Source of the DNA: a virus
Lineage: Duplodnaviria > Caudoviricetes
Direction: 5' to 3' (one strand)
IMG/VR virus record: IMGVR_UViG_3300020477_000013
Coordinates: 32,001 to 96,000 of that record
Length of the DNA stretch: 64,000 bases
The position numbers and the translations under genes are program-made. Each line of letters begins with the position of its first letter. Within the stretch, counting starts at the first letter, position 1. Positions 1 to 64,000 of this stretch are shown one piece after another. The notes beneath the pieces are model-generated. The model worked only from the letters and a program-made list of their open reading frames with translations. It searched no databases and was not told the DNA's origin.

Positions 1-1
1 G

Positions 2-187
2 GTTAACCCTAAGGATCAAAAAGAGATGGATCCAGCATCCTTACCCTCCGCAACTGATGGTACATACGGCTCTGGCGGATCTACTACAAATCCGGCCAAG
101 ACATCGCCGAAAATTGCCGGCTCTACTTTGGGTGAGTATCTGCTTAAGCCTCCTGGCGAAGCGCAATACCCGGGTACTGGGCGATAG
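2..187 (+). CDS. 3' end of a hypothetical protein (runs in from before the window)
   Basis: Open frame from position 2 to TAG at 185-187 (...GSGGSTTNPAKTSPKIAGSTLGEYLLKPPGEAQYPGTGR*), same strand as its neighbours. Confidence 0.6.
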   Translation, partial: VNPKDQKEMDPASLPSATDGTYGSGGSTTNPAKTSPKIAGSTLGEYLLKPPGEAQYPGTGR

Positions 188-213
188 AATTTCTTTCATA
201 GCTAGGAGACAGC

Positions 214-942
214 GTGAACCACAGGACGGTTGATTTTAATCCAACAGTGGCTAGCCTGGATTTTCTGGAAGATGCTTCGCTATTATCAGTTTCAGATTCT
301 GTTGAGATAGCGAAGCAGTTTCCGCTAAGTCCAATTATAGGCTCCCACGGAGGCTCTCCAAAGCTAACAGCCAATGAGGTTGCTCGACTATTTCGTTCTG
401 AGGTTATGAGGTGGGTTTTAACTGAGACTGGCATGGTCGATCCGGATAAAGTGAACCGCGTAGACCCCACTGCTGCAGCCTACTGGGGATTTACGTCACC
501 GTCAGTTCCCAATTTAGCATACCACCAAGACGGTAAGCAGTCGCTGCCAGAATATGATATTTTAGGTCATGGGTCTGGTGACCCACTAAATTCATTTGTC
601 CCTAATTTAATGTCGCCAAGCTTAAACACCCCATTTGATCCACTCAATATTCCACAGGGTTGGGATGAGGTAGAGAACACTGCATTATTGAGAAAATCTA
701 TAGAGATGGTGGACAACCTTAGGGGATCGTCATTTGGATCTGGACCTGGTACCGAGTTATCTCCATACGATGCAGCTAGAAATTTAGCGGGTAGTTCTCC
801 GTGGAGAGGCGGGTGGAAGGTAAATGCCGAGGATGTAGATGTGGGCATGATTAATTGGTATGAGATGGGATCTAGTGGAATGACAGATAATCATTTAGAA
901 TTTGATGACATGTCAAACCCTGTACCAGCCGGCGCAGGCTAA
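214..942 (+). CDS. hypothetical protein, probably virion-associated
   Basis: 242-aa Pro/Gly-rich ORF in the head gene cluster; no family recognised. Confidence 0.65.
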   Translation: MNHRTVDFNPTVASLDFLEDASLLSVSDSVEIAKQFPLSPIIGSHGGSPKLTANEVARLFRSEVMRWVLTETGMVDPDKVNRVDPTAAAYWGFTSPSVPNLAYHQDGKQSLPEYDILGHGSGDPLNSFVPNLMSPSLNTPFDPLNIPQGWDEVENTALLRKSIEMVDNLRGSSFGSGPGTELSPYDAARNLAGSSPWRGGWKVNAEDVDVGMINWYEMGSSGMTDNHLEFDDMSNPVPAGAG

Positions 943-976
943 TGTGCACTAGTGATACAACGATATAGTTATTATC

Positions 977-1603
977 ATGAGTGGAAAGAGTAAAATAGAT
1001 CAGCGGGGTAGTAACCCGAGCCATAGCCCTGTTTTTCAAGACGACAGGAAAGGGCTAGGGTACGGGCAGACATACCCTACTGGGTTTAATTCCACCAAGA
1101 GTTCACAGACATCATTTCCCTATAGGGATCCTGATCCATACGAAGATGATGAACCGATTGACTCATTCGATGATGATGAATTAGACATATTCATAAAGAA
1201 AGTCAATGGTGATATAATGCCTACAGATTTTATGGCAGGAAATAGCACTGATAGAACTTACTTTGTCGCTGGTAATACTAGGGGCCTAACAGGTGTAATG
1301 GAGTCAGGAGTTCCAGTTGCATCTAACAGCATTAGTGCATTGCCGGGCTGGTCAAAAAAGATTCAAGCCACATCAGGTGGGTATGGAACTAATGCTGCAT
1401 TTACCACGGGGCCTTATAAAAGAACAGGGACAACAATGGGTTATTCACATCGCCCACCACATGATGATGTTTATGATCCTGAAGAAGAATTGACTGCTTT
1501 CACCATTCAAGATATCCTACAGGATGATGAGCGTATCTTGGCTAAGACAAAACTAGTGCAAGATAAGATAGACAGGCTTAACAGGTTAGGTAATAATGTC
1601 TAG
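977..1603 (+). CDS. hypothetical protein
   Basis: 208-aa ORF; ATG lies 4 nt after a candidate late-promoter octamer (ATAGTTAT, 965-972). Confidence 0.7.
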   Translation: MSGKSKIDQRGSNPSHSPVFQDDRKGLGYGQTYPTGFNSTKSSQTSFPYRDPDPYEDDEPIDSFDDDELDIFIKKVNGDIMPTDFMAGNSTDRTYFVAGNTRGLTGVMESGVPVASNSISALPGWSKKIQATSGGYGTNAAFTTGPYKRTGTTMGYSHRPPHDDVYDPEEELTAFTIQDILQDDERILAKTKLVQDKIDRLNRLGNNV

Positions 1604-1820
1604 CTCAAGGGTCTACAATGTTGAAGTTCGTCTCGGAAAAAAGACACGCAATTTTAATCAATTACTGCGTAAGTTCATGAAAATGTGTAAAGAAGAAGGC
1701 ATAGTTCGTGAAGTTAAAGACCGCTCTTTTTATGAGTCAAAGGCCCAAAAAAGGCGCAGGAAGAAACATGCATCAAAGATGAGGCACAAGAAAAAGCGCC
1801 TCCAGGTAAAAGATAAGTGA
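1596..1820 (+). CDS. rpsU: phage-encoded ribosomal protein bS21
   Basis: 74 aa, very basic; LLRKFMKMCKEEGIVREVKDRSFYESKAQKRRRKK matches the bS21 pattern (LRRFKR..G...E.R.R.FYEKPS.KRKRK). Position beside scaffold and capsid genes is typical of phage bS21. Confidence 0.85.
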   Translation: MSSSRVYNVEVRLGKKTRNFNQLLRKFMKMCKEEGIVREVKDRSFYESKAQKRRRKKHASKMRHKKKRLQVKDK

Positions 1821-1839
1821 ATTAGCGGCTTTGATATGT

Positions 1840-1847
1840 ATATTTAA
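1840..1847 (+). promoter_or_regulatory. representative copy of the candidate late-promoter octamer (A)TANTTA(T/A)
   Basis: Recurs upstream of structural genes: 965, 1840, 5734, 6111, 7048, 8033, 9264, 12555, 19286, 19900, 21047, 21347, 26326; also 34910, 36608, 46303, 55513, 60898. Confidence 0.65.
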
Positions 1848-1869
1848 GTTAAACTTCTAGGAGTGTTTT

Positions 1870-3663
1870 ATGTCTAAACTCTTTAAAGAAGCCATCGCTG
1901 AGGCAAAACAGCTTCGGCACCTGGCTGAAGAGAATGCAAAAAATAAGATTATTGAGTCTATGACGCCAAAGATTAGGCACCTGATTGAACAGGAATTAAT
2001 GGATAGCGTCGAAGAAGATATCGTGGATGATCCTGATGGTGCTGGCGTTGGTGATATTTCTCCAATGGGTGATTTACTGCTAGCTGACACTGACACTGAG
2101 GAAGTGGATTCTATGTCATTTGATTTAGATGACCTTGCATCTTCAACGGACAATCCTCTTGTGTCGATACAGGTTGACGGTACCGCGAATATAGGCGTCG
2201 GCGCTGACACCGGTCTAGAGTCAGAGTCTTCTGAGGGGGATGATGATGAGCTTGTTGAGCTGACTAGCGAGTCCGCAAAGGCATTAGCAGGAATTTTAAA
2301 TTCTTCCTCCAGGGGGAAAAGTTCTTTTGTATTAGAAAGAAAAATTCGCCGTTTACAAACTAGGATTGCTAAGTTTGATAGGCTTTTAAGATGGGGAAAC
2401 TTGCAGGGTGCAAGTTCCTCCCTACGAGAGTCTGCCCGTAAACATTACACACAATTGTTAAAAGAAATGATAAGTTTACAGGGAGACGTAATATTTACTG
2501 AAGGAGCGACAGACAAGGATATTCGCTCGGGATTCAATCGACTAGTAAAGGAGATGAGGAAAATGTCAAGGCGACACGCAGAGACTCTATTTAACAGACT
2601 TTTTGAAGGTACTGATGAAGAAATTGAGGAAACAGGGGACGAGCAATTAGATGAGCTTGATCTCGTGTTTGCTGAGGATGACTTAGATGTCTTGGGTGTC
2701 GAGGCGCCTGAGGATGTCGATGTTACAACACTCGATGTTGGCGTTGAAATGGCCGGCGACGAAGAGGGTGGAGAAGAAGTTGACGTTGAAGAAGAGGAGG
2801 AAGAGATCGATCTTGAAGAGCTTGATATAATCCTCTCCGACGAAGACTTAGGCACTCTCGGCGTAGAAGACACAGAGGACGTCGATGTCACGATGCTCGA
2901 TGTTGGTGTTGAAATGGCCGGTGAAGAAGAAGGTGCTGAAGAGGAAGTTGAGATTGAGGATGACGAGGAGTTAGAGATATCCGAGTCTATGCTCCGTCGG
3001 GAACTTCGTCGTATGCGTCGTCTTCGTGAGCAGGATGAGGCAATTGATGCTGATCCTGCATTGGCACATGGAGGAGAAGATCTAGGTGATGTTATCGTTG
3101 ATGTAGATGAAGAAGATCTTATTAACGCACTTGCTGATGAGCTTGGTTCCGCCGACGTCGCCCCAACAGTCGAATCCAGAATACGGCGTAGAGTTGCCAG
3201 CAGGCGACGCTCCAGTCGAATTTCCGAATCTCGAGCCCGCCGCGCACCTAGGCGTCGCGTGGCTAATAAGGTAAATAAGAGCCGCAGAAATCGTGCTCTT
3301 ACCGGTAAGCTGCTTGAATACAAGAAGGCGGTTGGTTCCCTCCGCGGACAGCTTAACGAGATGAACCTGTTTAACGCTAAGCTTCTTTATGTAAATAAGC
3401 TAATGCAGAACAGGAATCTTTCGCCCAAGCAACAGAGGGCAATTGTCGAGGCATTAGATAATGCAAAGACTCTTAGGGAAGCCAAGTTGCTCTATAAGAG
3501 CTTAACTTCATCTCTCAATAAGCGCTCAACGCTTAAAGAGGGAGCAGTTCGCAGGACGCTCGGTTCATCTTCCAGATCAACCCGGTCGGCGCAGCCGTCC
3601 ACTAGTGGTGTTGAGGTAGATCGATGGGCTGTTCTTGCAGGTATTAACAACAAGAACAATTAA
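1870..3663 (+). CDS. prohead core/scaffolding protein (T4 gp22-like position)
   Basis: Very acidic, coiled-coil C-terminus (LRGQLNEMNLFNAKLLYVNKL...LREAKLLY), directly upstream of the major capsid gene; SD AGGAG. Confidence 0.75.
   Translation: MSKLFKEAIAEAKQLRHLAEENAKNKIIESMTPKIRHLIEQELMDSVEEDIVDDPDGAGVGDISPMGDLLLADTDTEEVDSMSFDLDDLASSTDNPLVSIQVDGTANIGVGADTGLESESSEGDDDELVELTSESAKALAGILNSSSRGKSSFVLERKIRRLQTRIAKFDRLLRWGNLQGASSSLRESARKHYTQLLKEMISLQGDVIFTEGATDKDIRSGFNRLVKEMRKMSRRHAETLFNRLFEGTDEEIEETGDEQLDELDLVFAEDDLDVLGVEAPEDVDVTTLDVGVEMAGDEEGGEEVDVEEEEEEIDLEELDIILSDEDLGTLGVEDTEDVDVTMLDVGVEMAGEEEGAEEEVEIEDDEELEISESMLRRELRRMRRLREQDEAIDADPALAHGGEDLGDVIVDVDEEDLINALADELGSADVAPTVESRIRRRVASRRRSSRISESRARRAPRRRVANKVNKSRRNRALTGKLLEYKKAVGSLRGQLNEMNLFNAKLLYVNKLMQNRNLSPKQQRAIVEALDNAKTLREAKLLYKSLTSSLNKRSTLKEGAVRRTLGSSSRSTRSAQPSTSGVEVDRWAVLAGINNKNN
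2650..2970 (+). repeat. internal tandem duplication (~165 nt, 55 aa) in the scaffold gene
   Basis: ELDLVFAEDDLDVLGVEAPEDVDVTTLDVGVEMAGDEEG vs ELDIILSDEDLGTLGVEDTEDVDVTMLDVGVEMAGEEEG; the DNA block ctcgatgttgg(c/t)gttgaaatggccgg occurs twice. Confidence 0.85.
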
Positions 3664-3706
3664 TCGATTTCAACACATAGTCAAAATTATTTAAGGAGAT
3701 ATAAAG

Positions 3707-5638
3707 ATGGCTAAGAATTTTTCACTAAATCAATTGACGGAGGGCATTCGCCAGCGCCACCTCGGTGCTCAGAACCGTCGTCTCGTTGATAAGTGGTCCC
3801 GTACCGGTCTTCTTCGTGGTTTGGATGGCGTTTCTAGAGAGAACATGTCCAGGCTTCTTGAGAATCAGGCTGGCCAGGTCCTTCGCGAGGCAAATTCACT
3901 TTCAACTGGTGGAGGAAACGTTTCGTCTTCCGGAGACCTTCGAGGCTTTAGCAATATTGCTTTCCCCCTCGTTCGTCGCGTTTTCGGCGGGCTCGTTGCG
4001 AATGAGCTAGTCTCCATCCAGCCAATGAGCCTTCCTTCCGGACTGCTCTTCTACTTGGATTACACATATGGCACCCAGGTTGGCGGCGGCGGCGGCCCCG
4101 GTAATAACAGTGCGGCATACATGTCGGGTACATCCATTTATAACCAGCCCGTTGGTAAGGGCGTAAGGTCAGGTTCACTGGGTATCGGTGGACAGTATAA
4201 CCTTGCTGGTTCGGGTTACTCACGTGTTAACGTAAGCACCGCAAAGGCCCTAGGTTATGGTGCCCTACACGCTTCTGGTGCCTACCAGGGCAACTCTTCG
4301 CTCCAGACGAACAGCAACGATGGTGTCTTCATGCACGCTACAGGTACTGATGGAAAGAACCTCCAGTTCGATCCACAGCTTGTTAATCTCATTGAAGATA
4401 CTCCGGCTGCAATTAATTCTGGTGCTACTTACTTGACGGTTGTTCTTAAGACAGCTGACATGACAGGTTCCGGAGACCAGAAGGGTGATCTTACACTTGC
4501 TAAGGAGTTTGCACTCTACGCGACTAATACAGAGACACTCCCGAATGGTCTTGCAACGATAAGCACCTCTGGTGCTAACGCTGTACAGTCTGGCCAGAAT
4601 CTTTTCAATGTTAGAAGGCTCACACAGGTTGGTGAGTGGGATGGCACAAGCTTTACCCCGAACCCACTTGTTGATAGGGACGCCTCAAATGGCGCTGTTC
4701 TTCTTATTTGCTCTGGTAACGGTCATGACACTTCCGACATGGACAGGGTTAGCCTTAGCTTCCCCCTTGATCCGGTCTTAAGCGCTGGTAGCGATGCTGA
4801 CAGCTTGACAATTCCGACATTTGAGTCTAACTTTGGCACTGATCCTTCTCCGGAGATTCCTGAGATTGATATTAAGGTTGAGTCAATTGCTGTTACCGCC
4901 GTTACACGTAAGTTACGTGCTCGCTGGTCACCAGAATTGGCACAGGATCTCAATGCTTACCACAGCCTTGACGCCGAGGTGGAGCTAACCCAGATTCTTT
5001 CTGAGCAAATTGCTCTAGAGATTGATAGGGAGATCTTGAATGACCTTCTTACCCAGGCAGCAACGACCCGTTACTGGTCACGCGCACCTGGTAAGTTTGT
5101 CAATCGTGAGACTGGTGCTGAGGTCAGCAAGTCTGATTCTCTTGCTCCTGGACCTGCTTTCACCGGTACGGTTCGAGAGTGGTATGAGACTCTTGTCGAG
5201 ACAGTCATTGATGTTGCCAATGAGATTCACAGGTTAACGCTTCGTGGGTCGGCTAACTTCGTTGTGGTTTCACCTGATGTTGCTACTATCCTCGAGGCCT
5301 CGGTCCTTTACAGGCCTGCTTACACCCTCGATGGTGATGGCCAGGTTGGTTCACCGTTCTCACTTGGTGCTGAGAAGGTTGGTACTCTTAGCAACCGCTT
5401 CACAGTCTACAAGGACCCTTACTTCCCACGGAACAAGGTCCTCGTTGGATACAAGGGCGGAAGCTATCTTGAGACTGGCTATGTCTATGCCCCGTATGTA
5501 CCCCTGATTGTTACTCCGACGATCTTTGCTCCTGAGGATTTCACCCCGCGTAAGGGTGTTATGACTCGCTACGGAAAGAAGATGGTTCGCAGCGACTTCT
5601 ATGGTACTGTTACGGTACTTGACCTCAACATCATCTAA
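3707..5638 (+). CDS. gp23: major capsid protein, T4 gp23-like, with a large central insertion
   Basis: FPLVRRVF..LVANELVSIQPMSLPSGLLFYLDY and EIDIKVESIAVTAVTRKLRARWSPELAQDLNAYHSLDAEVEL..ILSEQIALEIDREI are gp23 hallmarks; C-terminal YAPYVPL...F.PRKGVMTRYG. Confidence 0.95.
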   Translation: MAKNFSLNQLTEGIRQRHLGAQNRRLVDKWSRTGLLRGLDGVSRENMSRLLENQAGQVLREANSLSTGGGNVSSSGDLRGFSNIAFPLVRRVFGGLVANELVSIQPMSLPSGLLFYLDYTYGTQVGGGGGPGNNSAAYMSGTSIYNQPVGKGVRSGSLGIGGQYNLAGSGYSRVNVSTAKALGYGALHASGAYQGNSSLQTNSNDGVFMHATGTDGKNLQFDPQLVNLIEDTPAAINSGATYLTVVLKTADMTGSGDQKGDLTLAKEFALYATNTETLPNGLATISTSGANAVQSGQNLFNVRRLTQVGEWDGTSFTPNPLVDRDASNGAVLLICSGNGHDTSDMDRVSLSFPLDPVLSAGSDADSLTIPTFESNFGTDPSPEIPEIDIKVESIAVTAVTRKLRARWSPELAQDLNAYHSLDAEVELTQILSEQIALEIDREILNDLLTQAATTRYWSRAPGKFVNRETGAEVSKSDSLAPGPAFTGTVREWYETLVETVIDVANEIHRLTLRGSANFVVVSPDVATILEASVLYRPAYTLDGDGQVGSPFSLGAEKVGTLSNRFTVYKDPYFPRNKVLVGYKGGSYLETGYVYAPYVPLIVTPTIFAPEDFTPRKGVMTRYGKKMVRSDFYGTVTVLDLNII

Positions 5639-5662
5639 TTCTTATTAGAAAGAGATTGAGTT

Positions 5663-5697
5663 AAAGGGCACCCTTTTTTGGGGTGCCCTTTTTTTAT
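5663..5697 (+). terminator. Rho-independent terminator after the capsid gene
   Basis: AAAGGGCACCC / GGGTGCCCTTT stem followed by a T-run. Confidence 0.9.
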
Positions 5698-5760
5698 TTT
5701 TAGTTTTTCTTTTTCTTAGTTTAATGTTATAATGTATTTATAGAATTTTGGAGATAAGAG

Positions 5761-6078
5761 ATGCCATCATCTGTGAGAAAGTCTACTAAAGAGAAAGCAG
5801 CCTTAAAAAAGTCCGTTACACCAAAGAGTGTTAGTACTCCAAAGAAGTCGGCAACAAAGAAGGCGGTCACTAGAAAAAAAGCACCTGTGGCTCCACCACA
5901 ATCAACTCCAACAAAGACTACCAGCGCTAATAATACAACAGCTGCTTTAGAGAAAAGAATTGAGGTTCTTGAATCGAGGCTTACAACGCTTGTAAATGCT
6001 CTTCATACTGAGTTTAAGAGAGATATGAGAAAAGGCCCTCGAGGGGTTGCTAAGAGTATCGAGTCACTGCTCTCGTAA
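5761..6078 (+). CDS. basic Lys/Thr/Pro-rich protein with a C-terminal coiled coil
   Basis: N-terminal half KKSVTPKSVSTPKKSATKKAVTRKK; C-terminal half ALEKRIEVLESRLTTLVNAL. Confidence 0.7.
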   Translation: MPSSVRKSTKEKAALKKSVTPKSVSTPKKSATKKAVTRKKAPVAPPQSTPTKTTSANNTTAALEKRIEVLESRLTTLVNALHTEFKRDMRKGPRGVAKSIESLLS

Positions 6079-6122
6079 TGTCATTTTAGGCTGCTTTATT
6101 CTACAGTATAATATTTATCTGT

Positions 6123-6692
6123 ATGGATAAACCTAGTACCACTGGTAGCAATAGGAGTGATAGTTTACAAAAACTACACAAGCTATGTACTGAGCTGAAT
6201 GACAGAGATGATCAGCTTAAAAAAGATATTAATTTATTCGAGAGCTTTTTTACTAATTTTCCAGTCCCAGTAACAATGTGGTCGATAGGTAAAGATCATA
6301 CTGTTTTGTCTAAGAGAGGAAATGCTTTTACATGTGAAGAGGCCTCCACCTTAGATGATATCTTTAAGTGCCCGATTATCCGGGAACAATCAATAAAGAA
6401 ACATGAGCTCGCGCTGGAGGGAGACATAGTATCTTATTTTGTTGCTCACTCTAGCCATGTCTATTGGACTCGCCTGATCCCTAAGAAAAATAATGATGGT
6501 TCTATTGCCGGTGTTGTAGGAATTGCATGGGATGTTACATCGAATGCTATTATGTTATCTTCTCTAGAGAATGTAGTAGAGATGATAGAATCCGGTGAGT
6601 CGTTAGATGATATTAAACAGGAAGCGATGAGAGGAGTATCCAGTAGTCGCCTCAAGGCCCTTTTAGAGGATGAGGAGTCAATTGGTGGGTGA
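6123..6692 (+). CDS. PAS/PAC domain protein
   Basis: FFTNFPVPVTMWSIGKD... start and PAC-type end YWTRLIPKKNNDGSIAGVVGIAWDVT. Confidence 0.7.
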   Translation: MDKPSTTGSNRSDSLQKLHKLCTELNDRDDQLKKDINLFESFFTNFPVPVTMWSIGKDHTVLSKRGNAFTCEEASTLDDIFKCPIIREQSIKKHELALEGDIVSYFVAHSSHVYWTRLIPKKNNDGSIAGVVGIAWDVTSNAIMLSSLENVVEMIESGESLDDIKQEAMRGVSSSRLKALLEDEESIGG

Positions 6693-7011
6693 AGGAAACC
6701 AAAATGGATGGAATGAATATTCCAGACTTGTCTTAAAAGAGCTTGAAACCCTTGCAGATTCTATTGCAGGTTTAAGGTCTGAGCTACAAGAGGTGAAACA
6801 AGAGCTAGCCAAGATGCATGCTAGGGAAGATAAAGTAGACGAGCTTAAGCAGTGGAAAGAGAGGCTTGATGAGGTCTGTTCACCCCCTCAACTAAAAGAG
6901 CTAATAACGGAAGTCGAGAACCTAAAGACTTTTAAGACTAAGGCTATAGCATTTTTTACAGCAGCCCAGATCGCCACTGCACTTTTTGCATGGGCTGTAA
7001 ATTTCTTTTAA
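6670..7011 (+). CDS. coiled-coil protein with a C-terminal membrane anchor (holin/XhlA-like topology)
   Basis: Heptad pattern then hydrophobic tail AIAFFTAAQIATALFAWAVNFF; true start may be a few codons downstream. Confidence 0.6.
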   Translation: MRSQLVGEGNQNGWNEYSRLVLKELETLADSIAGLRSELQEVKQELAKMHAREDKVDELKQWKERLDEVCSPPQLKELITEVENLKTFKTKAIAFFTAAQIATALFAWAVNFF

Positions 7012-7127
7012 TTTCATCTGCATGTTGTTTTTTGGTTGTCATTGATCCTATTTATCGGTAGGCCCGGTCCAAATAATCACCTGACACCCGCAGGGGATCG
7101 GAATCATCGGGAGCAAGGAGAAAGATT

Positions 7128-7520
7128 ATGCCAAAAGTAGCCTATACAACAAAAAAGGGCCTCGTTCAATCAGGCGGTGGTGGATTCGTTAACGGATATT
7201 TCCAATCAGGTGGTAGTACTACATCAGCTGCCGATTCACTCGCGATTCCCGTAACCCACAGTGTGGTGGCAAAAACAACAGGCGGCGATGCTGAGACCCT
7301 AACACTAGCAAACGGCCAACCCGGACAAGTGTTAACCATTTATATTGCAACAGATGGTGGGGGCGACGGAACGCTGTCTGCGACCACGATGACCGGCTGG
7401 GCGACCATAGTTTTTGCTGACGCCGGTGATCGCGCAGTTCTTCAATATATCGATGATACTATCGGATGGATTATCCTTGGCCTTTCTGGTGTTGCTGGCC
7501 CTCCAGTAACAACTGTATAA
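7128..7520 (+). CDS. small beta-rich virion protein (possible capsid decoration), paralogue 1
   Basis: Gly/Thr-rich; shares the start MPK..YTT.KGLVQS and end GWATIVF.D.GDRAVLQYIDDTIGWIIL.LSGV with the next gene. Confidence 0.65.
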   Translation: MPKVAYTTKKGLVQSGGGGFVNGYFQSGGSTTSAADSLAIPVTHSVVAKTTGGDAETLTLANGQPGQVLTIYIATDGGGDGTLSATTMTGWATIVFADAGDRAVLQYIDDTIGWIILGLSGVAGPPVTTV

Positions 7521-7539
7521 TAGATAAGGGAGAAAGATC

Positions 7540-7920
7540 ATGCCAAAAATGACCTATACGACCTCGAAAGGTCTAGTTCAATCAAGGGGCTCCGGCGCTC
7601 AAAATTTGTACTACATGAATCCAGGAAGCACAACAGGCTCAGGTGCTGGTGCAGTTCCAATCACACATGCATATGTTGCGATGACAGCCGGTGGAACCGT
7701 TGCCTGGACTATTGCCGATGGACTTCCTGGCCAGGTCCTACAAATTTACTCAGTAGATGCAAATACGGGAACACTTACACCCGACACCTCAACAGGTTGG
7801 GCAACGATCGTGTTTACCGACATCGGTGATCGCGCAGTTCTTCAATATATTGATGATACTATCGGGTGGATAATTCTGAGCCTTAGTGGCGTCTCGGCGC
7901 CACCGACTTCAACAGTTTAA
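7540..7920 (+). CDS. small beta-rich virion protein, paralogue 2
   Basis: Tandem paralogue of 7128-7520 with a near-identical RBS region (GGAGAAAGAT-Y-ATG). Confidence 0.65.
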   Translation: MPKMTYTTSKGLVQSRGSGAQNLYYMNPGSTTGSGAGAVPITHAYVAMTAGGTVAWTIADGLPGQVLQIYSVDANTGTLTPDTSTGWATIVFTDIGDRAVLQYIDDTIGWIILSLSGVSAPPTSTV

Positions 7921-7944
7921 TATTCGTTGTCTGATGTCCTTAAT

Positions 7945-7976
7945 AGTCCCCTTCCTTCTGGTTGGGGGCTTTTTTT
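7945..7976 (+). terminator. Rho-independent terminator
   Basis: AGTCCCC...GGGGGCT stem then TTTTTT. Confidence 0.65.
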
Positions 7977-8064
7977 ATTCTTTGCTTGTTATGGTAATTC
8001 ATCATTTTTACTTTAAGAATCGTATACGTACAATAATTATAGCATAACATAAGTGAGATAGAAG

Positions 8065-9231
8065 ATGCCATCTACTGTTAGAAGATCATTGGGGAAAAAA
8101 CCTCCCGAAAAGAAATCTCACAAAAAAGATGAAATAGGAAAGGTTGATATGGTACCTGAGAATGAAAAAGATGATGTATACATCAATACTGATGTTGCTG
8201 GTGACGATTTTGATTTTGTAGAAGCGTATGATGATGATCCTGCTGAGCTTGATGAGAGATTGCTGCCTGATAATACTGCACCTAGCGCAATTTCATGTGG
8301 ATTTCTTGGTATTGGAGGGGGCGGCGGAAAACTCGCCAAGGCATTTATTGACCTAGGCTTTAATAAGACGCTGCTCGTAAATACAACGGCAAAAGACCAA
8401 CCAGGTGGAGTGGATCCCCAGCATTTCTTGCTGGTACCCGGTGCGGATGGGGTAGGTAAGGACATCGAACTTGGCAAGAAGGTCTTAGGTGAACAAAGCG
8501 CTATGGTAGAAGATGCTGTGCGTACCAGGATAGGGACCGTAGATTGGCTCTTTGTCTTGGCCGGCGGCGGGGGCGGCACCGGTAGCGCATGTCATGAGTT
8601 GCATGGTTCCCTGAGTAGATACCTTCAATCCATAGAGTCAGTTGGGAAAGTCGTATATATCGTTACAAAGCCAACTGCTCAAGAGTTGTTAAACCCAACA
8701 ATCTCTAAGAATTATAGCTCGCTGTCTAAGGATGTGGCTGATCACCCTCATATCATCATAGATAATGAGAAACAGCTACAGTTGCTCAGGGGAAAGGTGG
8801 GAATGCTAAATATGTTCCCATCTGCAAATAAGAATTTTGCAAAACTACTATGGCAGGTGCTAAAGCTAGCTTCTGAGCATTCCCCCGTACAGACTTTCGA
8901 CTCTAAGGATTTAGAGCGATGTCTTTCCTGTGATGGCAGGATCGTGTTAGGGAGTACTGTCGTTAGGGATGTAGATAGGAATGACCTAGGATCAATAGTA
9001 TTTCAGGGATGTTTACGATCATCTCCATGCCCTACGCCCAAGGGTTCTACAAAGACTGGTGTTTTACTTCTAGTCGTGGATAATGATATGGCTTCTGACC
9101 CCGACGTCAGCCGCCGTCTAGAATCTGCATTTTCATATGTTGGCGGCCGGGCGGAGACATTATTTTCTGGTGTTTATGTTAAGGAAGGTATACCTGGGCT
9201 AATCGCCATAACCATGCTGGGCGGGTTGTAA
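8065..9231 (+). CDS. tubulin/FtsZ-family GTPase (PhuZ/TubZ-like)
   Basis: GFLGIGGGGGK (T1 loop), LLVNT, GADGVGKD (T3), signature AGGGGGTGS (T4), DNEK, and a T7-like TFDSKDL; about 70 aa of charged N-terminal extension. Confidence 0.9.
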   Translation: MPSTVRRSLGKKPPEKKSHKKDEIGKVDMVPENEKDDVYINTDVAGDDFDFVEAYDDDPAELDERLLPDNTAPSAISCGFLGIGGGGGKLAKAFIDLGFNKTLLVNTTAKDQPGGVDPQHFLLVPGADGVGKDIELGKKVLGEQSAMVEDAVRTRIGTVDWLFVLAGGGGGTGSACHELHGSLSRYLQSIESVGKVVYIVTKPTAQELLNPTISKNYSSLSKDVADHPHIIIDNEKQLQLLRGKVGMLNMFPSANKNFAKLLWQVLKLASEHSPVQTFDSKDLERCLSCDGRIVLGSTVVRDVDRNDLGSIVFQGCLRSSPCPTPKGSTKTGVLLLVVDNDMASDPDVSRRLESAFSYVGGRAETLFSGVYVKEGIPGLIAITMLGGL

Positions 9232-9298
9232 GTTATAAAACTATCATATGCACGTCTCGGTTGATATTTATTAAGATAGATCAACTGGAGATGTATGC

Positions 9299-10495
9299 AT
9301 GGCTACCTTCGCTAATACGCTAAACCCAACTCCCTTCGGCTTTTTCGATAGCGACTCAGGCTTTCAGACAGAGGCTGATGCGATGGTGACGTTTGTAAAG
9401 CGTAAGCTTGGTGATGACATCCTATCTGTTGAACTTACAAAAAAACAGATATGGGCGTGTTTCGAGGAGTCTTTTCTAGAATACGGCTCAGTTGTTAACC
9501 AGTACCAGGCTCAATCGCAACTAATGAATTTATTGGGATTCCCTACAGGTAGTGCTTTATCAGGGTCAACGAATATTGGACCTCACGGATATGAGCAAAT
9601 GCTGGGCAGAGAAAATTTTGAATTTATCTTGAGGCAAGCTGAGCCATATGCAATGGACGCCGGACTAGGGGGATCGTACAATACGGTTACCGGTTCAATC
9701 AGCTTAGAGAAAGAAAAGCAGGATTACGATATCTACACAGACCTTAAGGATGCAGATGGTAATCTCATATTTGACAATGCAAAGAATTCTCCAAAGACAA
9801 AATTGAAAATAATGGAAGTCTTCCATTTCTCAGGTCAGGCCGCCTATCGGTTCTTTGATACAACATCGGCAATTAATTATCTAAATAATGAATTCGATTT
9901 TGAGTCGTTTACTCCGGAGACTGTTTTCTATGTGTTACCGGTATTTGAGGATATCTTAAGGGCCGGGCAAATGGATTTATCAAATCGTGTTAGACGATCA
10001 AATTATTCATATCGTATATCAGGTACGAAGATAAGGATATTTCCTGAGCCTACTAAAGAAGACCCAAAAAAGTTATGGATTAGGGTGGCGTTTAATCCGG
10101 ACCCATTTAATCCTGATTATCAAGATGACACAATTTATGGCGTGAGTAATCTATCGAACGTTCCATATGGAAATCTTCAATTCAATAGGGTTAACAGTAT
10201 TGCACGTCAATGGGTGAGGCAATACACGTTGTCTGCCTGTAAAGAATTATTGGGATATATAAGATCTAAGTTTGATTCTGTCCCTATCGCTGACACGACA
10301 CTGAGCCTTAACGGCGGAGATCTAGTATCCCAAGGAAGAGAAGAGAAAACAAATTTAAAGACTGAACTTAAAGAGATGCTTGATACAATGACGTATGGAA
10401 AGCTCATTGCAGCTGAGGCAGAAGAGGTTGAGTCAATGCAGCGTATCCTTAGGAATATCCCAATTCCTAATGGTAAAGCTATTATAATGGGATAG
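9299..10495 (+). CDS. neck/head-tail connector protein (gp13-like)
   Basis: FVKRKLG..ILSVELTKKQI..CFEES near the N-terminus; WVRQYTL...KELLG.IRSKF...P.....LNGGDL...G.EEK..L..EL near the C-terminus; first gene of the neck-tail block. Confidence 0.75.
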   Translation: MATFANTLNPTPFGFFDSDSGFQTEADAMVTFVKRKLGDDILSVELTKKQIWACFEESFLEYGSVVNQYQAQSQLMNLLGFPTGSALSGSTNIGPHGYEQMLGRENFEFILRQAEPYAMDAGLGGSYNTVTGSISLEKEKQDYDIYTDLKDADGNLIFDNAKNSPKTKLKIMEVFHFSGQAAYRFFDTTSAINYLNNEFDFESFTPETVFYVLPVFEDILRAGQMDLSNRVRRSNYSYRISGTKIRIFPEPTKEDPKKLWIRVAFNPDPFNPDYQDDTIYGVSNLSNVPYGNLQFNRVNSIARQWVRQYTLSACKELLGYIRSKFDSVPIADTTLSLNGGDLVSQGREEKTNLKTELKEMLDTMTYGKLIAAEAEEVESMQRILRNIPIPNGKAIIMG

Positions 10496-10505
10496 GGGAT
10501 AGTAG

Positions 10506-11189
10506 TTGGCAAGGTTATTCATAACTCCTAGAGAGATTGACTTCATAGCTGATGTCAATAAAGAAATAGTTAAGGATGTTATCGGGCAAAAGATTTACTA
10601 TTATCATGTTCGTGAAGACTTATCTGACGTTCATGAGGTGTATGAAGAGTCTATGAATAAGGTCTTTGACCCTCCTATCGAGATAGGTGCTAGGGTCACA
10701 TGGGCTCCAGCCGAAGTTCGGACAAACAAATTTGGTCAAGAGAATTACTATAGCATTGAAGTATACCTGCAAAGTAGGGATATGCTAGACAAGGATATCA
10801 CACCTCAAGCTGGAGATTTTTTTAGCTATGGAGATACTTTTTTTGAAGTGACGTCGATAGCAACTCAATCTAATATATACGGCCAAATAGAGCATACGAC
10901 GGGTGTGAAACTTGTCGGTAAACAGTCACGCGAGGGCCTGATTAGTAAGACCCCAATTGGTCCGACTGACGAAAGTTACACGGATCCAGGTGCGGTACAG
11001 ACAGTATTCGTGCAGCAAAGAGGGTTTAAAGAAAATAAGGAAGGTCTCACGGGTGATGTGAGATCACTCCAGAAAAAAGGCGTTGTTACTAAGCCTATAA
11101 CAGGCCCTGCCGAGGTTGCGCCTGCTGGAGGAAATGGCGAAGAAAATGAGATAGGAACGATAGATTCGGCATTCTATTCAGATTCTTAG
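10506..11189 (+). CDS. neck protein (gp14-like head closure)
   Basis: TTG start with SD; IGQKIYYY...S.VHEVYEES..KVF..PIEI; synteny between gp13-like and gp15-like genes. Confidence 0.65.
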   Translation: MARLFITPREIDFIADVNKEIVKDVIGQKIYYYHVREDLSDVHEVYEESMNKVFDPPIEIGARVTWAPAEVRTNKFGQENYYSIEVYLQSRDMLDKDITPQAGDFFSYGDTFFEVTSIATQSNIYGQIEHTTGVKLVGKQSREGLISKTPIGPTDESYTDPGAVQTVFVQQRGFKENKEGLTGDVRSLQKKGVVTKPITGPAEVAPAGGNGEENEIGTIDSAFYSDS

Positions 11190-11197
11190 GGGTGTAG

Positions 11198-12514
11198 ATG
11201 TCTACTAGGTTTAGCAAACAGGGAGGAAGCAGCGAGTCAATACCTACAGGGTATGAGGGCACTTCTGTACCTGATTTTGAGATTCCTTCCTGTACTATAG
11301 AGGATGTTGACAGAGGACTGTTTAATCTTTTTAATGAAGAAATACCCTTTTATTTCCAACTAGAAGAACAGTCACGAAGGGTACCGGTTATCTTTGCCAC
11401 AGGCGAAAGATTTGCTATATTACGACGCAACAGGCCCTTGAGGGATAAGGCAGGTGCATTAATACTACCTTTAATCTCTATGATAAGGACTTCAATTAGC
11501 CAAGAGGTCTCTAGGGGCTCAGGCCCTGGGCAGACACAACCTCTAGTCGTTAAAAAAAGGCTGGATAAAAGAGACCCGGAGTATCAGCGGCTAATAAATC
11601 GATTAGCACTTAAGAACCAGGATGATGTTGCGACAACATCTCATAAGCTAGAAGGTAAAGGCGACGGAACAAAGCCGGGGACAGTTGGTACCCGTAGGCA
11701 AGTATCTTTATTGACTACCCCTCAGGCAAGAGAGGGTAAGCTATTAACATCGGATCTTAGCAGGAACATATTCGAGATAATTACCATCCCTCCTGTAAAG
11801 CATTTTATGGCTACTTATGAGATTACATTTTGGACCCAATACACACAGCAGATGAATGATATGGCTACTGCTCTTATGAGCTCTTACCAGAATATGCATA
11901 AAAGAACATTCCGGCTTGAGACAGATAAGGGGTACTGGTTTGTTGGCTATGTAACTGCGGACTTAAGTTCAAATAGCAATTTAGATGATTTCACCGACAG
12001 CGAAAGGATCATAAAGTATACATTCACGGTAGAGGTACCGGCATTTATAGTTAATCCTAGCTATCCAGGATCCCCCAATGCGCTTAGGTCGTTTATGTCT
12101 GCACCTGATGTTAATTTTGAAGTAATACAGTCTAGGGGAAATTTAAACAGTGCACCAAAAACCGGTCCTATAAGCGGTGACCCAAATAAATTTATTTTAC
12201 AGGCGCTTGATTCTACTGAAGACGATTTTCCTGGTACATCCCTTGCTGAGGATTCTAAGGCAGGGTCCGACGATAGAAACCTTGAGGGGGGTACCGATGC
12301 TGTAAAAGATAAGACGGCAAATATAGGCGGCGCTACTGCAGGAAAACTTCCTGTCACGGCACCCAAGTTAAAAACTGATCCATTTACAGGTGAAAAATTA
12401 CCGGTTCCTGTACCGGGCAAAGTAACGACCAACAAGGGCGAGACTAGTTATAAGGATCTTAATACAGGAAAGGTCAATATTGAGTTTGGTGACCTAACAG
12501 ATTTAGATTTATGA
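11198..12514 (+). CDS. tail completion/sheath stabiliser (gp15-like)
   Basis: TIEDVD..LF..F...VPVIFATGERF...ILPLIS..RT...YEITFWTQY..QMN pattern; directly before the sheath genes. Confidence 0.65.
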   Translation: MSTRFSKQGGSSESIPTGYEGTSVPDFEIPSCTIEDVDRGLFNLFNEEIPFYFQLEEQSRRVPVIFATGERFAILRRNRPLRDKAGALILPLISMIRTSISQEVSRGSGPGQTQPLVVKKRLDKRDPEYQRLINRLALKNQDDVATTSHKLEGKGDGTKPGTVGTRRQVSLLTTPQAREGKLLTSDLSRNIFEIITIPPVKHFMATYEITFWTQYTQQMNDMATALMSSYQNMHKRTFRLETDKGYWFVGYVTADLSSNSNLDDFTDSERIIKYTFTVEVPAFIVNPSYPGSPNALRSFMSAPDVNFEVIQSRGNLNSAPKTGPISGDPNKFILQALDSTEDDFPGTSLAEDSKAGSDDRNLEGGTDAVKDKTANIGGATAGKLPVTAPKLKTDPFTGEKLPVPVPGKVTTNKGETSYKDLNTGKVNIEFGDLTDLDL

Positions 12515-12594
12515 TGTTGTATTTAAAGAAAAGGTAATTTAGTAAAAGCTCACAATATTTATTTCCGAGAAGTTTAAGTCCAAGGAGACTCTAC

Positions 12595-15500
12595 ATGGCT
12601 GAGCAAACATTTCGTTCACCCGGGTTTTTCGATAATGAGATCGATCTTTCAAACAGAAGTACATCTCCTAGCGGAATTCCAGCGGGTGTTATTGGGACCG
12701 CGAAACGAGGTCCCGCATTTATACCAATCACAGTAGGAAATTTTGCAGATTTCGGAGATCGCTTCGGAAGTTTAGACCCAAATTTGGCGGGTCCCTATGC
12801 TGTTAATGAATTTCTTAAGAATCAGCGTGCATGTACATATGTTCGAGTTTTAGGCTGTGGTGCAAATGAAACCACAAGCGATATAACTACAACTGAGACT
12901 GAGGGAACCGTTAAAAATGCTGGTTTCACAGTTTCAGGTTCAGGGCCTGCTTTAAATAACATTGCTGCTTGGGCAGGCAACGAGCGTGACCGCAGGGCAG
13001 ATGGTGCTGTGCAGTTCTTAATTGCTAGACATTTTGTGTCTGCATCATTCGAAGGTATCGCATTCCCACAGTTTAGTGATAACCAGAGTTTCCCTGGTAC
13101 TGAGTCTGGAAATGATAACATTAACCTAGTACGTGCTGTCCTATTTACCGCGACAGGATCTAGGTTTCATGTCCTTGATTATAATAAGCAATATTCTTCG
13201 GCTAATTGTCTTACCGATGTCGCGTTTATTGCAACGACAGCATCAAATGACAGTGGTGCTAATCCGAACCCATCATTTCCTGCATACTCGTTTAAATTGG
13301 TTCTATCCAATTCAGACGGCAGGGACTTTGCAACGACTGATGGGTCGACAGGTATTAAGGTTTATTCTTGCTCGCTAAATCCGAATGATGAAATATACAT
13401 TTCAAAGGTGTTAAACACAGATCCTTTGAAGTTCCAAGATCATAAGCATGTCTTATATTCTGACTTTGCTGTGGATCATGAGGTTGCACCGCTATCCGTC
13501 ATGGGAGGTCTTAGCCTCGGCGGCGTACAACCAACAATAGCCATCGCATCTGGAAGCTATTTCCGCCCAACTGATAGCGGTAATTCCTCAAAGGTAATGC
13601 AGGAATTGTTCGGTACTTTTGCAACAAGGTACACTAATCCAAAGACAACTTCTATAATATCACAGCCTTTCGGCGAAAAAGAGTGGGATCTTTTCCACGT
13701 TGAGACAATTTCTGATGGTGAAGTTGCAAATGCAAAGTTTAAGTTGTCTGTAAAGAACCTTAAAGCATCAACAAACGATGAATATCCTTTTGGTACGTTT
13801 GACTTAGAGCTTAGGGAAATGGACGATACGGACCTAGACCCACAGGTTATTGAGAAGTGGCCAAATCTTAACATGGACCCAGATAGTGGTAGGTACATCG
13901 CTAGGGTTATCGGTGACAAGAAAGCTTTCTTTAATTTCGACGCTGCGTCAGAGGAAGAGAGAAGAGTTGTTGTCCAGGGTCAATTCCCAAATAAATCTAG
14001 GTTCATAAGGGTAATTCCTAGTACTTTCGTTAAAAATAAAGACGTGCCCAAGGAGGCAATGCCTTTTGGGTTTAGGGGAATTGGGGTCATTAAGACTAAT
14101 GACACGCTAACAGACAGGCTAGATAAAACTATTAACGTCGCAGGTACAAACCTGGGACCCACGCTGATAGGTGCAGATGCAGCGAGACTTTCATTCTGTT
14201 CTGGCTCATATCTTCTCGCATCAAATGCCCAGCCCGAGGGAATATTGCCGGCAGGTCTTAACCTATCAGGCGCTATTGTTCCTCCACTACCGTACAGGTT
14301 CAAATGTACTAGGTATTATATGAAAGGAGCCCAGATAGGCGAAACTGTTAGTTTTGCTGGTGAGCAAGGTGAGGATGAAAGGGCCGACTCTAGGTATTAC
14401 TGGGGAGTCCAAACAGTCAGTGTACCGGCGACAGGGACATTTGGGTCAGGAAATAATGACCTGTTCCGCCCGAATGAAGGTACTACATTTAATGGTATCG
14501 TGAAGGCATATACTAGGTTCGGGGGGATTAAGAAGCTTGACACCTTAGTTACAGGTTCAGGTGCTGATCACTTTAATAGTAATAAGTTTACCCTAGCTAG
14601 GGTGGCATTACCTAATGGCCTCTCTACGACATATCATATAACCGATATTTCTTCTAGCGCAAATGAGCATATGAAGGGCGCTGCCTATATTCGTAATGGT
14701 GTGCCTGAGGTTACAAGATACACGATACCTGAGACCGCCTTGGGGGGACGCGGGAGAATTACATTAGCAACTCTAATCAATTCATCCTCCGTTGTGTTTA
14801 ATCGCTTTACACCCTATGCTAAGTTTACCACCATATTCCATGGTGGGTTTGATGGGTTAAATATCCTAAATGAAGACCAGTTTAGAATGACCGATAAGGC
14901 TTCATCTACGACAACTGGCGGGGGTATGGCAGCAACTGATTATACAGATACAGGCCTAGCAGGTGGAAACCCAGCTGGAACGAAGATTGATAATTCTATC
15001 ATCAGGGCCTATAAGCAAGCAGCGAATATCCTGACTAATCATCATGTGTCTAATGCAAATATTCTGGCAATCCCAGGGATAAGGGATAAGATGATATCTG
15101 ACCATGCCATGGCCAAGTGCGAAGAAAATGGCCAGGTATTTTTCGCGATGGACCTTGAGCCGTTTGACGAAGATGGAAATCGGCTATACAGTGATTCAGT
15201 AAAGCGCCCTGCGGTGCAGACTACTTCTGAGAGATTAGGGCTAAGAAATATAGACAACAATTTTGTTGGGACATATTTCCCTGATGTCTTTATTAATGAT
15301 GCTGTTAATAACCAGGTTGTGAAGGTGCCTGCTTCAATTGCTGCTGTTAGCGCATTGGGATTCAATGACAGTGCCGCAAAGCCATGGTTCGCGCCGGCAG
15401 GCTTTAATCGTGGTTCGCTTGGGTTTGTTTCAAATGTTGATGTTAGGCTATCAGCAGGTGATCGTGATACGCTTTATGATGCAAGGATTAATCCTATCGC

Positions 15501-15882
15501 GACATTCCCCAATAGCGGATTCGTTATTTTTGGCCAGAAGACGCTGCAGGCTGCTAAGACCGCACTCGATCGTATAAACGTACGAAGGATGTTAATCGAG
15601 GTCAAGAGGTTAATTTTTGGGGTGGCTAGGTCTATTTTGTTTGAGCAAAACACTGATGCTACTAGGGCTAGATTTATCTCGCAGGCAACGCCTCTGCTGG
15701 CGCTTGTCCAGGCGGGTCAAGGAATTGAGCAATTCAAAATTGTGATGGATAGTTCCAACAACACCGTTGAGGATGTCGAAGCGAATCGCCTAAATGGGCG
15801 GATCATCGTTGTTCCGACAAGGGCAGTAGAGTTCATCGCGGTTGACTTTATTATAACAGCGTCAGGCGTAAGTTTTGAATAA
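12595..15882 (+). CDS. gp18: contractile tail sheath protein, copy 1
   Basis: N-terminal SPGFFDNEIDLS; C-terminal WFAPAGFNRG...RDTLYDARINPI..F....VIFGQKTL....ALDRINVRR...P.RAVEFIAVDF. Confidence 0.92.
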   Translation: MAEQTFRSPGFFDNEIDLSNRSTSPSGIPAGVIGTAKRGPAFIPITVGNFADFGDRFGSLDPNLAGPYAVNEFLKNQRACTYVRVLGCGANETTSDITTTETEGTVKNAGFTVSGSGPALNNIAAWAGNERDRRADGAVQFLIARHFVSASFEGIAFPQFSDNQSFPGTESGNDNINLVRAVLFTATGSRFHVLDYNKQYSSANCLTDVAFIATTASNDSGANPNPSFPAYSFKLVLSNSDGRDFATTDGSTGIKVYSCSLNPNDEIYISKVLNTDPLKFQDHKHVLYSDFAVDHEVAPLSVMGGLSLGGVQPTIAIASGSYFRPTDSGNSSKVMQELFGTFATRYTNPKTTSIISQPFGEKEWDLFHVETISDGEVANAKFKLSVKNLKASTNDEYPFGTFDLELREMDDTDLDPQVIEKWPNLNMDPDSGRYIARVIGDKKAFFNFDAASEEERRVVVQGQFPNKSRFIRVIPSTFVKNKDVPKEAMPFGFRGIGVIKTNDTLTDRLDKTINVAGTNLGPTLIGADAARLSFCSGSYLLASNAQPEGILPAGLNLSGAIVPPLPYRFKCTRYYMKGAQIGETVSFAGEQGEDERADSRYYWGVQTVSVPATGTFGSGNNDLFRPNEGTTFNGIVKAYTRFGGIKKLDTLVTGSGADHFNSNKFTLARVALPNGLSTTYHITDISSSANEHMKGAAYIRNGVPEVTRYTIPETALGGRGRITLATLINSSSVVFNRFTPYAKFTTIFHGGFDGLNILNEDQFRMTDKASSTTTGGGMAATDYTDTGLAGGNPAGTKIDNSIIRAYKQAANILTNHHVSNANILAIPGIRDKMISDHAMAKCEENGQVFFAMDLEPFDEDGNRLYSDSVKRPAVQTTSERLGLRNIDNNFVGTYFPDVFINDAVNNQVVKVPASIAAVSALGFNDSAAKPWFAPAGFNRGSLGFVSNVDVRLSAGDRDTLYDARINPIATFPNSGFVIFGQKTLQAAKTALDRINVRRMLIEVKRLIFGVARSILFEQNTDATRARFISQATPLLALVQAGQGIEQFKIVMDSSNNTVEDVEANRLNGRIIVVPTRAVEFIAVDFIITASGVSFE

Positions 15883-15922
15883 GAGATACATATAATGGAG
15901 CAATCAATTAGGAGCGCAAAGA

Positions 15923-18900
15923 ATGGGTGAACAAGTTTTTAATAGTGCCGGCATACAAGCTCAAGAGATAGACCTATCAGGTCCTAAGCCTGCAAAGCCG
16001 GAAGGTACACCGGCAGGTGTTATAGGTACTTCTAGAAAGGGAAGGGCATTCGTTCCTATTACTCTCCCGAATATGTCTGAATTTATAGTTAAATTTGGAA
16101 ATACTGACGGGAAACAATTTGCGCCGCTGGCTATGAGGCAGTGGTTTTCAAATGGAGCGCGTGCAGGTACCTTTGTTAGGGTCCTTGGCGCCGGCGATGG
16201 CAAAAAGCGTGTCGAGTCAGGTGATAATTCCGGACGAGTTAATAGAGCAGGATTTGTCGTCGGTGGTCAGGTCATACAGGATAATGGACAGCTAGGAAAT
16301 AATAAATGGGCAGGTGTTAATGCTGCTGGTGGCGGTCATAAGGATGGGACATCAATAGGTAAAGGTATGGCAGGACGTACCTACTTCTTGGGTTGTTTCA
16401 TGTCGGAATCGAAGATTAGCTCGACTATCTTTCGTGAGTCAGGAATTATCCAGGGCTCAACCGCAAATGGTTATGATAATCCCGCTGGTACAGTCAATCC
16501 GTTAACCCAGTCGAAGCCTATCATCCGTGGCGTCTTATTCGCTGCGTCTGGAGTCGCCCTTGGCCTATCGGCTACTATGCACAAGGGTAATGACCCATTC
16601 ACTGATGCATGCGCTATTACGAAGAGGGCTGCCAATTCAGACCAGGGTTTCACGACCGCTGATTACACAGCTGCTGTATTCGGTGGTCAGTCGGGAAGCT
16701 TTACGACGAATGCCGGAGGTTTCCTGGGTGATATTGATAAATCATCAAATGGCGGTGATAAATTTACCATGATCTTGAATGGTATGCCCACCAATGATGA
16801 ATTTAAGAATGTTATTACAGCATCATTTGATCCCAAGGAAAGATCTTATTTCGCAAATGTGTTTAATAAAGATCCTAATAAGTTAGAAAAGGCTGGGCAC
16901 TGGCTTTACACACACTATGACGTCTATCCTGCATATGCAACTATCACAGGCTCAAAGTCAGCGCTATCAGGTACCGATCCAAAAGACTGGGGGGGCCTGG
17001 GTGATATTACAATTGGCTCCGGCCCATCATCCGGTGGTGCACAGATTGCTTTCCTGTTTACAGCGTCGCTAGCAAGAAATAGTGGCAGCGCTGCTAATAC
17101 TGATGCCGACCTTGCATCTTATTTTGACGGGGCTACCTACGGAGTTCCTAACTTTGAGGGCTTCGAGGATAGGTATAGGGCAGCATTTTCCCCCTATGTA
17201 ATATCTCAAGATATGGGTGATGGTGCTAAGAATTTGTTTAAGGTTCATGCTATCTCTGATGGTTTGGGAGGCTATACACCAACCGCTGCTGATCTTCCCC
17301 CTGAGAAAATAAAGATAAGTATTTTAAACCTCAAGAAGTCTAGGTCGACAAATCCCAACCAGCAGTATGGGACATTTGATTTGCTGGTTAGAAAGCTTGA
17401 TGACACTGATAGGAATCAAGTTGTATATGAGAAGCACACAAACCTAGACCTTGACCCCTCTTCTGATAATTACATAGCTAGGAGGATTGGAGATACTCAT
17501 ATATACTGGGATTGGGATAGGGATGAAACAGCTCAAAAACTAGTCGTAGAGGGTAAATATCCTAATTTTTCCAACTATATTAGGGTTGAGATGAATTCAG
17601 AGGTTGACCGAGGCCCGATTGGAATGGAGCCCAAGGCGATGCCGGTCGGTTTCCGCGGTCCTAACCATCTAGTTACATCCGGCTCTGCAATATTTGCTGC
17701 AATGACAGGAGCACTAGGCAGGGTTGGCCCGGGTTCTGCTCCAGGAGCTTTCGCTTCGTCAGAGATCGTTGTTCCGCCGATTCCTTTCCGTAGGCACATT
17801 ATGCGAAAGCGTGGTGTTGCTGACGTCGCTGTTTCATATCTTCACTGGGGTGTACAAACAACAATCCAGGACTCATTGGAAGAGCCCAATAAGAGTTTAC
17901 AGTACAACGATGGTATAGATTCTTACACAAAGTATTTCCCACATTATGCAACAACTTTCGCAAAGGCATGGGTTGGTGATAATGCGGGCGTCTCGATGAA
18001 GGGCGGGACAGTCCTTGACAGTGATAGGTTTAATAATAACATGTTCACACTAGAGCGAGTTCAGGTTGTGACGCAGAGCAGTACTGTCGATTTACCTGAC
18101 CCACTCCAGTGGGCTGCTGCTAGATATCGACGCGATGGAACGTTGGCTGATTTGACAAAATCAGATGATTCAACGCAACCAGGACGATTTATTAATGTTA
18201 AGAAAGATTTCGGTGATTCAACAACACAGTCTTTCCTAAAATTCTCATTCTTCCTCCAGGGTGGCTTCGATGGTACCAACTTGTTTGATAAACAAAAATT
18301 CGAGTTAACAGATCTTGCATGTAGAAGAGAAAAGGATAACACGAACCAGGGTGGTGTCCGAGGCCCAACGGTAATGGCATACAGGAAGGCTATTGATATC
18401 CTTAAGGAGAGAGCCGATGCAGATATTCAGCTGCTCGCTATTCCTGGGCTGAGACATCCTGTTGTCACTGATTACGCAATTGATGCTATTGAGGATCGCT
18501 TTGATGCATTATACATCATGGATATTGAGGAAAAAGATTCTGCAAACATGTATGTTACAGCTTCAGACGTTCAATTAGTTGATGTTACAAATACAGTTAG
18601 AAGATTCGACGATAGGAATTTAGACACATCATTTGCAGCAGCATATTTTCCAAACGTGGTTATCCGCGATGCTGCTACCGCCACAGACTTGACAGTGCCC
18701 CCGACAGTATCTGTCCTCGGCGCATTCGCTCAAAACGACAGGCTGGGCCACCCGTGGTTGGCACCAGCTGGATTCACACGTGGCGCGCTAAAGGATGTTA
18801 TAGACTTGGGCGTAGAGCTTAAGAAGGAAAATATGGATAAGCTGTACCCAAGTGATATTAACCCCATTACTTCATTCCCCGATGCTTCTGGGCCGCTTAT

Positions 18901-19258
18901 ATATGGCCAAAAGACATTACTTCGAGCGCAGTCGGCTTTGGATAGGGTTAATGTTAGGCGCTTATTAATTGAGATTAGAAGAAGGGTTCGTAAGGTTGCG
19001 AACAATATTCTATTTGAGCCCAATCGTGCATCCACGTTAGCTAGGTTCTCCGCTGCGGTTAATCCGATATTATCGAAGATTCAAGCCCAGCAAGGCCTAG
19101 ATAGGTTCAAAGTTCAGATTGATACAACGACAACAACACAGGCGGATGTTGAGAATAACACCATTAGAGGAAAGATATTCTTGCAGCCCACACGTGCTGT
19201 TGAATTTGTCGCTCTTGACTTTGTTGTTACTAACACAATTAGTGACGATATGTTGTAG
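15923..19258 (+). CDS. gp18: contractile tail sheath protein, copy 2
   Basis: N-terminal SAGIQAQEIDLS; C-terminal WLAPAGFTRG...LY...INPI..F....IYGQKTL....ALDRVNVRR...PTRAVEFVALDF. Confidence 0.92.
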   Translation: MGEQVFNSAGIQAQEIDLSGPKPAKPEGTPAGVIGTSRKGRAFVPITLPNMSEFIVKFGNTDGKQFAPLAMRQWFSNGARAGTFVRVLGAGDGKKRVESGDNSGRVNRAGFVVGGQVIQDNGQLGNNKWAGVNAAGGGHKDGTSIGKGMAGRTYFLGCFMSESKISSTIFRESGIIQGSTANGYDNPAGTVNPLTQSKPIIRGVLFAASGVALGLSATMHKGNDPFTDACAITKRAANSDQGFTTADYTAAVFGGQSGSFTTNAGGFLGDIDKSSNGGDKFTMILNGMPTNDEFKNVITASFDPKERSYFANVFNKDPNKLEKAGHWLYTHYDVYPAYATITGSKSALSGTDPKDWGGLGDITIGSGPSSGGAQIAFLFTASLARNSGSAANTDADLASYFDGATYGVPNFEGFEDRYRAAFSPYVISQDMGDGAKNLFKVHAISDGLGGYTPTAADLPPEKIKISILNLKKSRSTNPNQQYGTFDLLVRKLDDTDRNQVVYEKHTNLDLDPSSDNYIARRIGDTHIYWDWDRDETAQKLVVEGKYPNFSNYIRVEMNSEVDRGPIGMEPKAMPVGFRGPNHLVTSGSAIFAAMTGALGRVGPGSAPGAFASSEIVVPPIPFRRHIMRKRGVADVAVSYLHWGVQTTIQDSLEEPNKSLQYNDGIDSYTKYFPHYATTFAKAWVGDNAGVSMKGGTVLDSDRFNNNMFTLERVQVVTQSSTVDLPDPLQWAAARYRRDGTLADLTKSDDSTQPGRFINVKKDFGDSTTQSFLKFSFFLQGGFDGTNLFDKQKFELTDLACRREKDNTNQGGVRGPTVMAYRKAIDILKERADADIQLLAIPGLRHPVVTDYAIDAIEDRFDALYIMDIEEKDSANMYVTASDVQLVDVTNTVRRFDDRNLDTSFAAAYFPNVVIRDAATATDLTVPPTVSVLGAFAQNDRLGHPWLAPAGFTRGALKDVIDLGVELKKENMDKLYPSDINPITSFPDASGPLIYGQKTLLRAQSALDRVNVRRLLIEIRRRVRKVANNILFEPNRASTLARFSAAVNPILSKIQAQQGLDRFKVQIDTTTTTQADVENNTIRGKIFLQPTRAVEFVALDFVVTNTISDDML

Positions 19259-19324
19259 GATTCGGGCTTTATCGCTCGGGATTATATATTTAGATAAAGA
19301 CAGGTATTTTAGGAGATAGAAAAA

Positions 19325-19813
19325 ATGGCAGAGACTCTTTCAGTCACAGACATGTTACCAAATAAGTTTGAGCCGAAAAGAAAATTTCGGTGGGTTTTCG
19401 CTATAGAAGGTATTGATGCTTTCTTATGCAAAACAGCTGCACGTCCTACGTTTACGACTGGCGAGCAAGAGATTCAATTCATTAATTCTACTAGGTATAT
19501 TGCTGGTAAGACAAAGTTTGAGACAATGAGCGTTAATTTACACGATCCCATTGCTCCTTCTGGTGCGCAGCAGGTTATGGAGTGGATTAGGACACACTTT
19601 GAGTCCGTTTCAGGCCGCGCTGGTTACGCAGATTTTTATAAGCGTGATTGCCAGCTTAAGCTTTTAGATCCTGTGGGTACTGTTGTCGAGCTATGGGATA
19701 TCAAGGGAGCGTGGATAACATCTGCCAACTTTGGAGACCTAGATTACGGCGCAGAGGATCCGATGGAGGTAGCGCTCACTCTCCGATTTGATAACTGTGT
19801 GCTGCAATACTAG
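19325..19813 (+). CDS. gp19: tail tube protein (gp19-like)
   Basis: FEPKRKFRW...LHDPIAPSGAQQVMEW...GYADFYKRD..L.LLDPVG..VE.W..KGA....NFG.LDY......L.FD; follows the sheaths. Confidence 0.9.
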   Translation: MAETLSVTDMLPNKFEPKRKFRWVFAIEGIDAFLCKTAARPTFTTGEQEIQFINSTRYIAGKTKFETMSVNLHDPIAPSGAQQVMEWIRTHFESVSGRAGYADFYKRDCQLKLLDPVGTVVELWDIKGAWITSANFGDLDYGAEDPMEVALTLRFDNCVLQY

Positions 19814-19844
19814 GCATTTAGATTATACATTTCTTATAAACTTT

Positions 19845-19874
19845 AAACCCACCATCAATGATGGTGGGTTTTTT
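19845..19874 (+). terminator. Rho-independent terminator after the tail tube gene
   Basis: AAACCCACCATC-AAT-GATGGTGGGTTT perfect 12-bp stem, then Ts. Confidence 0.9.
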
Positions 19875-19938
19875 ATTTACAATTTGCTCATACTTGTGGA
19901 TATTTAACCATCAAAGCATAGACTTATAGGTGGTTATT

Positions 19939-20793
19939 ATGTCTGAAGAGATGGAGAGATCAGCCCGCAGTGAGATTTTTGGAGGCCAACAGCACCAGCC
20001 TGGTATGCCTACCAGGAATGTAATGAAAGACGATTTTGATTTTGAGGTACCTGTTGAGTCAGTACCTATCCCAACTAGGGGTGTTGTTTATCCTCATGAT
20101 TCTACATTACACTCTAGGGAAACGGTCGACATCAAGGGTATGACTGCACGTGAAGAAGATATCTTAACATCACGGGCCCTTATCAAGAAGGGAACGGTTA
20201 TAACCGAGCTCCTAAGGTCATGTATTACAGATAAGAATATTAACCCCGACGATATGTTGGTGGGTGATAGAAATGCATTAATGACCGCTGTTAGAATTAC
20301 AGGTTATGGAGCCGAATATAATTGTGAGATTTCATGCCCTGAGTGTGGTGAGAAATCAAAGCATGACTTTGATCTAACATCATTACCTATTAAGAGATTG
20401 AAGATTGAGCCTGTTGCCGATGGTACCAATACGTTTGAGGTTGAATTGCCCATGACAAAAAAGACAATAAGGTTTAAATTTCTCACGGGGAATGATGAAC
20501 GAGAGATGGTGGTTACACAAGAGAGAAGAAAGAAGCAAGGCATGAAAGCAGATTCTTTAGTGACCGAAAGGTTCTCTCGTCAGATTGTATCAGTAGGCAC
20601 CGTTAATGAGAAAAACAAGATTAACATGTTTGTCCGGAACATGCCAGCCAGGGATTCGTTATTTTTGAGAAAATACATTGATGATAATGAGCCTGGAATT
20701 GATATGACTAGCTGGATGGTATGCCCACATTGCGATGAGCATTCGGAGGTGCGCCTTCCCATGGGCGCTACGTTTTTTTGGCCTGACGCCTAG
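19939..20793 (+). CDS. baseplate hub/tail assembly chaperone (gp26-like)
   Basis: V.IP.RG..Y...IKGMTAREEDIL...CPECG...CPHC...FFWP pattern. ATG 19939 preferred over GTG 19930 because of SD AGGTGG spacing. Confidence 0.75.
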   Translation: MSEEMERSARSEIFGGQQHQPGMPTRNVMKDDFDFEVPVESVPIPTRGVVYPHDSTLHSRETVDIKGMTAREEDILTSRALIKKGTVITELLRSCITDKNINPDDMLVGDRNALMTAVRITGYGAEYNCEISCPECGEKSKHDFDLTSLPIKRLKIEPVADGTNTFEVELPMTKKTIRFKFLTGNDEREMVVTQERRKKQGMKADSLVTERFSRQIVSVGTVNEKNKINMFVRNMPARDSLFLRKYIDDNEPGIDMTSWMVCPHCDEHSEVRLPMGATFFWPDA

Positions 20794-21043
20794 CGATAAA
20801 GAGGTTTTCTTAGAGCAGATATTTGCTCTAATGTACTATATGGGTTTTACATATACGGAGGCGTATACACTACCCATATGGCAGCGGCACTGGTTTATAA
20901 AGAGAACCAATCAAGAGCTAAAACAGGCCAGTGAACAGGATAACGGCGCATCAAGAGCGTTGCATCAAAATACCGGCGAAGCCAGGTCTATGTATAATCG
21001 TGCGAGAAGTCAGGTACCTGCTAAATTAAGAAGGTTCTCTTAG
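20780..21043 (+). CDS. gp51-like/T-type chaperone extension, probably reached by frameshift from the upstream ORF
   Basis: +1 frame reads FFGLTPSDKEVFLEQIFALMYYMGFTYTEAYTLPIWQRHWFIKR; no SD-supported start; overlaps a T7 run. Confidence 0.6.
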   Translation, partial: GLTPSDKEVFLEQIFALMYYMGFTYTEAYTLPIWQRHWFIKRTNQELKQASEQDNGASRALHQNTGEARSMYNRARSQVPAKLRRFS

Positions 21044-21073
21044 GCCATATTTATTATTCGGAGGTGTTTTCGT

Positions 21074-21325
21074 ATGGGTAATGATATTAAGAGATTGTCT
21101 GCACTGGCTGCAGCACACATATTAGGTAAAAAGACAAACATAAAACTAACAGGAAGCAAAAAAAAGGTTATGGCTACCAGGAATGTTATTAATGCATCAA
21201 GGAATTTATATGAAGCCATGAACCGCCAAGAGCCTAGGCTAGATGAGGTAAAATTATGTCTCCAAAAGAAGCAAGATGCTGCCAAAGAATTTAAGGTAGA
21301 ATTTGGTCATTCTTGGCCTCTCTGA
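21074..21325 (+). CDS. hypothetical protein
   Basis: 83-aa basic ORF with SD GGAGG and late motif at 21047-21054. Confidence 0.7.
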   Translation: MGNDIKRLSALAAAHILGKKTNIKLTGSKKKVMATRNVINASRNLYEAMNRQEPRLDEVKLCLQKKQDAAKEFKVEFGHSWPL

Positions 21326-21391
21326 TCTCTAAAGTGGTTTTACCTAATACTTACATAGGTAAGGCATTGTAGTATACGGGACACATGATAT

Positions 21392-24300
21392 ATGGCCGAT
21401 GAATCAGCAGATCAGTTAGCAATTCAACAACAGATCAATGAAGTGCTCGAGGCCCGGAAGGCTATCCTTAAAGAGATGGAGGCTTCTTACTCGCGCCAGT
21501 CGAAGGTTAGCGCAAGTCTCTGTTCTGCGATGGATCAGTGCCGTGTGTCCGCTGATAAGACACGCCAGTCATCCCAACAACTAAGGAACGGGCTGGAACA
21601 AGCTGCGCAAGAGGCAGAAAATTTAAGCGATGAGCTTGAAGGTGCACAAGAAGAAGCAGAGTCAGCGTCAGACTCTATACAGTCTGCTTCTGGTGGCATA
21701 GGTAGTTTTGTCAAGGCCGGTCTCGGCCTTGCTGGTGTTGCTAGCGTTTTTGGGAAAATTGGAGGTATGGCTGAGGGTCTAGGTGCGATTCTGTCTTCGG
21801 TGACATCCGCTATATGGAACATTGGAACGGCAATTATAGCAATCCCATTTCAGATATTCGGTGCCCTCGTTGATATGGCCCAAGGTGGCGGGGGCTCATC
21901 CGGCCTAAGGGAGGCTATAGAGTCAGTTAGGGAACAGTTTGGTGACCTTGCTAGCAATGAAGGTAAGGCCCTGTACAATACCCTCGGCGATATGCGAAAG
22001 AATATGCGTAATCTTGCCGGTACTGGCTTGAGAATGGGCAAGGTGTTCGGGTATGGCCGGAAGGGAATGGCTGAGTTGCTAAAGGCTAATCTTGAGTTAG
22101 CACAAGCACTGGGCCCGTCATTTAACAAGCTTAAGGGTGTCATAGAGAAAAATTCTGTTGCTATAGCTATGTATGGTAAAGGCCTAGGCTTAGCTGCAGA
22201 ACAACAGGCATATATGCTTAAGCATGCTAAGGCAATGGGTAAAGATCCCGTTAAATACCTAAATGCTGTTGCAAATCAGGCCATTCAGCTTGGAAAGCAG
22301 TTCGGGATTAGCTCAAAAGTTATGGGTAAAGCAGTAGGAGAAATGACTGCTGACGTTGATAATTTCGGTCATATGAGTGTTAAGCAATTAGGTGCAACGG
22401 CTGCATTTGCTTCTAAGCTAGGGATTGAGATTAAGACATTATCTGGGATAGTAGATAAATTCCTCAATTTCGAAGATGCAGCACAGTCAGTTGCTCAACT
22501 AAATCAAGCATTCGGCGCTCAAGTTGACGTTATGAAGTTGATGAATGCCGAAAGCCCTGCACAGCAAATAGACATGATGAGAAAGTCAATGTTCGCTGCA
22601 GGAAAAGATATTAGAAGTATGACCCTGGCTGAGCGGAAGTTGCTAGCACAGACGACAGGGTTACAAGGTGCTGCTCTAGAGCAGGCATTCTCTATAGAAA
22701 ACCAGGGCGTTTCTTACGACAAGATGGCAGAGGCTTCTGAAAAGGCTGCAAAAGCTCAAAAATCTCAAGCTGAGGTAATGAAAGAGCTATCAAAGAATAT
22801 AAAACGCCTAGTTCGCTCAGGCGGCGGCGGTAAGGTCAAGGGTTTCTTTGACGCATTCTCAAAGGGATTTGAGGAAGGCATAATGAGAGCAGGCCCATTC
22901 CGCCAGATGCTTAGGAATATTGCTAGGTCATTGAGGATTACCACATATGCGGGTAGAGCTGTAGGCAGAATGTTCGTTAATATGTTTCCCGGTATAAAGA
23001 AAATGACCGGCGGACTTGCGGATATATTCGATCCTAAGAGATTTCAAAAGTTCATGGATAAAATAAAGGGCGTCTTTAGGACCTTTTTTACTGACGTCGG
23101 TGGTAATAAGCCTGGCAGCGTAAAGAATTTCCTAAAGAGCCTCAAGGATACCTTTATGAACTGGCTTTCAGGTGGTAAAGCTGGTGGGGGTAAGATCTTA
23201 GAGGGCCTCTCTGAATTCTGGAATGCATTTAAACTCATAATCAAGCAAGCGATACCCGTCGTGGTTGAGGGCTTAGTGTGGCTATTCGATCAAATAGCCG
23301 CATTTATAAATAACCCCAGTGTCCTCGTAGGCCCGATGAACGCGATAGGGAATTTCTTTGGTAACCTCTTTGACGAATTCTACTCTGTGATTGAGCCGCA
23401 TGTAAGCAAAATAGGCGATGCATTCATGAAACTAGTTCAGGCATTAGAACCGTATTTTGTACAAGTATATGACTGGATAGGCACAAAGATGTCAGAGCTT
23501 GGGACCGTCTTATGGGATGCGATAACAAATTCATGGGTGGCTAAAGCAGCAATTGGTGCAGCTATAGTGATTGTAGGTGCAAAGTTATTGGGGGTGGTGG
23601 GTGCAGTCTTAGGTACCGTATTTTCCGGCATCGGCGGAATAATCGGCAAAATTAAGGGTCAAGGCGCAGGGAGTTCCTTTATAGACTTCTTAACGGAGTT
23701 TGAGGATGTTGAGTATAGCGATATTGCAAAATTTGCGGCATTGTTGGTGGTAGTCGGTGTCGCGATGGCTGGACTCACACATGCAGTGGTTATACCAACG
23801 ATCGAAGCAATTAGCGCGTCCAAGGGCTTGACACCACAGGCTGCTGCAGGGTATGGCATTATAATGGGTGCCTCACTGTTAGGTGTTATAGGCGTTTTAG
23901 AGATTGCAAAGAGATATCAGGCATTAATGGAGAACCAGGGCTTTCTTAAGAAGATAGGAATTGGCCTTGCTATTATTGCCGGTATAATGCTCATTATGGG
24001 AGGAGTCTTTGCACTCAATACATTTATGCTGGTTAAAGCCATGGGTGACAAAGATGCCGGTGGCGTGGGAAAGGTCTTTAAGGCACTTTCTAGTATGCTT
24101 CAAGCCGTTTTGATCATGATGCCTGTAGCAGCAGTCTTAGGCATAGCAGCAGCAGCATCACCATGGGGCACATTAGGAGTAGCGTTGATAGTCCTGGGGA
24201 TGGGTGTTATCGGGACGCTATTGGTCGCTTTAACATATTGCTTAATACCCGCTATCAAGATGATCGCCGGCATGGATGTCGGAAATCCTGCTGAGTTTGA

Positions 24301-26302
24301 AAAGAAAATGAGAGCATTTGTCTCCATTATTCAAGCATTTCAACCAATACTAGAGATGAATAAAGGGTTTGAAAAAATAGAGGATGCTGATCCTGAACAA
24401 ATAATAAAGATGATACAGGAGAATAACGCAGGTGTTACTGGCGTCCTAAAAGAAATGAGGTTGTTTATCAATGACTTAATTTCAGCCGTTGGTGGCATGA
24501 CTCCAGCCCAGATGGAGAGTGCTAAGGTAGGAGGTAAGATTATTTCATCCGTGTCATCATTATTAGGAGTACTTATCCAACCCTTTGGGCAACTAATAAC
24601 GTCTCTTGAAAAATTGGCCGATGAGGATATAGATGACTTTTCTGAAAAGTTGGCTCCAGCATTTCGCAATTTCAGGATTCAAATGGTAGCGATGGTTAAG
24701 CAGTTAGCTGAGCCCCTTAGGGATCTAATAAAAACAATTTATGATGTTGATATCGACATGTCAGATGCCGATAAGGCAAAGAATAAGATGAACCTTATTA
24801 CACTGGCTGCAAGGGCAGCCGGCGATATGATGAAAGGCTTTACTGCTATGACGGAAGGCATCGGCGCGAATAAGGCATTACAACATGCACTAGATGAATC
24901 GTCCTATACAAGCGCAGAGAAATTTTTTAATAAAGAAGCCGTCCGTGGTGGGAAGGTCGTTAGAGAAGGTGGCCAGGTCACAAAGACAAAGCTTGGAAGG
25001 GTTATGAGGGGTGTAGATAGCGTCATGTCAAAGATTACGGGCTCTATTGGCAAGCACATGCCTACAATTCTCACGAAAGTTTCAGGATTGTATACAACGC
25101 TCAAGACATCATTTGCTGGTGAATCAGATGCATCAATATTGAAAAAGCTGGAACTTGTTACTGCTGCTATCGGTATTGCTGGAAAATTTTCAAAGGTGTT
25201 GGGCGAAACCATGCAGTCTCTAGGTGGAGGTTCGGGTGCGCTAAGCAAGGCAATAAGCGAAGGTACTATCTCTACCCTGCTTTTAGCAGTTACGGAGATT
25301 ACGAATGTCTTATCATCTGATCTCGTTCTTAATTTGGGACTAATGGTTTCCGGAATATCTGCGATAGATATCCCAGAGACTATGAATGATGCGAAAATAA
25401 AATCACTTGGTAGCATAATGGGTATAGCTACATCCTTTGCAACGATAATGAAAGATATTCAAGATAAATTTGGGGAAAAGGAAGTACAGATTGATAAGGG
25501 TAAATTCAAGACGATAGGGGCTAGCTTTGGTGTAATGGGTACCATCGTGACTGAGATGAAACAGCCCCTATCAGACCTAGTCGAGAATATGATTGGGAAG
25601 GACGGTAAAGGCGGCCTCATAGGGAAGATCCCAGCAAAGTTCCAGCGTGGCGTTATAGCTGCTAAAGTAAAGACTCTAGGCTTTATCGCACAAGCCGCGA
25701 AATCATTTACTGGCATAATCGGGGGCATGGTGGGTGATGATGGAACGTCATCTATTTTCGGTACCGTTGCGGTTGCAACAGGCACTTCGCTTAGTTGGAT
25801 AATAGCATTAATGGATAAGGGGATGGCTAAAGCTAACGGGATCCCCATGACGATACCAGAATTTACACAGCACATGGCAAATAAAAAAAATAAGTTATAT
25901 GCCATAGGGTCCAAGACAATTGCTGCAATGGATGATATCCCCGTCTTTATGAATGCATTCAGCAGCGCGATGCCGGCTGTACAGAAGGCAGGCGAAGTCG
26001 CTATTTTGAATCATGCATCAAGTATTGCATCTATAGCGGAACAAATTAATACAATGAATGCTTCACTGAGGAGCATTAAGGCAGGATCGATTGATGTTGC
26101 ATTACAAAATTTCACCAAGGCAGTTGCTGTTGGTGGCAACGACAAGTCATTCAAGGTAAAACCGGCGAACATGACAGTTAATATGACAATCAATATCAAG
26201 ATGGATAGGCATTCAATGGTGAAATACCTTTCAGGTAAGGTAAACTCAAAAACGACCGATCGCCTAAAAATTGCAGATAAGCCTAACAAGGATCCAAAAT
26301 AG
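21392..26302 (+). CDS. tape measure protein
   Basis: 1636 aa, Ala/Gly/Leu-rich helical, with hydrophobic stretches; canonical position after tube and chaperones. Confidence 0.85.
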   Translation: MADESADQLAIQQQINEVLEARKAILKEMEASYSRQSKVSASLCSAMDQCRVSADKTRQSSQQLRNGLEQAAQEAENLSDELEGAQEEAESASDSIQSASGGIGSFVKAGLGLAGVASVFGKIGGMAEGLGAILSSVTSAIWNIGTAIIAIPFQIFGALVDMAQGGGGSSGLREAIESVREQFGDLASNEGKALYNTLGDMRKNMRNLAGTGLRMGKVFGYGRKGMAELLKANLELAQALGPSFNKLKGVIEKNSVAIAMYGKGLGLAAEQQAYMLKHAKAMGKDPVKYLNAVANQAIQLGKQFGISSKVMGKAVGEMTADVDNFGHMSVKQLGATAAFASKLGIEIKTLSGIVDKFLNFEDAAQSVAQLNQAFGAQVDVMKLMNAESPAQQIDMMRKSMFAAGKDIRSMTLAERKLLAQTTGLQGAALEQAFSIENQGVSYDKMAEASEKAAKAQKSQAEVMKELSKNIKRLVRSGGGGKVKGFFDAFSKGFEEGIMRAGPFRQMLRNIARSLRITTYAGRAVGRMFVNMFPGIKKMTGGLADIFDPKRFQKFMDKIKGVFRTFFTDVGGNKPGSVKNFLKSLKDTFMNWLSGGKAGGGKILEGLSEFWNAFKLIIKQAIPVVVEGLVWLFDQIAAFINNPSVLVGPMNAIGNFFGNLFDEFYSVIEPHVSKIGDAFMKLVQALEPYFVQVYDWIGTKMSELGTVLWDAITNSWVAKAAIGAAIVIVGAKLLGVVGAVLGTVFSGIGGIIGKIKGQGAGSSFIDFLTEFEDVEYSDIAKFAALLVVVGVAMAGLTHAVVIPTIEAISASKGLTPQAAAGYGIIMGASLLGVIGVLEIAKRYQALMENQGFLKKIGIGLAIIAGIMLIMGGVFALNTFMLVKAMGDKDAGGVGKVFKALSSMLQAVLIMMPVAAVLGIAAAASPWGTLGVALIVLGMGVIGTLLVALTYCLIPAIKMIAGMDVGNPAEFEKKMRAFVSIIQAFQPILEMNKGFEKIEDADPEQIIKMIQENNAGVTGVLKEMRLFINDLISAVGGMTPAQMESAKVGGKIISSVSSLLGVLIQPFGQLITSLEKLADEDIDDFSEKLAPAFRNFRIQMVAMVKQLAEPLRDLIKTIYDVDIDMSDADKAKNKMNLITLAARAAGDMMKGFTAMTEGIGANKALQHALDESSYTSAEKFFNKEAVRGGKVVREGGQVTKTKLGRVMRGVDSVMSKITGSIGKHMPTILTKVSGLYTTLKTSFAGESDASILKKLELVTAAIGIAGKFSKVLGETMQSLGGGSGALSKAISEGTISTLLLAVTEITNVLSSDLVLNLGLMVSGISAIDIPETMNDAKIKSLGSIMGIATSFATIMKDIQDKFGEKEVQIDKGKFKTIGASFGVMGTIVTEMKQPLSDLVENMIGKDGKGGLIGKIPAKFQRGVIAAKVKTLGFIAQAAKSFTGIIGGMVGDDGTSSIFGTVAVATGTSLSWIIALMDKGMAKANGIPMTIPEFTQHMANKKNKLYAIGSKTIAAMDDIPVFMNAFSSAMPAVQKAGEVAILNHASSIASIAEQINTMNASLRSIKAGSIDVALQNFTKAVAVGGNDKSFKVKPANMTVNMTINIKMDRHSMVKYLSGKVNSKTTDRLKIADKPNKDPK

Positions 26303-26371
26303 CTATTTCACATTCGCTAGGTTTTATATTTATTTAATATTTAGGGAATTGAGTATCGGAGGCAAGTTAAA

Positions 26372-26641
26372 ATGGAAGATAAAGAATTTGAAAATATCAA
26401 CAAAGACGAAGATCTAGACCCGGACTATTTGAGGGCTAGGGATGAAGGTATCCTTGAGGGTGTTTACAAACAACTACATCCTGTTACTAGGGCTTATGTA
26501 GAGAGAAAAGCTAGTGCATTCATGAAGAGCTTCACAGAACACCTAAGGGCAATGGAAAAGGTTGGCGAAGATAAAGATGCTAGAGAAAAAATGTTCCGAA
26601 AACTAAATATCAATCCCAAAGACTCAGGGGGATCTAGGTAA
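26372..26641 (+). CDS. hypothetical protein
   Basis: 89-aa ORF with SD GGAGG; its stop overlaps the next start. Confidence 0.65.
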   Translation: MEDKEFENINKDEDLDPDYLRARDEGILEGVYKQLHPVTRAYVERKASAFMKSFTEHLRAMEKVGEDKDAREKMFRKLNINPKDSGGSR

Positions 26642-29600
26642 TGGGTAAAAAGATCAACACCGGAGGCCTTGACGACTCTTCTACTTCGTACGTTATAAAG
26701 AATAGTGGTGAACCGTTCCAGGCCGGTGATGATCTAACTACTGAGACAAAGGAGACGCTAGGGTCTTACCTCAATAAGATACAAAGTGATAGTGCAAATG
26801 CATTCAAGGTCACGAATGTATCTGGGTCTATGACTCCGAAATTTAATCCTCCTCCCATCCCTAACACGACTCCCTCGATAGTTGTGGGAGGCTTTAGCGA
26901 CGATGGTGTAGAATCTTTCATGGAGGTAATCAATAGTATTACTGCGGATTCATGGTCACCGGTCGAGCAGCTTGGTGATAGCTTAAATGGTAATTTTGAA
27001 GATATATCAAAATTTCTAGATAAGGCTGTTAGGTCCGTCGAGGGTCACACTCTTTTAGCTAATGTTGAACCATATGGTGGTTATCAGGGCACAGGCGAAG
27101 GCGTAGGCACAGGGCGCTTCGGCCAGAAGGACCCGGGGTGGGTTCCTGAGACACCAGACGGCGAATTAGTTCCTCCCCATAGAAAGATGCAGAAGCAGAT
27201 CCAGGGAATCTTGGGACACAATCGCTTTAGCCCTGGTAGCGAGAGTCCATTTATTAGGGACGGTTCGTCATCCGTGTCATACGATGACGCGGGTAAGAGG
27301 AATTCTGCTGATCATCTTGTAGGTTATGTCCAGGATGAACTTGGTGTGTGGAAGAGTGGTCCGTCTGCGAAGGCTATTACATTCAATGAAGTAAGAGAGA
27401 TCGGTTTAGCACTAATGGTTAGGGCGACAGGCCATGAATACATGGATGACGGTACACGTACCGGTGCACTTAACGTTGCGAATGTAGGTGATGCATTGCT
27501 GGCGCCGACAGGTGTACAGCTGCAGATCACAAGGGTATGGACAGACAAGATAACGACAAGGGATGTTATGAATGACCTAGGCATCTATGGTGACCTGGGT
27601 CGCTTTACCATTCCTGATTCTGAATTTCATCCGGGCATCGATCCTGCAACAGGGCAAATAAAAGATGACAGGGGGGATGAAGGGATATTTGGGTATAAGG
27701 GCCCTAGCGCTAATGCATCAAGTTACGGTTCTTTAAATTCTCCGCACGAGCCATTTGACGGGCCGGCTCCCCTAGGGATGATTATTCTTGCTGCGACTAC
27801 AATCGTCAGCATTATACTAATATCATGGGGTATTAATGCTGCTATTGGTACCGCTACCGGAGCCGAAGCGGCCGGTGTGAAGGCAAAAGACAGGAGCAAC
27901 CTAGACGCCCTAGGACGTTCCCCTGCACCCACATGGGGAGGTACTTATGGTAAGTCATCGCCCAAGACGGAGAGTTGGAATTTTGTATTACAGCTTTTGG
28001 GTATTCCTAATTTGACAAACCGATTCGACGCATGCTTTTTTCATGGAATACAGGCATTTTACGGATTTGCAGAAGGTGACCTAGAAGAAATGACGTCAGG
28101 GAACTCTAACCCTACTCCTGAGTTTATTATCGAGTCTGCGCTCAATCTGTTATTGTCTTCTGGCTACTATGCAAATATTATGAGGGCTGTTGCAAGGGAT
28201 ATTGAGCAAATCACACATGCCGGTGAAAAGATGGCCGCTGATATTCCAACGGCACCTGTCACTGCTGGTTTCGAGGGTGTTTTCGGGATCATTGAGGCTC
28301 TTGTCACTTCCACTACGTGGAGGTTTATCATGACGATATGTACTATAGGTGACAAGGTGATTAACGCAGATTTCGGCGTCATGTCAATTGTCCCTGGTCG
28401 AGGCCAGGTACTTTCAAAGGCAAAAGTCTACCCATCGAACCGCATTTACAAGAGCAGAAAGCACCAGGGTCAATCCACCCTTGCATGGGCACAATCTCAA
28501 GTGCCTTCTTTATTTTTGCTTCCAGCCGCGTTCCAGACAGCTGTTACAGAGATGGGTGCCATGGCACCGCAATATGGCGTCACGAAATTTGCTGCTATGG
28601 GATCATCGGATATTGACAAGTACACCGGTACAGGTGCGGTAGTTATAGCTGGAAAGAGCATAAAGGGAAAGGATGGCAAATCAAAGTCAGCCAGCATTCT
28701 TTCTTCTGAATATGTAAGGAAGATGGAGGACTGGCTGGAGTCCGAATATTATCCATTTTATTTTCATGACTTACGAACGAATGAGATTATCGGCTTTCAT
28801 GCATTCTTGTCTTCTCTTGGTGAGTCATTTTCACCAAACTGGAACAGTACCGGCGGCGTAGGCAGGATAGATGATGTTAATACATATGTAAAGACAGATA
28901 GGACGATAGATATTTCCTTCGTTGTTGCATCTACAAGTAAAGAAGATTTCCAGAACATGTGGTGGAAAATAAACAAGCTTGTTTCGATGGTTTACCCACA
29001 GTGGACGCCAGGTAAAATGATGGAGGGCCCGTCTGGCCGACGATTCCGCATGCCGTTTTCCCAAATTCCATCGGCATCTCCAATCATTCGGATGAGAATA
29101 GGCGATATGGTAAAATCTAATTACTCTAGGTTTAATCTTGCTCGTCTTTTCGGGGTGGGAGATGCTGCAGTAAAGGAGGCTTTTTCAAAAGCTGCTGGTG
29201 ACGCAATTACCGCCGCCCAGGTTAAGAAGAGAGATGATAAGATATTAGAGCTTAAAGCTGCGAAGATATCGGAATTTAAAAGTGTCTACGATACCGTCGA
29301 CGATGGGGAACCTAGTTGGAAATGGGTAGAGGGCATGATTGTCCAGCCTAAAAAAGATGTGACGATCCTGATTACTGAGCGTGACAAAAAGGGGAACGGC
29401 GCTTACGAGAAAAAAAACTACAGAAAAAGGAAGGGTGCACCTGGAATGTATGCCATTATTGACAAGGTCCACCCCCATCCTGCACCCTCAGAGGATGCAA
29501 CACCTGAAGAATACGAAGCCTGGTTAGAATCATCTCCAAAGTTAGACGTAATTTTTCAAGATCCCGAAGTTACAGATAGTCCAGGCCATACGTATATTGT

Positions 29601-30195
29601 GGGCGGAAGTCACTCGAAATTTAAACTAAAGGCACCGGTTATGGACGGCGAGAATTTCGTCGGTGTTCCGGAACTCATGTACCTCAAGAAGTGGAAAGCT
29701 GATATCGTTAAGCAGGCAAATGACGAGGCATCTGTCAAGCCTCCAAAAGATCCTGCCTCTGGGTTAGATAAATTTTTTACTGATGATAATGCCGTTGTTA
29801 GATCGTTTGAGGCAACAGCCGGCCGAGGCCTCGCTGGCGTTATCACGAGCCTCACATTCGATTACGCAAACAGCACGTATGAGACAGAAATGGGTAATAG
29901 GGGCGCAAAATTCATGACAGTTAACCTGGCCTTTAAGGTAATACATGATATCACACCCGGTCTGGCACATACTGGTATGCTACGTGCACCTACACACCCT
30001 GTTGGGGACATTGTTAATCAGACATTCGGCGAGCCATGGGAGACCGATGGCATGATGTCAAAGAAACAGGCATATAAAAATCAACAGCTCGGCCTTAATC
30101 AACTGTATTCAGAAGAAGCGCAGGATGGAACAAAGAAACCTGCAGATGCAGATAAGGCAGTCAGCCCAAAGAATCCAGCTAACCCAGGGTCTTGA
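26641..30195 (+). CDS. large baseplate-region protein containing a tube-initiator-like domain
   Basis: YYPFYFHDLRTNEIIGFHAFLSSL.ESFSPNW....GRIDDV.TY..T.R.I...F.V...YPQW...SPIIR.RIGD segment is typical of gp48/gp54-like tube-initiator folds; position after the tape measure gene. Confidence 0.55.
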   Translation: MGKKINTGGLDDSSTSYVIKNSGEPFQAGDDLTTETKETLGSYLNKIQSDSANAFKVTNVSGSMTPKFNPPPIPNTTPSIVVGGFSDDGVESFMEVINSITADSWSPVEQLGDSLNGNFEDISKFLDKAVRSVEGHTLLANVEPYGGYQGTGEGVGTGRFGQKDPGWVPETPDGELVPPHRKMQKQIQGILGHNRFSPGSESPFIRDGSSSVSYDDAGKRNSADHLVGYVQDELGVWKSGPSAKAITFNEVREIGLALMVRATGHEYMDDGTRTGALNVANVGDALLAPTGVQLQITRVWTDKITTRDVMNDLGIYGDLGRFTIPDSEFHPGIDPATGQIKDDRGDEGIFGYKGPSANASSYGSLNSPHEPFDGPAPLGMIILAATTIVSIILISWGINAAIGTATGAEAAGVKAKDRSNLDALGRSPAPTWGGTYGKSSPKTESWNFVLQLLGIPNLTNRFDACFFHGIQAFYGFAEGDLEEMTSGNSNPTPEFIIESALNLLLSSGYYANIMRAVARDIEQITHAGEKMAADIPTAPVTAGFEGVFGIIEALVTSTTWRFIMTICTIGDKVINADFGVMSIVPGRGQVLSKAKVYPSNRIYKSRKHQGQSTLAWAQSQVPSLFLLPAAFQTAVTEMGAMAPQYGVTKFAAMGSSDIDKYTGTGAVVIAGKSIKGKDGKSKSASILSSEYVRKMEDWLESEYYPFYFHDLRTNEIIGFHAFLSSLGESFSPNWNSTGGVGRIDDVNTYVKTDRTIDISFVVASTSKEDFQNMWWKINKLVSMVYPQWTPGKMMEGPSGRRFRMPFSQIPSASPIIRMRIGDMVKSNYSRFNLARLFGVGDAAVKEAFSKAAGDAITAAQVKKRDDKILELKAAKISEFKSVYDTVDDGEPSWKWVEGMIVQPKKDVTILITERDKKGNGAYEKKNYRKRKGAPGMYAIIDKVHPHPAPSEDATPEEYEAWLESSPKLDVIFQDPEVTDSPGHTYIVGGSHSKFKLKAPVMDGENFVGVPELMYLKKWKADIVKQANDEASVKPPKDPASGLDKFFTDDNAVVRSFEATAGRGLAGVITSLTFDYANSTYETEMGNRGAKFMTVNLAFKVIHDITPGLAHTGMLRAPTHPVGDIVNQTFGEPWETDGMMSKKQAYKNQQLGLNQLYSEEAQDGTKKPADADKAVSPKNPANPGS

Positions 30196-30207
30196 TAGGA
30201 GTAGATT

Positions 30208-30504
30208 ATGGCATTTTCAAGATACGATCGTTCACCTAAAATAGATTTAGGTAAGATGGTGGGTACATCAAAGTACATACCGGTCTTACAACAGGCTATA
30301 AAACTAGGATTAATTGAGGTAGAAGATGTAGTAGTTTCAAAAGCTCAGCGTCTTGATGTTGTCGCCGGACGAACCTGGGGAGATGGTAGGTATTGGTGGA
30401 TTATCGCTGCTTGTTCCGGAATAGGCTGGGGAATGCAGGTGCCTCCCGGTACTGTTCTAAAAGTGCCTATAAATTTGGGTGATATAGAGAGTTTAGTGGG
30501 GTAG
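30208..30504 (+). CDS. LysM-like baseplate wedge protein (gp53/tail X-like)
   Basis: RLDVVAGRTWGDGRYWWIIAACSGIGW..QVPPGTVLKVP. Confidence 0.75.
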   Translation: MAFSRYDRSPKIDLGKMVGTSKYIPVLQQAIKLGLIEVEDVVVSKAQRLDVVAGRTWGDGRYWWIIAACSGIGWGMQVPPGTVLKVPINLGDIESLVG

Positions 30505-30511
30505 CGTTTAT

Positions 30512-33500
30512 ATGACTGATAGTTACGATAAGGATCTACAGCAGATAGGAAAATATTTTGGCGTTCCCACACGTGACAGTAAGGTTATGTTTCTACAGAG
30601 CCTTGAGGCACTTTCGGGCGAGTCATTTAATAAGCTGGTGGGTTCTTCAAATGAGCTAGATAAGATGATCTCAAGTATCCAGTCACCTACCACACTCGGC
30701 CCCTCCGCCAGAGTAATTTACCAGCAACTGAATAATTTATCAACGTCAAAAAATAAAGATGCTGCAGGCGCTGCGATCAAGGATGTTGTCGGTAAGATGA
30801 TTGACGTTACTTGGGTGCACCCACAAACCGCTACTCACCCTGGGATAAACGAGTATATTAACCCTGTTTCAAGCTTTTGGACACAGGGGACTCCGGATGG
30901 TAAGTCTAATACGCCGGCAACGATCAAGAGTATGATGTCTGAAGAGACTCTGGGCGACATTAATAGCAAGCATTTTAAGCCTACCCTGACAGCCCCTAAT
31001 TTGTCGGTAATACAGATATACGACTCTAGACGAACACCATCTTCTACAGATACGGGCGCAGTACAACTTTTCTTAAATTCTATACCCACGATAGAATTAA
31101 GCATGTGCGTTCCATTTTTGGATGTTACTGTTGTCGAGAAAGGCCCTGCCTTAGATTATAATAATAAAGTACAGTCAATGGGTATAGTTCGTACACTAAT
31201 GGGCACGACGAATGTTGGTACTGATCAAAGTCATCCAAACTGGATCCTTGCGAATGCTGTAGATTCAGGGGTTCTGTCAACAATTAGGGAAAATGAACGT
31301 GCAATTCAGAATGGCGTTAACAAGGCTGGTAGGATTGAGACGACCGGGCAAGGCAAGGGCGTTTTTTCTTTTTCTTCTTCTGGGATGGAGATGTTTCTAG
31401 CTCCCCAGACTCTTACACCAAATGATGTATACCAGGATAAAGCAATAGGCGTATCGCCAAGTGGAAAAAATAAAGCATCTGCAAATAAGTCTGAGGCTGA
31501 ATCCGCTCAAGCAAATTCTCAAGCTGGAGCAGGTGGAAGGCCGGCCCCTATTTTAGATAGGTTTAGGCCGCTAGCATCGATTGAGTCATTCAACGTCAGT
31601 ATCAAATCCACCGTGGGGTTTTTATCATTTAAGACTGCTGAATTAGTCATAGTGTTACATGATCGATCTCGCCTTCATGAAATTGCCCCCCTTGTCCGGC
31701 CTGATATTTTCGGTGCTGGAAAAGTTAGGATGATGATTGAATATGGTTGGTCTCATCCAGCAGGAAGTCATAGTACACACTATAGCTTTTTCGGAAGGTT
31801 TTTAGACGGGCTTCGTGTCAAAGAGATGTTCAATGTTGTAAATTCATCATATTCTTTTGACGAAGACGGGAGTGTCAAGATTAGCCTGACACTGTCGACG
31901 GCCGGGGGTACATCGCTGGGAGCGATTATGATTCCTGAGTCGCCAAAGCTTGCTCAAGCAAGGGTCGCGATGGACAACTTGGTAGAGGCAATTAATAGGC
32001 TTCGCATCAAGATACTGGGCGGTGGTTCTGCTGCAAAAAGCTTGAATAGAAAAACATTCCTAAATTCAGTGAATACTACCTCAAGGGCTCTATCTATGGA
32101 TGAGGAAACAAAGAAAGAGCTATCTGCTTTTTTAGGGACAAATACTAAAGATCCGGATATTTCGAAGTTAAAATCTATTTTAAGTACGCTGTATGGTAAG
32201 AATGGTGATGGAGGAAAGGCTAATACGTATCAAGCAACTATCAATTCTGTGATATCACAGAAGCTAAAGGATATAACAACGAAACCTGATCCATTTCTTA
32301 GGAGTATTCCTGATTCTCTAAGAGGTGGAGCTGCTACTGATTATATTACTCCTGCTGTCGATGCCAGTATAAAGAAAGCAAAGAAGAGATCATGGGTGTC
32401 TTTGGGGAAAATTTTAACCTTATTTGTTGGCATACCGCTAGCAGCCTCAAACCGCTTTCACGAAATACAGATTATCACTTATTCATTCAATGCGAAGGCA
32501 ACATTCGTGAGATCGTTTAATATAGCCCAGTTCCCTATTAACATAGAGGAGTTTGAGACGAAGATAGGGAAATTCACAAAGGCAGGTTTAGCAATGTCTG
32601 TTTCATCATTTTTGGGATGGCTACGGCGTGAGTTTGTATCGACACCAATTGCAACGCCTTACGGTTTTAACCAGATGTATGATATCAAGGATGACGGCTA
32701 CAGCTATAAAGATAAATTCAAGGATGCAACAATTCTTGCTAATGAGAGAAGGCAGAGGATGATGGTCGCGTACCACGGTTCCAAAGATTCATCAGCACCG
32801 GAGGATTTAGAGTTCAAGCCACCTCGCCTAGACTTTAAGATAGAGGCCCTTCCTCTACAGAAGGATATTGCTGATTCGAAAAAGCAACCGTCAGAAGCGC
32901 CTGAGACGCTTTTACGTATTCATATTTTTGATGCACAAAATATTGATAATGTTACTGAGTCGATGTTACTCACATCTGCATTTGAAGAAACAATAGGTTA
33001 TATAGGCAGGTCAGCTTCTGCCGTGAAAAATGCAGATCAGAAAAATGCTGGTCATATTGCTTCATTTGGCGAAGGATTGCGTCGTGCACTAAAGGCAGGA
33101 ATTATAGAGCCTGTGGGTACCACCGTTAAGACGAAGGAAGCAGGGACACAAGATTTGGTTAAGCTACGGTATAAGCTAAAGGGTAATTTCTCTTCTCTGA
33201 AGAGGTTCGTTTCATATAACATGCCTACAATTGATGTAGGGTCGAATTCATCTGCTGTGATTAATGCAAATCTGGAAACACAAAATAATCCCCTGCTAGC
33301 TACAATCAGTATGCAGCGCGCAAGAAGTAAGAGTTCATCTCAAGCGCCAGGTGTAAACCAAGGTGCGATGCCAATGCAGATAAACCCCACGACCGTCAGC
33401 CTTACGACATATGGAAACCCTCTCCTGTCCATGGGCCAGCAGTTTTTTATTGATTTTCATACAGGGACAAGCGCAGATAATGTCTATAGGGTTTCTCAAC

Positions 33501-33643
33501 TGACTCATAATATTACGCCTGGATCATTCGAGTCTGATATTGACTTAATTAACCTTGAGGCATATGGCGTGTTTAGGTCAACAACCCAGGTCATTGAAGA
33601 TGCACTCACTAGAATACAAGAGATAGAAACATCTAAATCGTAG
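30512..33643 (+). CDS. baseplate hub protein (gp27-like, tentative)
   Basis: 1043 aa after the LysM-like gene; MMIEYGWS and C-terminal GNPLL..GQQFFIDF.TGT.ADN.Y.V....H.I.PG.F.S are hub-like. Confidence 0.5.
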   Translation: MTDSYDKDLQQIGKYFGVPTRDSKVMFLQSLEALSGESFNKLVGSSNELDKMISSIQSPTTLGPSARVIYQQLNNLSTSKNKDAAGAAIKDVVGKMIDVTWVHPQTATHPGINEYINPVSSFWTQGTPDGKSNTPATIKSMMSEETLGDINSKHFKPTLTAPNLSVIQIYDSRRTPSSTDTGAVQLFLNSIPTIELSMCVPFLDVTVVEKGPALDYNNKVQSMGIVRTLMGTTNVGTDQSHPNWILANAVDSGVLSTIRENERAIQNGVNKAGRIETTGQGKGVFSFSSSGMEMFLAPQTLTPNDVYQDKAIGVSPSGKNKASANKSEAESAQANSQAGAGGRPAPILDRFRPLASIESFNVSIKSTVGFLSFKTAELVIVLHDRSRLHEIAPLVRPDIFGAGKVRMMIEYGWSHPAGSHSTHYSFFGRFLDGLRVKEMFNVVNSSYSFDEDGSVKISLTLSTAGGTSLGAIMIPESPKLAQARVAMDNLVEAINRLRIKILGGGSAAKSLNRKTFLNSVNTTSRALSMDEETKKELSAFLGTNTKDPDISKLKSILSTLYGKNGDGGKANTYQATINSVISQKLKDITTKPDPFLRSIPDSLRGGAATDYITPAVDASIKKAKKRSWVSLGKILTLFVGIPLAASNRFHEIQIITYSFNAKATFVRSFNIAQFPINIEEFETKIGKFTKAGLAMSVSSFLGWLRREFVSTPIATPYGFNQMYDIKDDGYSYKDKFKDATILANERRQRMMVAYHGSKDSSAPEDLEFKPPRLDFKIEALPLQKDIADSKKQPSEAPETLLRIHIFDAQNIDNVTESMLLTSAFEETIGYIGRSASAVKNADQKNAGHIASFGEGLRRALKAGIIEPVGTTVKTKEAGTQDLVKLRYKLKGNFSSLKRFVSYNMPTIDVGSNSSAVINANLETQNNPLLATISMQRARSKSSSQAPGVNQGAMPMQINPTTVSLTTYGNPLLSMGQQFFIDFHTGTSADNVYRVSQLTHNITPGSFESDIDLINLEAYGVFRSTTQVIEDALTRIQEIETSKS

Positions 33644-33662
33644 GTGTTAACGCAGAAATAAC

Positions 33663-33690
33663 TGAACACTCACATTGTAGGGTGTATTTT
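33663..33690 (+). promoter_or_regulatory. representative early/middle promoter TG(A/T)A(C/A)A-N16/17-TANNNT
   Basis: Same architecture at 35570-35597, 37028-37055, 37956-37984, 58215-58242, 61497-61524, and on the - strand at 60751-60779. Confidence 0.6.
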
Positions 33691-33695
33691 TGTTC

Positions 33696-34913
33696 ATGTT
33701 CTGTATTCACAAAGTAGCTATAGGCACAAACATGCATTTGGTTGTGCGTTCCGATGAATATTACTGGGTAAATAATGTTCCCCAGGATATGTGGACATAC
33801 GGTCATCCTGACAAATTTTCTAGGCTTAGATTAGAGAGTGTGTCTAAAATGTTTTCGTGTGATTTACCTGCATTTGTTCCGGAGCAATATAGGTGTAGCA
33901 TGAATGCTGTGCTTAGTGGATCTATTTCTTATCCATGGAGACATATATTGCCTAGGTCTCTCTACAAGCAGAACCTGGGAACTATAATAAATGCACTTAA
34001 GCAGCTGTATGATGCATTTTCTGATAGCGGCTATATGGAAACATGTTTTCGCACCGAGGCTTTCCTGGGCCTTTTAGAGAGGGTGCCTGTTAACAGTGAA
34101 AAGTTATCAATGCATCTTGAAAATGAAAATAGCCCGACGGTTAAGTCTACCCTTAGGTCATTTTCACCCTCGGCCGATGGGCTATGTAAGCCCGTCTCAT
34201 ACGATCACTATAGCACATCGACCGGCCGAATGACTGTGAAGTCAGGCCCTAGAATTCTTACATTACCAGCGCGGTGCAGGGATATTCTGGAGTCAAAAGA
34301 TCCAGAAAAAATATTAATACAGGTCGACTTTATTTCGCTAGAGCCCAGGGTCGCATTATGTGTGAGAGGCTTAGGGGATAATTCGGCTGACATATATGAT
34401 TTAATTTCTAAAAATTTGTTTTCGGGTAAGTTTACTCGTTCTCAAATGAAAATAGCTGTTCTTTGTGCATTGTACGGTGTGTCTGCTAAAAAATTATCTA
34501 AAATTATTCCCGGTAACGATTCACACACTGTGATAAGAGAGGTCAAGAAATATTTTGGGGTTTTCGAAAAGACTGCTACACTCAAGGCATTAATAGAAAA
34601 GAATGGATTTCTACAAAATGCATTTGGGCGACCATTGTTTTTTGATGATAATGATGACCATTTGTTATTTAGTCATTTTATTCAATCAACTGCAGCTAGT
34701 GCAGCAGTCCTGGGCTTTATAGGCTTAAACAGTGAAATGAGTAATGTGGATATCAATTTCAAGCAGTTCTTTGTTATTCATGATGCATGCATAGTCGAGA
34801 TTAAAAAAAGCGATATCGCACAGGTCGAAAAAATATGCAGTTCCGGTATCAAGATTGAGGGACTAGGTGTCTTTCCTCTCTCTGTTAAGGTGTTGGATGC
34901 GAATGGTATATAA
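33696..34913 (+). CDS. compact family-A DNA polymerase (polymerase domain only)
   Basis: TGRM, motif A DFISLEPR, motif B RSQMKIAVLCALYG, NAFGR, IQST, motif C VIHDA. Start uncertain (TTG 33690, ATG 33696 or ATG 33732). Confidence 0.8.
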   Translation: MFCIHKVAIGTNMHLVVRSDEYYWVNNVPQDMWTYGHPDKFSRLRLESVSKMFSCDLPAFVPEQYRCSMNAVLSGSISYPWRHILPRSLYKQNLGTIINALKQLYDAFSDSGYMETCFRTEAFLGLLERVPVNSEKLSMHLENENSPTVKSTLRSFSPSADGLCKPVSYDHYSTSTGRMTVKSGPRILTLPARCRDILESKDPEKILIQVDFISLEPRVALCVRGLGDNSADIYDLISKNLFSGKFTRSQMKIAVLCALYGVSAKKLSKIIPGNDSHTVIREVKKYFGVFEKTATLKALIEKNGFLQNAFGRPLFFDDNDDHLLFSHFIQSTAASAAVLGFIGLNSEMSNVDINFKQFFVIHDACIVEIKKSDIAQVEKICSSGIKIEGLGVFPLSVKVLDANGI

Positions 34914-34938
34914 TTAATAGTATGAATGTGGAGAAATT

Positions 34939-35526
34939 ATGGTCATTGAGTCAGTAATTAGAAACTATGTCAGGGGGTTGCTTTTAGAGAAAGAAGAAGA
35001 AGAGCCACCTACCACAACGGGTCCAGGCCCAGGTCGGTTTAAAAAAGAGCTTAAAGACCTTAAGGCTTTAGCGGATGTTGATCCTGCGAAGCTTATGTCG
35101 AACCTTAATATCTCCGACCCTGGAGGTGATACGGAAGAAGCTTCACTAGAGTCGATACTCAAGAGTGCGGTAGGGGGAACATCAGAGATGAAGGCAGCAT
35201 ATGGATCTCCATCTAAAAAGTCTGACAGTGCCGACCGCATCGGGTATTCGATACCTGTAACAGGCGAAGGAATGTCACCACGTGATGGGCTAGTTTTCAT
35301 AAGGGAGGCATTTAAGGGAGCAAAATCTGTAGGTTATTGGACATGGGATAAAGATATACAGATTGAGCTATTAGGGGGAGATATCTTGGCATATGTTTCT
35401 GAGAGCCCCTTTACGTGGAATAAGGCAAAAAAGGCAAAAAAGGCAAAAAAGGATGATAAGCCTGGTGCTGAGAAAGATAACAAACCTGATGCTGAGAAAG
35501 ATAACAAGCCTGACGAACAAGCATGA
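34939..35526 (+). CDS. hypothetical protein with the N-terminal ES.IR.YVR.LLLE peptide and a repetitive tail
   Basis: Starts MVIESVIRNYVRGLLLEK; SD GGAG; late motif at 34910-34917. Confidence 0.75.
   Translation: MVIESVIRNYVRGLLLEKEEEEPPTTTGPGPGRFKKELKDLKALADVDPAKLMSNLNISDPGGDTEEASLESILKSAVGGTSEMKAAYGSPSKKSDSADRIGYSIPVTGEGMSPRDGLVFIREAFKGAKSVGYWTWDKDIQIELLGGDILAYVSESPFTWNKAKKAKKAKKDDKPGAEKDNKPDAEKDNKPDEQA
35422..35520 (+). repeat. coding tandem repeats (9 nt x3, then imperfect 24 nt x3)
   Basis: AAGGCAAAA x3 (KAKKAKKAKK), then GAT(G/A)A(T/C)AA(G/A)CCTG... x3 (DDKPGAEK DNKPDAEK DNKPDEQ). Confidence 0.85.
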
Positions 35527-35602
35527 TGAAACAAAAAAGAGAAAAAGAGGTACGCAGCTGATAATTAATTGAACATATATTGACATGGGATTATTTTTTC
35601 TT

Positions 35603-36031
35603 ATGAAGAAAAGTTTGATTTTATCATTTGTACTATTGTTTGTTGCTTGTGGGGTTCCTAGAAAAGTAGAGGAGCCTCCCATAGATCCATATCAACACTT
35701 AACCTCAACTTCAGTGCTAGAACACTGCGATCCTCCAACGGAGAATTATATGTTTCCTATATTTGGAGACATGTATTTTATAACGAGGCATAAAAACTGT
35801 GGTGGTGTTGATGATATGTTGATCACCCACTTTAGCCCAGAGATTTCAGATCTTCAGGAGACTGCTGTAAAGTTACTAGTTATATTGTATACTAGGCAAC
35901 CAGATGAAAATCTGGAATATGAGCATATCAAGACTTATGTTGGGACAGGTGCTGAGCCACACTCAATATTCTATAGGTTGATAAATAAAGACCCGGTTAC
36001 GAAAGAGGTACCACAAGATGTCATCCAATGA
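35603..36031 (+). CDS. predicted lipoprotein
   Basis: MKKSLILSFVLLFVAC-G: basic N-region, hydrophobic core and lipobox FVAC. Confidence 0.7.
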   Translation: MKKSLILSFVLLFVACGVPRKVEEPPIDPYQHLTSTSVLEHCDPPTENYMFPIFGDMYFITRHKNCGGVDDMLITHFSPEISDLQETAVKLLVILYTRQPDENLEYEHIKTYVGTGAEPHSIFYRLINKDPVTKEVPQDVIQ

Positions 36032-36602
36032 TTTTGATACTGTTAAAAAGAACTGGGAAAAGTTTGAGAAATACTGCAAGAGATTAAGTGATCCCCATAT
36101 TGATGAATTGCTTGATACATTAGGGGAGAGGCTAGTGATGTGTCCTGCATCTCCTCGAAAAGATCAATATGGGTGTTACCCTGGGGGACTAGTTGAGCAT
36201 GCAATGGAGGTTACCTCATTAATGAGGTCTCTATGTGATGTATATGGCACCGATATTCAGCTAGCGTCAATTATTAAGGTCGGTTTGTTACATGAGATAG
36301 GAAAGGTTGGTGACTTAACGACGCCATATTTTGTAGACCAAGATTCAGATTGGCACAGGGAGAAGTTAGGGCAGTTATATAAATATAGCGATGATATAAA
36401 CAAAATGTCCGCCTCACACCGAACACTGTTCCTGTTGCAACATTTCGGGGTTATACTAACTCAAGATGAGTGGCTAGCTATCCAGCTAGCATCTGGTTCT
36501 CACTTTGAAGAGAATAGATTTTACGTGGGGCATGAGCCTTCTCTTGCTTTTATTCTACAACAATCTAAGCAGGCAGTTATTCATAAGGCTAATATGGCCT
36601 AG
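36018..36602 (+). CDS. HD-superfamily hydrolase (HE variant)
   Basis: YPGGLVEHA...GLLHEIGKVGD...EWLAI pattern of YhaM-like phage HD proteins. Confidence 0.7.
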   Translation: MSSNDFDTVKKNWEKFEKYCKRLSDPHIDELLDTLGERLVMCPASPRKDQYGCYPGGLVEHAMEVTSLMRSLCDVYGTDIQLASIIKVGLLHEIGKVGDLTTPYFVDQDSDWHREKLGQLYKYSDDINKMSASHRTLFLLQHFGVILTQDEWLAIQLASGSHFEENRFYVGHEPSLAFILQQSKQAVIHKANMA

Positions 36603-36620
36603 GCTGCATACTTATAGAAT

Positions 36621-37025
36621 ATGAATATTTTACGAAGATATATTCGTCAAATTCTGCTAGAGGGCTTAGGGACCGTCAACGTTCCAGACGTGGGTAAAAC
36701 GTCTGTGAAAGATTATAAGTCTTCGATGGATTCATCACTAGCAGCAGGAAAACCAGGTATCAAGCAGGTTACATCGCCAGCCGTCGAAGATAACGGCGAT
36801 AAAGAAAATTTGCTAACCGAGCCAGATGAAATAGAGGATGGTGATAGCCAAGAAGAGGTTAACGCTATTTCTACGGGTGGCGCAGCCATGGCATCTTCCG
36901 GTGCAATTCGAGGTGTTACTACACCCCTAGGGACGGATTCAACTTATCCTTCAAAGAAGAAGAAGAAGAAAAAGAAAGCCTCGAAGAAAGGCGATTCGAA
37001 TTGGTACAAGGCTACCACAAATTAA
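36621..37025 (+). CDS. hypothetical protein with the N-terminal LRRYIRQILLE peptide
   Basis: MNILRRYIRQILLEG; late motif ATACTTAT at 36608-36615; Lys run near the C-terminus. Confidence 0.75.
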   Translation: MNILRRYIRQILLEGLGTVNVPDVGKTSVKDYKSSMDSSLAAGKPGIKQVTSPAVEDNGDKENLLTEPDEIEDGDSQEEVNAISTGGAAMASSGAIRGVTTPLGTDSTYPSKKKKKKKKASKKGDSNWYKATTN

Positions 37026-37112
37026 CTTGAACATTAATTATTGAAATTTTACATTTATGTATGTTGAGTGTGTTTGCTAATTTGCATTTTACTATTATAA
37101 GGAGTTTAGAAA

Positions 37113-37901
37113 ATGGCAATTGATTTTGATGCGATCCGTAATAAGCTGTCACAGCTGTCTGGCCAGAATAGCCGTCGTAATGTTATGTGGCGTCCCCAAG
37201 AGGGAGAAGAGCATGTTGTTAGGCTGATGTCTTTTCCCAATAACGACGGCCAGCCCTTTAAGGAGCGCTGGTTCTATTATAATATTGGGAACAACCCTGG
37301 CCTTCTGGCACCATATCAGTTTGGAAAGCCGGATCCAATCCAGGAGTTGATCCAAAAGCTTCGTGACGATGGAAGCAAGGAATCTTATGAGCTAGCGAAG
37401 AAGCTATACCCTAAGATGCGAAGCTATGCTCCAGTTGTAGTTCGGGGTGAAGAAGATAAGGGGGTGAGGTTGTGGTCATTTGGAAAGACCGTTTACCAGT
37501 CTCTCCTTAATATTATGCTTGACGAAGACTACGGCGATATCACAGATCCTTCTGACGGCCGAGATGTTAAGGTCGTTTGCACAAAGGCACCGGGTAGAAT
37601 GTGGGCCACTACGGAGGTTCGCCCTCGGGGAAAGCAGACTGTCCTAGAGTCAAATAAGAAGAAGGCAAAAGAGTGGATGGATTCGATTCCTGATTTGGAT
37701 GAGATGTACTCCCTTAAGACTTATGAAGAGCTTGAAAAGATTGTCAATGACTGGCTAAATGGCGATGATGATGATTCTATGGGAACCGTCCACCAGAGTT
37801 CTTCATCTCCCTCGCCTTCACCCGCGGCTGCGGCCTCTGATGCGTCTACATCGAAGTATAAGAGTTTAGACGAGGCATTTGCTGACCTAGAAGACCTCTA
37901 G
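37113..37901 (+). CDS. single-stranded DNA-binding protein (gp32-like)
   Basis: W.P.EG.H.VR...PF.E..FYY...LYPKMR.YA.VVVRGEE.KGV.LW.FGK.VY...GDITDP..G.D; acidic C-terminal tail. Confidence 0.85.
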   Translation: MAIDFDAIRNKLSQLSGQNSRRNVMWRPQEGEEHVVRLMSFPNNDGQPFKERWFYYNIGNNPGLLAPYQFGKPDPIQELIQKLRDDGSKESYELAKKLYPKMRSYAPVVVRGEEDKGVRLWSFGKTVYQSLLNIMLDEDYGDITDPSDGRDVKVVCTKAPGRMWATTEVRPRGKQTVLESNKKKAKEWMDSIPDLDEMYSLKTYEELEKIVNDWLNGDDDDSMGTVHQSSSSPSPSPAAAASDASTSKYKSLDEAFADLEDL

Positions 37902-37924
37902 GCAAAATACATACCTCAATCTAT

Positions 37925-37956
37925 AAAAGGGGGAAGCATTGCTTCCCCCTTTTTTT
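37925..37956 (+). terminator. Rho-independent terminator
   Basis: AAAAGGGGGAAGC-ATT-GCTTCCCCCTTTT plus T-run. Confidence 0.9.
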
Positions 37957-38005
37957 GAACACTTCATGATTTTACTGTTATGATTACATGTAAAGAGGAT
38001 TTTTA

Positions 38006-39202
38006 ATGGCTAGAACTAAGAAAAACCAAAAAGGGATGGACGATTTTACCTCTGACCTGATAAGCTCTCTAAATAAAGAACATGGTGCAAAAATTGCATA
38101 TAATCTTGCTTATGATGTTTCTCCTACACATGTGAAGAGATGGATAAGCACAGGCTCACGTCAGCTTGATTACATCGTGTCAAATAGAGAAAACGGCGGC
38201 CTTCCAGAGGGTAGAATTGTTGAAATATTTGGCCCCCCGTCAATCGGCAAGTCACATCTTGCAATACAGGTGGCTCGATCGACACAACAGTTGGGGGGTA
38301 TTGTTGTATATATTGATACAGAGAACGCGACAAGCGTAGAAAATCTTTCTTTGTTAGGCGTCGATATTAGTAAAAGGTTTGTTTATGTCGACACCCACTG
38401 TACGGAGGAGGTTTTGTCTATTGCTGAGGCAACCATAATGAAAGCCAAAGCCATGGACAAAGATGTTCCTATTACAATTATTTGGGACTCTGTTGCTGCA
38501 TCCTCACCCAAGGCAGAACTAGTTGGTGATTATGATAAAGACTCCATAGGACTACAGGCCCGCGCTATATCAAAGGGTATGCGAAAGATTACGGGTGTGA
38601 TTGCAAACCAGAATGTTTTGTTTGTGATTTTGAATCAGATACGAACAAAGATTGGCGTTATGTTCGGAGACCCGACGACGACGCCAGGAGGAAAGGCAAT
38701 TCCTTTTCATTCTTCTGTGAGAATTAAGCTGGGTGCAGGGCAGAAGATAGAAAATAAAGAAAAAGAGGTTGTTGGAATTCACGTTTCAGCAAAGACAATA
38801 AAAAACAAGGTATCACCACCCTTTAGGTCCGTGGCTTTTGAAATTCACTTTGGTAAAGGGATCAAGGAGCATGAGCAGATATTTGATCTTCTGAGAAAGA
38901 ATGGTCCTGAGATTATTGGGGGAGAAGAAATTTCCATCTCAGGCGCTAGCGCATGGAAGTGTATTACCGTGTCAAATGCTGAGACCGGTGAGGTAAAACT
39001 AGAGAAGAAATTTCACAAAGCAGACTTCCAAGAGATTATAGACGATAATGTCTTTGGTCCGTATGTCGATGCTATGTTAGGGAAAGTGTTTATAAGATCT
39101 AGCGAGTCACCAGCAGATGTGGAGCTTGACGTCAACTCTTATGAAGAGGTAAGGTCTATATCTATTGATATGAAAGATGAGCTAATTGATCCGGAGGGAT
39201 GA
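38006..39202 (+). CDS. recA: RecA/UvsX recombinase
   Basis: ISTGS..LD...GGLP.GRIVEIFGPPSIGKS (Walker A), IIWDSVAA (Walker B), NQIR.KIGVMFGDPTTTPGGKA..FHSSVR. Confidence 0.95.
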   Translation: MARTKKNQKGMDDFTSDLISSLNKEHGAKIAYNLAYDVSPTHVKRWISTGSRQLDYIVSNRENGGLPEGRIVEIFGPPSIGKSHLAIQVARSTQQLGGIVVYIDTENATSVENLSLLGVDISKRFVYVDTHCTEEVLSIAEATIMKAKAMDKDVPITIIWDSVAASSPKAELVGDYDKDSIGLQARAISKGMRKITGVIANQNVLFVILNQIRTKIGVMFGDPTTTPGGKAIPFHSSVRIKLGAGQKIENKEKEVVGIHVSAKTIKNKVSPPFRSVAFEIHFGKGIKEHEQIFDLLRKNGPEIIGGEEISISGASAWKCITVSNAETGEVKLEKKFHKADFQEIIDDNVFGPYVDAMLGKVFIRSSESPADVELDVNSYEEVRSISIDMKDELIDPEG

Positions 39203-39203
39203 C

Positions 39204-40160
39204 ATGTCTGGCATGCGGCCTGTGATGTTGATAGATGGGCTAAATGTCTACACTAGACACTTTATAGCTAATCCTTCCATGAGTGATTTGGGTCATCATG
39301 TGGGAGGTGTTGTCGGGTTTATGAAGGGGCTACAATTGCTGGCTGACCGGATTAAGCCCCAGGCCATATATGTAGTGTGGGAGGGTGGCGGTTCTCCCCG
39401 CCGCCGGGCAATATATTCAGGTTACAAACAAGGTAGAAAACCCCAGAAGTTGAATCGCTTTTATGGGTCCGATATTCCTGACACGATAGAGAACAGGAAC
39501 TACCAGCTTGTTCTAACAATAGAGCTGTTAAAAAATACTCCCATAAACCAAATATATGTGGGAGATTGTGAAGCAGATGATATCATAGGGTTTCTGGTTA
39601 AAAATCGATTTAAAGACAAAGATATTGTAATAGTGTCATCTGACAAAGATTACTACCAGCTCCTGACAGATAAAGTTACACAGTGGTCACCTGGCCAGAA
39701 AAAATTTATTATGCAAAACGATGTACATAAGAAGTTTCATATACCGGTACATAATTTTTGTACTGTGAGGTGCTTCGTGGGAGATGCATCAGACGGCCTA
39801 GGAGGAATAAAAGGTGCAGGATTTAAGACAATGGCATCAAGGTTTCCTGAGCTAGTATCGGATAAGCATATCTCAGTTAATGACATTATAGAATCCAGCA
39901 TAGAAAAATCAAGTAGTAGTAAACTCAAGCTATATTCTAGAATAACTCAAGATCCTGAAGTTCCATTAAGGAATTGGAAATTGATGTACTTGGACACCAA
40001 GAACTTATCTGCAACTCACATTCAAAAAATTAATGGTGAGATTGATACTTTTGAACCAAGTAGAAATAAGATCAATTTAATGAAAATATTAATGAGAGAA
40101 GGAATACGCACATTTGATGCCGACTCTTTTTTTCTCGCAATTAACTCAGCCATCCAATAG
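39204..40160 (+). CDS. 5'-3' exonuclease/flap endonuclease (Pol I N-terminal / T4 RNase H family)
   Basis: LIDGLN...R..YKQGR...EADDIIG...IVSSDKDYYQL...GDASD...GIKGAG.KT; SD GGAGG before ATG 39204. Confidence 0.9.
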   Translation: MSGMRPVMLIDGLNVYTRHFIANPSMSDLGHHVGGVVGFMKGLQLLADRIKPQAIYVVWEGGGSPRRRAIYSGYKQGRKPQKLNRFYGSDIPDTIENRNYQLVLTIELLKNTPINQIYVGDCEADDIIGFLVKNRFKDKDIVIVSSDKDYYQLLTDKVTQWSPGQKKFIMQNDVHKKFHIPVHNFCTVRCFVGDASDGLGGIKGAGFKTMASRFPELVSDKHISVNDIIESSIEKSSSSKLKLYSRITQDPEVPLRNWKLMYLDTKNLSATHIQKINGEIDTFEPSRNKINLMKILMREGIRTFDADSFFLAINSAIQ

Positions 40161-40166
40161 GGCGAA

Positions 40167-41555
40167 ATGAAATCAGAAATTATTAATTCATCGACAGCGA
40201 ATTTCAGTCAATATGGTAAGGTGTTTCAAGAGAAAATTTTCCAAGGCTTATTAACCGACCATCGGTGGTCAGCCCAGATGTTCGAGGTGATGAAGCCTGA
40301 TTTTTTTGATGTAAAATCGTTAGCATATCTCACAATGAGATATTTCTCATATTACGAGAAATATAAGTGTTTTCCCACAATGCCTTTGCTTATAACGATT
40401 ATCAAGGAGGACTTGGGAAACAGCGATGACGCTATCTTAAAAGATCAAATAGTCGAATTCCTGTATCGGATTAAAATGAATCCTGATATGGGTGATATAG
40501 AGTATGTTAAAGATAAGTCGCTCGATTTTTGTAAGAGGCAGGCTTTTAGAGATGCTCTAGAGCAAGCTGTAGAGTTAATCCAGACAGATAAATTTGAAAG
40601 TGTTGTAGGGTTAATGAAAGAAGCAGTCTCTATTGGCCTTCCCCATAACACAGGCCATGATTTCTTTGAAGATGCTGATGCTAGGTTTATAAAGATTAAC
40701 AGGCAGGTTTGCCCTACAGGAATAAATCGCCTAGATGCAAAAGATATTTTGAACGGCGGCCTAGGTAGGGGAGAAATAGGCGTTGTCACCGCAAATACCG
40801 GTGTAGGAAAATCTCATTGGCTAGTTGCCATGGGTGCAAATGCAATGAGGGTTGGGAAAAACGTACTACATTATACCTTTGAACTATCAGAGCATGCAGT
40901 CGCGTTAAGGTATGATTCTAACTTGTGCGGAATTCCTAGCAACGAAGTTCAAGATCATAAAGAAGAAGTTTTAAAAAGATATGAGGGATTGGAGCTTGGC
41001 AGGCTTATAATTAAAGAATACCCTACTGGGTCGGCATCTTCTGTTACGATAAGGAATCATATCGAGAAATTAATGCTGCGTGGATTTATGCCTAGCTTAA
41101 TTGTTATTGATTATGCCGATATTATGAGATCTACCAAGAGCTATGATTCTTTGAGACATGAGTTGAAATTAATTTACGAAGAGCTTAGAAATTTATCCAT
41201 GGATTTAAATGTGCCGATTTGGACGGCTTCACAAGCCAACAGGGACTCAGCGAATTCAGAGATAGTTGGGCTTGAGAACATGTCTGAGGCATATGGAAAG
41301 GCGATGGTCGCAGATGTTGTTGTGTCTTTGTCTCGTAGGGCGATGGAGAAATCGACGGGGGCAGGAAGATTATTTGTCGCGAAAAATCGGGCTGGAAAAG
41401 ATGGCCTCGTTTTTCCTGTTCACATTGACACATCACGATCTATAATCAAGATAGTTGACGAGTCAGAATTGACGCTGCGGGAGGCAACACAAAATGATGA
41501 AAGCGAATTGAAGGCTATGCTTAAGAAGAAGTGGAAGGAAGTAAGCAAGATATAA
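40167..41555 (+). CDS. dnaB: DnaB-like replicative helicase (gp41-like)
   Basis: GEIGVVTANTGVGKS (Walker A), LIIKEYPTG, IVIDYADIM, PIWTASQANR, KNRAG. Confidence 0.92.
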   Translation: MKSEIINSSTANFSQYGKVFQEKIFQGLLTDHRWSAQMFEVMKPDFFDVKSLAYLTMRYFSYYEKYKCFPTMPLLITIIKEDLGNSDDAILKDQIVEFLYRIKMNPDMGDIEYVKDKSLDFCKRQAFRDALEQAVELIQTDKFESVVGLMKEAVSIGLPHNTGHDFFEDADARFIKINRQVCPTGINRLDAKDILNGGLGRGEIGVVTANTGVGKSHWLVAMGANAMRVGKNVLHYTFELSEHAVALRYDSNLCGIPSNEVQDHKEEVLKRYEGLELGRLIIKEYPTGSASSVTIRNHIEKLMLRGFMPSLIVIDYADIMRSTKSYDSLRHELKLIYEELRNLSMDLNVPIWTASQANRDSANSEIVGLENMSEAYGKAMVADVVVSLSRRAMEKSTGAGRLFVAKNRAGKDGLVFPVHIDTSRSIIKIVDESELTLREATQNDESELKAMLKKKWKEVSKI

Positions 41556-41574
41556 TTTTTTTAAGGGGAGAGTA

Positions 41575-44061
41575 ATGTTTAAATTTGAGGAAGCTGTCAG
41601 AGAATCTTCTGAGTATTTTTGTAATGACGAACTAGCTGCGAACGTTTTTATTACGAAATATGCTCTTACTGACAAGCACGGTAATTTGCATGAAAAGACA
41701 CCTGATGATATGCATCGCCGTTTAGCACGTGAATTTGCACGAGTAGAATCTACCTACCCCAACCCACTAAGCGAAGAAGAAATATATGGATTATTTAAAG
41801 ATTTCAGGTTTATAATCCCGCAGGGTTCTCCCATGTCGGGAATAGGAAACCCGTATCAAGTTCAGTCAATTTCTAACTGTTTTGTAATTGAGTCTCCGCA
41901 CGATTCATATGGGGGAATTCTCAAGGCAGATCAAGAGCTAGTCCAGATAGCAAAGAGAAGGGGAGGTGTGGGATTCGATCTTTCCACGATTAGACCACAT
42001 GGAGTCGCGACTGCAAACTGTGCAAAGACGACTGACGGTATCGAGGTATTCATGGACCGTTTTTCAAATTCATGTCGTGAAGTTGCACAAAATGGTCGCC
42101 GCGGCGCCTTAATGCTTTCAATCTCTGTCCATCACCCCCAGATTTGTGATTTTATAAAAATCAAGCGTGATCTAACTAGGGTGACTGGTGCAAATATTTC
42201 TGTTCGCCTATCTGACGAGTTTTTGAATGCCGTCGAGGCCGGTACCGATGTTGAGTTGAGGTTCCCTGTCGACAGTAAAGAGCCATTGATATCTAAGAAT
42301 GTAGATGCATTAGAGCTGTGGGATCAAATTATCGAGAATGCTCATGCATGTGCTGAGCCTGGCCTTTTGTTTTGGGATACTGCGACATCTATGACACCAT
42401 CTGATGTGTATAAAGATGAAGGTTTTGGTTCTACCTCAACTAACCCATGCGGTGAAATTATCCTGTCACCGTATGATAGTTGCCGGCTCATGGTGGTTAA
42501 CCTATTGTCTTTTGTTGATAATCCGTATACCGATAATGCAAGTTTCAATTATGAAAAAATGGCCGAAGTAGTCCAGAAGGCACAGAGACTAATGGATGAC
42601 ATGATTGACTTGGAGGTAGAGCAAGTTGAAAAGATACTTACGAAGATTGACATGGACCCTGAACCTGACGAGGTAAAACAGATTGAAAAAGACTTGTGGG
42701 AAAATATTAAGACTCAGGCAATCTTAGGTCGTAGAACAGGCCTAGGCGTAACAGCAGTAGGAGATGCCCTTGCTGCTTTAGGTATTCGATATGGGTCTAG
42801 TGACTCTATTGAGGTTGTAGAGTTATTTTATAAAACCCTGGCTGTGAATGCTTACCGCTCTTCTTGTATTATGGCAAAAGAGCGCGGTTCTTTTGAGATG
42901 CACGATCATAACAAAGAAAGAAACCACCCTTTTTTAGAGCGGATATTTGAGGCTGCACCTGACGTTAGAGAGATGAGTAAAAAATATGGTCGCAGAAATA
43001 TTGCTCTCACTACAACTGCACCTGCTGGATCTGTGTCCGTTTTGACCCAGACTACATCAGGGATCGAGCCGGCTTTTATGCTCCACTATACACGCCGCAA
43101 GAAGCTAACTGAAAATGATGCAGATGGCCGTGTGGATTTTGTCGATGAGAGCGGTGATCGATGGCAAGAGTATAACGTCTACCACCATGGGTTTAAGAAG
43201 TGGATGGAGGCCTTTGGCGCTGGTGGAGATGAGGCCACGAATAATGAGAAGCTTGTCGAGATGAGCCCGTATAACGGTGCAACTGCAAATGAGATAGATT
43301 GGGTTGCGAAAGTTAAGATGCAGGCTGCGGCTCAAAAATGGGTTTGTCATGCGATTTCTAATACAACAAATCTACCAGCAGATGTTGACATAGAGACAGT
43401 AAAGGACGTTTATTTAACTGGATGGAAGTTAGGGTGCAAGGGAGTAACTGTCTATAGGGACGGATCTAGGGCTGGTGTTCTTGTGGGCGCTAGCAACGAG
43501 TCCGGAAGTGAATTTACGACGCAAGAAGCTCCATCTCGCCCTGATGAGTTAAAATGCTCTATTCATCATGCTAGTATTAAGGGTGAGGCATGGACAATAT
43601 TGGTCGGGCTCATGGATGGGCGTCCGTATGAGGTTATGGGGGGCCTGCAGAAATATATCGAAATACCCAAGAAATACAGGAAAGGTACAATTATTAAGCA
43701 TCATTACAAGACAAAAAATTCCCGCTATGACCTACGTATAGGAAAGAATGGTGATGAAATTTTGATTAAAGATATAGTCTCGGTGTTTGATAATCCTAAC
43801 CATGCAGGATTTACAAGGACGATATCGCTAGCTCTTCGGCATGGTGCACCCTTGCAATATATCGTAGAGCAGCTTCAAAAAGACAGGGAAATGGATATGT
43901 TTTCGTTCTCCCGTGTCATTGCCAGGGTTTTGAAAAACTATATCAAGGATGGTACGCTTCCGGGTAAGACGACTTGTTCAAATTGTGGTGCAGAAGAGTC
44001 GCTAGTGTATCAAGAAGGGTGCGTAATGTGTACTGCCTGTGGCAGCGGTAAATGTGGGTAA
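41575..44061 (+). CDS. nrdJ: class II (adenosylcobalamin-dependent) ribonucleotide reductase
   Basis: SNCFV, RRGGVG.D.S.IRP, TNPCGEI, RRTGLG, TAPAGS, GCKG.TVYRDGSR, C-terminal Zn ribbon CSNC...C..CG.GKC; no NrdB partner nearby. Confidence 0.9.
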   Translation: MFKFEEAVRESSEYFCNDELAANVFITKYALTDKHGNLHEKTPDDMHRRLAREFARVESTYPNPLSEEEIYGLFKDFRFIIPQGSPMSGIGNPYQVQSISNCFVIESPHDSYGGILKADQELVQIAKRRGGVGFDLSTIRPHGVATANCAKTTDGIEVFMDRFSNSCREVAQNGRRGALMLSISVHHPQICDFIKIKRDLTRVTGANISVRLSDEFLNAVEAGTDVELRFPVDSKEPLISKNVDALELWDQIIENAHACAEPGLLFWDTATSMTPSDVYKDEGFGSTSTNPCGEIILSPYDSCRLMVVNLLSFVDNPYTDNASFNYEKMAEVVQKAQRLMDDMIDLEVEQVEKILTKIDMDPEPDEVKQIEKDLWENIKTQAILGRRTGLGVTAVGDALAALGIRYGSSDSIEVVELFYKTLAVNAYRSSCIMAKERGSFEMHDHNKERNHPFLERIFEAAPDVREMSKKYGRRNIALTTTAPAGSVSVLTQTTSGIEPAFMLHYTRRKKLTENDADGRVDFVDESGDRWQEYNVYHHGFKKWMEAFGAGGDEATNNEKLVEMSPYNGATANEIDWVAKVKMQAAAQKWVCHAISNTTNLPADVDIETVKDVYLTGWKLGCKGVTVYRDGSRAGVLVGASNESGSEFTTQEAPSRPDELKCSIHHASIKGEAWTILVGLMDGRPYEVMGGLQKYIEIPKKYRKGTIIKHHYKTKNSRYDLRIGKNGDEILIKDIVSVFDNPNHAGFTRTISLALRHGAPLQYIVEQLQKDREMDMFSFSRVIARVLKNYIKDGTLPGKTTCSNCGAEESLVYQEGCVMCTACGSGKCG

Positions 44062-44082
44062 AGGAAAAAAAGAGGTTAGCAG

Positions 44083-44685
44083 ATGAAGTGGGTTTCCAAA
44101 ATATCAGGTTTAATAAAAGAGATAGAGTTAAGAAAAAGCCCGGTGATTATTAGGGTTAATAAATTCGATGAAGAGTCTGCAAAGAAATTTTCACAAGAGA
44201 TGGCATTAGCACATAATACTGGGCAAAAAGTTATTCCCGTTGTAATTGATTCTTACGGGGGCCAAGTTTATTCACTTATGTCAATGATAGCTGCTATTAG
44301 AGATGCTGAGATTCCTGTTGCGACTATAGTCGAAGGAAAGGCGATGTCTTGCGGTGCAGTGCTGCTATCTTTTGGGGAAGACGGATTACGGTTTGCTGAT
44401 CCCCATGCAACGGTAATGATACATGATGTCTCTAGCGGGATGTATGGAAAGGTCGAGGAGCTCAAGGCCGATGTTAAAGAGGCTGAAAGGCTAGACGAAA
44501 AGATATACACAATGATGGCACGAAACTGTGGTAAGAAAGATGACTATTTCAAAAAGAAGGTCTTCAATAAAAAACATGCAGATTGGTTTATGGACGCTGA
44601 AGAAGCAAAGCGTCATGGCTTAGTTAACCACTTAAGGATACCAAAGCTTACAATTGCTGTCGATGTCAGTATAGAGATGGAGTAG
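44083..44685 (+). CDS. clpP: ClpP-family serine protease
   Basis: IDSYGGQV, GKAMSCG (catalytic Ser), MIHD (His), WFMDAEEA...GLV. Confidence 0.88.
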   Translation: MKWVSKISGLIKEIELRKSPVIIRVNKFDEESAKKFSQEMALAHNTGQKVIPVVIDSYGGQVYSLMSMIAAIRDAEIPVATIVEGKAMSCGAVLLSFGEDGLRFADPHATVMIHDVSSGMYGKVEELKADVKEAERLDEKIYTMMARNCGKKDDYFKKKVFNKKHADWFMDAEEAKRHGLVNHLRIPKLTIAVDVSIEME

Positions 44686-44688
44686 CAT

Positions 44689-45591
44689 ATGTTCGGTATG
44701 ATGAGAAAGATATCATATAACAAAAAGTCATCTAAAAAATTAGGTTGGCGCCCTTTCTGGTTTGGGGAAGATGATTTTAGTTCCACATTAATAAAAAAGA
44801 TTAAAGAATTTCAGGAGAGCCATGATCTTAAACCAGATGGCTTGTGCGGAGATGTTACATTTCGCCGTATATATTCTGAGCAAGAGTCCTCTAAGGACGA
44901 AGATACCGGATCACAAATTATAGTCGAGGGAATTCCTATATCGATTCCGTGGGATAAAGTCGTTTCTATAGAGGATCCGGATAATCTTTCATTACCGAGA
45001 AGTTGCTATCGTCATCGAGACAGGCCTGACCCAACACAAATTGTGACGCATTTTGATGTTTGTCTTAGCGCGGCATCATGTAAGCGAGTGTTACAAAAAA
45101 GGGGCCTGTCTAGCCATTTTGTGATTGATAATGACGGTACGATATACCAGATGGTCGATACCGCATATGAGGCATGGCATGCCCCACCCTCGAATAAGAG
45201 AAGTATCGGTATCGACATAAGTAATGCATATTATGTCAAGTACAATAAAACCTATAAGTCTAGGGGGTTTGGGCTCCGCCCTGTTTTAAAAAATCTACCC
45301 TTGCATGGTACAAAGATTAAGGAGTGCCTGGGGTTTTATGATGTTCAAATAGAGGCGTACAAGGTATTACTTAACACACTTTGTGATTTTTATAAGATCC
45401 CAAAAGAGTGTCCGCTAGATGATAATGGAGATCTTCTGAGGGGCGTGTCGAAGGATGCACGGTCCGGGAAGTTTAAGGGCATTGTTTGCCATTATCATTT
45501 AACGAGAAAAAAAATTGACTGTGTTAATTTAGAGTTAAAGCAAGTGTTAGACGAAATGAAGGTCTCCGGTATGAGCAACGATGAAGCCTGA
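44689..45591 (+). CDS. N-acetylmuramoyl-L-alanine amidase with a peptidoglycan-binding domain (endolysin candidate)
   Basis: FQ..H.L.PDGLCG..T (PG-binding), IVTHFD, SSHFVIDNDGTIYQ.VD....AWHA, SIGIDISN, VCHYH. Confidence 0.85.
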   Translation: MFGMMRKISYNKKSSKKLGWRPFWFGEDDFSSTLIKKIKEFQESHDLKPDGLCGDVTFRRIYSEQESSKDEDTGSQIIVEGIPISIPWDKVVSIEDPDNLSLPRSCYRHRDRPDPTQIVTHFDVCLSAASCKRVLQKRGLSSHFVIDNDGTIYQMVDTAYEAWHAPPSNKRSIGIDISNAYYVKYNKTYKSRGFGLRPVLKNLPLHGTKIKECLGFYDVQIEAYKVLLNTLCDFYKIPKECPLDDNGDLLRGVSKDARSGKFKGIVCHYHLTRKKIDCVNLELKQVLDEMKVSGMSNDEA

Positions 45592-46291
45592 ACTAAGGGT
45601 TGAGTTATATGATGACGGCATAGGGGCTGTTGAGTATGTTTCTCATATGGGTGATGATTTAACGATCGTGAATGCAGCACGTGTGTCTTTTGGCAAGCAC
45701 AAGGAAATACTTGATCAAAAAGATGCTAAGCTGATTAGGTATTTAATCAAACATCGTCATACGTCGACGCTGGAGCATAACATTGTCACTTTTCGCTTTA
45801 CTGTACCTCTTTTCATTCGCAGTCAGCATCATCGTCATCGCACTTGGAGCTACAACGAGATCTCTAGACGGTACACGGACGTTGATATCAAATTCTATGA
45901 AACAAAAGCACTCAGGACTCAACATGCATCAAACCGTCAGGCTTCGAATCCGAATGTTTTGCAAGACCCTATTATAGACCCTGGTGGAATAAGCGGCGGG
46001 AATCATGCCAGCTACCTAATTTCATCTCATCACTCTTCTTCTTTGAGGCTATATAATAAACTACTCGACAATGGCGTCTGTAGAGAACAGGCTCGTGGCA
46101 TTTTGCCCCAAAATATGTACACACAATATTATGGTACTGTGAATTTGAATAACCTGATAAAATTTGTAGAGCTGAGATCGCATGAGGGTGCACAATGGGA
46201 GATTCAGCGTGTCGCTGCTGCATGCATACAAATAGCATCTAGCTTGTGGCCTGAAACAATTTGCGCCTACAAAGAGATTAGGGAAATTTAG
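45581..46291 (+). CDS. thyX: FAD-dependent thymidylate synthase
   Basis: IVNAARVSF, H.STLEH, RSQHHRHRTWSYNEISRRY, EQARGILPQ, AQWEI. Confidence 0.95.
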   Translation: MKPELRVELYDDGIGAVEYVSHMGDDLTIVNAARVSFGKHKEILDQKDAKLIRYLIKHRHTSTLEHNIVTFRFTVPLFIRSQHHRHRTWSYNEISRRYTDVDIKFYETKALRTQHASNRQASNPNVLQDPIIDPGGISGGNHASYLISSHHSSSLRLYNKLLDNGVCREQARGILPQNMYTQYYGTVNLNNLIKFVELRSHEGAQWEIQRVAAACIQIASSLWPETICAYKEIREI

Positions 46292-46329
46292 CCTGTGGAT
46301 TGATAATTATTTCAAGCCCGGGGTGTACG

Positions 46330-49300
46330 GTGAGTTCAGAATTTGCTAGTCTCATAAGAAAATATATTGCAGAAGCCAATGATTATTCATGGGATGTTTC
46401 TAACCGCAAAAATATGTTGCTAGATCAACCTGGGATGGAGCAGGAAGATAAGGATAACACTGAGGAGTACCTAAAGTCAATGGGCTTGATGGAAAATATC
46501 ATCGCTCTTTACTTAAGGGGTATTTTAAGTGAGAAAGAACTACGCGGCCAAAAGAGCAAGCGTACACTCTACCACATTGGCAAACGACCAGCAGAGCCGA
46601 AGCCTGCTGAGCGCTGGGGTGCAAAAGGTGAGGAGGGCTGGTCTAGAGACTGGATAGAGGGCCCTGTTAAGTCTGGAGTTTTTTTAACACCCAATCCAAC
46701 AGATATTGCCTGGAATCACGGCGTCAGCGGCAATGTGTATGCCTATAAGGTTCCACAATGGGTTATTGAAAAATCAGGAGGTGTGAACCGTTTTGATACA
46801 GGCTCAGAGATCCTCATATCACAAGAGATATGGGAAGAGGCTGGGGATGAGATAGAATTCTTAGGCAAGACTATGGGCAAAGATGAGTTATGGGACTCGG
46901 TTGACTCGTCTTATTACAGCTCGAAGCAAAAGAAGGGTGTACGTGGCGCACACAAGCATGATGACGGTGCATCTAGCATCTCAGGGCTTAGATCAACCAA
47001 CCACCCCGAAGCTGCGATCAAGATGATGTCTCAAGAAGAGATCGAGAAAGCCCTAGCAAAATTTGAAAATGAGTACGCACAGGAGGGCCCTGCGGAGGTG
47101 GTCAAGGGCCCGCGAGATAAAAAAGGGCTCGTCATCCCCTACCTTGGCAAGCAACCAAGGGGTAAAGACAAAGAGCTTATTGATCTTCTCAACAAGTACA
47201 TGAAGGAGTCGGTTGTTCGACAGTATATAAAGGATCTGCTTGTAGAGGTCCCACTTGATGACTTTGAGTATGTTTCCAAAGACCACGACGATGTAATGGT
47301 CCGAGAAGAGGTTGCTGATTATTTCAAAGCGATACCACAGAGTGTCAACATCTACGTCGCACATACAGACGATCTTAGCTGGGCACATAGGCTGCCAAAC
47401 GAAATACAGGGCAAGGTATCCGGATTTAAAAGTCGAGGCCAGGTCACCCTTACTGATATTTCAAACATCGGAGAGCTATATCCTCAGATACAGAGGGCTA
47501 TGCACCCAGAAGGAATCAATCTTCTCTACGTCTACCCTAAATCTTTTGAAGTTCCTGCCGGCGGTGATACATTCATTGCTGATGTCAACCCCCACTATTT
47601 GGCTCACGATCTTCATCACATGCTTGAGAATGCCCCCGGCCGTGAAAGAGGAGAAAAAGACAAATTCACTTCTCTTATAAAAGAGTATCTGATGGAGCTG
47701 GTCTGGCTGTCTCACGGTGGCGGGTCGGTGGAAGCTGAGCAAGTGCGAGATACAATGCGGAGAACCGGCCGGCGTCTTGGGGTTGCAAATACAAACCTCT
47801 TGATGAGTGAACTGTTTCCAGGCATCAAACTACCCAGTGGTGACTTCGATCTATTTGGTGATGTCTTTGCTGACTACCTGAAGAACGATGGAAACTTAGT
47901 CCTCGGCGTTCCAGAGCAGCTCGATTATGATGGCACAGTCATTGAATTGAATCCCGGCTCTAAGCACGATCAACGAGCGCAGCAATACGAAAAGAAATTT
48001 AAAGATCTGTTCAATGCAGTATTGGATCCGCTCAAGGGAAAGGTGGCAATGTTCAACATCTTCGAGGTCGAACACCGCGAAGTAGAGCGTGCAAGGAAAC
48101 AAGCCGAAGAGAAAATGCAAGCTGACCATGGCCAACTCATCGACCACATTAAGTCTATGGGCGGAGAGTTTAAGTACTTCGACGAAAGCCACAGAGAAGA
48201 GGGTGTCGAGGAGTTGATATTTGACACCGGTCTCAAGCCTGAAAAGCCGGTCTATGGGATCGAAGAGTTCACCCAACAATTTCCAGAAGAGGCGGCTGGC
48301 ATTGAGGCTTTGGGCTACAAGATAACGAGTGCCTTTGACGGGTTCGGGGGTAGCTCTGTGGAGATTAGGCTGAAGATGGCAGGCATCAAAGAGAGCGTTT
48401 TAAGAAAATATATAAGGCAACTACTCAAAGAAGACCCCATGGGCTTTGTTCACGACCTAGCAGCCTCGGATAAGTTCGGCGATCAGTTTAGGGGTGGCCA
48501 AGTTGGTAAAGATGCTGGTCGAGATATCAAGCGCGCTTTCAACAAAAACGCAGACCACCAATTTCTCAGCACGCTGGATACAGTTCACTGGTTTTACACT
48601 GTTTACGACTTAGAGCCCTTGGTAGGAAAAGGTAAAGATGAACTTTCTGCAACAATGACGCTCCCCGGAGATAGCTTTGACCCAGCCGGTCTTCCATACG
48701 GGCTATGGATTAAGGGCAGAATAACACTGGCTACTAATGAACAAGATAAGATGTACTCCGGATTTTATGGGGACTATGGCGCCGGCTATGAAGGATCAGA
48801 AGAGGAAGTTGCTCATAGAGACCGGTCTTCTGGCAGAAATAAACGGCCATCTGTATCAAAAGATTACAGTCGATACGGCCAGCTCGAACGCGGAAATGAA
48901 TACATGGAGAAGATGGCAAGAGATGGTATTCCCTATATCTTAGATCAGTCAACATGGAATCCAGGTAAGACCAGGTCTAATAATGAGGCGCTGGTAGATA
49001 ATTGGAGGCCTATAGGGATCATTGTTGCAAAGAACGACGTTATAAAAGCTATTCTCAAAGCAGCCAAGAAACTTGCTGGAGAAGGTGGTACCCCACCGAG
49101 CGGTAATATTGCCAAAGACATTAATTATTTTTCGACTGGTGTGACACAAGAGATCATACTAGCAGCCCTACAGTTGGGCGTTCCGATTTATGACACGAGT
49201 CGAACAAAGCTATGGGGCCCTCCCACACACCAGAGTGGAACACAAAAAGAGCTCCGCCAGTACGTAAGAGGGCAGTTAATTTTAGAAGATCGAATCCTCC

Positions 49301-49644
49301 AAGAAAACGTTTTCAAGAAAGCGATTTCATGGGTAAAAGAAAAAGGGCAAGCAGGTATAGAGGCAACCCGCGAATTTCTCACTGACCTAAAAGAAGAGTT
49401 ATCAGAAACTAGGGAGGGAGCAGCACTTCTTACGAAACTAGCTTCTGGTAAAAATTTGTCGCCAGAAGAAACTGGATTTCTAAAACAGCAAGCTAAAGAT
49501 GTAGCGTCAGGTACAGTCCTACTAGGCTTGTTTGCCCTTCCGGGTGGTGGGTTGGCTACTGCAGCCCTTTTAAAAGTAGCAGGAAAAGTAGGTGTTAACC
49601 TTAAACCTACAGCATTTAGAGGGAATGATGAAACTACTTCATGA
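46330..49644 (+). CDS. modular polyprotein: five segments, each opened by an LR.YIR.LL.E-type peptide
   Basis: Peptides at 46339, 46492, 47206, 48391 and 49249. Segments include ART-like (LYHIG...VFLTP...SEIL), HDLHH metallo-motif, a paralogue of 54655-55473, and a LETM1-like C-terminus. GTG 46330 preferred over TTG 46300, which overlaps the late motif. Confidence 0.8.
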   Translation: MSSEFASLIRKYIAEANDYSWDVSNRKNMLLDQPGMEQEDKDNTEEYLKSMGLMENIIALYLRGILSEKELRGQKSKRTLYHIGKRPAEPKPAERWGAKGEEGWSRDWIEGPVKSGVFLTPNPTDIAWNHGVSGNVYAYKVPQWVIEKSGGVNRFDTGSEILISQEIWEEAGDEIEFLGKTMGKDELWDSVDSSYYSSKQKKGVRGAHKHDDGASSISGLRSTNHPEAAIKMMSQEEIEKALAKFENEYAQEGPAEVVKGPRDKKGLVIPYLGKQPRGKDKELIDLLNKYMKESVVRQYIKDLLVEVPLDDFEYVSKDHDDVMVREEVADYFKAIPQSVNIYVAHTDDLSWAHRLPNEIQGKVSGFKSRGQVTLTDISNIGELYPQIQRAMHPEGINLLYVYPKSFEVPAGGDTFIADVNPHYLAHDLHHMLENAPGRERGEKDKFTSLIKEYLMELVWLSHGGGSVEAEQVRDTMRRTGRRLGVANTNLLMSELFPGIKLPSGDFDLFGDVFADYLKNDGNLVLGVPEQLDYDGTVIELNPGSKHDQRAQQYEKKFKDLFNAVLDPLKGKVAMFNIFEVEHREVERARKQAEEKMQADHGQLIDHIKSMGGEFKYFDESHREEGVEELIFDTGLKPEKPVYGIEEFTQQFPEEAAGIEALGYKITSAFDGFGGSSVEIRLKMAGIKESVLRKYIRQLLKEDPMGFVHDLAASDKFGDQFRGGQVGKDAGRDIKRAFNKNADHQFLSTLDTVHWFYTVYDLEPLVGKGKDELSATMTLPGDSFDPAGLPYGLWIKGRITLATNEQDKMYSGFYGDYGAGYEGSEEEVAHRDRSSGRNKRPSVSKDYSRYGQLERGNEYMEKMARDGIPYILDQSTWNPGKTRSNNEALVDNWRPIGIIVAKNDVIKAILKAAKKLAGEGGTPPSGNIAKDINYFSTGVTQEIILAALQLGVPIYDTSRTKLWGPPTHQSGTQKELRQYVRGQLILEDRILQENVFKKAISWVKEKGQAGIEATREFLTDLKEELSETREGAALLTKLASGKNLSPEETGFLKQQAKDVASGTVLLGLFALPGGGLATAALLKVAGKVGVNLKPTAFRGNDETTS

Positions 49645-50422
49645 ATACATAAGGTCGACCCTAATGTCTGAGTCTAGGTTTAAGCAGATATTTAAACCCA
49701 AATTCACAGACTTACGGCAATACTTAGCGGGGTCTTCTTTTTTGGATGCTGACCCTGCCGGTGATCTAGATGAAGACACATGGTCGTCTGAGGCCGCCGT
49801 GGTACTTAGGGACGATTTAAATGATTATTTCGATTCAAAATTTGAGTCTGGTTATTTGACAGCAATTGTGAAGGTTGATATGGGATGGACAGACCCCAAA
49901 GCTGGTAAAGACAGTGTTCTTAAGAATGCGACATATTACTTCAAGGGTGGCCTTCATTTCCTAGAGGTTATGTTAGCAGATATTGATGATGGTTCTGTCA
50001 TAAGGGACATGGGACGCCCTGAGCAAAAGGTTTACGAAGTTATTTTACACGAGCTTTTACACATGCAACAGTTTTTAAGGTTTAGCAAGGGAGAACCCAC
50101 TGATAAAAAGTGGGAACACTTCATGAAAGAGTATCGCCGCCGCGGCGGAGCATCAGGTATGGGTTCAGATTATTTCTTTTTTGACGAACCTGGTGCTGCA
50201 TCTGAACTTGAGACATTTTCGTTGCAAATTGCTATTGAGCTTGTGGATGCTATTGGTCAGGAGGCTGCTGTCGCAATATTAGGGCAACAACCTGATTATG
50301 ACATGATAAGAAGAAATTCCGCATCATTTAGAGATATTGAGAAAGCAGGTAATCTCACATCACGCCCCGAATTTAAAGAGCTGGTTAAAAGGGCGAAGCA
50401 ATACGCGAGGCTATCATCATGA
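49625..50422 (+). CDS. signal-peptide cassette with an HExxH zincin-like metallopeptidase body
   Basis: MMKLLHEYIRSTLMSE; VILHELLHMQQF with downstream ELETFS as candidate third ligand. Confidence 0.7.
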   Translation: MMKLLHEYIRSTLMSESRFKQIFKPKFTDLRQYLAGSSFLDADPAGDLDEDTWSSEAAVVLRDDLNDYFDSKFESGYLTAIVKVDMGWTDPKAGKDSVLKNATYYFKGGLHFLEVMLADIDDGSVIRDMGRPEQKVYEVILHELLHMQQFLRFSKGEPTDKKWEHFMKEYRRRGGASGMGSDYFFFDEPGAASELETFSLQIAIELVDAIGQEAAVAILGQQPDYDMIRRNSASFRDIEKAGNLTSRPEFKELVKRAKQYARLSS

Positions 50423-51231
50423 AATTACTACGTGAATACATAAGAACACTGTTAACCGAGCGTAATACGATGAAGCGCCCAACCGTGGGAGCAATTCTAG
50501 ACGCGATAGATGTTGTCCAAGCAGCCGAAGATGAAGAAGCAAAGAAGAAGGCCTTAAAAAAGCTTGAGAAGTCCCTGGGGTGGAAAGTAGCTAAGATGCT
50601 AGCAGGACCATTCGGCGATGCAGTTAGCATTGCAAAAGATGCCGCTGGAGTATATAAGACATTAAAGGATACAAAGAAGGCTCCTGAAAAGATGGATAAC
50701 CCTATCCTGGACTTACTTCAAGTCGATTCAGGTTATAAAAACATGTTAGACGACTCAGTCGAGTTCGAATTTGATAAAGATATGGTAAGTTATTTAAACA
50801 GCTTACCTCGAGAAGCACCACTTCCTGATATGACCGTGGAGCTTGAGAAATGGATACAGAAGAAGTTTAATAGGGGAATTTCTGGTGCTGATGTAACAGA
50901 GGTTATTTTTCGTAAGCATATAGGAAACTTAATTCGAGAAGCGATTGAAAATGAAAGTCAGTTCCGTGAGCTTTTGGAGGCTGGTCATTTTGATCAAGCC
51001 ATAGCCTTGGCAGATTCATTAGGCATCAGTGGAAGAGAACTACCTTGGACTGGTGAGCTCTTAGAAGATTACGTGTATGAGAAACTGAAGAACATTCCAA
51101 TAGATGCGTACGATGATGCCAAATTAGTTTGGCACCAGGCCAAAATTGATGCGCTAAATGTTCTAGATATTAGTCTAGAAGAGTACATGGGGCCTAGTCC
51201 ACTAATGATGTATTACAACTCTAGACGATAG
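50419..51231 (+). CDS. signal-peptide cassette, two-segment hypothetical
   Basis: MKLLREYIRTLLTE plus an internal copy EVIFRKHIGNLIRE. Confidence 0.75.
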   Translation: MKLLREYIRTLLTERNTMKRPTVGAILDAIDVVQAAEDEEAKKKALKKLEKSLGWKVAKMLAGPFGDAVSIAKDAAGVYKTLKDTKKAPEKMDNPILDLLQVDSGYKNMLDDSVEFEFDKDMVSYLNSLPREAPLPDMTVELEKWIQKKFNRGISGADVTEVIFRKHIGNLIREAIENESQFRELLEAGHFDQAIALADSLGISGRELPWTGELLEDYVYEKLKNIPIDAYDDAKLVWHQAKIDALNVLDISLEEYMGPSPLMMYYNSRR

Positions 51232-51242
51232 AGGGAAATGGT

Positions 51243-51485
51243 ATGAAAATAACAAAGCGACAACTTAAAAATCTTATTCGAGAAGCATTCTGGGACAAGA
51301 AGCCTCCTGCTCCCGCGGCCGGATCGGACAAGTTCATGAACCCCCTGTCAGCAGCGTCGGAGTCCATGAGGGAAGTCATATCAGCTCTATGGGGCCCATG
51401 GGACGATCCTCCCCGGCCTGATTTACTAAAGAAAGCTCAAGCTTTGGCTAAAGAAATTGATGAAGCTTCAAAGGACCAGATATGA
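51243..51485 (+). CDS. signal-peptide cassette, hypothetical
   Basis: MKITKRQLKNLIREA. Confidence 0.75.
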   Translation: MKITKRQLKNLIREAFWDKKPPAPAAGSDKFMNPLSAASESMREVISALWGPWDDPPRPDLLKKAQALAKEIDEASKDQI

Positions 51486-51772
51486 AAATCACCAAACGGC
51501 AACTAAGAAGAATCATCCGAGAAGAAATAGACCACATGACTGGTTTACCAGTGGGTACACCAGTGACCTCGGTTGAGGTTGAGTGGTATGGCCATGAGCA
51601 CACTGAGGGTGAAGGGATTAGCTACGCTGTCCCCACCGAGGTTGTCCTACAGGGTGAGAAGGTGATTCGTAACTATATCGATGGCAAGTTTTACCCTCGA
51701 TACAAGTACCTTATCACGAAGGCAACATGGCGCGAGATCGATGCGCTCATGGGGGATGACTGGAAGCGATGA
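51482..51772 (+). CDS. signal-peptide cassette, hypothetical
   Basis: MKITKRQLRRIIREE; ATGA overlap. Confidence 0.75.
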   Translation: MKITKRQLRRIIREEIDHMTGLPVGTPVTSVEVEWYGHEHTEGEGISYAVPTEVVLQGEKVIRNYIDGKFYPRYKYLITKATWREIDALMGDDWKR

Positions 51773-52035
51773 AAATCACAAAAAGACAACTAAGAAGAAT
51801 CATCAAAGAAGAATTGCGGCATCTGGCTGAGTACGGATCTCGCTATGGCGATCAAGGCGAGCGAGTCACTGCCGATATGAATGATGAAGAAAAAGAGTGG
51901 TTCCAGAAAGGCGTCGAGGCTGGTAGCCATAGAGGATCCGGTTATGATGATATGCCACATCCCACCACCGCCGGCGGAGCCTGGTATGATGCATGGGTGC
52001 TTGGCTTCGAACATGCCAAGTCAGGAGGCTACTAA
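51769..52035 (+). CDS. signal-peptide cassette, hypothetical
   Basis: MKITKRQLRRIIKEE; ATGA overlap. Confidence 0.75.
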   Translation: MKITKRQLRRIIKEELRHLAEYGSRYGDQGERVTADMNDEEKEWFQKGVEAGSHRGSGYDDMPHPTTAGGAWYDAWVLGFEHAKSGGY

Positions 52036-52382
52036 TGAAAATCACAAAAAGACAACTTAGATCGCTGATTCAGGAAATGGCAGATGCTCCCCTAGAGCCA
52101 CCTGCGCAGAACCCAAACGTTCAAATTATCTTAGATCAAATGGAAGAGATGTCAATAGCCGATATTCGAGTCATATGGCAAGCCGCTGCCGATACAACCA
52201 AGCGAAAGCGAAATGAATTAAAGGCCGGTTTCAAAAAAGGTGACCGGGTCCAATGGACTCGTAAGAACGGCTCGCAAGGAGTGGGGACTGTTGTTCGCCG
52301 CGGAGGAAAGTACGTCATGGTTCAACCTGACGGTGATAATCGAACATGGAAAAAATGGCCGGATAGTTTGAGTAAGATATAA
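52035..52382 (+). CDS. signal-peptide cassette with an SH3/KOW-like body
   Basis: True start is ATG 52035 (TAATG overlap): MKITKRQLRSLIQE; FKKGDRVQW...G.GTVVRRGGKYVMV. Confidence 0.7.
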   Translation: MKITKRQLRSLIQEMADAPLEPPAQNPNVQIILDQMEEMSIADIRVIWQAAADTTKRKRNELKAGFKKGDRVQWTRKNGSQGVGTVVRRGGKYVMVQPDGDNRTWKKWPDSLSKI

Positions 52383-52789
52383 TGAAACTACTCCGCGAGT
52401 ACATAAGGGTTTTACTCGAGCAGCCCGATATCGGATTGCCTCCGACGCTGTACCATGCGACTTATGGTCCTTTAGTTGACTCGATCATGTCATCTGGCTT
52501 AGGTGGATCCAGAGATACAATGTGGGAAGATTCTGTGAGAGGTACTGTTTATCTTGCACTAAGTGATGACGTTGCTTATAGCTATGCTGAAACTTCCGAC
52601 GACGCATGGGATAAGTTTGAGACTGATGAAGGGCTGGAGATTGTAGTATTCGAAGTTGACACTTCTCAACTTGATCCATCTAAATTTAACATAGATCAGA
52701 ATGTCATAGATAACGAGGGAGACACTTTAGGGTATTATGGTGTCGTACCTCCTTCTGCGCTTAGGATGATCAGTAGAGTGTACGCATGA
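52382..52789 (+). CDS. signal-peptide cassette with an ADP-ribosyltransferase-fold body (His type, Tpt1/PARP-like)
   Basis: MKLLREYIRVLLE; TLYHAT...SIMSSGL...VYLA...A..YA...VFEVD...VPPSAL. Confidence 0.6.
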   Translation: MKLLREYIRVLLEQPDIGLPPTLYHATYGPLVDSIMSSGLGGSRDTMWEDSVRGTVYLALSDDVAYSYAETSDDAWDKFETDEGLEIVVFEVDTSQLDPSKFNIDQNVIDNEGDTLGYYGVVPPSALRMISRVYA

Positions 52790-53604
52790 AACTACTACGT
52801 GAATACATAAGAAGTCTGCTGATTGAGACTGCGATAGGTCAGTGTTATCCGCATGTCGTTAAGATGGCCAAGGGTTCTTCTCAAGAAGAATTCTCAGACC
52901 TAGCCAGATTCAAAGTAGCTCATGGTAGAGTGACAGACAAGTATTCAGGTGAATCAGTTCTACATGCCTGGGTTGAAAAAGGCGATATGGTTTTCGATTG
53001 GCAGACACATTCCACCAAACCTGATGGTATTCCGAAAGATGTCTACTACGACATGTACGCACCAGAAATCCACAACGAATACACAGCCGAAGAGACCATG
53101 GTCAACTGTTTGAAAAGTGGCCAGGCCGGCCCATGGACTTTGAGAGAGTCTACAGGGATAATAGAAGACGGTTGGCCTGGGGTTACATGGAAAGTCCAGA
53201 ATTATGGGAACGGTATCTCCGTTGTCTTAATGATGAGTGGGCAAAAGATGGGAAGCATCATAGCTCGGGAAGTTTCGCGCTGGAAATACTGTGCCGATGA
53301 CGTAGAGAAGTTAAAGGCACAAGGGTATGATTACGAAGACCCACGCTGGCCATCATTAGGACCTAAACTTTTCGCGGTAGGTAATTCTGCAATCGACCAA
53401 GCATTCCGGGGCCAAGGCTGGGGAAAGAAGATGTATAAAGTCCTGATCGACACCATCCGCCAAGAAGCAGGCCGCCGGGGTGCATTTATCGGCGCAGATG
53501 TATGTACAGGCGGATCAACCTCGAAAGGTGCCTTAGGCGTATGGAGATCATTGGCCAGGGACTATCCATCATCCGGTAACGTAGTCTACGTGGGGCCGAA
53601 ATGA
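52786..53604 (+). CDS. signal-peptide cassette: transglutaminase/papain-like domain plus GNAT acetyltransferase
   Basis: MKLLREYIRSLLIE; GQCY...HG...HAWVE...D; then SAIDQAFRGQGWGKKMY (GNAT motif A). Confidence 0.6.
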   Translation: MKLLREYIRSLLIETAIGQCYPHVVKMAKGSSQEEFSDLARFKVAHGRVTDKYSGESVLHAWVEKGDMVFDWQTHSTKPDGIPKDVYYDMYAPEIHNEYTAEETMVNCLKSGQAGPWTLRESTGIIEDGWPGVTWKVQNYGNGISVVLMMSGQKMGSIIAREVSRWKYCADDVEKLKAQGYDYEDPRWPSLGPKLFAVGNSAIDQAFRGQGWGKKMYKVLIDTIRQEAGRRGAFIGADVCTGGSTSKGALGVWRSLARDYPSSGNVVYVGPK

Positions 53605-54134
53605 AACTACTCCGCGAGTACATAAGGTCACTACTGAGTGAGAGGATAGCATCCACTTATGGTAAGCAGAGCCAGACGCCTGGCAAGAAGAATGTGTACC
53701 GTGGAATGAAACTTACAATGCCTAGCGCATCCCTGGCATCAGCAATTCGCAAGGGTAAAATTAGTGGAGACGAGCGAGCAAGATTAATCCTCGGACAATT
53801 GCAAAATGAGTCCACAGGTGTTTCATGGTCCGAGACTTTTCATACCGCCGTTAGTTTTGCTGATACATGGAGTGCCTCGAATAGAGGTAAAACGATTCAT
53901 GTAATCCTACAGGCTACTATCGACGACGGGCAGGGCTTTGATCCAATTACTACAGGCCAAGAACCTCGGATGTTCTGGGATGAAAACGAAATAAGGATGG
54001 AGCCTGGAGCAACTATACCAATTACAGCGATATATTTATTCATCAAAGGAAAAGATAAATTCGCACCTCAAAAACTACAGTTTCATATTATTACATTGAA
54101 AGACGAAGAAAATCCACTGATGGTGAAAGCATGA
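53601..54134 (+). CDS. signal-peptide cassette with an R-S-E ADP-ribosyltransferase-like body
   Basis: MKLLREYIRSLLSE; VYRG, GVSWS...A.SFA, ENEIR. Confidence 0.65.
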   Translation: MKLLREYIRSLLSERIASTYGKQSQTPGKKNVYRGMKLTMPSASLASAIRKGKISGDERARLILGQLQNESTGVSWSETFHTAVSFADTWSASNRGKTIHVILQATIDDGQGFDPITTGQEPRMFWDENEIRMEPGATIPITAIYLFIKGKDKFAPQKLQFHIITLKDEENPLMVKA

Positions 54135-54655
54135 ACCTATTACGTGAGTACATAAGGGAGTTATTAGGTGAAGGTGTAGAATTCAGGGAGCTTGATTCTC
54201 CCCTGACATATTATCGATCTAGCAATGTAAAGAGACTGGCTTTATGCGATACGTCTGTAGATGAACCTGCCAGCAGGAGTGATCTTTACTTTTCAGAATA
54301 CCAAGAAATGGAATACGTCGGCAGATCTGGTCGAAGATTAAAGAAACCCAGGAAAGGACAGTTGATACCCGGCGTTTCTGATGTCTGCGTTATTGGGTTC
54401 TTGGACTATCACCAGCAAGGCACCACCCGTGATGGTAAGCCAATGTGGTATTTAGACTATATAAAAACTCGTGGAGGCCACGGTGGGCAAAAGGTGGCTA
54501 GCCGTCTAGTAGACGAGTTTTTCAATCGATATGTAACCGATCCAGGTGTACACGTACACTTCGGAAAGATGATGCGTAAGGAGGTTGGCCACCTAAAAGA
54601 TAAGATGGCAAAGAAATACCCTGACAACATCGTCATTGGGGCAAGGAATTACTGA
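54131..54655 (+). CDS. signal-peptide cassette with a GNAT-like body
   Basis: MNLLREYIRELLGE; IGFLDY...WYLDYIKTRGGHGGQKVASRLVDEF. Confidence 0.55.
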   Translation: MNLLREYIRELLGEGVEFRELDSPLTYYRSSNVKRLALCDTSVDEPASRSDLYFSEYQEMEYVGRSGRRLKKPRKGQLIPGVSDVCVIGFLDYHQQGTTRDGKPMWYLDYIKTRGGHGGQKVASRLVDEFFNRYVTDPGVHVHFGKMMRKEVGHLKDKMAKKYPDNIVIGARNY

Positions 54656-55473
54656 TGAACCTACTCCGCGAATACATAAGATCACTTCTGGTTGAAGACG
54701 CAGCTAAGCGCAAACAGTTCGCTCAACACCTTATTGATGCAGGTCACTCTGAGGCAAATTTTGACACGCCTGATGTAGTCGGCCACAGTATTGACAAGGT
54801 GAAGAAGCTCGTTAAGACTGCTCTCGATCAAGGCAAGCTTCTCAAAAAGGCTTTCGCCGAAACTGCAGACAGGGCTTTCCTCGATAGCTTAGTCACAGTT
54901 CACTGGTTCAAAACCAGAAAGACGATGGAGGCATTTTTAGAAGGATCATTTAGTCCCAAGGATGAATTATCAGCCACGGCTTACCTACCGGGTGAAATAA
55001 AAGGCGCCGGCAGGTTTGGTGATTATGGAATCCTTATCAAGGGCCATATCACTCTTTTGGCAAACGACATGGATCAACTCTACACAGGGGCTTCCAGCAC
55101 TTACAATGCAGTGTTTCCTGAAAGAAAGAAGCAGTCTGGCATTAACAAGGGTGTCGAGCAGATATATGAACCAAAAGGTTACGAAGACTATAAGATCGTT
55201 GTGCTTGACGAAGAAGATTGGAACCCCTCTATTGGTGGCTTCCGCAGCTCACAGAATAATGAGGCGCTCGTCGACAACTGGTCTCCGATGGCAATTATCG
55301 TCCCTGACTCTTCAAATCAGCCAGGTTACTGGGATGAAGATTTACAAAAGATGGAACCTGCCGGCCCTGATACAGCGGAAGCCGATATCATTTGGAAACC
55401 GCTACTAGACAAGGCCGGCCTGGATATCCCAGTTATGACAACAAGGGAGCTTGTATCGAGAGGCTGGGTATAA
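54655..55473 (+). CDS. signal-peptide cassette; paralogue of polyprotein segment 4 (possible ART-like fold)
   Basis: MNLLREYIRSLLVE; TVHWF...KDELSAT..LPG...YG..IKG.ITL..N..D..Y.G...NNEALVDNW.P shared with 48433-49050. Confidence 0.75.
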   Translation: MNLLREYIRSLLVEDAAKRKQFAQHLIDAGHSEANFDTPDVVGHSIDKVKKLVKTALDQGKLLKKAFAETADRAFLDSLVTVHWFKTRKTMEAFLEGSFSPKDELSATAYLPGEIKGAGRFGDYGILIKGHITLLANDMDQLYTGASSTYNAVFPERKKQSGINKGVEQIYEPKGYEDYKIVVLDEEDWNPSIGGFRSSQNNEALVDNWSPMAIIVPDSSNQPGYWDEDLQKMEPAGPDTAEADIIWKPLLDKAGLDIPVMTTRELVSRGWV

Positions 55474-55601
55474 AAATAACAAATACAAAGTGTCATGAAG
55501 CATATGCAATGACTATTTATCTAATCAAAACGATATTACATGCATATAATGTTGATAGTGGCTTTGGATATGCTTAGGGCTATGAAAAAACGGGTGGTAA
55601 T

Positions 55602-56234
55602 ATGAGAATAGCAAAAAATCAACTTAGAAGAATCATCAAAGAACAGATGAAGTCTTGGAAAGAACGACAGGCCGAGCTGGACGCATGGGAGAAAAAGCTA
55701 GTTGCTGCACTTCCAAAAGACCCTTCGAAAATGAGTAATGCTGACCACAAAAAAGTTGCACAGCTCTTTATCGATGAATATGGCCTAGATCAAGCAGACG
55801 CTTTTTATGAAGATGACCGAGGTACATTGGCAGACTTAGGGGTTACACCATATCCTGATCTCGAAAACATCCGCATGGCCATCATGATGGCACTGGATAA
55901 AGATCATAAAAAACGAGTTAATGCTTCTCCTCATAAAAAAGAACTTAGGGCCATCGGGGGTGACAGCTACGGTGCAGTCGAGCCTCGTGAGGTAGCGTAC
56001 TTGACATACCAACCTATTCGTAAGGGTGGTAAAGTTGTAGCATTCATGGTCGAAGACAGCGAGACTCCATGGGGTACAATGCCTCTCGGCCATTCAAGCT
56101 TTGTCGTTGATGAACAATGGGCGAAACAGTCCGGGACAACGGTGGACAAGATTATAAAAGTGTTAGAGAAGGGCGGTGCAACTTTGAGAAAGCGCCGTAA
56201 GCCAGTTAAGAGAACAACTCCATACTACGACTAG
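55602..56234 (+). CDS. signal-peptide cassette, hypothetical
   Basis: MRIAKNQLRRIIKEQ; late motif CTATTTAT at 55513-55520. Confidence 0.75.
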   Translation: MRIAKNQLRRIIKEQMKSWKERQAELDAWEKKLVAALPKDPSKMSNADHKKVAQLFIDEYGLDQADAFYEDDRGTLADLGVTPYPDLENIRMAIMMALDKDHKKRVNASPHKKELRAIGGDSYGAVEPREVAYLTYQPIRKGGKVVAFMVEDSETPWGTMPLGHSSFVVDEQWAKQSGTTVDKIIKVLEKGGATLRKRRKPVKRTTPYYD

Positions 56235-56242
56235 CAGGCAAA

Positions 56243-56575
56243 ATGAAATTAAATAGAGATGATATATCAGGTGACGTGGTAAAAAATAATGACACGTATA
56301 TCGTGGTTGATAACACGAACCTCACAGGCCTTGTTGTTTCTAAAACCATATTGCACCCAAAGAAAGAGACCACGGGGCATAGCCATGCGGGCCAAGAAGA
56401 GGTGTATCAATTTGTGTACGGAACTGGTAAAATGCAGGTCGGACAAAACAAATTCGATGTCAACTCTGGCGATATCGTGTTAATCCCTGATGGCTTGTTT
56501 CACAAGGTGTGGAATATATCATGTGTAGAAGACCTAACATTTGTATGTGTTTTTGACGGAAAGAGGAGTCATTAG
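56243..56575 (+). CDS. cupin-domain protein
   Basis: TTGHSHAGQEEVYQFVYGTG.M...GDIVLIPDG.FHKV.N. Confidence 0.85.
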   Translation: MKLNRDDISGDVVKNNDTYIVVDNTNLTGLVVSKTILHPKKETTGHSHAGQEEVYQFVYGTGKMQVGQNKFDVNSGDIVLIPDGLFHKVWNISCVEDLTFVCVFDGKRSH

Positions 56576-56710
56576 TAAAAATGCTTAAGCTAATATTGTG
56601 CGGTATAGCTATTATTATTATTCTCTATGCCGTATCAGATGGGGATTAGCTATATGGGTTGTGGCAATTGGTTATTTTGTGGGAAATGTAGTATGTAAAG
56701 CAGGGGAAAT

Positions 56711-57010
56711 ATGAGTAATTTTGGAATTAGCATTGATGCTTTTGAGAAAGACGAAGAAATGGAAGGGACTGTTTTTGAGTTATATGAAAAGCTTCCGAAT
56801 CGTGAATTTAAGAGCCATATTCAGTTTATAAGGGCTGATAGTTTAAGGGATGCTGAAGATAAGACTGCCGAGGTTAATCCGGATTATTGGCGAACACAGT
56901 CGATACGGTCAGTCGGTGTCACATATGTGTGGGATACATTCACACAGCTCTACTATTCATATCATATGGCCAAGTCAGCATTAGGTTTGGATAAATTGAC
57001 GGATGAGTAA
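56711..57010 (+). CDS. hypothetical protein
   Basis: 99-aa ORF with SD GGGG. Confidence 0.6.
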   Translation: MSNFGISIDAFEKDEEMEGTVFELYEKLPNREFKSHIQFIRADSLRDAEDKTAEVNPDYWRTQSIRSVGVTYVWDTFTQLYYSYHMAKSALGLDKLTDE

Positions 57011-57016
57011 AGTAAT

Positions 57017-57460
57017 ATGGAACTTCTTCGTGAGTATGTTAGGACATTATTAGAACAACACACCCAATCAGAGGACCCCTCTTCGGCCGAGCCTTTAAAC
57101 GGTGCTGTGACGGTCGCTGGGATCCCTATTAGCGTTGAAATTGCATCTACTCCAAAATTAAGAAAAGCCGGCCTAATGAACCGAGCGCATCTTGAGCGTG
57201 GAATGCTTTTTTGCTTTCCTGATTGCCGCCCTAGATCATTTTGGATGAAAAATACGCATGTGCCACTGTCGATAGCTTATGCAGATGATAACGGCATTAT
57301 AACAAATATAGAAGACATGGATCCGCATAGTCTCACCGGTGTAAAGTCAATAACTCCAGCTACTTATGCTTTGGAGATGGAGCAGGGGTGGTTTGATAAA
57401 AATGGGGTAGTTCCAGGAGACAAGATTGGGGGTCGCAATGTCAGAAAAAGTAAAAGTTAG
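57017..57460 (+). CDS. DUF192-family protein carrying the N-terminal signal peptide
   Basis: MELLREYVRTLLEQ; VEIA.TP..R..GLM.R....GMLF.F.....SFWMKNT.VPLSIAY.D..G.I..I..M.P......ALEM..GWF. Confidence 0.8.
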   Translation: MELLREYVRTLLEQHTQSEDPSSAEPLNGAVTVAGIPISVEIASTPKLRKAGLMNRAHLERGMLFCFPDCRPRSFWMKNTHVPLSIAYADDNGIITNIEDMDPHSLTGVKSITPATYALEMEQGWFDKNGVVPGDKIGGRNVRKSKS

Positions 57461-58211
57461 GGGCTATATGAAGCCGGCCGCTAGTTTTCATACGTTGGTA
57501 GAGTGGGATATTGTTGTAGCACAGTTACTAGAGCTTCAGCATGAGGGAATTGACACTCGAGGTGGAATAGTACAAGATCAAAGGTTGATAGATATTTTAA
57601 ATAATTTCTTCGGATATCAGCTTATCGATGAGGTGGCTAGGTGGGATTTACTAACACAAAAAAATGTGCTTGACTTTATCGAGGACTTTGTCAATCATAG
57701 GTTTTGGAGTTTTGAGAGAGAATATTCACATTATTTTCCTGATATTAACAGGCTTAAATTCGCATATTTCTATTCTAGGGGTGACATGGAACCATATGTG
57801 ATGCTTGATGATGAGTATACTATCCAGCTTTATGGTTCCACATATAATCCTAAGCTGTTATGTCACTATACCACCGAAGAGGGTGCAAAGAGACTGTCTG
57901 ATGCAATATCGAGAGGTATAGAATATGACATATCAAGCTTTACAGTGATGGATCGCCCATTTTTTAGGAAAGAGTCGAATGTGCTGGTAACGTTTATAGG
58001 GAATGTTAGAGCAGGATTCAGGAGTGACATTAAATCGATGGCACTTGATACGGGTCGCCGAGCATGCAACATGTATCGACTTGAGTACCCGGGTAGGGAC
58101 ATTAATAATATATGTTATGAACTTGACACGTGCGATTCTGATGTAAGGACTAGCTTGTGGAATGAGTACATTGCTACGCCTATTGAGATAGTAGGAATTT
58201 CGTCGAGGTAG
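57438..58211 (+). CDS. hypothetical protein, possible ART-like C-terminal half
   Basis: LCHYTT...ISSFT...F.SDI.S...GRR...WNEYI; no signal peptide. Confidence 0.55.
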   Translation: MSEKVKVRGYMKPAASFHTLVEWDIVVAQLLELQHEGIDTRGGIVQDQRLIDILNNFFGYQLIDEVARWDLLTQKNVLDFIEDFVNHRFWSFEREYSHYFPDINRLKFAYFYSRGDMEPYVMLDDEYTIQLYGSTYNPKLLCHYTTEEGAKRLSDAISRGIEYDISSFTVMDRPFFRKESNVLVTFIGNVRAGFRSDIKSMALDTGRRACNMYRLEYPGRDINNICYELDTCDSDVRTSLWNEYIATPIEIVGISSR

Positions 58212-58248
58212 TTTTGTACAACTTACCTTGTTGTTATAAATTGAATTC

Positions 58249-58683
58249 ATGAGATGGATTCCTCCAAAGTCGCCCCACGGATTAATACAAGAAACCCTCT
58301 GGCCTGATGAGTGGAGAATCCTGGTTTCTTGCCTTTTATTAAACATGACTACACGAAGGCAGGTCGACAGGGTAATAGACCAGCTCTTTCATTTGTATCC
58401 AGGCCCTGTTAGTATGTCTATGGCAAAAGATGAAGATCTTCATGCAATTATAAAGCCCCTGGGGCTAGCAAACAAGCGTGTAAAGACCCTTAAGCGGTTT
58501 TCAACAGAGTACCTGGAGAAAGATTGGGCTTCACCTTTAGAGCTATATGGGTGTGGTAAATATGCTAACGATACGTGGAGAATTTTCTGTCAAGGGGAGT
58601 GGCGTGAGACAACACCCGATGACCATGCCCTTACTAACTATCATAACTATCTAAAATTAGTGAGAGAGCAAGAAAATGCCTGA
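58249..58683 (+). CDS. HhH DNA glycosylase closely resembling the MBD4 catalytic domain
   Basis: WIPPKSPHGLIQETLW.D.W..LV....LN.T...IKPLGL...R.KT...FS.EYL.K.W..P.ELYGCGKYAND..RIFC..EW....PDDH.L..YH follows the eukaryotic MBD4 glycosylase pattern. Confidence 0.85.
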   Translation: MRWIPPKSPHGLIQETLWPDEWRILVSCLLLNMTTRRQVDRVIDQLFHLYPGPVSMSMAKDEDLHAIIKPLGLANKRVKTLKRFSTEYLEKDWASPLELYGCGKYANDTWRIFCQGEWRETTPDDHALTNYHNYLKLVREQENA

Positions 58684-59476
58684 AGGACCAGAGGTTAGAA
58701 AAATAGCACAGACTCTTGCTGGTGCCGTATCAGGTGAAACGCTTAACTCAGTAGAGGTTGTTAGCGGGAGATATTTAAAGAAAGACCCTTCCGGGATAAA
58801 CTTATTCAGGCAACAGCTTCCTAAAAAGGTTGTGGGAGCAGGATGTCACGGCAAATTTATGTATTGGATGCTTGACGATGAGTGCTCTATTTGGTCTACG
58901 CTGGGGATGACCGGCGAGTGGACGTTAGAAAAATCAAAGCATACAAGGTTAATTTTCAAGCTAGGGAATAATGAAGTATACTTTAATGATCAGAGAAATT
59001 TTGGTACGCTAAAATTTGTTCGCGGTAAATTTGCGCTAATAGAAAAACTGCAATCATTAGGCCCTGATATGTTGGCTGAGGATGTCACAGACTCAAATTT
59101 TATTTCTCAAATTCGAAAAAAACCTGGGTGGGAGATCACAAAAGCATTGATGGACCAGGCGATCGTCGCCGGCGTCGGGAATTATATTAAGTCTGATTCA
59201 TTATGGCTTTCAAAAATTAGTCCTCATAGAAAAGTATGCGACCTCAATGATGTTGAGCTTAAGTCATTGAATAATGCAATAAAGCGCATTATGAGGGAAA
59301 GCTTTAATACCGGTGGCTCAACAATAGAGACGTATAAGGATTCTACTAAAGAAGGAGAATACACAAGACGTTTTCTTGTTTATAATCAAAAAATGGATCC
59401 TGACGGAAATAAGGTCGTTAGGGAATTAACGGCAGACAATAGGACAACACATTGGTGTCCTGACATACAAATTTAG
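58676..59476 (+). CDS. Fpg/Nei DNA glycosylase with a zincless finger
   Basis: MPEGPEV N-terminus, GKFMYW, LGMTG, DQRNFG, LGPD, LMDQ..VAGVGNY; C-terminal VYNQKMDPDGNKV...RTTHWCP.IQ without a four-Cys finger. Confidence 0.9.
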   Translation: MPEGPEVRKIAQTLAGAVSGETLNSVEVVSGRYLKKDPSGINLFRQQLPKKVVGAGCHGKFMYWMLDDECSIWSTLGMTGEWTLEKSKHTRLIFKLGNNEVYFNDQRNFGTLKFVRGKFALIEKLQSLGPDMLAEDVTDSNFISQIRKKPGWEITKALMDQAIVAGVGNYIKSDSLWLSKISPHRKVCDLNDVELKSLNNAIKRIMRESFNTGGSTIETYKDSTKEGEYTRRFLVYNQKMDPDGNKVVRELTADNRTTHWCPDIQI

Positions 59477-59486
59477 GAGCTAAATT

Positions 59487-59711
59487 ATGAATGACAATGG
59501 TTTTAAATTTTCAGATGATGTTATTGCGCAGGTTGCAAAACTAATACAGGTTGCAATTCTAACTGGTACTGACATAGTTGATCACTTACGGCAGGTGAGG
59601 CTTAAGTTGACAGGAGATACGCTTTACGTAGATGATGATTATGCTTCATCATTTGAAGACAATATCCAGTCAATGCTTAAGGAGCTTGAAGAGAATGCCA
59701 CAGGCGAGTGA
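59487..59711 (+). CDS. hypothetical protein
   Basis: 74-aa ORF with SD AGGAG. Confidence 0.65.
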   Translation: MNDNGFKFSDDVIAQVAKLIQVAILTGTDIVDHLRQVRLKLTGDTLYVDDDYASSFEDNIQSMLKELEENATGE

Positions 59712-60084
59712 CAATGATATGTTAGAAGAGATGTTTTTTCTTCGTGAAAGATTCATGTCTAGACTAACAGCAGAAAAGCCAGATCAGTATCCTACGTGGC
59801 CTATTGATTTAAGTGATAAGAGATCCCAGCAGCATGTTCGTGATATGGCCCTCCGCGGCGTCGAAGAGATGTTTGAGGCATTACAACATTTAAAAAACTG
59901 GAAGCCTCACCGTGACACAGAGGTAAGGGAATTCGATAAAGAAGAATTCATAGAGGAAATAGTAGATGCATTTAACTATTTTCTTTCTGTGTTAGTGTTA
60001 ACAGGTGTTAGTGCTGCTGATTTACACAATGCATACCTCAAGAAAGATTCTATTATCCATGATAGGCTTGAAAACGGCTACTAG
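59695..60084 (+). CDS. all-alpha (dimeric/MazG-like) dUTP/dCTP pyrophosphatase
   Basis: EEMFEALQHLKNWKPH...FIEEIVDAFNYF...Y..K..I...R...GY; ATG 59695 has SD AAGGAG. Confidence 0.75.
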   Translation: MPQASDNDMLEEMFFLRERFMSRLTAEKPDQYPTWPIDLSDKRSQQHVRDMALRGVEEMFEALQHLKNWKPHRDTEVREFDKEEFIEEIVDAFNYFLSVLVLTGVSAADLHNAYLKKDSIIHDRLENGY

Positions 60085-60740
60085 GCAGGAATAGGTAGGA
60101 TAAAGTTAAATACTGCTAGGTAGTGACATGCACTACCCAGCAATACTAAGATATGCCATATCGAGTGATAATATTTTTTATGGTCATTAATGTAGAAGTA
60201 TACTCCGACCGTGTAGGATATTCCACCCATCAGCATTAACATCAATCCTTCAGGGTGTACGGTCTCTATGAGGGGGCCCACCATGAATAGTCCTATCCAC
60301 CCTAGCAGCAAATAGCTGGCAAGTGAAATAGTTTCTGATACATTGAAGTAGAATATCTTCCACATTACTCCAGATATTGCTAAGAACCAGACGCATGTGA
60401 ATAAGATCATACCCCAATCTTGCTTTAGGGGTATGAGTAGTAGGGGCGAGTACCCACCTGCTATCATGATATAGATGCACGCATGATCTAGTATCCGGAA
60501 TTTTCTTTTGAGCTGTTTCTCCATAGTTCCGTGAAACAAGGCGGATGAGCTCAGGCCAAGGAATGCAGACCCCCCGTACAGTATGACTGCTAATGTTTTC
60601 CAGCCTCCCCCCAATAAGATAGAGTCGGAAATTAAGAAGTATGTCCCCACAGCTATAAAAAATGCACCGCATGCATGTGTCATGCAATTAATCCATTCTT
60701 CTTTTTGTGTCTTGTTTGAGACACAACTGTGAGATTGCAT
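60081..60740 (-). CDS. hemolysin III / PAQR-family membrane protein
   Basis: EEWIN..TH..G, SSALFH, FRILDHACIYIMIAGGYSP, GGISYTVGVYFY, YHSIWH.LVL.GS.CHY; seven hydrophobic helices. Confidence 0.9.
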   Translation of the reverse strand: MQSHSCVSNKTQKEEWINCMTHACGAFFIAVGTYFLISDSILLGGGWKTLAVILYGGSAFLGLSSSALFHGTMEKQLKRKFRILDHACIYIMIAGGYSPLLLIPLKQDWGMILFTCVWFLAISGVMWKIFYFNVSETISLASYLLLGWIGLFMVGPLIETVHPEGLMLMLMGGISYTVGVYFYINDHKKYYHSIWHILVLLGSACHYLAVFNFILPIPA

Positions 60741-60924
60741 AGTACCCCTTAAGATAAAAACGATATGCCTGTAATTACATATTCTATTCAGGCGGCAAAA
60801 TTCGATATTGGGATATAACTTTTTTATTTTTTTTATTATTGTATGTTATTATGCCGCTAAACCGTGCGGCTGTTTGAGTGTATTTGCATTTTTGTGAATA
60901 ATTAATTTGTGGAGGCAACACTAG

Positions 60925-61473
60925 ATGAAGATTCCTGCATTGCGAAAGATTATTAGAGAAGAGCTAATAAAGAATTACTTATTCGAATTCGGCGATTGCC
61001 CCGGGACTGATTCATTACCTGACGGCGCAAAAGCCTTGGTGAAAGAAGATGATGATGAGGTCCAGAAAGATGTAGACTATAATGTCGATGCCACTGGCGC
61101 AAAAGTAACAGGAAAGATGGCCAAGGCCATGGACCCTAATGCAAGTGCTAAAGAATTTGCTATTGCTGATGAGAAGATCGATAAGTCAGGTACCCCGAAA
61201 GAGCAGGCAGGGATGTTAGCAAAATTTGCTTTAGATTATGTCGAGGGTGATACCGCTGAAGCTACATCAATATTAAAGTTGGCATCTACAACTGGTATTA
61301 AAGGCCTAGGGACAACGGCTCCTGAAGATGAAGCAGCAGAGGGTGATGCAGCATCCGAAGACGCCGGCGAAGATTTTAAGAAAGGGATGTCTGAAGGGCT
61401 GTCTAAGAGTAGGATGATTGAGATAATCAAAGAAGAGATTGCTAGCCATTATTTAGCCACGATAAGAAAATAG
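60925..61473 (+). CDS. acidic hypothetical protein with the signal-like peptide at both ends
   Basis: N-terminal MKIPALRKIIREE...YLFE and C-terminal LSKSRMIEIIKEE; SD GGAGG; late motif at 60898-60905. Confidence 0.75.
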   Translation: MKIPALRKIIREELIKNYLFEFGDCPGTDSLPDGAKALVKEDDDEVQKDVDYNVDATGAKVTGKMAKAMDPNASAKEFAIADEKIDKSGTPKEQAGMLAKFALDYVEGDTAEATSILKLASTTGIKGLGTTAPEDEAAEGDAASEDAGEDFKKGMSEGLSKSRMIEIIKEEIASHYLATIRK

Positions 61474-61508
61474 ATAACCAAATTTTGGTTTTTGCATGTA
61501 AATTCTAG

Positions 61509-61541
61509 ACCCATGTGTTAATATAACACATGGGTTTTTTT
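61509..61541 (+). terminator. perfect hairpin plus T-run, probable terminator, overlapping the dnaE promoter
   Basis: ACCCATGTGTTA-ATA-TAACACATGGGT, 12-bp stem, followed by TTTTTT. Confidence 0.7.
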
Positions 61542-61554
61542 AAGCGAGGGTTTT

Positions 61555-64000
61555 TTGGGTAAGACACCGAAGAAGTTTGTTGGGATGCATGCTCATGATG
61601 GATTTTCTACGTTCGATGGTTTAGGATATCCACAAGAGCATATAGATTTTGTAAAAAGTAATGATATGGACGCGTGGTGCTTGACAAACCATGGCCATAT
61701 GAATAGTTTTTGCCATGCATATTTGCATGCTGAAAAGTTAAATAAGGCTGGCGGAAATTTTAAGTTTGTCGCAGGTTGTGAGATGTATGTACATCCCGAC
61801 TTAGATGCCTGGCGCTTAGACTATGATATTCGCGCAGCAGCAAAGAAGGGTGACAAGGAGGCGTTGTTTAGGCTTCGCGATGAGAGGGAGAAGCTTATAA
61901 CGCCTATTACGATGAAGGTTGATGCCGATGATGAGACCCTAGATATATCCACCGATGAAGCTAGTCTTACAATCGAGAATGAGGAAGAAACGAAGTCCGG
62001 AAAATTTTACGACCCCATTAAGAGACGCCATCACTTAGTTGTTTTGCCAAAAACCTCCGAAGGCTTAAGGAGGTTATTTCACCTGGTGTCTAGAGGTTAC
62101 CTGGAGGGATTCTATAGGTTTCCACGTATTGACTATAAGATGTTAAAAGAGGCCGCCCAGGGTGGCCACCTGATGGTGTCTACCGCATGTCTAGGTGGGC
62201 CCTTGGCATATGAAGTTTTTCGTCACTTACAAGAGGTTGAGTTTGATTCACTGGATCCTAAGTGGATGGATGATCCGTCACTACAACAAAAGATATTAAA
62301 TGGCGTCTCAAATTCTTATGGTCAGTTGGCCGATGCGGTGGGTAAAGAGAATGTGTATGTTGAACTACAGTTTAATCACCTTGTTGCCCAACATCTAGTC
62401 AATAGGGCTCTCATTCAATTTGCAAATAATGAGGGCATGCAAGATAAGCTTGTAGTTACATGTGATTCTCACTATGCGCATCCTGAACACTGGAAAGAAC
62501 GTGAATTGTATAAAAAGCTGGGGTGGTTAAACTATAGGGAGTTTGATCCGTCAAAACTACCTCAGTCCAAGGAAGAGCTTAAGTGTGAGCTATATCCTAA
62601 AAACGCACAGCAGGTGTGGGAATCTTACATTAATACAACTAAAGAGTATGATTTCTATGACGATGATATAATTTGTGATGCCGTAGAGCGGACATATGAC
62701 ATTGTTCATGACGAAATTGGAGACATTCATCCAGATAAGTCTATGAAACTCCCAGATTATGTTGTTCCAGCTGGTAAGAGTGATGATAGGGCCCTGTTGG
62801 ATATGTGTAAGGAGGGATTAATTGATAGAGGTTTAGCAGATAAGCCTGAATATATAGACAGGCTAAAGAAAGAACTCTCCGTCATTAGGGAAAAGAAATT
62901 TTCAAAATATTTCTTAACGATGAAAGCTATCATGGATCTTGCCAGAGGTCATATGCTGGTCGGGCCCGGCCGTGGATCAGCTGCCGGCAGTTTGGTAGCA
63001 TATGTTTTATATATCACCAATGTTGACCCGATCGAATATGGGTTACTTTTTGAGCGTTTTCTGAGCGTTCATAGGCAGGGTGCACCTGACATTGATTCCG
63101 ATGTCGGGGATCGTGATAAGCTGATTGATCTGCTTAAAGAAAATTTCGGTGATAATAATATCGTACCAATCTCAAATTATAATACATTTAAACTTAAGTC
63201 ATTAGTCAAAGATATTTCTAGGTTTTACGGAATTCCATTTGATGAAGTCAATAAGGCACTAGCTCCTGTTGAGAATGACGTTAAGAAAGCTGTCTTTAAG
63301 AAAGGGACAGACAAGAACCTCTTTACTCTCTTGTATGAAGATGCAATTAAGTACAGCAAGTCATTCCAGGATTTTATTGAGAAATATCCAGAGATTGCAG
63401 AACCTATTGAGGTGCTATTTAAGCAAAATAAAGCCCTAGGCAGGCATGCAGGAGGAGTAATAGTCTCAGAAAATGTAGCTGAGCAGATGCCCTTGATCAT
63501 GGCTCGTGGCGAAATTCAGACACCCTGGGTAGAGGGTATGCACTACAAGCACCTCGAGGAGCTAGGATGGATTAAATTTGACCTCCTCGGCCTTGAGACG
63601 TTGCGCATCATTGAGAGATGCATAGCATTGATTCTACAGCGCCACGAGGGCCATGAATCACCCTCCTACTTGAATGTCAAAGAGTGGTTTAACGATCATA
63701 TGGATCCGAAGGTGATTGATTTTGATGACCAGCAGGTTTATGAGAAAATCTACCACGCTGCAAGATGGGCAGGTATTTTCCAGTGTACCGCAAGGGGAGC
63801 ACAAAATTTCTTTAAGAAAGGAAAGCCCTGTAGCATTATTGACATTGCAACGCTTACATCAATTTACAGGCCCGGGCCTCTTACCGCCGGCGTGCATGAC
63901 ATATATTTAGGTGCAAAATCTAATCCAGATGATGTCGACTATAAACACCCTCTTATTAAGCAGGTGCTTGAGCCTACATACGGTGCCATTATTTTTCAAG
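61555..64000 (+). CDS. dnaE: DNA polymerase III alpha subunit (family C), 5' part; runs off the window and is absent from the ORF track
   Basis: TTG start after GAGG; continuous frame: PHP domain HAHDGFSTFDG...LTNHG...GCEMY...HHL...TCDSHY, then GPGRGSAAGSLVAY...ITNVDP...FERFL...PDIDSD, GRHAGG and KFDLLGL. Confidence 0.93.
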   Translation, partial: MGKTPKKFVGMHAHDGFSTFDGLGYPQEHIDFVKSNDMDAWCLTNHGHMNSFCHAYLHAEKLNKAGGNFKFVAGCEMYVHPDLDAWRLDYDIRAAAKKGDKEALFRLRDEREKLITPITMKVDADDETLDISTDEASLTIENEEETKSGKFYDPIKRRHHLVVLPKTSEGLRRLFHLVSRGYLEGFYRFPRIDYKMLKEAAQGGHLMVSTACLGGPLAYEVFRHLQEVEFDSLDPKWMDDPSLQQKILNGVSNSYGQLADAVGKENVYVELQFNHLVAQHLVNRALIQFANNEGMQDKLVVTCDSHYAHPEHWKERELYKKLGWLNYREFDPSKLPQSKEELKCELYPKNAQQVWESYINTTKEYDFYDDDIICDAVERTYDIVHDEIGDIHPDKSMKLPDYVVPAGKSDDRALLDMCKEGLIDRGLADKPEYIDRLKKELSVIREKKFSKYFLTMKAIMDLARGHMLVGPGRGSAAGSLVAYVLYITNVDPIEYGLLFERFLSVHRQGAPDIDSDVGDRDKLIDLLKENFGDNNIVPISNYNTFKLKSLVKDISRFYGIPFDEVNKALAPVENDVKKAVFKKGTDKNLFTLLYEDAIKYSKSFQDFIEKYPEIAEPIEVLFKQNKALGRHAGGVIVSENVAEQMPLIMARGEIQTPWVEGMHYKHLEELGWIKFDLLGLETLRIIERCIALILQRHEGHESPSYLNVKEWFNDHMDPKVIDFDDQQVYEKIYHAARWAGIFQCTARGAQNFFKKGKPCSIIDIATLTSIYRPGPLTAGVHDIYLGAKSNPDDVDYKHPLIKQVLEPTYGAIIFQ

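What the first reader, a model, noticed from the sequence alone, without database searches (positions are those of the whole stretch)
46330..56234. Candidate capsid-cargo system: 13 consecutive unrelated genes tagged by a shared amphipathic peptide ending in a protease-type Glu site
Seen: every gene from 46330 to 56234 begins with M(K/N)LL(R/H)EYIRxLLxE or MKITKRQLxxIIxE, or a variant, and then diverges completely. The tag is also on 34939, 36621, 57017 and 60925, giving 16 gene starts plus about 7 further copies. The array follows a late motif (46303). Established: T4 internal proteins share a 10-residue capsid-targeting sequence (MKTYQEFIAE) that the prohead protease removes after Glu; they are injected with the DNA, and IPI* blocks the GmrSD nuclease. 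Inference: this is a much expanded, enzymatically diverse version, a packaging tag that lets the phage load any domain into the head and deliver it before gene expression for host takeover or anti-defence. I am not aware of a description for this phage group, but could not search the literature.
Basis: partly seen in the sequence, partly recalled or inferred. Interest (0 to 1): 0.92.

Follow-up and report, generated by a model that had tools for sequence, protein, structure and literature searches.

The report
Shared leader peptide on phage cargo genes
An uncultured marine T4-like phage puts one of two short N-terminal leader peptides, each ending in the cut site of the T4-type head protease, on about 55 unrelated proteins, which looks like a greatly enlarged version of T4's system for loading proteins into the capsid and injecting them with the DNA.

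Summary
All 13 consecutive genes at 46330-56234 begin with leader A (MKLLREYIRxLLxE) or leader B (MKITKRQLRRIIKEE). The 201.6-kb genome has about 55 such genes, roughly 20% of its ORFs.

What I showed:
- Conservation starts at the ATG and is held at the peptide level; codons vary and flanking DNA is at random identity.
- The cargoes are mutually unrelated.
- The Glu of an [LI]xE site sits at residue 14 in 48 of 55 genes. Across 351 distinct B leaders it is E 341 times and D never.
- The phage is T4-like: gp23 capsid protein, and a gp21 (S77) prohead protease just upstream of the window. Its scaffold-position protein starts MSKLFKEAIAE|A, like T4 gp22 and the T4 capsid-targeting sequence (CTS).
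- The leaders recur in at least 35 uncultured contigs, and smaller versions occur in a 484-kb phage and in cultured Flavobacterium phage immuto.
- Orthologous cargo carries different leaders in different lineages.
- Two cargoes have ADP-ribosyltransferase folds, like T4's packaged Alt.

Best reading (about 0.6): capsid-targeting propeptides removed by the gp21-type protease. Packaging, cleavage and injection are inferred, not shown. This is a new variant of a known kind.

The scan's first readers noted the same leader family in other windows of this genome.

The parts
46330..49644 (+). Long multi-module ORF. It is open from TTG 46300, with a likely GTG start at 46330. It contains five leader copies, each ending in [LI]xE, and looks like a polyprotein of fused tagged modules with a hydrophobic C-terminal segment.
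   Evidence: The module at aa 697-982 is paralogous, leader included, to the stand-alone gene at 54655 (35% identity, E 1e-29). No Pfam hits for the segments.
46330..46374 (+). Leader copy 1 of the long ORF, MSSEFASLIRKYIAE|A. Its end, YIAE|A, resembles the end of the T4 CTS, FIAE|A.
46486..46533 (+). Internal leader copy 2, LMENIIALYLRGILSE|K
47200..47247 (+). Internal leader copy 3, MKESVVRQYIKDLLVE|V
48388..48432 (+). Internal leader copy 4, KESVLRKYIRQLLKE|D
49246..49287 (+). Internal leader copy 5, KELRQYVRGQLILE|D
49628..50422 (+). Leader-A gene. The cargo has an HExxH motif and a weak SprT-like metallopeptidase hit.
   Evidence: (PF10263, E 8e-4, below the cut-off)
50419..51231 (+). Leader-A gene with a 270-aa cargo of unknown fold. 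Its start overlaps the previous stop codon.
51243..51485 (+). Leader-B gene, 80 aa, acidic cargo
51482..51772 (+). Leader-B gene, 96 aa, acidic cargo
51769..52035 (+). Leader-B gene, 88 aa, acidic cargo
52035..52382 (+). Leader-B gene, 115 aa, basic cargo
52382..52789 (+). Leader-A gene. The cargo has an ADP-ribosyltransferase fold closest to Tpt1/KptA, with invariant H25, Y57 and E70. More distant homologs carry other leaders.
   Evidence: Foldseek E 3.6e-5
52786..53604 (+). Leader-A gene. The C-terminal part of the cargo looks like a GNAT acetyltransferase, on weak evidence.
   Evidence: PF00583, E 0.015, below the cut-off
53601..54134 (+). Leader-A gene. The cargo has an R-S-E type ADP-ribosyltransferase fold, with invariant R34, a Ser-rich stretch at residues 71-77 (G73 and W76 invariant) that I read as the S-x-S motif, and E128-x-E130.
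   Evidence: best Z 6.6; almost all of the top 50 rows are ARTs
54131..54655 (+). Leader-A gene. The cargo has a weak GNAT-like hit.
54655..55473 (+). Leader-A gene, paralog of a module of the long ORF
55602..56234 (+). Leader-B variant gene (MRIAKNQLRRIIKE), 210 aa. It is the last gene of the array and follows a 128-nt gap.
57017..57460 (+). Isolated leader-A gene whose cargo is a DUF192 domain, a family widespread in bacteria. This shows the leader fused to an unrelated domain.
   Evidence: (PF02643, E 9e-28, domain at residues 38-137)
36621..37025 (+). Isolated A-like leader gene (MNILRRYIRQILLE)
34939..35526 (+). Isolated weak A-like leader gene (MVIESVIRNYVRGLLLE)
60925..61473 (+). Isolated weak B-like leader gene (MKIPALRKIIREE)
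1870..3663 (+). 597-aa protein in the scaffold position. It starts MSKLFKEAIAE|A and has 19 [LI]xE sites. It is the presumed prohead core that the leaders dock to.
   Evidence: compare T4 gp22 and immuto
3707..5638 (+). gp23-type major capsid protein, with [LI]xE sites at residues 12, 52 and 61 of its N-terminal region
44083..44685 (+). ClpP-family protease. It is the basis of the rival degron reading and is not part of the proposed system.
46305..46312 (+). AATTATTT box 25 nt before the GTG at 46330. The same 8-mer lies 22 nt before the capsid gene start. Candidate late-promoter element.

Best explanation
The two leaders are capsid-targeting propeptides of the T4 type.

Proposed mechanism:
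1. Each leader is a short amphipathic N-terminal helix. It makes the protein co-assemble with the scaffolding core of the prohead before the gp23 shell closes.
2. The gp21-type prohead protease then cuts after the Glu of the terminal [LI]xE. That Glu is residue 14, and many B leaders have a back-up site at residues 19-23.
3. The mature cargo is left inside the head, to be ejected with the DNA into the next host.
4. Long ORFs with internal leaders are polyproteins cut into separate cargoes by the same protease.

Leader A mostly carries enzyme-sized domains: two ADP-ribosyltransferase folds, GNAT-like domains, an HExxH protein and a DUF192 domain. Leader B mostly carries small acidic proteins of about 95 aa.

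Shown here: the leader is a peptide-level module under strong selection, it is fused to unrelated cargo, it ends in the gp21 consensus, and it occurs in phages with a T4-type head machinery.

Inferred, not shown: docking to the core, cleavage, presence in virions, ejection, and a host-takeover or anti-defence role.
For: - Head machinery: gp23 capsid protein, gp21 Peptidase_S77 at genome 30278-30880 (92 bits) and a portal. All four large relatives searched and LR756508 also have gp21.
- T4 precedent: unrelated internal proteins share a 10-residue CTS that is sufficient for packaging and is cut by gp21 after L/I-x-E. IPII and IPIII read MKTYQEFIAE|A.
- Cut site in the leader: the Glu of [LI]xE is at residue 14 in 48 of 55 tagged genes but in 3 of 212 untagged ORFs.
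- Glu specificity: in 351 distinct B leaders position 14 is E 341 times and D 0 times. D is as common as E in the rest of those proteins, and K/R and I/L/V swap freely at other leader positions. In T4, Asp at this position blocks processing.
- A back-up site is present in 209 of 351 B leaders, as described for phiKZ and SPN3US propeptides.
- Scaffold N-termini are conserved: T4 MLKEQLIAE|A, immuto MSNKDLLKQAIAE|A, this phage MSKLFKEAIAE|A. The long ORF starts ..KYIAE|A.
- Leader A matches the T4 CTS at M1, K2, E6 and I8, with Y/F at position 7 and a hydrophobic residue at position 4. Residues 4, 7, 8 and 10 are the mapped T4 determinants.
- Selection acts on the peptide: synonymous codons vary and the flanks are random.
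- Cargoes are unrelated. 406 tagged proteins from many contigs form 182 cargo clusters, while leader identity stays near 75%.
- Orthologous cargo carries lineage-specific leaders.
- Internal leaders mark module borders, and one module equals a stand-alone tagged gene.
- In both AlphaFold models the leader is a separate, low-confidence helix in front of the folded domain.
- Two cargoes have ART folds, like T4 Alt, a packaged ART with gp21-cut propeptides.
- B-like leaders head small genes inside the head module: own p140, and the immuto 73-aa gene.
- No encapsulin or BMC shell gene is present.
Against: - There is no virion proteome, no N-terminal sequencing and no expression timing for any member. 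All strongly tagged phages are uncultured.
- The leaders are longer (14-22 aa) and, for B, far more basic than the 10-aa T4 CTS. Similarity to the T4 CTS is too short to be statistically testable.
- Most B cargoes are small and acidic (median pI 4.6), unlike T4's basic internal proteins. It is unclear why a DNA-filled head would hold about 45 kinds of them.
- [LI]xE is not depleted inside the cargoes (z -0.7).
- The resemblance of head-module proteins to leader B is weak by profile score: 7.2 against 6.5 for the best other ORF, and homologs in relatives score poorly.
- A ClpP-family protease co-occurs in every strongly tagged genome examined.
- Avoidance of Asp could also reflect helix propensity.
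- The late-promoter evidence is thin.
Confidence: 0.6

Rival explanations
1. The leader is a generic docking helix for some hub other than the prohead core. Candidates are a host complex such as RNA polymerase, a membrane or DNA surface, or a phage replication or assembly compartment. On this reading many phage proteins are recruited to one place in the infected cell and are not packaged.
For: - The leaders are strongly amphipathic (muH 0.65-0.69, top 3.5-4.5% of shuffles).
- Leader B is highly basic (+4).
- Most B cargoes are small acidic proteins that look more like early host-takeover ORFs than like T4 internal proteins.
- Short amphipathic N-terminal helices serve as targeting peptides in other systems, for example microcompartment encapsulation peptides (my own knowledge, not tested here).
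- Nothing here shows presence in virions.
Against: - It does not explain why the helix always ends in the gp21 consensus with Glu and never Asp.
- It does not explain in-frame internal copies at module borders.
- It does not explain why the scaffold and head-module proteins carry related N-termini.
- It does not explain why every carrier genome examined has a T4-type head protease.
Confidence: 0.2
2. The leader is a degron or recognition tag for another protease, in particular the phage-encoded ClpP-family protease 2 kb upstream of the array. It would give timed destruction or activation of many phage proteins.
For: - A ClpP homolog lies at window 44083-44685.
- ClpP is present in all five tagged genomes of this clade and in LR756508.
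- N-terminal Met-basic-hydrophobic motifs can be ClpX recognition signals (my own knowledge, not tested here).
Against: - Cultured phage immuto has B-like leaders and gp21 but no ClpP homolog.
- T4 has a CTS system without a ClpP.
- Clp degrons are read by the unfoldase and do not require a fixed [LI]xE Glu.
- Internal copies in long ORFs do not fit an N-terminal degron.
Confidence: 0.07
3. The repeat is a nucleic-acid element and not a peptide: a translation-initiation or re-initiation cassette, or a recombination site for shuffling gene cassettes. The shared peptide would be a by-product.
For: - Many array genes overlap the previous stop codon by 1-4 nt, which suggests translational coupling.
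- 81% nucleotide identity over 45 nt among B leaders could support homologous recombination between cassettes.
- Another first-reader note proposed this reading.
Against: - Amino acids are kept through synonymous changes that include two-base changes (Leu CTA/CTT/CTC/TTA, Arg AGA/CGA). Only 46-62% of identical residues use the same codon.
- Nothing upstream of the ATG is conserved.
- Leaders also occur in frame inside long ORFs and on isolated genes that follow long gaps.
- Across lineages the peptide pattern is kept while the sequence changes.
- Recombination at leaders may well occur, but as a consequence and not as the function.
Confidence: 0.03
4. The genes are one paralogous family whose N-terminus stayed conserved while the rest diverged beyond recognition. 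The leader would simply be the conserved part of a single ancestral protein.
For: - The tandem arrays look like products of duplication.
- Many B genes share an extended KEEKARLLxE stretch beyond residue 15.
Against: - Cargo lengths range from 40 to more than 500 aa.
- Different cargoes have distinct, recognisable domains: DUF192, ART folds of two classes, and GNAT-like and HExxH signatures.
- The same cargo family carries different leaders in different phages.
- There is no detectable similarity among 54 cargoes.
Confidence: 0.03

Closest known systems
[quoted passage not shown]
   Same: - Phage with a gp20/gp21/gp22/gp23-type head.
- Unrelated proteins share a short N-terminal peptide that ends in L/I-x-E.
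- The scaffold N-terminus resembles the tag.
- At least one cargo class is an ADP-ribosyltransferase, as with T4 Alt.
- Reviews already suggest the CTS is a general loading device in T4-like phages (PMC3012670, PMC9026906).
   Different: - About 55 tagged genes, against roughly 4-8 in T4.
- Two distinct leader classes in one genome, with different cargo types.
- Leaders of 14-22 aa, against 10 aa in T4, often with a second cut site.
- Long ORFs with internal leaders.
- Mostly small acidic cargo instead of basic internal proteins.
- Uncultured marine hosts.
- Nothing is verified biochemically.
Propeptide-bearing ejection and inner-body proteins of giant phages phiKZ, 201phi2-1 and SPN3US, cut by a diverged gp21 homolog at S/A-x-E
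   Same: - Dozens of head-internal proteins.
- Cleavage after Glu.
- Multiple cut sites within a propeptide.
- Paralogs with identical N-terminal 15-mers (SPN3US gp53 and gp54, PMC5694885).
   Different: - Those propeptides are mostly longer than 100 residues and are not one shared short tag.
- Their motif is S/A-x-E, not L/I-x-E.
- The cargo families there are paralogous sets and virion RNA polymerase subunits, not arrays of unrelated small genes.
Cargo-loading peptides of encapsulins and encapsulation peptides of bacterial microcompartments
   Same: A short amphipathic helix on otherwise unrelated enzymes directs them into a protein shell. Encapsulin shells share the HK97 fold with phage capsids.
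   Different: - This genome has no encapsulin or BMC shell gene.
- Those peptides are not removed by a protease.
- The shell here is an infectious phage head that also packages DNA.

Membership tests
T4-type CTS-tagged head-internal proteins | Encoded by a phage with a T4-type head assembly module (portal, gp21 S77 protease, scaffold, gp23 capsid protein) | tested here: met
   PF07068 Gp23 E 1e-76; PF03420 Peptidase_S77 92 bits at genome 30278-30880; gene order portal - protease - scaffold-like - capsid protein.
T4-type CTS-tagged head-internal proteins | A short N-terminal peptide shared by otherwise unrelated proteins | tested here: met
   55 genes carry a leader. No BLASTP similarity among cargoes. 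Conservation is at the peptide level.
T4-type CTS-tagged head-internal proteins | The peptide ends in the gp21 cleavage consensus L/I-x-E | tested here: met
   The Glu is at residue 14 in 48 of 55 genes. In 351 B leaders it is E 341 times and D 0 times, with I or V at P3 in 349 of 351.
T4-type CTS-tagged head-internal proteins | Sequence homology to the T4 CTS MKTYQEFIAE | tested here: inconclusive
   Leader A shares M1, K2, E6 and I8, and has Y where T4 has F at position 7. The long ORF and the scaffold end in (Y/A)IAE|A. The peptides are too short for a statistical test. Leader B is not similar.
T4-type CTS-tagged head-internal proteins | The propeptide is removed by the prohead protease during head maturation | not testable with these tools
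   Needs N-terminal or semi-tryptic mass spectrometry, or an in vitro protease assay. The co-folding job gave no answer.
T4-type CTS-tagged head-internal proteins | The protein is present in the prohead and virion and is ejected with the DNA | not testable with these tools
   No cultured member carries the strong leaders. No proteome was found in the literature.
ADP-ribosyltransferase superfamily (cargoes at 52382 and 53601) | ART fold | tested here: met
   52382: Foldseek against Tpt1/KptA, E 3.6e-5, probability 1.0. 53601: VIA best Z 6.6, and nearly all top-50 rows are ARTs; Foldseek alone was not significant.
ADP-ribosyltransferase superfamily (cargoes at 52382 and 53601) | Conserved catalytic triad (H-Y-E or R-S-E) | tested here: met
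   Invariant H25, Y57 and E70 in alignment A2. Invariant R34, E128 and E130, plus G73 and W76 within a Ser-rich stretch, in A1. Assignment of these residues to catalytic roles is by position pattern and is not structure-verified.
ADP-ribosyltransferase superfamily (cargoes at 52382 and 53601) | NAD-dependent transferase activity and its target | not testable with these tools
   Needs an enzyme assay.
Encapsulin or BMC cargo-loading systems | A cognate shell protein gene (Linocin_M18 or BMC domain) in the genome | tested here: not met
   No PF04454 or PF00936 match at E<=0.1. The record is estimated to be 73% complete.

The most novel reading that the evidence does not exclude
A widespread clade of uncultured marine T4-like phages uses a modular 'address code'. 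At least two orthogonal cleavable leaders per genome, with different leaders in different lineages, load more than 50 different proteins into the head. That is about a fifth of the genes and includes NAD-dependent transferases. The virion would then deliver a large pre-made effector proteome ahead of gene expression. Leaders A and B would address different cargo classes, copy numbers or sub-compartments, and the shared leader would also act as a hot spot for rapid cargo exchange.
Probability: 0.35. Interest if true: 0.9.

Novelty: new variant of a known kind. Interest (0 to 1): 0.74.

Why it matters
If the leaders are true capsid-targeting propeptides, these phages carry by far the largest known set of packaged, injected proteins organised by a simple readable tag. 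That would have three consequences:

- Dozens of 'hypothetical' ORFs per genome would become a predictable class, namely virion-delivered effectors. This gives a sequence rule for finding such proteins in metagenomes.
- It would provide a rich pool of candidate anti-defence and host-takeover proteins, including two ADP-ribosyltransferase types.
- It would supply new short tags for loading foreign proteins into phage heads, as the T4 CTS already does.

It would also show how a targeting peptide co-evolves with the head machinery while cargo turns over. The cultured Flavobacterium phage immuto has a small version of the system, so the idea is directly testable.

Tried and rejected
- **Co-folding of the gp21 homolog with the first 40 residues of a B-tagged protein**: no answer, score 0.00. 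This counts neither for nor against.
- **Megablast of the array against cultured and GenBank phages:** no match.
- **tblastn of the leaders against the phage collection:** only one weak hit, to uncultured LR756508.
- **PHROGs on ten cargoes:** nothing.
- **Pfam:** only DUF192 was significant.
- **My first IMG/VR pattern for leader A** covered only the MN.. variant and found nothing. I did not repeat it. A leaders were instead found with the profile in loci fetched for B and in G002.
- **T4 late box TATAAATA:** 3 on + against 6 on -, so not used here.
- **Sigma-70 scan:** 42 sites against 37.9 expected, uninformative.
- **ClpP co-occurrence as a discriminator:** it failed within the clade because both proteases are always present. 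Only immuto separates them.
- **Depletion of [LI]xE in cargo:** not seen.
- **Profile link between leader B and head-module proteins:** weak. I report it as a resemblance only.
- **Foldseek alone on the 53601 model:** not significant. The ART call rests on the uniform VIA list plus conserved residues.
- **Not run:** the large representative-protein search and the sequencing-run tools, because neither could show packaging or cleavage.

Full report
**What the window is.** The 64-kb window is bases 32001-96000 of a 201,585-bp IMG/VR virus record estimated to be 73% complete.
- It encodes a gp23-type major capsid protein at window 3707-5638 (PHROG 138 at 3e-71; Pfam Gp23 at 1e-76).
- Just upstream of the window lie a portal gene and a Peptidase_S77 (T4 gp21) prohead protease at genome 30278-30880 (92 bits).
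- The nearest relatives by capsid protein and protease are the uncultured 484-kb phage LR756508, Flavobacterium phage immuto and Microcystis phage Mel-JY01, followed by cyanomyoviruses and T-even phages.

So this is a distant member of the T4 superfamily. Homologs come from Tara and other environmental assemblies, so I take it to be marine.

**The observation.** Every one of the 13 consecutive + strand genes from 46330 to 56234 begins with one of two peptides.
- Leader A is M(K/N)LLREYIRxLLxE.
- Leader B is MKITKRQLRRIIKEE.
- The first gene carries the variant MSSEFASLIRKYIAE.
- Further copies head the genes at 57017 (strong), and at 36621, 34939 and 60925 (weaker).

Genome-wide there are about 55 tagged genes out of 269 non-overlapping + strand ORFs, covering 12.7% of the DNA. 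They include a second array of about 30 B genes at genome 146-161 kb. Strong profile hits occur only on the coding strand and essentially only at start codons.

**Peptide or DNA?** Conservation starts exactly at the ATG. Mean pairwise nucleotide identity is 0.68 (A) and 0.81 (B) inside the leader, against 0.28-0.30 in the 45 nt before it and in the cargo. Identical residues use the same codon only 46-62% of the time. Leu alternates among CTA, CTT, CTC and TTA, and Arg between AGA and CGA. Selection is therefore on the peptide.

**Are the cargoes unrelated?** After residue 24, 54 cargoes give no BLASTP hit to each other at E<0.01. The single hit is a nested internal leader within one long ORF. 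Cargo types differ by leader:
- A cargoes are enzyme-sized, with a median of 186 aa and mixed pI.
- B cargoes are small and acidic, with a median of 95 aa and a median pI of 4.6.

**The cut site.** T4 gp21 cuts after Glu in L/I-x-E. The 10-residue CTS of IPIII is sufficient for packaging, its residues 4 and 7 matter for targeting and residues 8 and 10 for processing, and Asp at position 10 blocks processing (PMC9026906).
- Here the Glu of an [LI]xE site falls at residue 14 in 48 of 55 tagged proteins, against 3 of 212 untagged ORFs.
- Among 351 distinct B leaders from this and related phages, position 14 is E 341 times and D never. In the rest of the same proteins D (1332) is as frequent as E (1172). 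K/R swap at 10-30% of basic positions and I/L/V swap at the hydrophobic ones.
- E14, L8 and I12 are the three most constrained positions.
- 209 of 351 B leaders have a second [LIVM]xE with its Glu at residues 19-23. This is reminiscent of the redundant sites in phiKZ and SPN3US propeptides.
- The leaders are significantly amphipathic.
- In two AlphaFold models the leader forms a separate, low-confidence N-terminal helix in front of the folded domain.

**Links to the head machinery.** Real T4 sequences read IPII/IPIII MKTYQEFIAE|A, gp22 MLKEQLIAE|A and gp24 MAKINELLRE|S.
- This phage's 597-aa protein in the scaffold position starts MSKLFKEAIAE|A and has 19 [LI]xE sites.
- Immuto's scaffold-position protein starts MSNKDLLKQAIAE|A.
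- The end of the scaffold propeptide, and so very probably the protease specificity, is therefore conserved across the superfamily.
- The long ORF that opens the array starts ..LIRKYIAE|A.
- Leader A matches the T4 CTS at M1, K2, E6 and I8, with an aromatic residue at position 7 and a hydrophobic one at position 4. This is suggestive but too short to test.
- The gene right after gp21 starts MSKISKSKLKTLIKE. It is the best B-profile match among 213 untagged ORFs, but only by a small margin, and its homologs in relatives score poorly. I treat that as a resemblance only.

**Polyproteins.** The 1114-aa ORF at 46300/46330-49644 contains five leader copies, ending at residues 25, 78, 316, 711 and 996. 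The module that begins at the fourth copy is paralogous, leader included, to the stand-alone gene at 54655 (35% identity, E 1e-29). A 551-aa B gene at genome 153296-154951 likewise has an internal B leader. In-frame internal leaders at module borders fit protease processing. They do not fit a translation-start element or an N-terminal degron.

**Distribution.**
- The exact B peptide heads genes in 53 loci from about 35 IMG/VR contigs, many of them 130-290 kb long. Those loci hold 359 B and 4 A leaders, 97% of them at M or V start codons.
- Pooled with this genome's genes, 406 tagged proteins fall into 182 cargo clusters, 119 of them singletons.
- Leader identity is 73-78% for cargo pairs that are only 25-55% identical, and 75% for unrelated cargoes.
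- The complete 293-kb relative G002 has at least 41 tagged genes in the same layout.
- All four large relatives searched have gp21.

**Leader follows lineage, not cargo.** Close homologs of the 52382 cargo carry leader A. More distant ones carry MKxLMENWRxYLKE or MRKxIDxFKxF.IKE. Contigs of that other lineage show runs of adjacent unrelated genes starting MKQLMENWR(R/K)(F/Y)(L/V)xE. LR756508 has its own sets: MRLSERKLRRIVKEE, and the T4-length MRLKEILLE|N. The cultured immuto has MKKSQLRQIIKE.. on several unrelated genes and on a 73-aa head-module gene, plus MENFDLKKFLVE|N on four genes. This is what one expects if the leader must fit the lineage's own core and protease.

**Cargo functions.**
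- 52382-52789 has an ADP-ribosyltransferase fold nearest to Tpt1/KptA (Foldseek E 3.6e-5), with invariant H25, Y57 and E70.
- 53601-54134 gives modest scores (best Z 6.6), but almost all of the top 50 structural neighbours are ARTs: TreX, PltA, LT, Scabin, pertussis S1 and PARPs. It has invariant R34, a Ser-rich stretch at residues 71-77 (G73 and W76 invariant) and E128-x-E130.
- 57017 carries a DUF192 domain.
- 49628 has an HExxH motif with a weak SprT hit. 52786 and 54131 have weak GNAT hits.
- T4's Alt is a packaged ART with gp21-cut propeptides, so the ART cargoes fit the model.

**Rivals.**
- ClpP degron: a ClpP-family protease lies 2 kb upstream of the array and co-occurs in all strongly tagged genomes, so a degron reading cannot be excluded by co-occurrence. 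But immuto has B-like leaders and gp21 without any ClpP, T4 has a CTS without ClpP, and a degron explains neither the fixed [LI]xE Glu nor the internal copies.
- Capsid-independent docking helix: this remains the main rival, because nothing shows presence in virions and the small acidic B cargoes are unlike T4's basic internal proteins.
- Encapsulin or BMC loading: excluded for lack of a shell gene.

**Expression.** The canonical T4 late box is not used. A strand-biased [AT]ATATTTA motif (23 against 5) precedes 13 ORFs, several of them structural genes. AATTATTT lies 22 nt before the capsid gene and 25 nt before the GTG at 46330. The following array genes abut or overlap, so they are probably co-transcribed. 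This is consistent with late expression but is not proof.

**Literature.** The T4 CTS concept, and the suggestion that it is a general loading device, are published (PMC3012670, PMC9026906, PMC5694885). Searches found no description of expanded leader arrays in marine or uncultured T4-like phages. A review of cyanomyoviruses reports that alt, gp67 and gp68 are lacking and does not mention internal proteins (PMC2984593). The library covers only open-access papers.

**Verdict.** The leaders are certainly functional peptide modules. My best reading, at about 0.6, is that they are capsid-targeting propeptides removed by the gp21-type protease, which makes this a greatly expanded, two-address variant of the T4 CTS system. 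Packaging, cleavage and injection remain to be shown, and immuto offers a cultured test bed.

Noticed in passing
window 1596-1820 (+): A 74-aa, very basic ORF inside the head-assembly module, just before the scaffold-like gene, is a ribosomal protein bS21 homolog (PF01165, 37.1 bits, above the 27-bit cut-off). From my own knowledge, phage-encoded S21 is known from marine phages. Its position among the head genes is unusual.
   Followed up: partly
genome-wide; for example window 1839, 6110, 12554, 19285: The strand-biased motif [AT]ATATTTA (23 on + against 5 on -) lies within 60 nt upstream of 13 ORF starts, several of them structural genes. It is a candidate late-promoter box that replaces T4's TATAAATA, which is not enriched.
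   Followed up: partly
window 58249-60084 (+): A base-excision and nucleotide-sanitising cluster: an HhH-GPD glycosylase (58249-58683), an Fpg/Nei glycosylase with all three domains (58676-59476), and a protein with a below-cut-off dUTPase_2 match that may be MazG-like (59632-60084).
   Followed up: no
window 60081-60740 (-): A haemolysin-III family membrane protein (PF03006, E 9e-34) is the only clear minus-strand gene in this part of an otherwise one-strand genome.
   Followed up: no
window 3707-5638 (+): The gp23-type capsid protein is 643 aa long and matches the Pfam Gp23 model in two stretches, with the best one at residues 377-633. It therefore carries a long Gly/Ser-rich insertion or extension in its N-terminal half compared with T4 gp23, which is 521 aa.
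   Followed up: no
window 41575-46291 (+): A block of nucleotide-metabolism and lysis genes lies directly before the array: a ribonucleotide reductase with a TSCPD domain (828 aa), a ClpP-family protease, an Amidase_2 endolysin with a weak, below-cut-off PG-binding-domain match, and ThyX.
   Followed up: partly
L065 (ENA contig k141_1170648) 5661-11280 and L067 8135-14886: A different marine phage lineage has runs of adjacent unrelated genes that start MKQLMENWR(R/K)(F/Y)(L/V)xE, with one B-type MKITKKELKKIVKEE gene among them. Neighbouring genes include Mom, HSP20, patatin, Acb5-like and DnaJ.
   Followed up: partly
genome 153296-154951 (outside the window): A 551-aa B-leader gene contains a second in-frame B leader at genome 153980. 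It is another polyprotein-like fusion.
   Followed up: partly

Follow-up and report, generated by a model that had tools for sequence, protein, structure and literature searches.

Our analysis identifies an open reading frame in which a short peptide tag, predicted to form an amphipathic helix of 13-14 residues, precedes every module, and sequence comparison together with structure models strongly supports the view that once-separate cassettes were here joined in frame. The five modules, mutually unrelated by sequence comparison, would be an acidic spacer, a putative ADP-ribosyltransferase (ART)-fold domain, a 43-kDa module, a possibly ART-like 30-kDa module and a small helical domain with a hydrophobic tail. 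On balance, we favour the interpretation that the product is a natural capsid-cargo polyprotein, a precursor that would be loaded through its tags and cut by a gp21-type protease in the head, its modules then being delivered. The gene lies in a window of 64,000 nucleotides (positions 32,001 to 96,000 of IMG/VR record IMGVR_UViG_3300020477_000013), to which all coordinates refer unless stated otherwise (Table 1). The source is an uncultured marine T4-like giant phage.

The translation of the ORF is a single uninterrupted frame, and gene calling in an independent ENA record (P0152) arrived at the same GTG start; an in-frame TTG lies ahead of it at 46300. An identical 1,104-residue protein is present on three ENA contigs, the longest of 288 kb. 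Neither Pfam nor PHROGs assigned a family to the ORF, its modules or nine tagged neighbours, and tblastn found no match to the ORF in 50,697 cultured-phage records. The gene sits amid replication and nucleotide-metabolism genes, with genes for ClpP (two genes upstream) and an amidase adjoining. Its end is overlapped by 17 nt, in a different frame, by the start of the next gene.

Table 1. Coordinates of the polyprotein, its parts and other genes of the window; a slash marks the candidate or aligned cut after Glu
Feature	Position	Strand	Residues	Description
Acidic scaffold-like protein	1870..3663	+		19 L/I-x-E motifs; starts MSKLFKEAIAE/A; named from sequence features only
gp23-type major capsid protein	3707..5638	+		L-R-E/A at residues 59-62
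Polyprotein ORF	46330..49644	+		1,104 codons plus stop; GTG start; 123.5 kDa
Tag 0	46348..46374	+	7-15	SLIRKYIAE/A; short N-terminal form ending I-A-E
Module 1	46375..46491	+	16-54	39-residue acidic spacer mini-module; pI 4.2
Tag A	46492..46533	+	55-68	ENIIALYLRGILSE/K; L-M-E before it
Module 2	46534..47205	+	69-292	25 kDa; core residues 77-182
Tag B	47206..47247	+	293-306	ESVVRQYIKDLLVE/V; M-K-E before it
Module 3	47248..48390	+	307-687	43 kDa
Tag C	48391..48432	+	688-701	ESVLRKYIRQLLKE/D; I-K-E before it; strongest internal copy
Module 4	48433..49248	+	702-973	30 kDa; globular domain
Tag D	49249..49287	+	974-986	ELRQYVRGQLILE/D; weaker copy linking module 4 to module 5
Module 5	49288..49641	+	987-1104	12.5 kDa; helical
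Next gene	49628..50422	+		N-terminally tagged (MMKLLHEYIRSTLMSE); weak SprT-like match under the Pfam cut-off
Module 4 paralogue	54655..55473	+		Stand-alone, N-terminally tagged, same genome; 38.7% identity, E 3e-25
Tagged genes (starts)	34939, 36621, 49628, 50419, 52382, 52786, 53601, 54131, 54655, 57017

The tags are real. A position matrix made solely from the N-terminal tags of other genes in the window gave the four internal copies 26.4, 19.1, 13.9 and 11.9 bits, and at every rank the observed score exceeded those of all 2,000 shuffled versions of the protein. The five tagged segments described by the first-pass annotation are thus borne out, the first of them as a short form, and its coordinates for the internal copies (46492, 47206, 48391 and 49249) were exact, whereas the first tag had been placed at 46339, 9 nt too early. 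Tag 0 scores 3.4 bits with the same matrix because it is a short form ending ...YIAE/A; it is homologous to a fuller internal tag, EIRNYVREIFE/ANEYGW, which stands in P0061 ahead of the same 39-residue mini-module. We take its ...KYIAE/A to resemble the ...EFIAE/A of T4, in peptides too short for a statistical test. Tags of the same LLREYIRxLLxE type head ten other genes in the window, and their codons differ between copies while the residues stay constant, indicating selection on the peptide.

All tag endings are hydrophobic-x-Glu (IAE, LSE, LVE, LKE and ILE), and the terminal Glu (position +7) is present in 42 of 53 internal tags of relatives and in 24 of 29 N-terminal tags. At the position of tag C in the module-4 family this Glu is invariant (39/39) and is followed by Asp in 37/39. 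The internal tags of relatives also carry a second (M/L/I/V)-x-E/S motif 13 residues upstream of the tag end, with Glu at -6 in 42, Ser at -5 in 23 and M/L/I/V at -8 in 38 of the 53 (Met itself in 16), and the extra Glu previously noted ahead of internal copies is found both here and in most of these tags. N-terminal tags have the initiator Met at -6 in 18/29. Searching the cultured-phage records by tblastn with a 22-residue tag query gave no match, a weak test for so short a query; Flavobacterium phage immuto, whose protease is the closest among cultured phages, lacks the strict tag pattern, and a literature search with the tag letters returned nothing relevant.

A homology search of 1.84 billion representative proteins yielded 528 matches, and none of the best 150 covers the ORF over its full length. 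Alignment starts cluster at residues 50-79, the 290s, 680-699 and the 970s, and alignment ends at the 300s, 690-700, the 960s and 1090-1100; these breakpoints coincide with the tags. Modules 2 to 5 each occur singly right behind an N-terminal tag (P0031, P0004, P0010, P0081 and others), which agrees with the earlier expectation that the segments would be found as separate genes in relatives. Module 1 is found again, bracketed by two tags, in P0061 and in P0177, and lies at the C-terminal end of P0099 behind two tag-like stretches. Module 2 stands alone behind its tag in P0031; module 3, which always begins VPLDDF immediately after a tag, forms a tag-module-tag protein in P0004; and module 5 follows a tag alone in P0081, P0090, P0120 and P0124. 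Module 4 is the C-terminal end in nearly all relatives, at a position matching residue 964. Other fusions follow the orders 3-4, 4-3, 3-2, 2-3 and 2-4 or include PolyA_pol/CCA-type nucleotidyltransferase, P-loop kinase, HD, PAP2, HAD_SAK_1 or DUF192 partners. In Tara/MetaClust and NCBI data a four-module form (P0183/P0186) is 99.8% identical over residues 65-1104, and only the N-terminal leader is exchanged, exactly at tag A, for a single different N-terminal tag. Judged from these alignments, each module has evolved as a unit of its own, with recombination at the tags, and the earlier proposal of formerly separate cassettes fused in frame is sustained by the breakpoints and by the single or reordered occurrence of the large modules. 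Since the same modules are found singly or reordered in related phages, the ORF probably encodes a precursor destined for loading into the head and for cutting into separate proteins. In relatives, the partner domains of such fusions mostly belong to enzymes of RNA repair or to enzymes acting on nucleic-acid ends.

The predicted structures point the same way as the earlier suggestion that domain boundaries should fall at the tags. In AlphaFold2 models of two sub-constructs, with module 3 outside both, the tags lie in helices bordering globular domains of pLDDT >90, helix 279-306 ends at E306, the last Glu of tag B, and the domains lie between tags, none across one. Module 2 is probably an H-Y-E ART-fold domain: its core is modelled with pLDDT >94, and the residues H82 (71/78), Y137 (77/79) and E160 (80/80) are conserved in relatives. 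Its fold matches are weak, none better than E 0.05, and almost exclusively to ART families (diphtheria toxin, ParT, Tpt1/KptA, Arr-2, PARP, MbcT, Tox-ART-HYD1, DUF3990 and DUF4433), and its Atlas feature matches are PARP/Arr. The same core occurs within proteins of 1,100-3,200 residues bearing TopoIB, HAD_SAK_1, 2H and LigD_N domains. Module 2 has no Pfam match, profile searches of modules 2, 3 and 4 against PDB sequences gave nothing meaningful, and a wide VIA-align search with the model of residues 1-320 was taken up by matches to the N-terminal helical hairpin and does not bear on the core domain. Module 3 has no match in Pfam, PDB or Atlas, and the Atlas feature search gave no usable match for module 4 either; from its model, module 4 may weakly be called ART-like in fold. 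Module 5 contains a Gly-rich hydrophobic stretch at residues 1061-1085 (nt 49510-49584). The enzymatic roles of the modules could be ADP-ribosylation, or RNA-end chemistry as in RNA-repair proteins.

A candidate protease is encoded nearby, in a separate gene, and Pfam detected no peptidase family inside the ORF. The Peptidase_S77 gene (genome positions 30278-30877) lies 1.1 kb upstream of the window, and its PF03420 match, at genome positions 30362-30787, scores 92.3 bits; aligned to T4 gp21, its product has the H85, S140 and D168 columns conserved. The family matched in 2,610 phage records and is also encoded by the two relatives with sufficient sequence. The L-R-E/A of the major capsid protein aligns with the maturation site L-T-E/A of T4 gp23, which follows a 65-residue propeptide (PMC9026906). 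The acidic scaffold-like protein has no family match. A complex prediction with the protease and a 45-residue piece around tag C scored 0.02 and neither supports nor opposes binding.

A model consistent with these data is that the tag most likely acts like the T4 capsid-targeting sequence (CTS), docking the precursor on the prohead scaffolding core, and that its hydrophobic-x-Glu end would be a site for the gp21-type protease that the phage encodes. The extra site 13 residues upstream would offer internal tags a second candidate cut and, because such sites flank these tags on both sides, the protease would excise each tag and free the modules within the head, which they would leave together with the DNA. 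We infer capsid loading, cutting at the tags and injection from these features of the sequence, with which the earlier suggestion of release by the maturation protease would agree. More speculatively, the tag could be a portable load-and-cut element, with two protease sites and a 13-residue excision, through which this lineage packs a reshufflable, equimolar enzyme kit. Such a kit might combine ADP-ribosyltransferase-like and RNA-end-repair-type enzymes in any order, reshuffled by recombination at the tag, and be injected with the DNA so as to act before phage gene expression, e.g. against host anticodon nucleases.

Several other explanations have to be weighed. The chain could stay uncut or be only N-terminally trimmed, as a polyvalent protein whose tags are amphipathic linker or docking helices, for instance binding multivalently to the scaffold, to DNA or to one another; we consider this unlikely, although multidomain polyvalent proteins delivered whole are known (N4 vRNAP, ArdC; PMC5512222), the tag helices are predicted to be continuous with flanking helices, and L/I-x-E motifs within the modules are not avoided. 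A plain linker, however, has no obvious need for the invariant terminal Glu of the module-4 family, or for a second hydrophobic-x-Glu/Ser motif that is conserved upstream of internal tags only, and the modules stand alone in many relatives. Less probable still is that the tag signals something other than capsid loading, such as membrane or compartment targeting, regulated turnover (e.g. by phage ClpP) or enzyme-complex co-assembly, with fusion serving co-expression. The genomic neighbourhood would suit such a role, the partner enzymes in relatives act on nucleic-acid ends and could operate in the cytoplasm, and the search for a late-promoter signal was negative, with 3 matches to the T4 consensus TATAAATA against 4.4 expected. 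Against it, the tag end agrees with the P3-P1 rule that the phage's gp21-type protease follows and with the maturation site of the capsid protein, and related leaders stand on head-module proteins. ClpP is not known to act on a tag motif of this kind.

We regard as very improbable a reading of the internal tags as in-frame translation starts, with fossil or active Met codons giving nested, separately tagged proteins. The Met that had been reported just ahead of two tags is indeed there, 1-2 residues before tags A and B (GLM-EN and KYM-KES), Met at -8 recurs among internal tags of relatives as given above, and T4 genes 17 and 21 are annotated with internal starts; but tag C has Ile instead, no Met lies near tag D, and 37 of the 53 internal tags have none. 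Nor does the ORF contain a Shine-Dalgarno-like sequence, the structural genes having strong AGGAG sites, or a promoter-like site, a sigma-70 and terminator scan having found no + strand site within it. Finally, an assembly or sequencing artefact fusing neighbour genes, conceivable for a metagenome-assembled contig with tightly packed, overlapping tagged genes, can be set aside given the identical protein on three contigs, the nearly identical four-module form and dozens of independent relatives with other in-frame fusions.

The capsid-cargo polyprotein that we favour has several partial precedents, and the earlier remark that the strategy is unusual among dsDNA phages is reasonable where natural CTS-delimited polyproteins are meant, of which we found none in the searchable literature, but has to be qualified for T4 core proteins, Alt, polyvalent proteins and engineered IPIII fusions. 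In T4 the CTS directs unrelated proteins, even foreign ones, into the capsid, and gp21 removes it; the ART Alt is likewise packaged, with cuts at each of its ends (PMC9026906, PMC3012670). As on IPI-III and Alt, a short N-terminal peptide ending hydrophobic-x-Glu is here common to unrelated proteins, a gp21-type protease and a T4-like capsid maturation site are present, one cargo module is predicted to be ART-like, and cargo genes are polymorphic between related phages, as are those of the T4 internal proteins (PMC9026906, PMC3012670). Unlike the CTS, the tag is longer (~14 residues) with no demonstrable homology to MKTYQEFIAE, heads ten genes in this window alone and, above all, is repeated between the modules of a single ORF, with a candidate cut site on either side; loading and cutting are established for T4 and are predicted from sequence for the present phage. 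In the engineered T4 IPIII/CTS fusions of Black and co-workers, a carrier, a gp21 site and a foreign protein are packaged and processed in the capsid (PMC9026906). This expression-packaging-processing system follows the same logic as a tag-delimited precursor, but it is a laboratory construct with one junction, whereas the natural gene here has four and belongs to a combinatorial family.

Polyvalent proteins of phages and conjugative elements (Iyer, Burroughs, Anand, de Souza and Aravind, 2017; PMC5512222) likewise combine several unrelated effector or enzyme domains in one polypeptide, with mosaic architectures among relatives and predicted delivery with the DNA, and were explicitly likened to RNA-virus polyproteins (PMC5512222). 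Their signature families (MPTase, ART-PolyVal etc.) were not matched by Pfam in the ORF or its modules. In contrast to polyvalent proteins, and to polyproteins of the RNA-virus type, no embedded peptidase was detected here, and release would be in trans by the head protease; the joint, moreover, is a targeting tag present in several copies and found at the start of single-domain genes too. The T4 core proteins gp22, gp67 and gp68 and the ejection proteins of phiKZ and SPN3US show that one protease can make several cuts after Glu within one head protein (PMC5694885, PMC10052503), as predicted here for the precursor, but those cuts destroy scaffolds or long propeptides for clearance and are not reported to free several folded enzymes.

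If the tags are cut, this would be a natural polyprotein system of a dsDNA phage in which each junction is at once capsid address, protease site and recombination joint. It would explain how large marine phages build and quickly reshuffle an injected enzyme arsenal, would carry the idea of the T4 CTS beyond small internal proteins, each on its own, to precursors of several enzymes, and would provide a ready design rule for packing multiple proteins into phage capsids at fixed ratios. Our study also flags modules 3, 4 and 5, which represent abundant uncharacterised marine families, and the ART-like module 2 as probable virion-delivered effectors.

The polyprotein (46330-49644) is composed of fused, INDEPENDENTLY mobile modules. 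It is a single open frame of 1,104 codons, with a translated mass of 123.5 kDa, and all five tags proposed in the first-pass annotation were found in it, although the first had been misplaced: SLIRKYIAE begins at 46348, not 46339. The same M[KN]LLREYIRxLLxE peptide heads ten other genes of the window (Table). By using a position matrix trained solely on the tags of other window genes, we obtained scores of 26.4, 19.1, 13.9 and 11.9 bits for the internal tags, and 0/2,000 shuffles were as high at any rank. Tag 0 is a short form (3.4 bits) whose homologue in the relative P0061 is a fuller tag preceding the same 39-aa mini-module. Synonymous codons differ among the tag copies, indicating that the peptide, and not the DNA, is conserved. 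A further tag-like stretch within module 3, LIKEYLMELVWL, is kept in homologues and exceeds all shuffles at its rank (5.2 bits); it may represent a tag that has degenerated, a joint between sub-domains or a chance similarity. Elsewhere in the genome, two ORFs end in truncated tags (…NESLLRNYVREFMGGLM and …MKESLLRAYVREMLG, each closed by its stop codon). After one of them comes a second tag, in a different frame, and both ORFs could be fusions that were broken or frameshifted.

Searched exhaustively with HMMER, 1.84 billion representative proteins yielded 528 matches to the polyprotein, with no full-length homologue among the best 150 listed. BLAST alignments start in clusters at residues 50-79, the 290s, 680-699 and the 970s and end in clusters at the 300s, 690-700, the 960s and 1090-1100, coinciding with the tag positions. 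Each large module was found alone behind an N-terminal tag, and other module orders occur both in longer metagenomic proteins and on related IMG/VR contigs (Table). One related contig, L003, encodes modules as separate genes in different frames. The joints of fusions in relatives are normally each marked by a tag, and partner domains in other fusions include PolyA_pol/CCA-type nucleotidyltransferase, P-loop kinase, HD, PAP2, HAD_SAK_1 and DUF192. Straight after the tag Glu, module 3 always starts VPLDDF and module 4 mostly DPMGFV; module 4 also has a paralogue in the same genome, which stands alone behind a tag. The proposal of formerly separate cassettes fused in frame is thus borne out by alignment breakpoints at tags, stand-alone modules and other orders, and we regard the fusion of independent cassettes at tags as essentially certain. 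The halves of the tagged gene 52786-53604 (residues 1-122 and about 118-272) sit in different genes of relatives (L002, L004), showing that module shuffling reaches single-gene cassettes too.

Features of the phage and of its relatives (P, related proteins; L, related IMG/VR contigs)
Feature	Position or relatives	Strand	Remark
Genes with N-terminal tag	34939, 36621, 49628, 50419, 52382, 52786, 53601, 54131, 54655, 57017	+	
Module 4 paralogue	54655-55473		
LIKEYLMELVWL	window 47674-47709		residues 449-460
Gly-rich end of module 5, GTVLLGLFALPGGGLATAALLKVAG	window 49510-49584		residues 1061-1085; maximum Kyte-Doolittle 1.94
ORFs ending in truncated tags	genome 118387-118480, 147954		outside window
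Peptidase_S77 (gp21-type) prohead protease	genome 30362-30787		just upstream of window; 92.3 bits
gp23-type major capsid protein	3707-5638	+	
Two adjacent tail-sheath paralogues	12595-15882, 15923-19258	+	1,095 and 1,111 aa, both very long; phrog_23, E ~1e-54 each
ClpP-family protease and Amidase_2 protein	44083-45591		just upstream of polyprotein; ClpP: PF00574, E 3e-30; Amidase_2 protein: PG_binding_1 match below cut-off
Module 2 alone, directly after tag	P0031		
Module 3 alone, directly after tag	P0004		
Module 4 alone, directly after tag	P0010, P0045, P0058		
Module 5 alone, directly after tag	P0081, P0090, P0120		
Order 3-4	L002, P0154, P0157		
Order 4-3	L004, P0158		
Order 3-2	P0153		
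Order 2-3	P0163		
Order 2-4	P0170		
Third leader type	P0034, P0063, P0069, P0070, P0077, P0079, P0029, P0113		
~30-aa pre-piece	P0021, P0022, P0121, P0110		

That the full ORF is an assembly accident is ruled out by identical copies on three ENA contigs and by a Tara/NCBI variant with 99.8% identity over residues 65-1104. This variant carries one simple N-terminal tag (MKQIRQYISLLIE|KELRGQ) instead of tag 0, module 1 and tag A, the exchange point lying at the tag. Three leader types, LLREYIR, MKITxxQLRxIIRE and MKLL(F/M)ENWR(K/H)YLxE, occur on the same cargo modules, the third heading modules 2, 4 and 5 in other phages, so leader and cargo exchange independently. A conserved N-terminal pre-piece of ~30 aa (MKKEPQIFTRxNAQxVPV..DILDALEQxE) precedes the tag on three different cargo modules and looks like another propeptide mini-cassette, like module 1.

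AlphaFold2 models built with family alignments for residues 1-320 (pLDDT 83) and 680-1104 (pLDDT 79) place the tags in moderate-confidence helices bordering globular domains of pLDDT >90, and no predicted domain crosses a tag, in agreement with the expected domain boundaries. The tag B Glu is the exact end of helix 279-306, module 4 begins two residues past the tag C Glu, and tag D lies within a helix running into module 5, itself helical, with a hydrophobic Gly-rich tail that the model leaves unstructured. A similar stretch stands behind a tag in another relative protein (L003:6033-7685); its presence in two different proteins suggests a possible membrane-active cargo piece.

The source IMG/VR virus record is linear, 201.6 kb and ~73% complete, and every gene of the window (its bases 32001-96000) is on the + strand. 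The head genes are T4-type. Aligned with T4 gp21, the prohead protease shows 32% identity and keeps columns H85, S140 and D168; its top cultured relative is that of Flavobacterium phage immuto (46.8%). L-R-E|A of the capsid protein (residues 59-62) aligns with the T4 gp23 maturation site L-T-E|A. Upstream of the polyprotein are genes for DnaB, ribonucleotide reductase, ClpP, amidase and ThyX, the ClpP-family protease being additional to the S77 head protease. Structural genes (1870, 9299, 12595, 19325, 19930, 26372) repeatedly have an ATATTTA-like motif upstream, with a strong AGGAG site after it, and this arrangement is absent upstream of the polyprotein; the motif may be the late promoter of the phage.

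Judged by their sequences, cleavage at the tags is plausible. All tags end in hydrophobic-x-Glu (IAE, LSE, LVE, LKE, ILE), the T4 gp21 rule, which the phage's own capsid protein retains. Tags of the module-4 family have the terminal Glu in 39/39 and then Asp in 37/39, N-terminal and internal alike. Numbered from the aromatic residue, the 53 internal tags of relatives carry Glu at -6 (42/53), Ser at -5 (23/53) and M/L/I/V at -8 (38/53); among 29 N-terminal tags, 18 have the initiator Met at -6. Two candidate sites, 13 residues apart, thus bracket the internal tags; the pairs in the window (L-M-E|N...L-S-E|K, M-K-E|S...L-V-E|V, I-K-E|S...L-K-E|D) back the earlier suggestion that tags could be excised on both sides. 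However, it speaks against cleavage that the gene sits among replication and nucleotide-metabolism genes and has no recognisable promoter of its own, that bare L/I-x-E motifs within modules are not depleted, and that some relatives end in a tag plus 3-4 residues. On balance, we lean towards capsid loading as the best explanation, in which the polyprotein would be packaged and its modules then released by proteolysis.

The four closest known systems are the T4 CTS/internal-protein system, the engineered IPIII fusions derived from it (PMC9026906, PMC3012670), multi-site processing by gp21-type proteases (PMC5694885, PMC10052503) and the polyvalent proteins described by Iyer et al. Those authors had made the comparison with polyproteins before, in their case with peptidases embedded (PMC5512222). 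In the searchable literature, neither the motif nor any polyprotein of this kind turned up. The novelty lies in a natural, combinatorial family whose N-terminal cargo tag is itself used again as the in-frame joint, there accompanied by a second Glu site further upstream.
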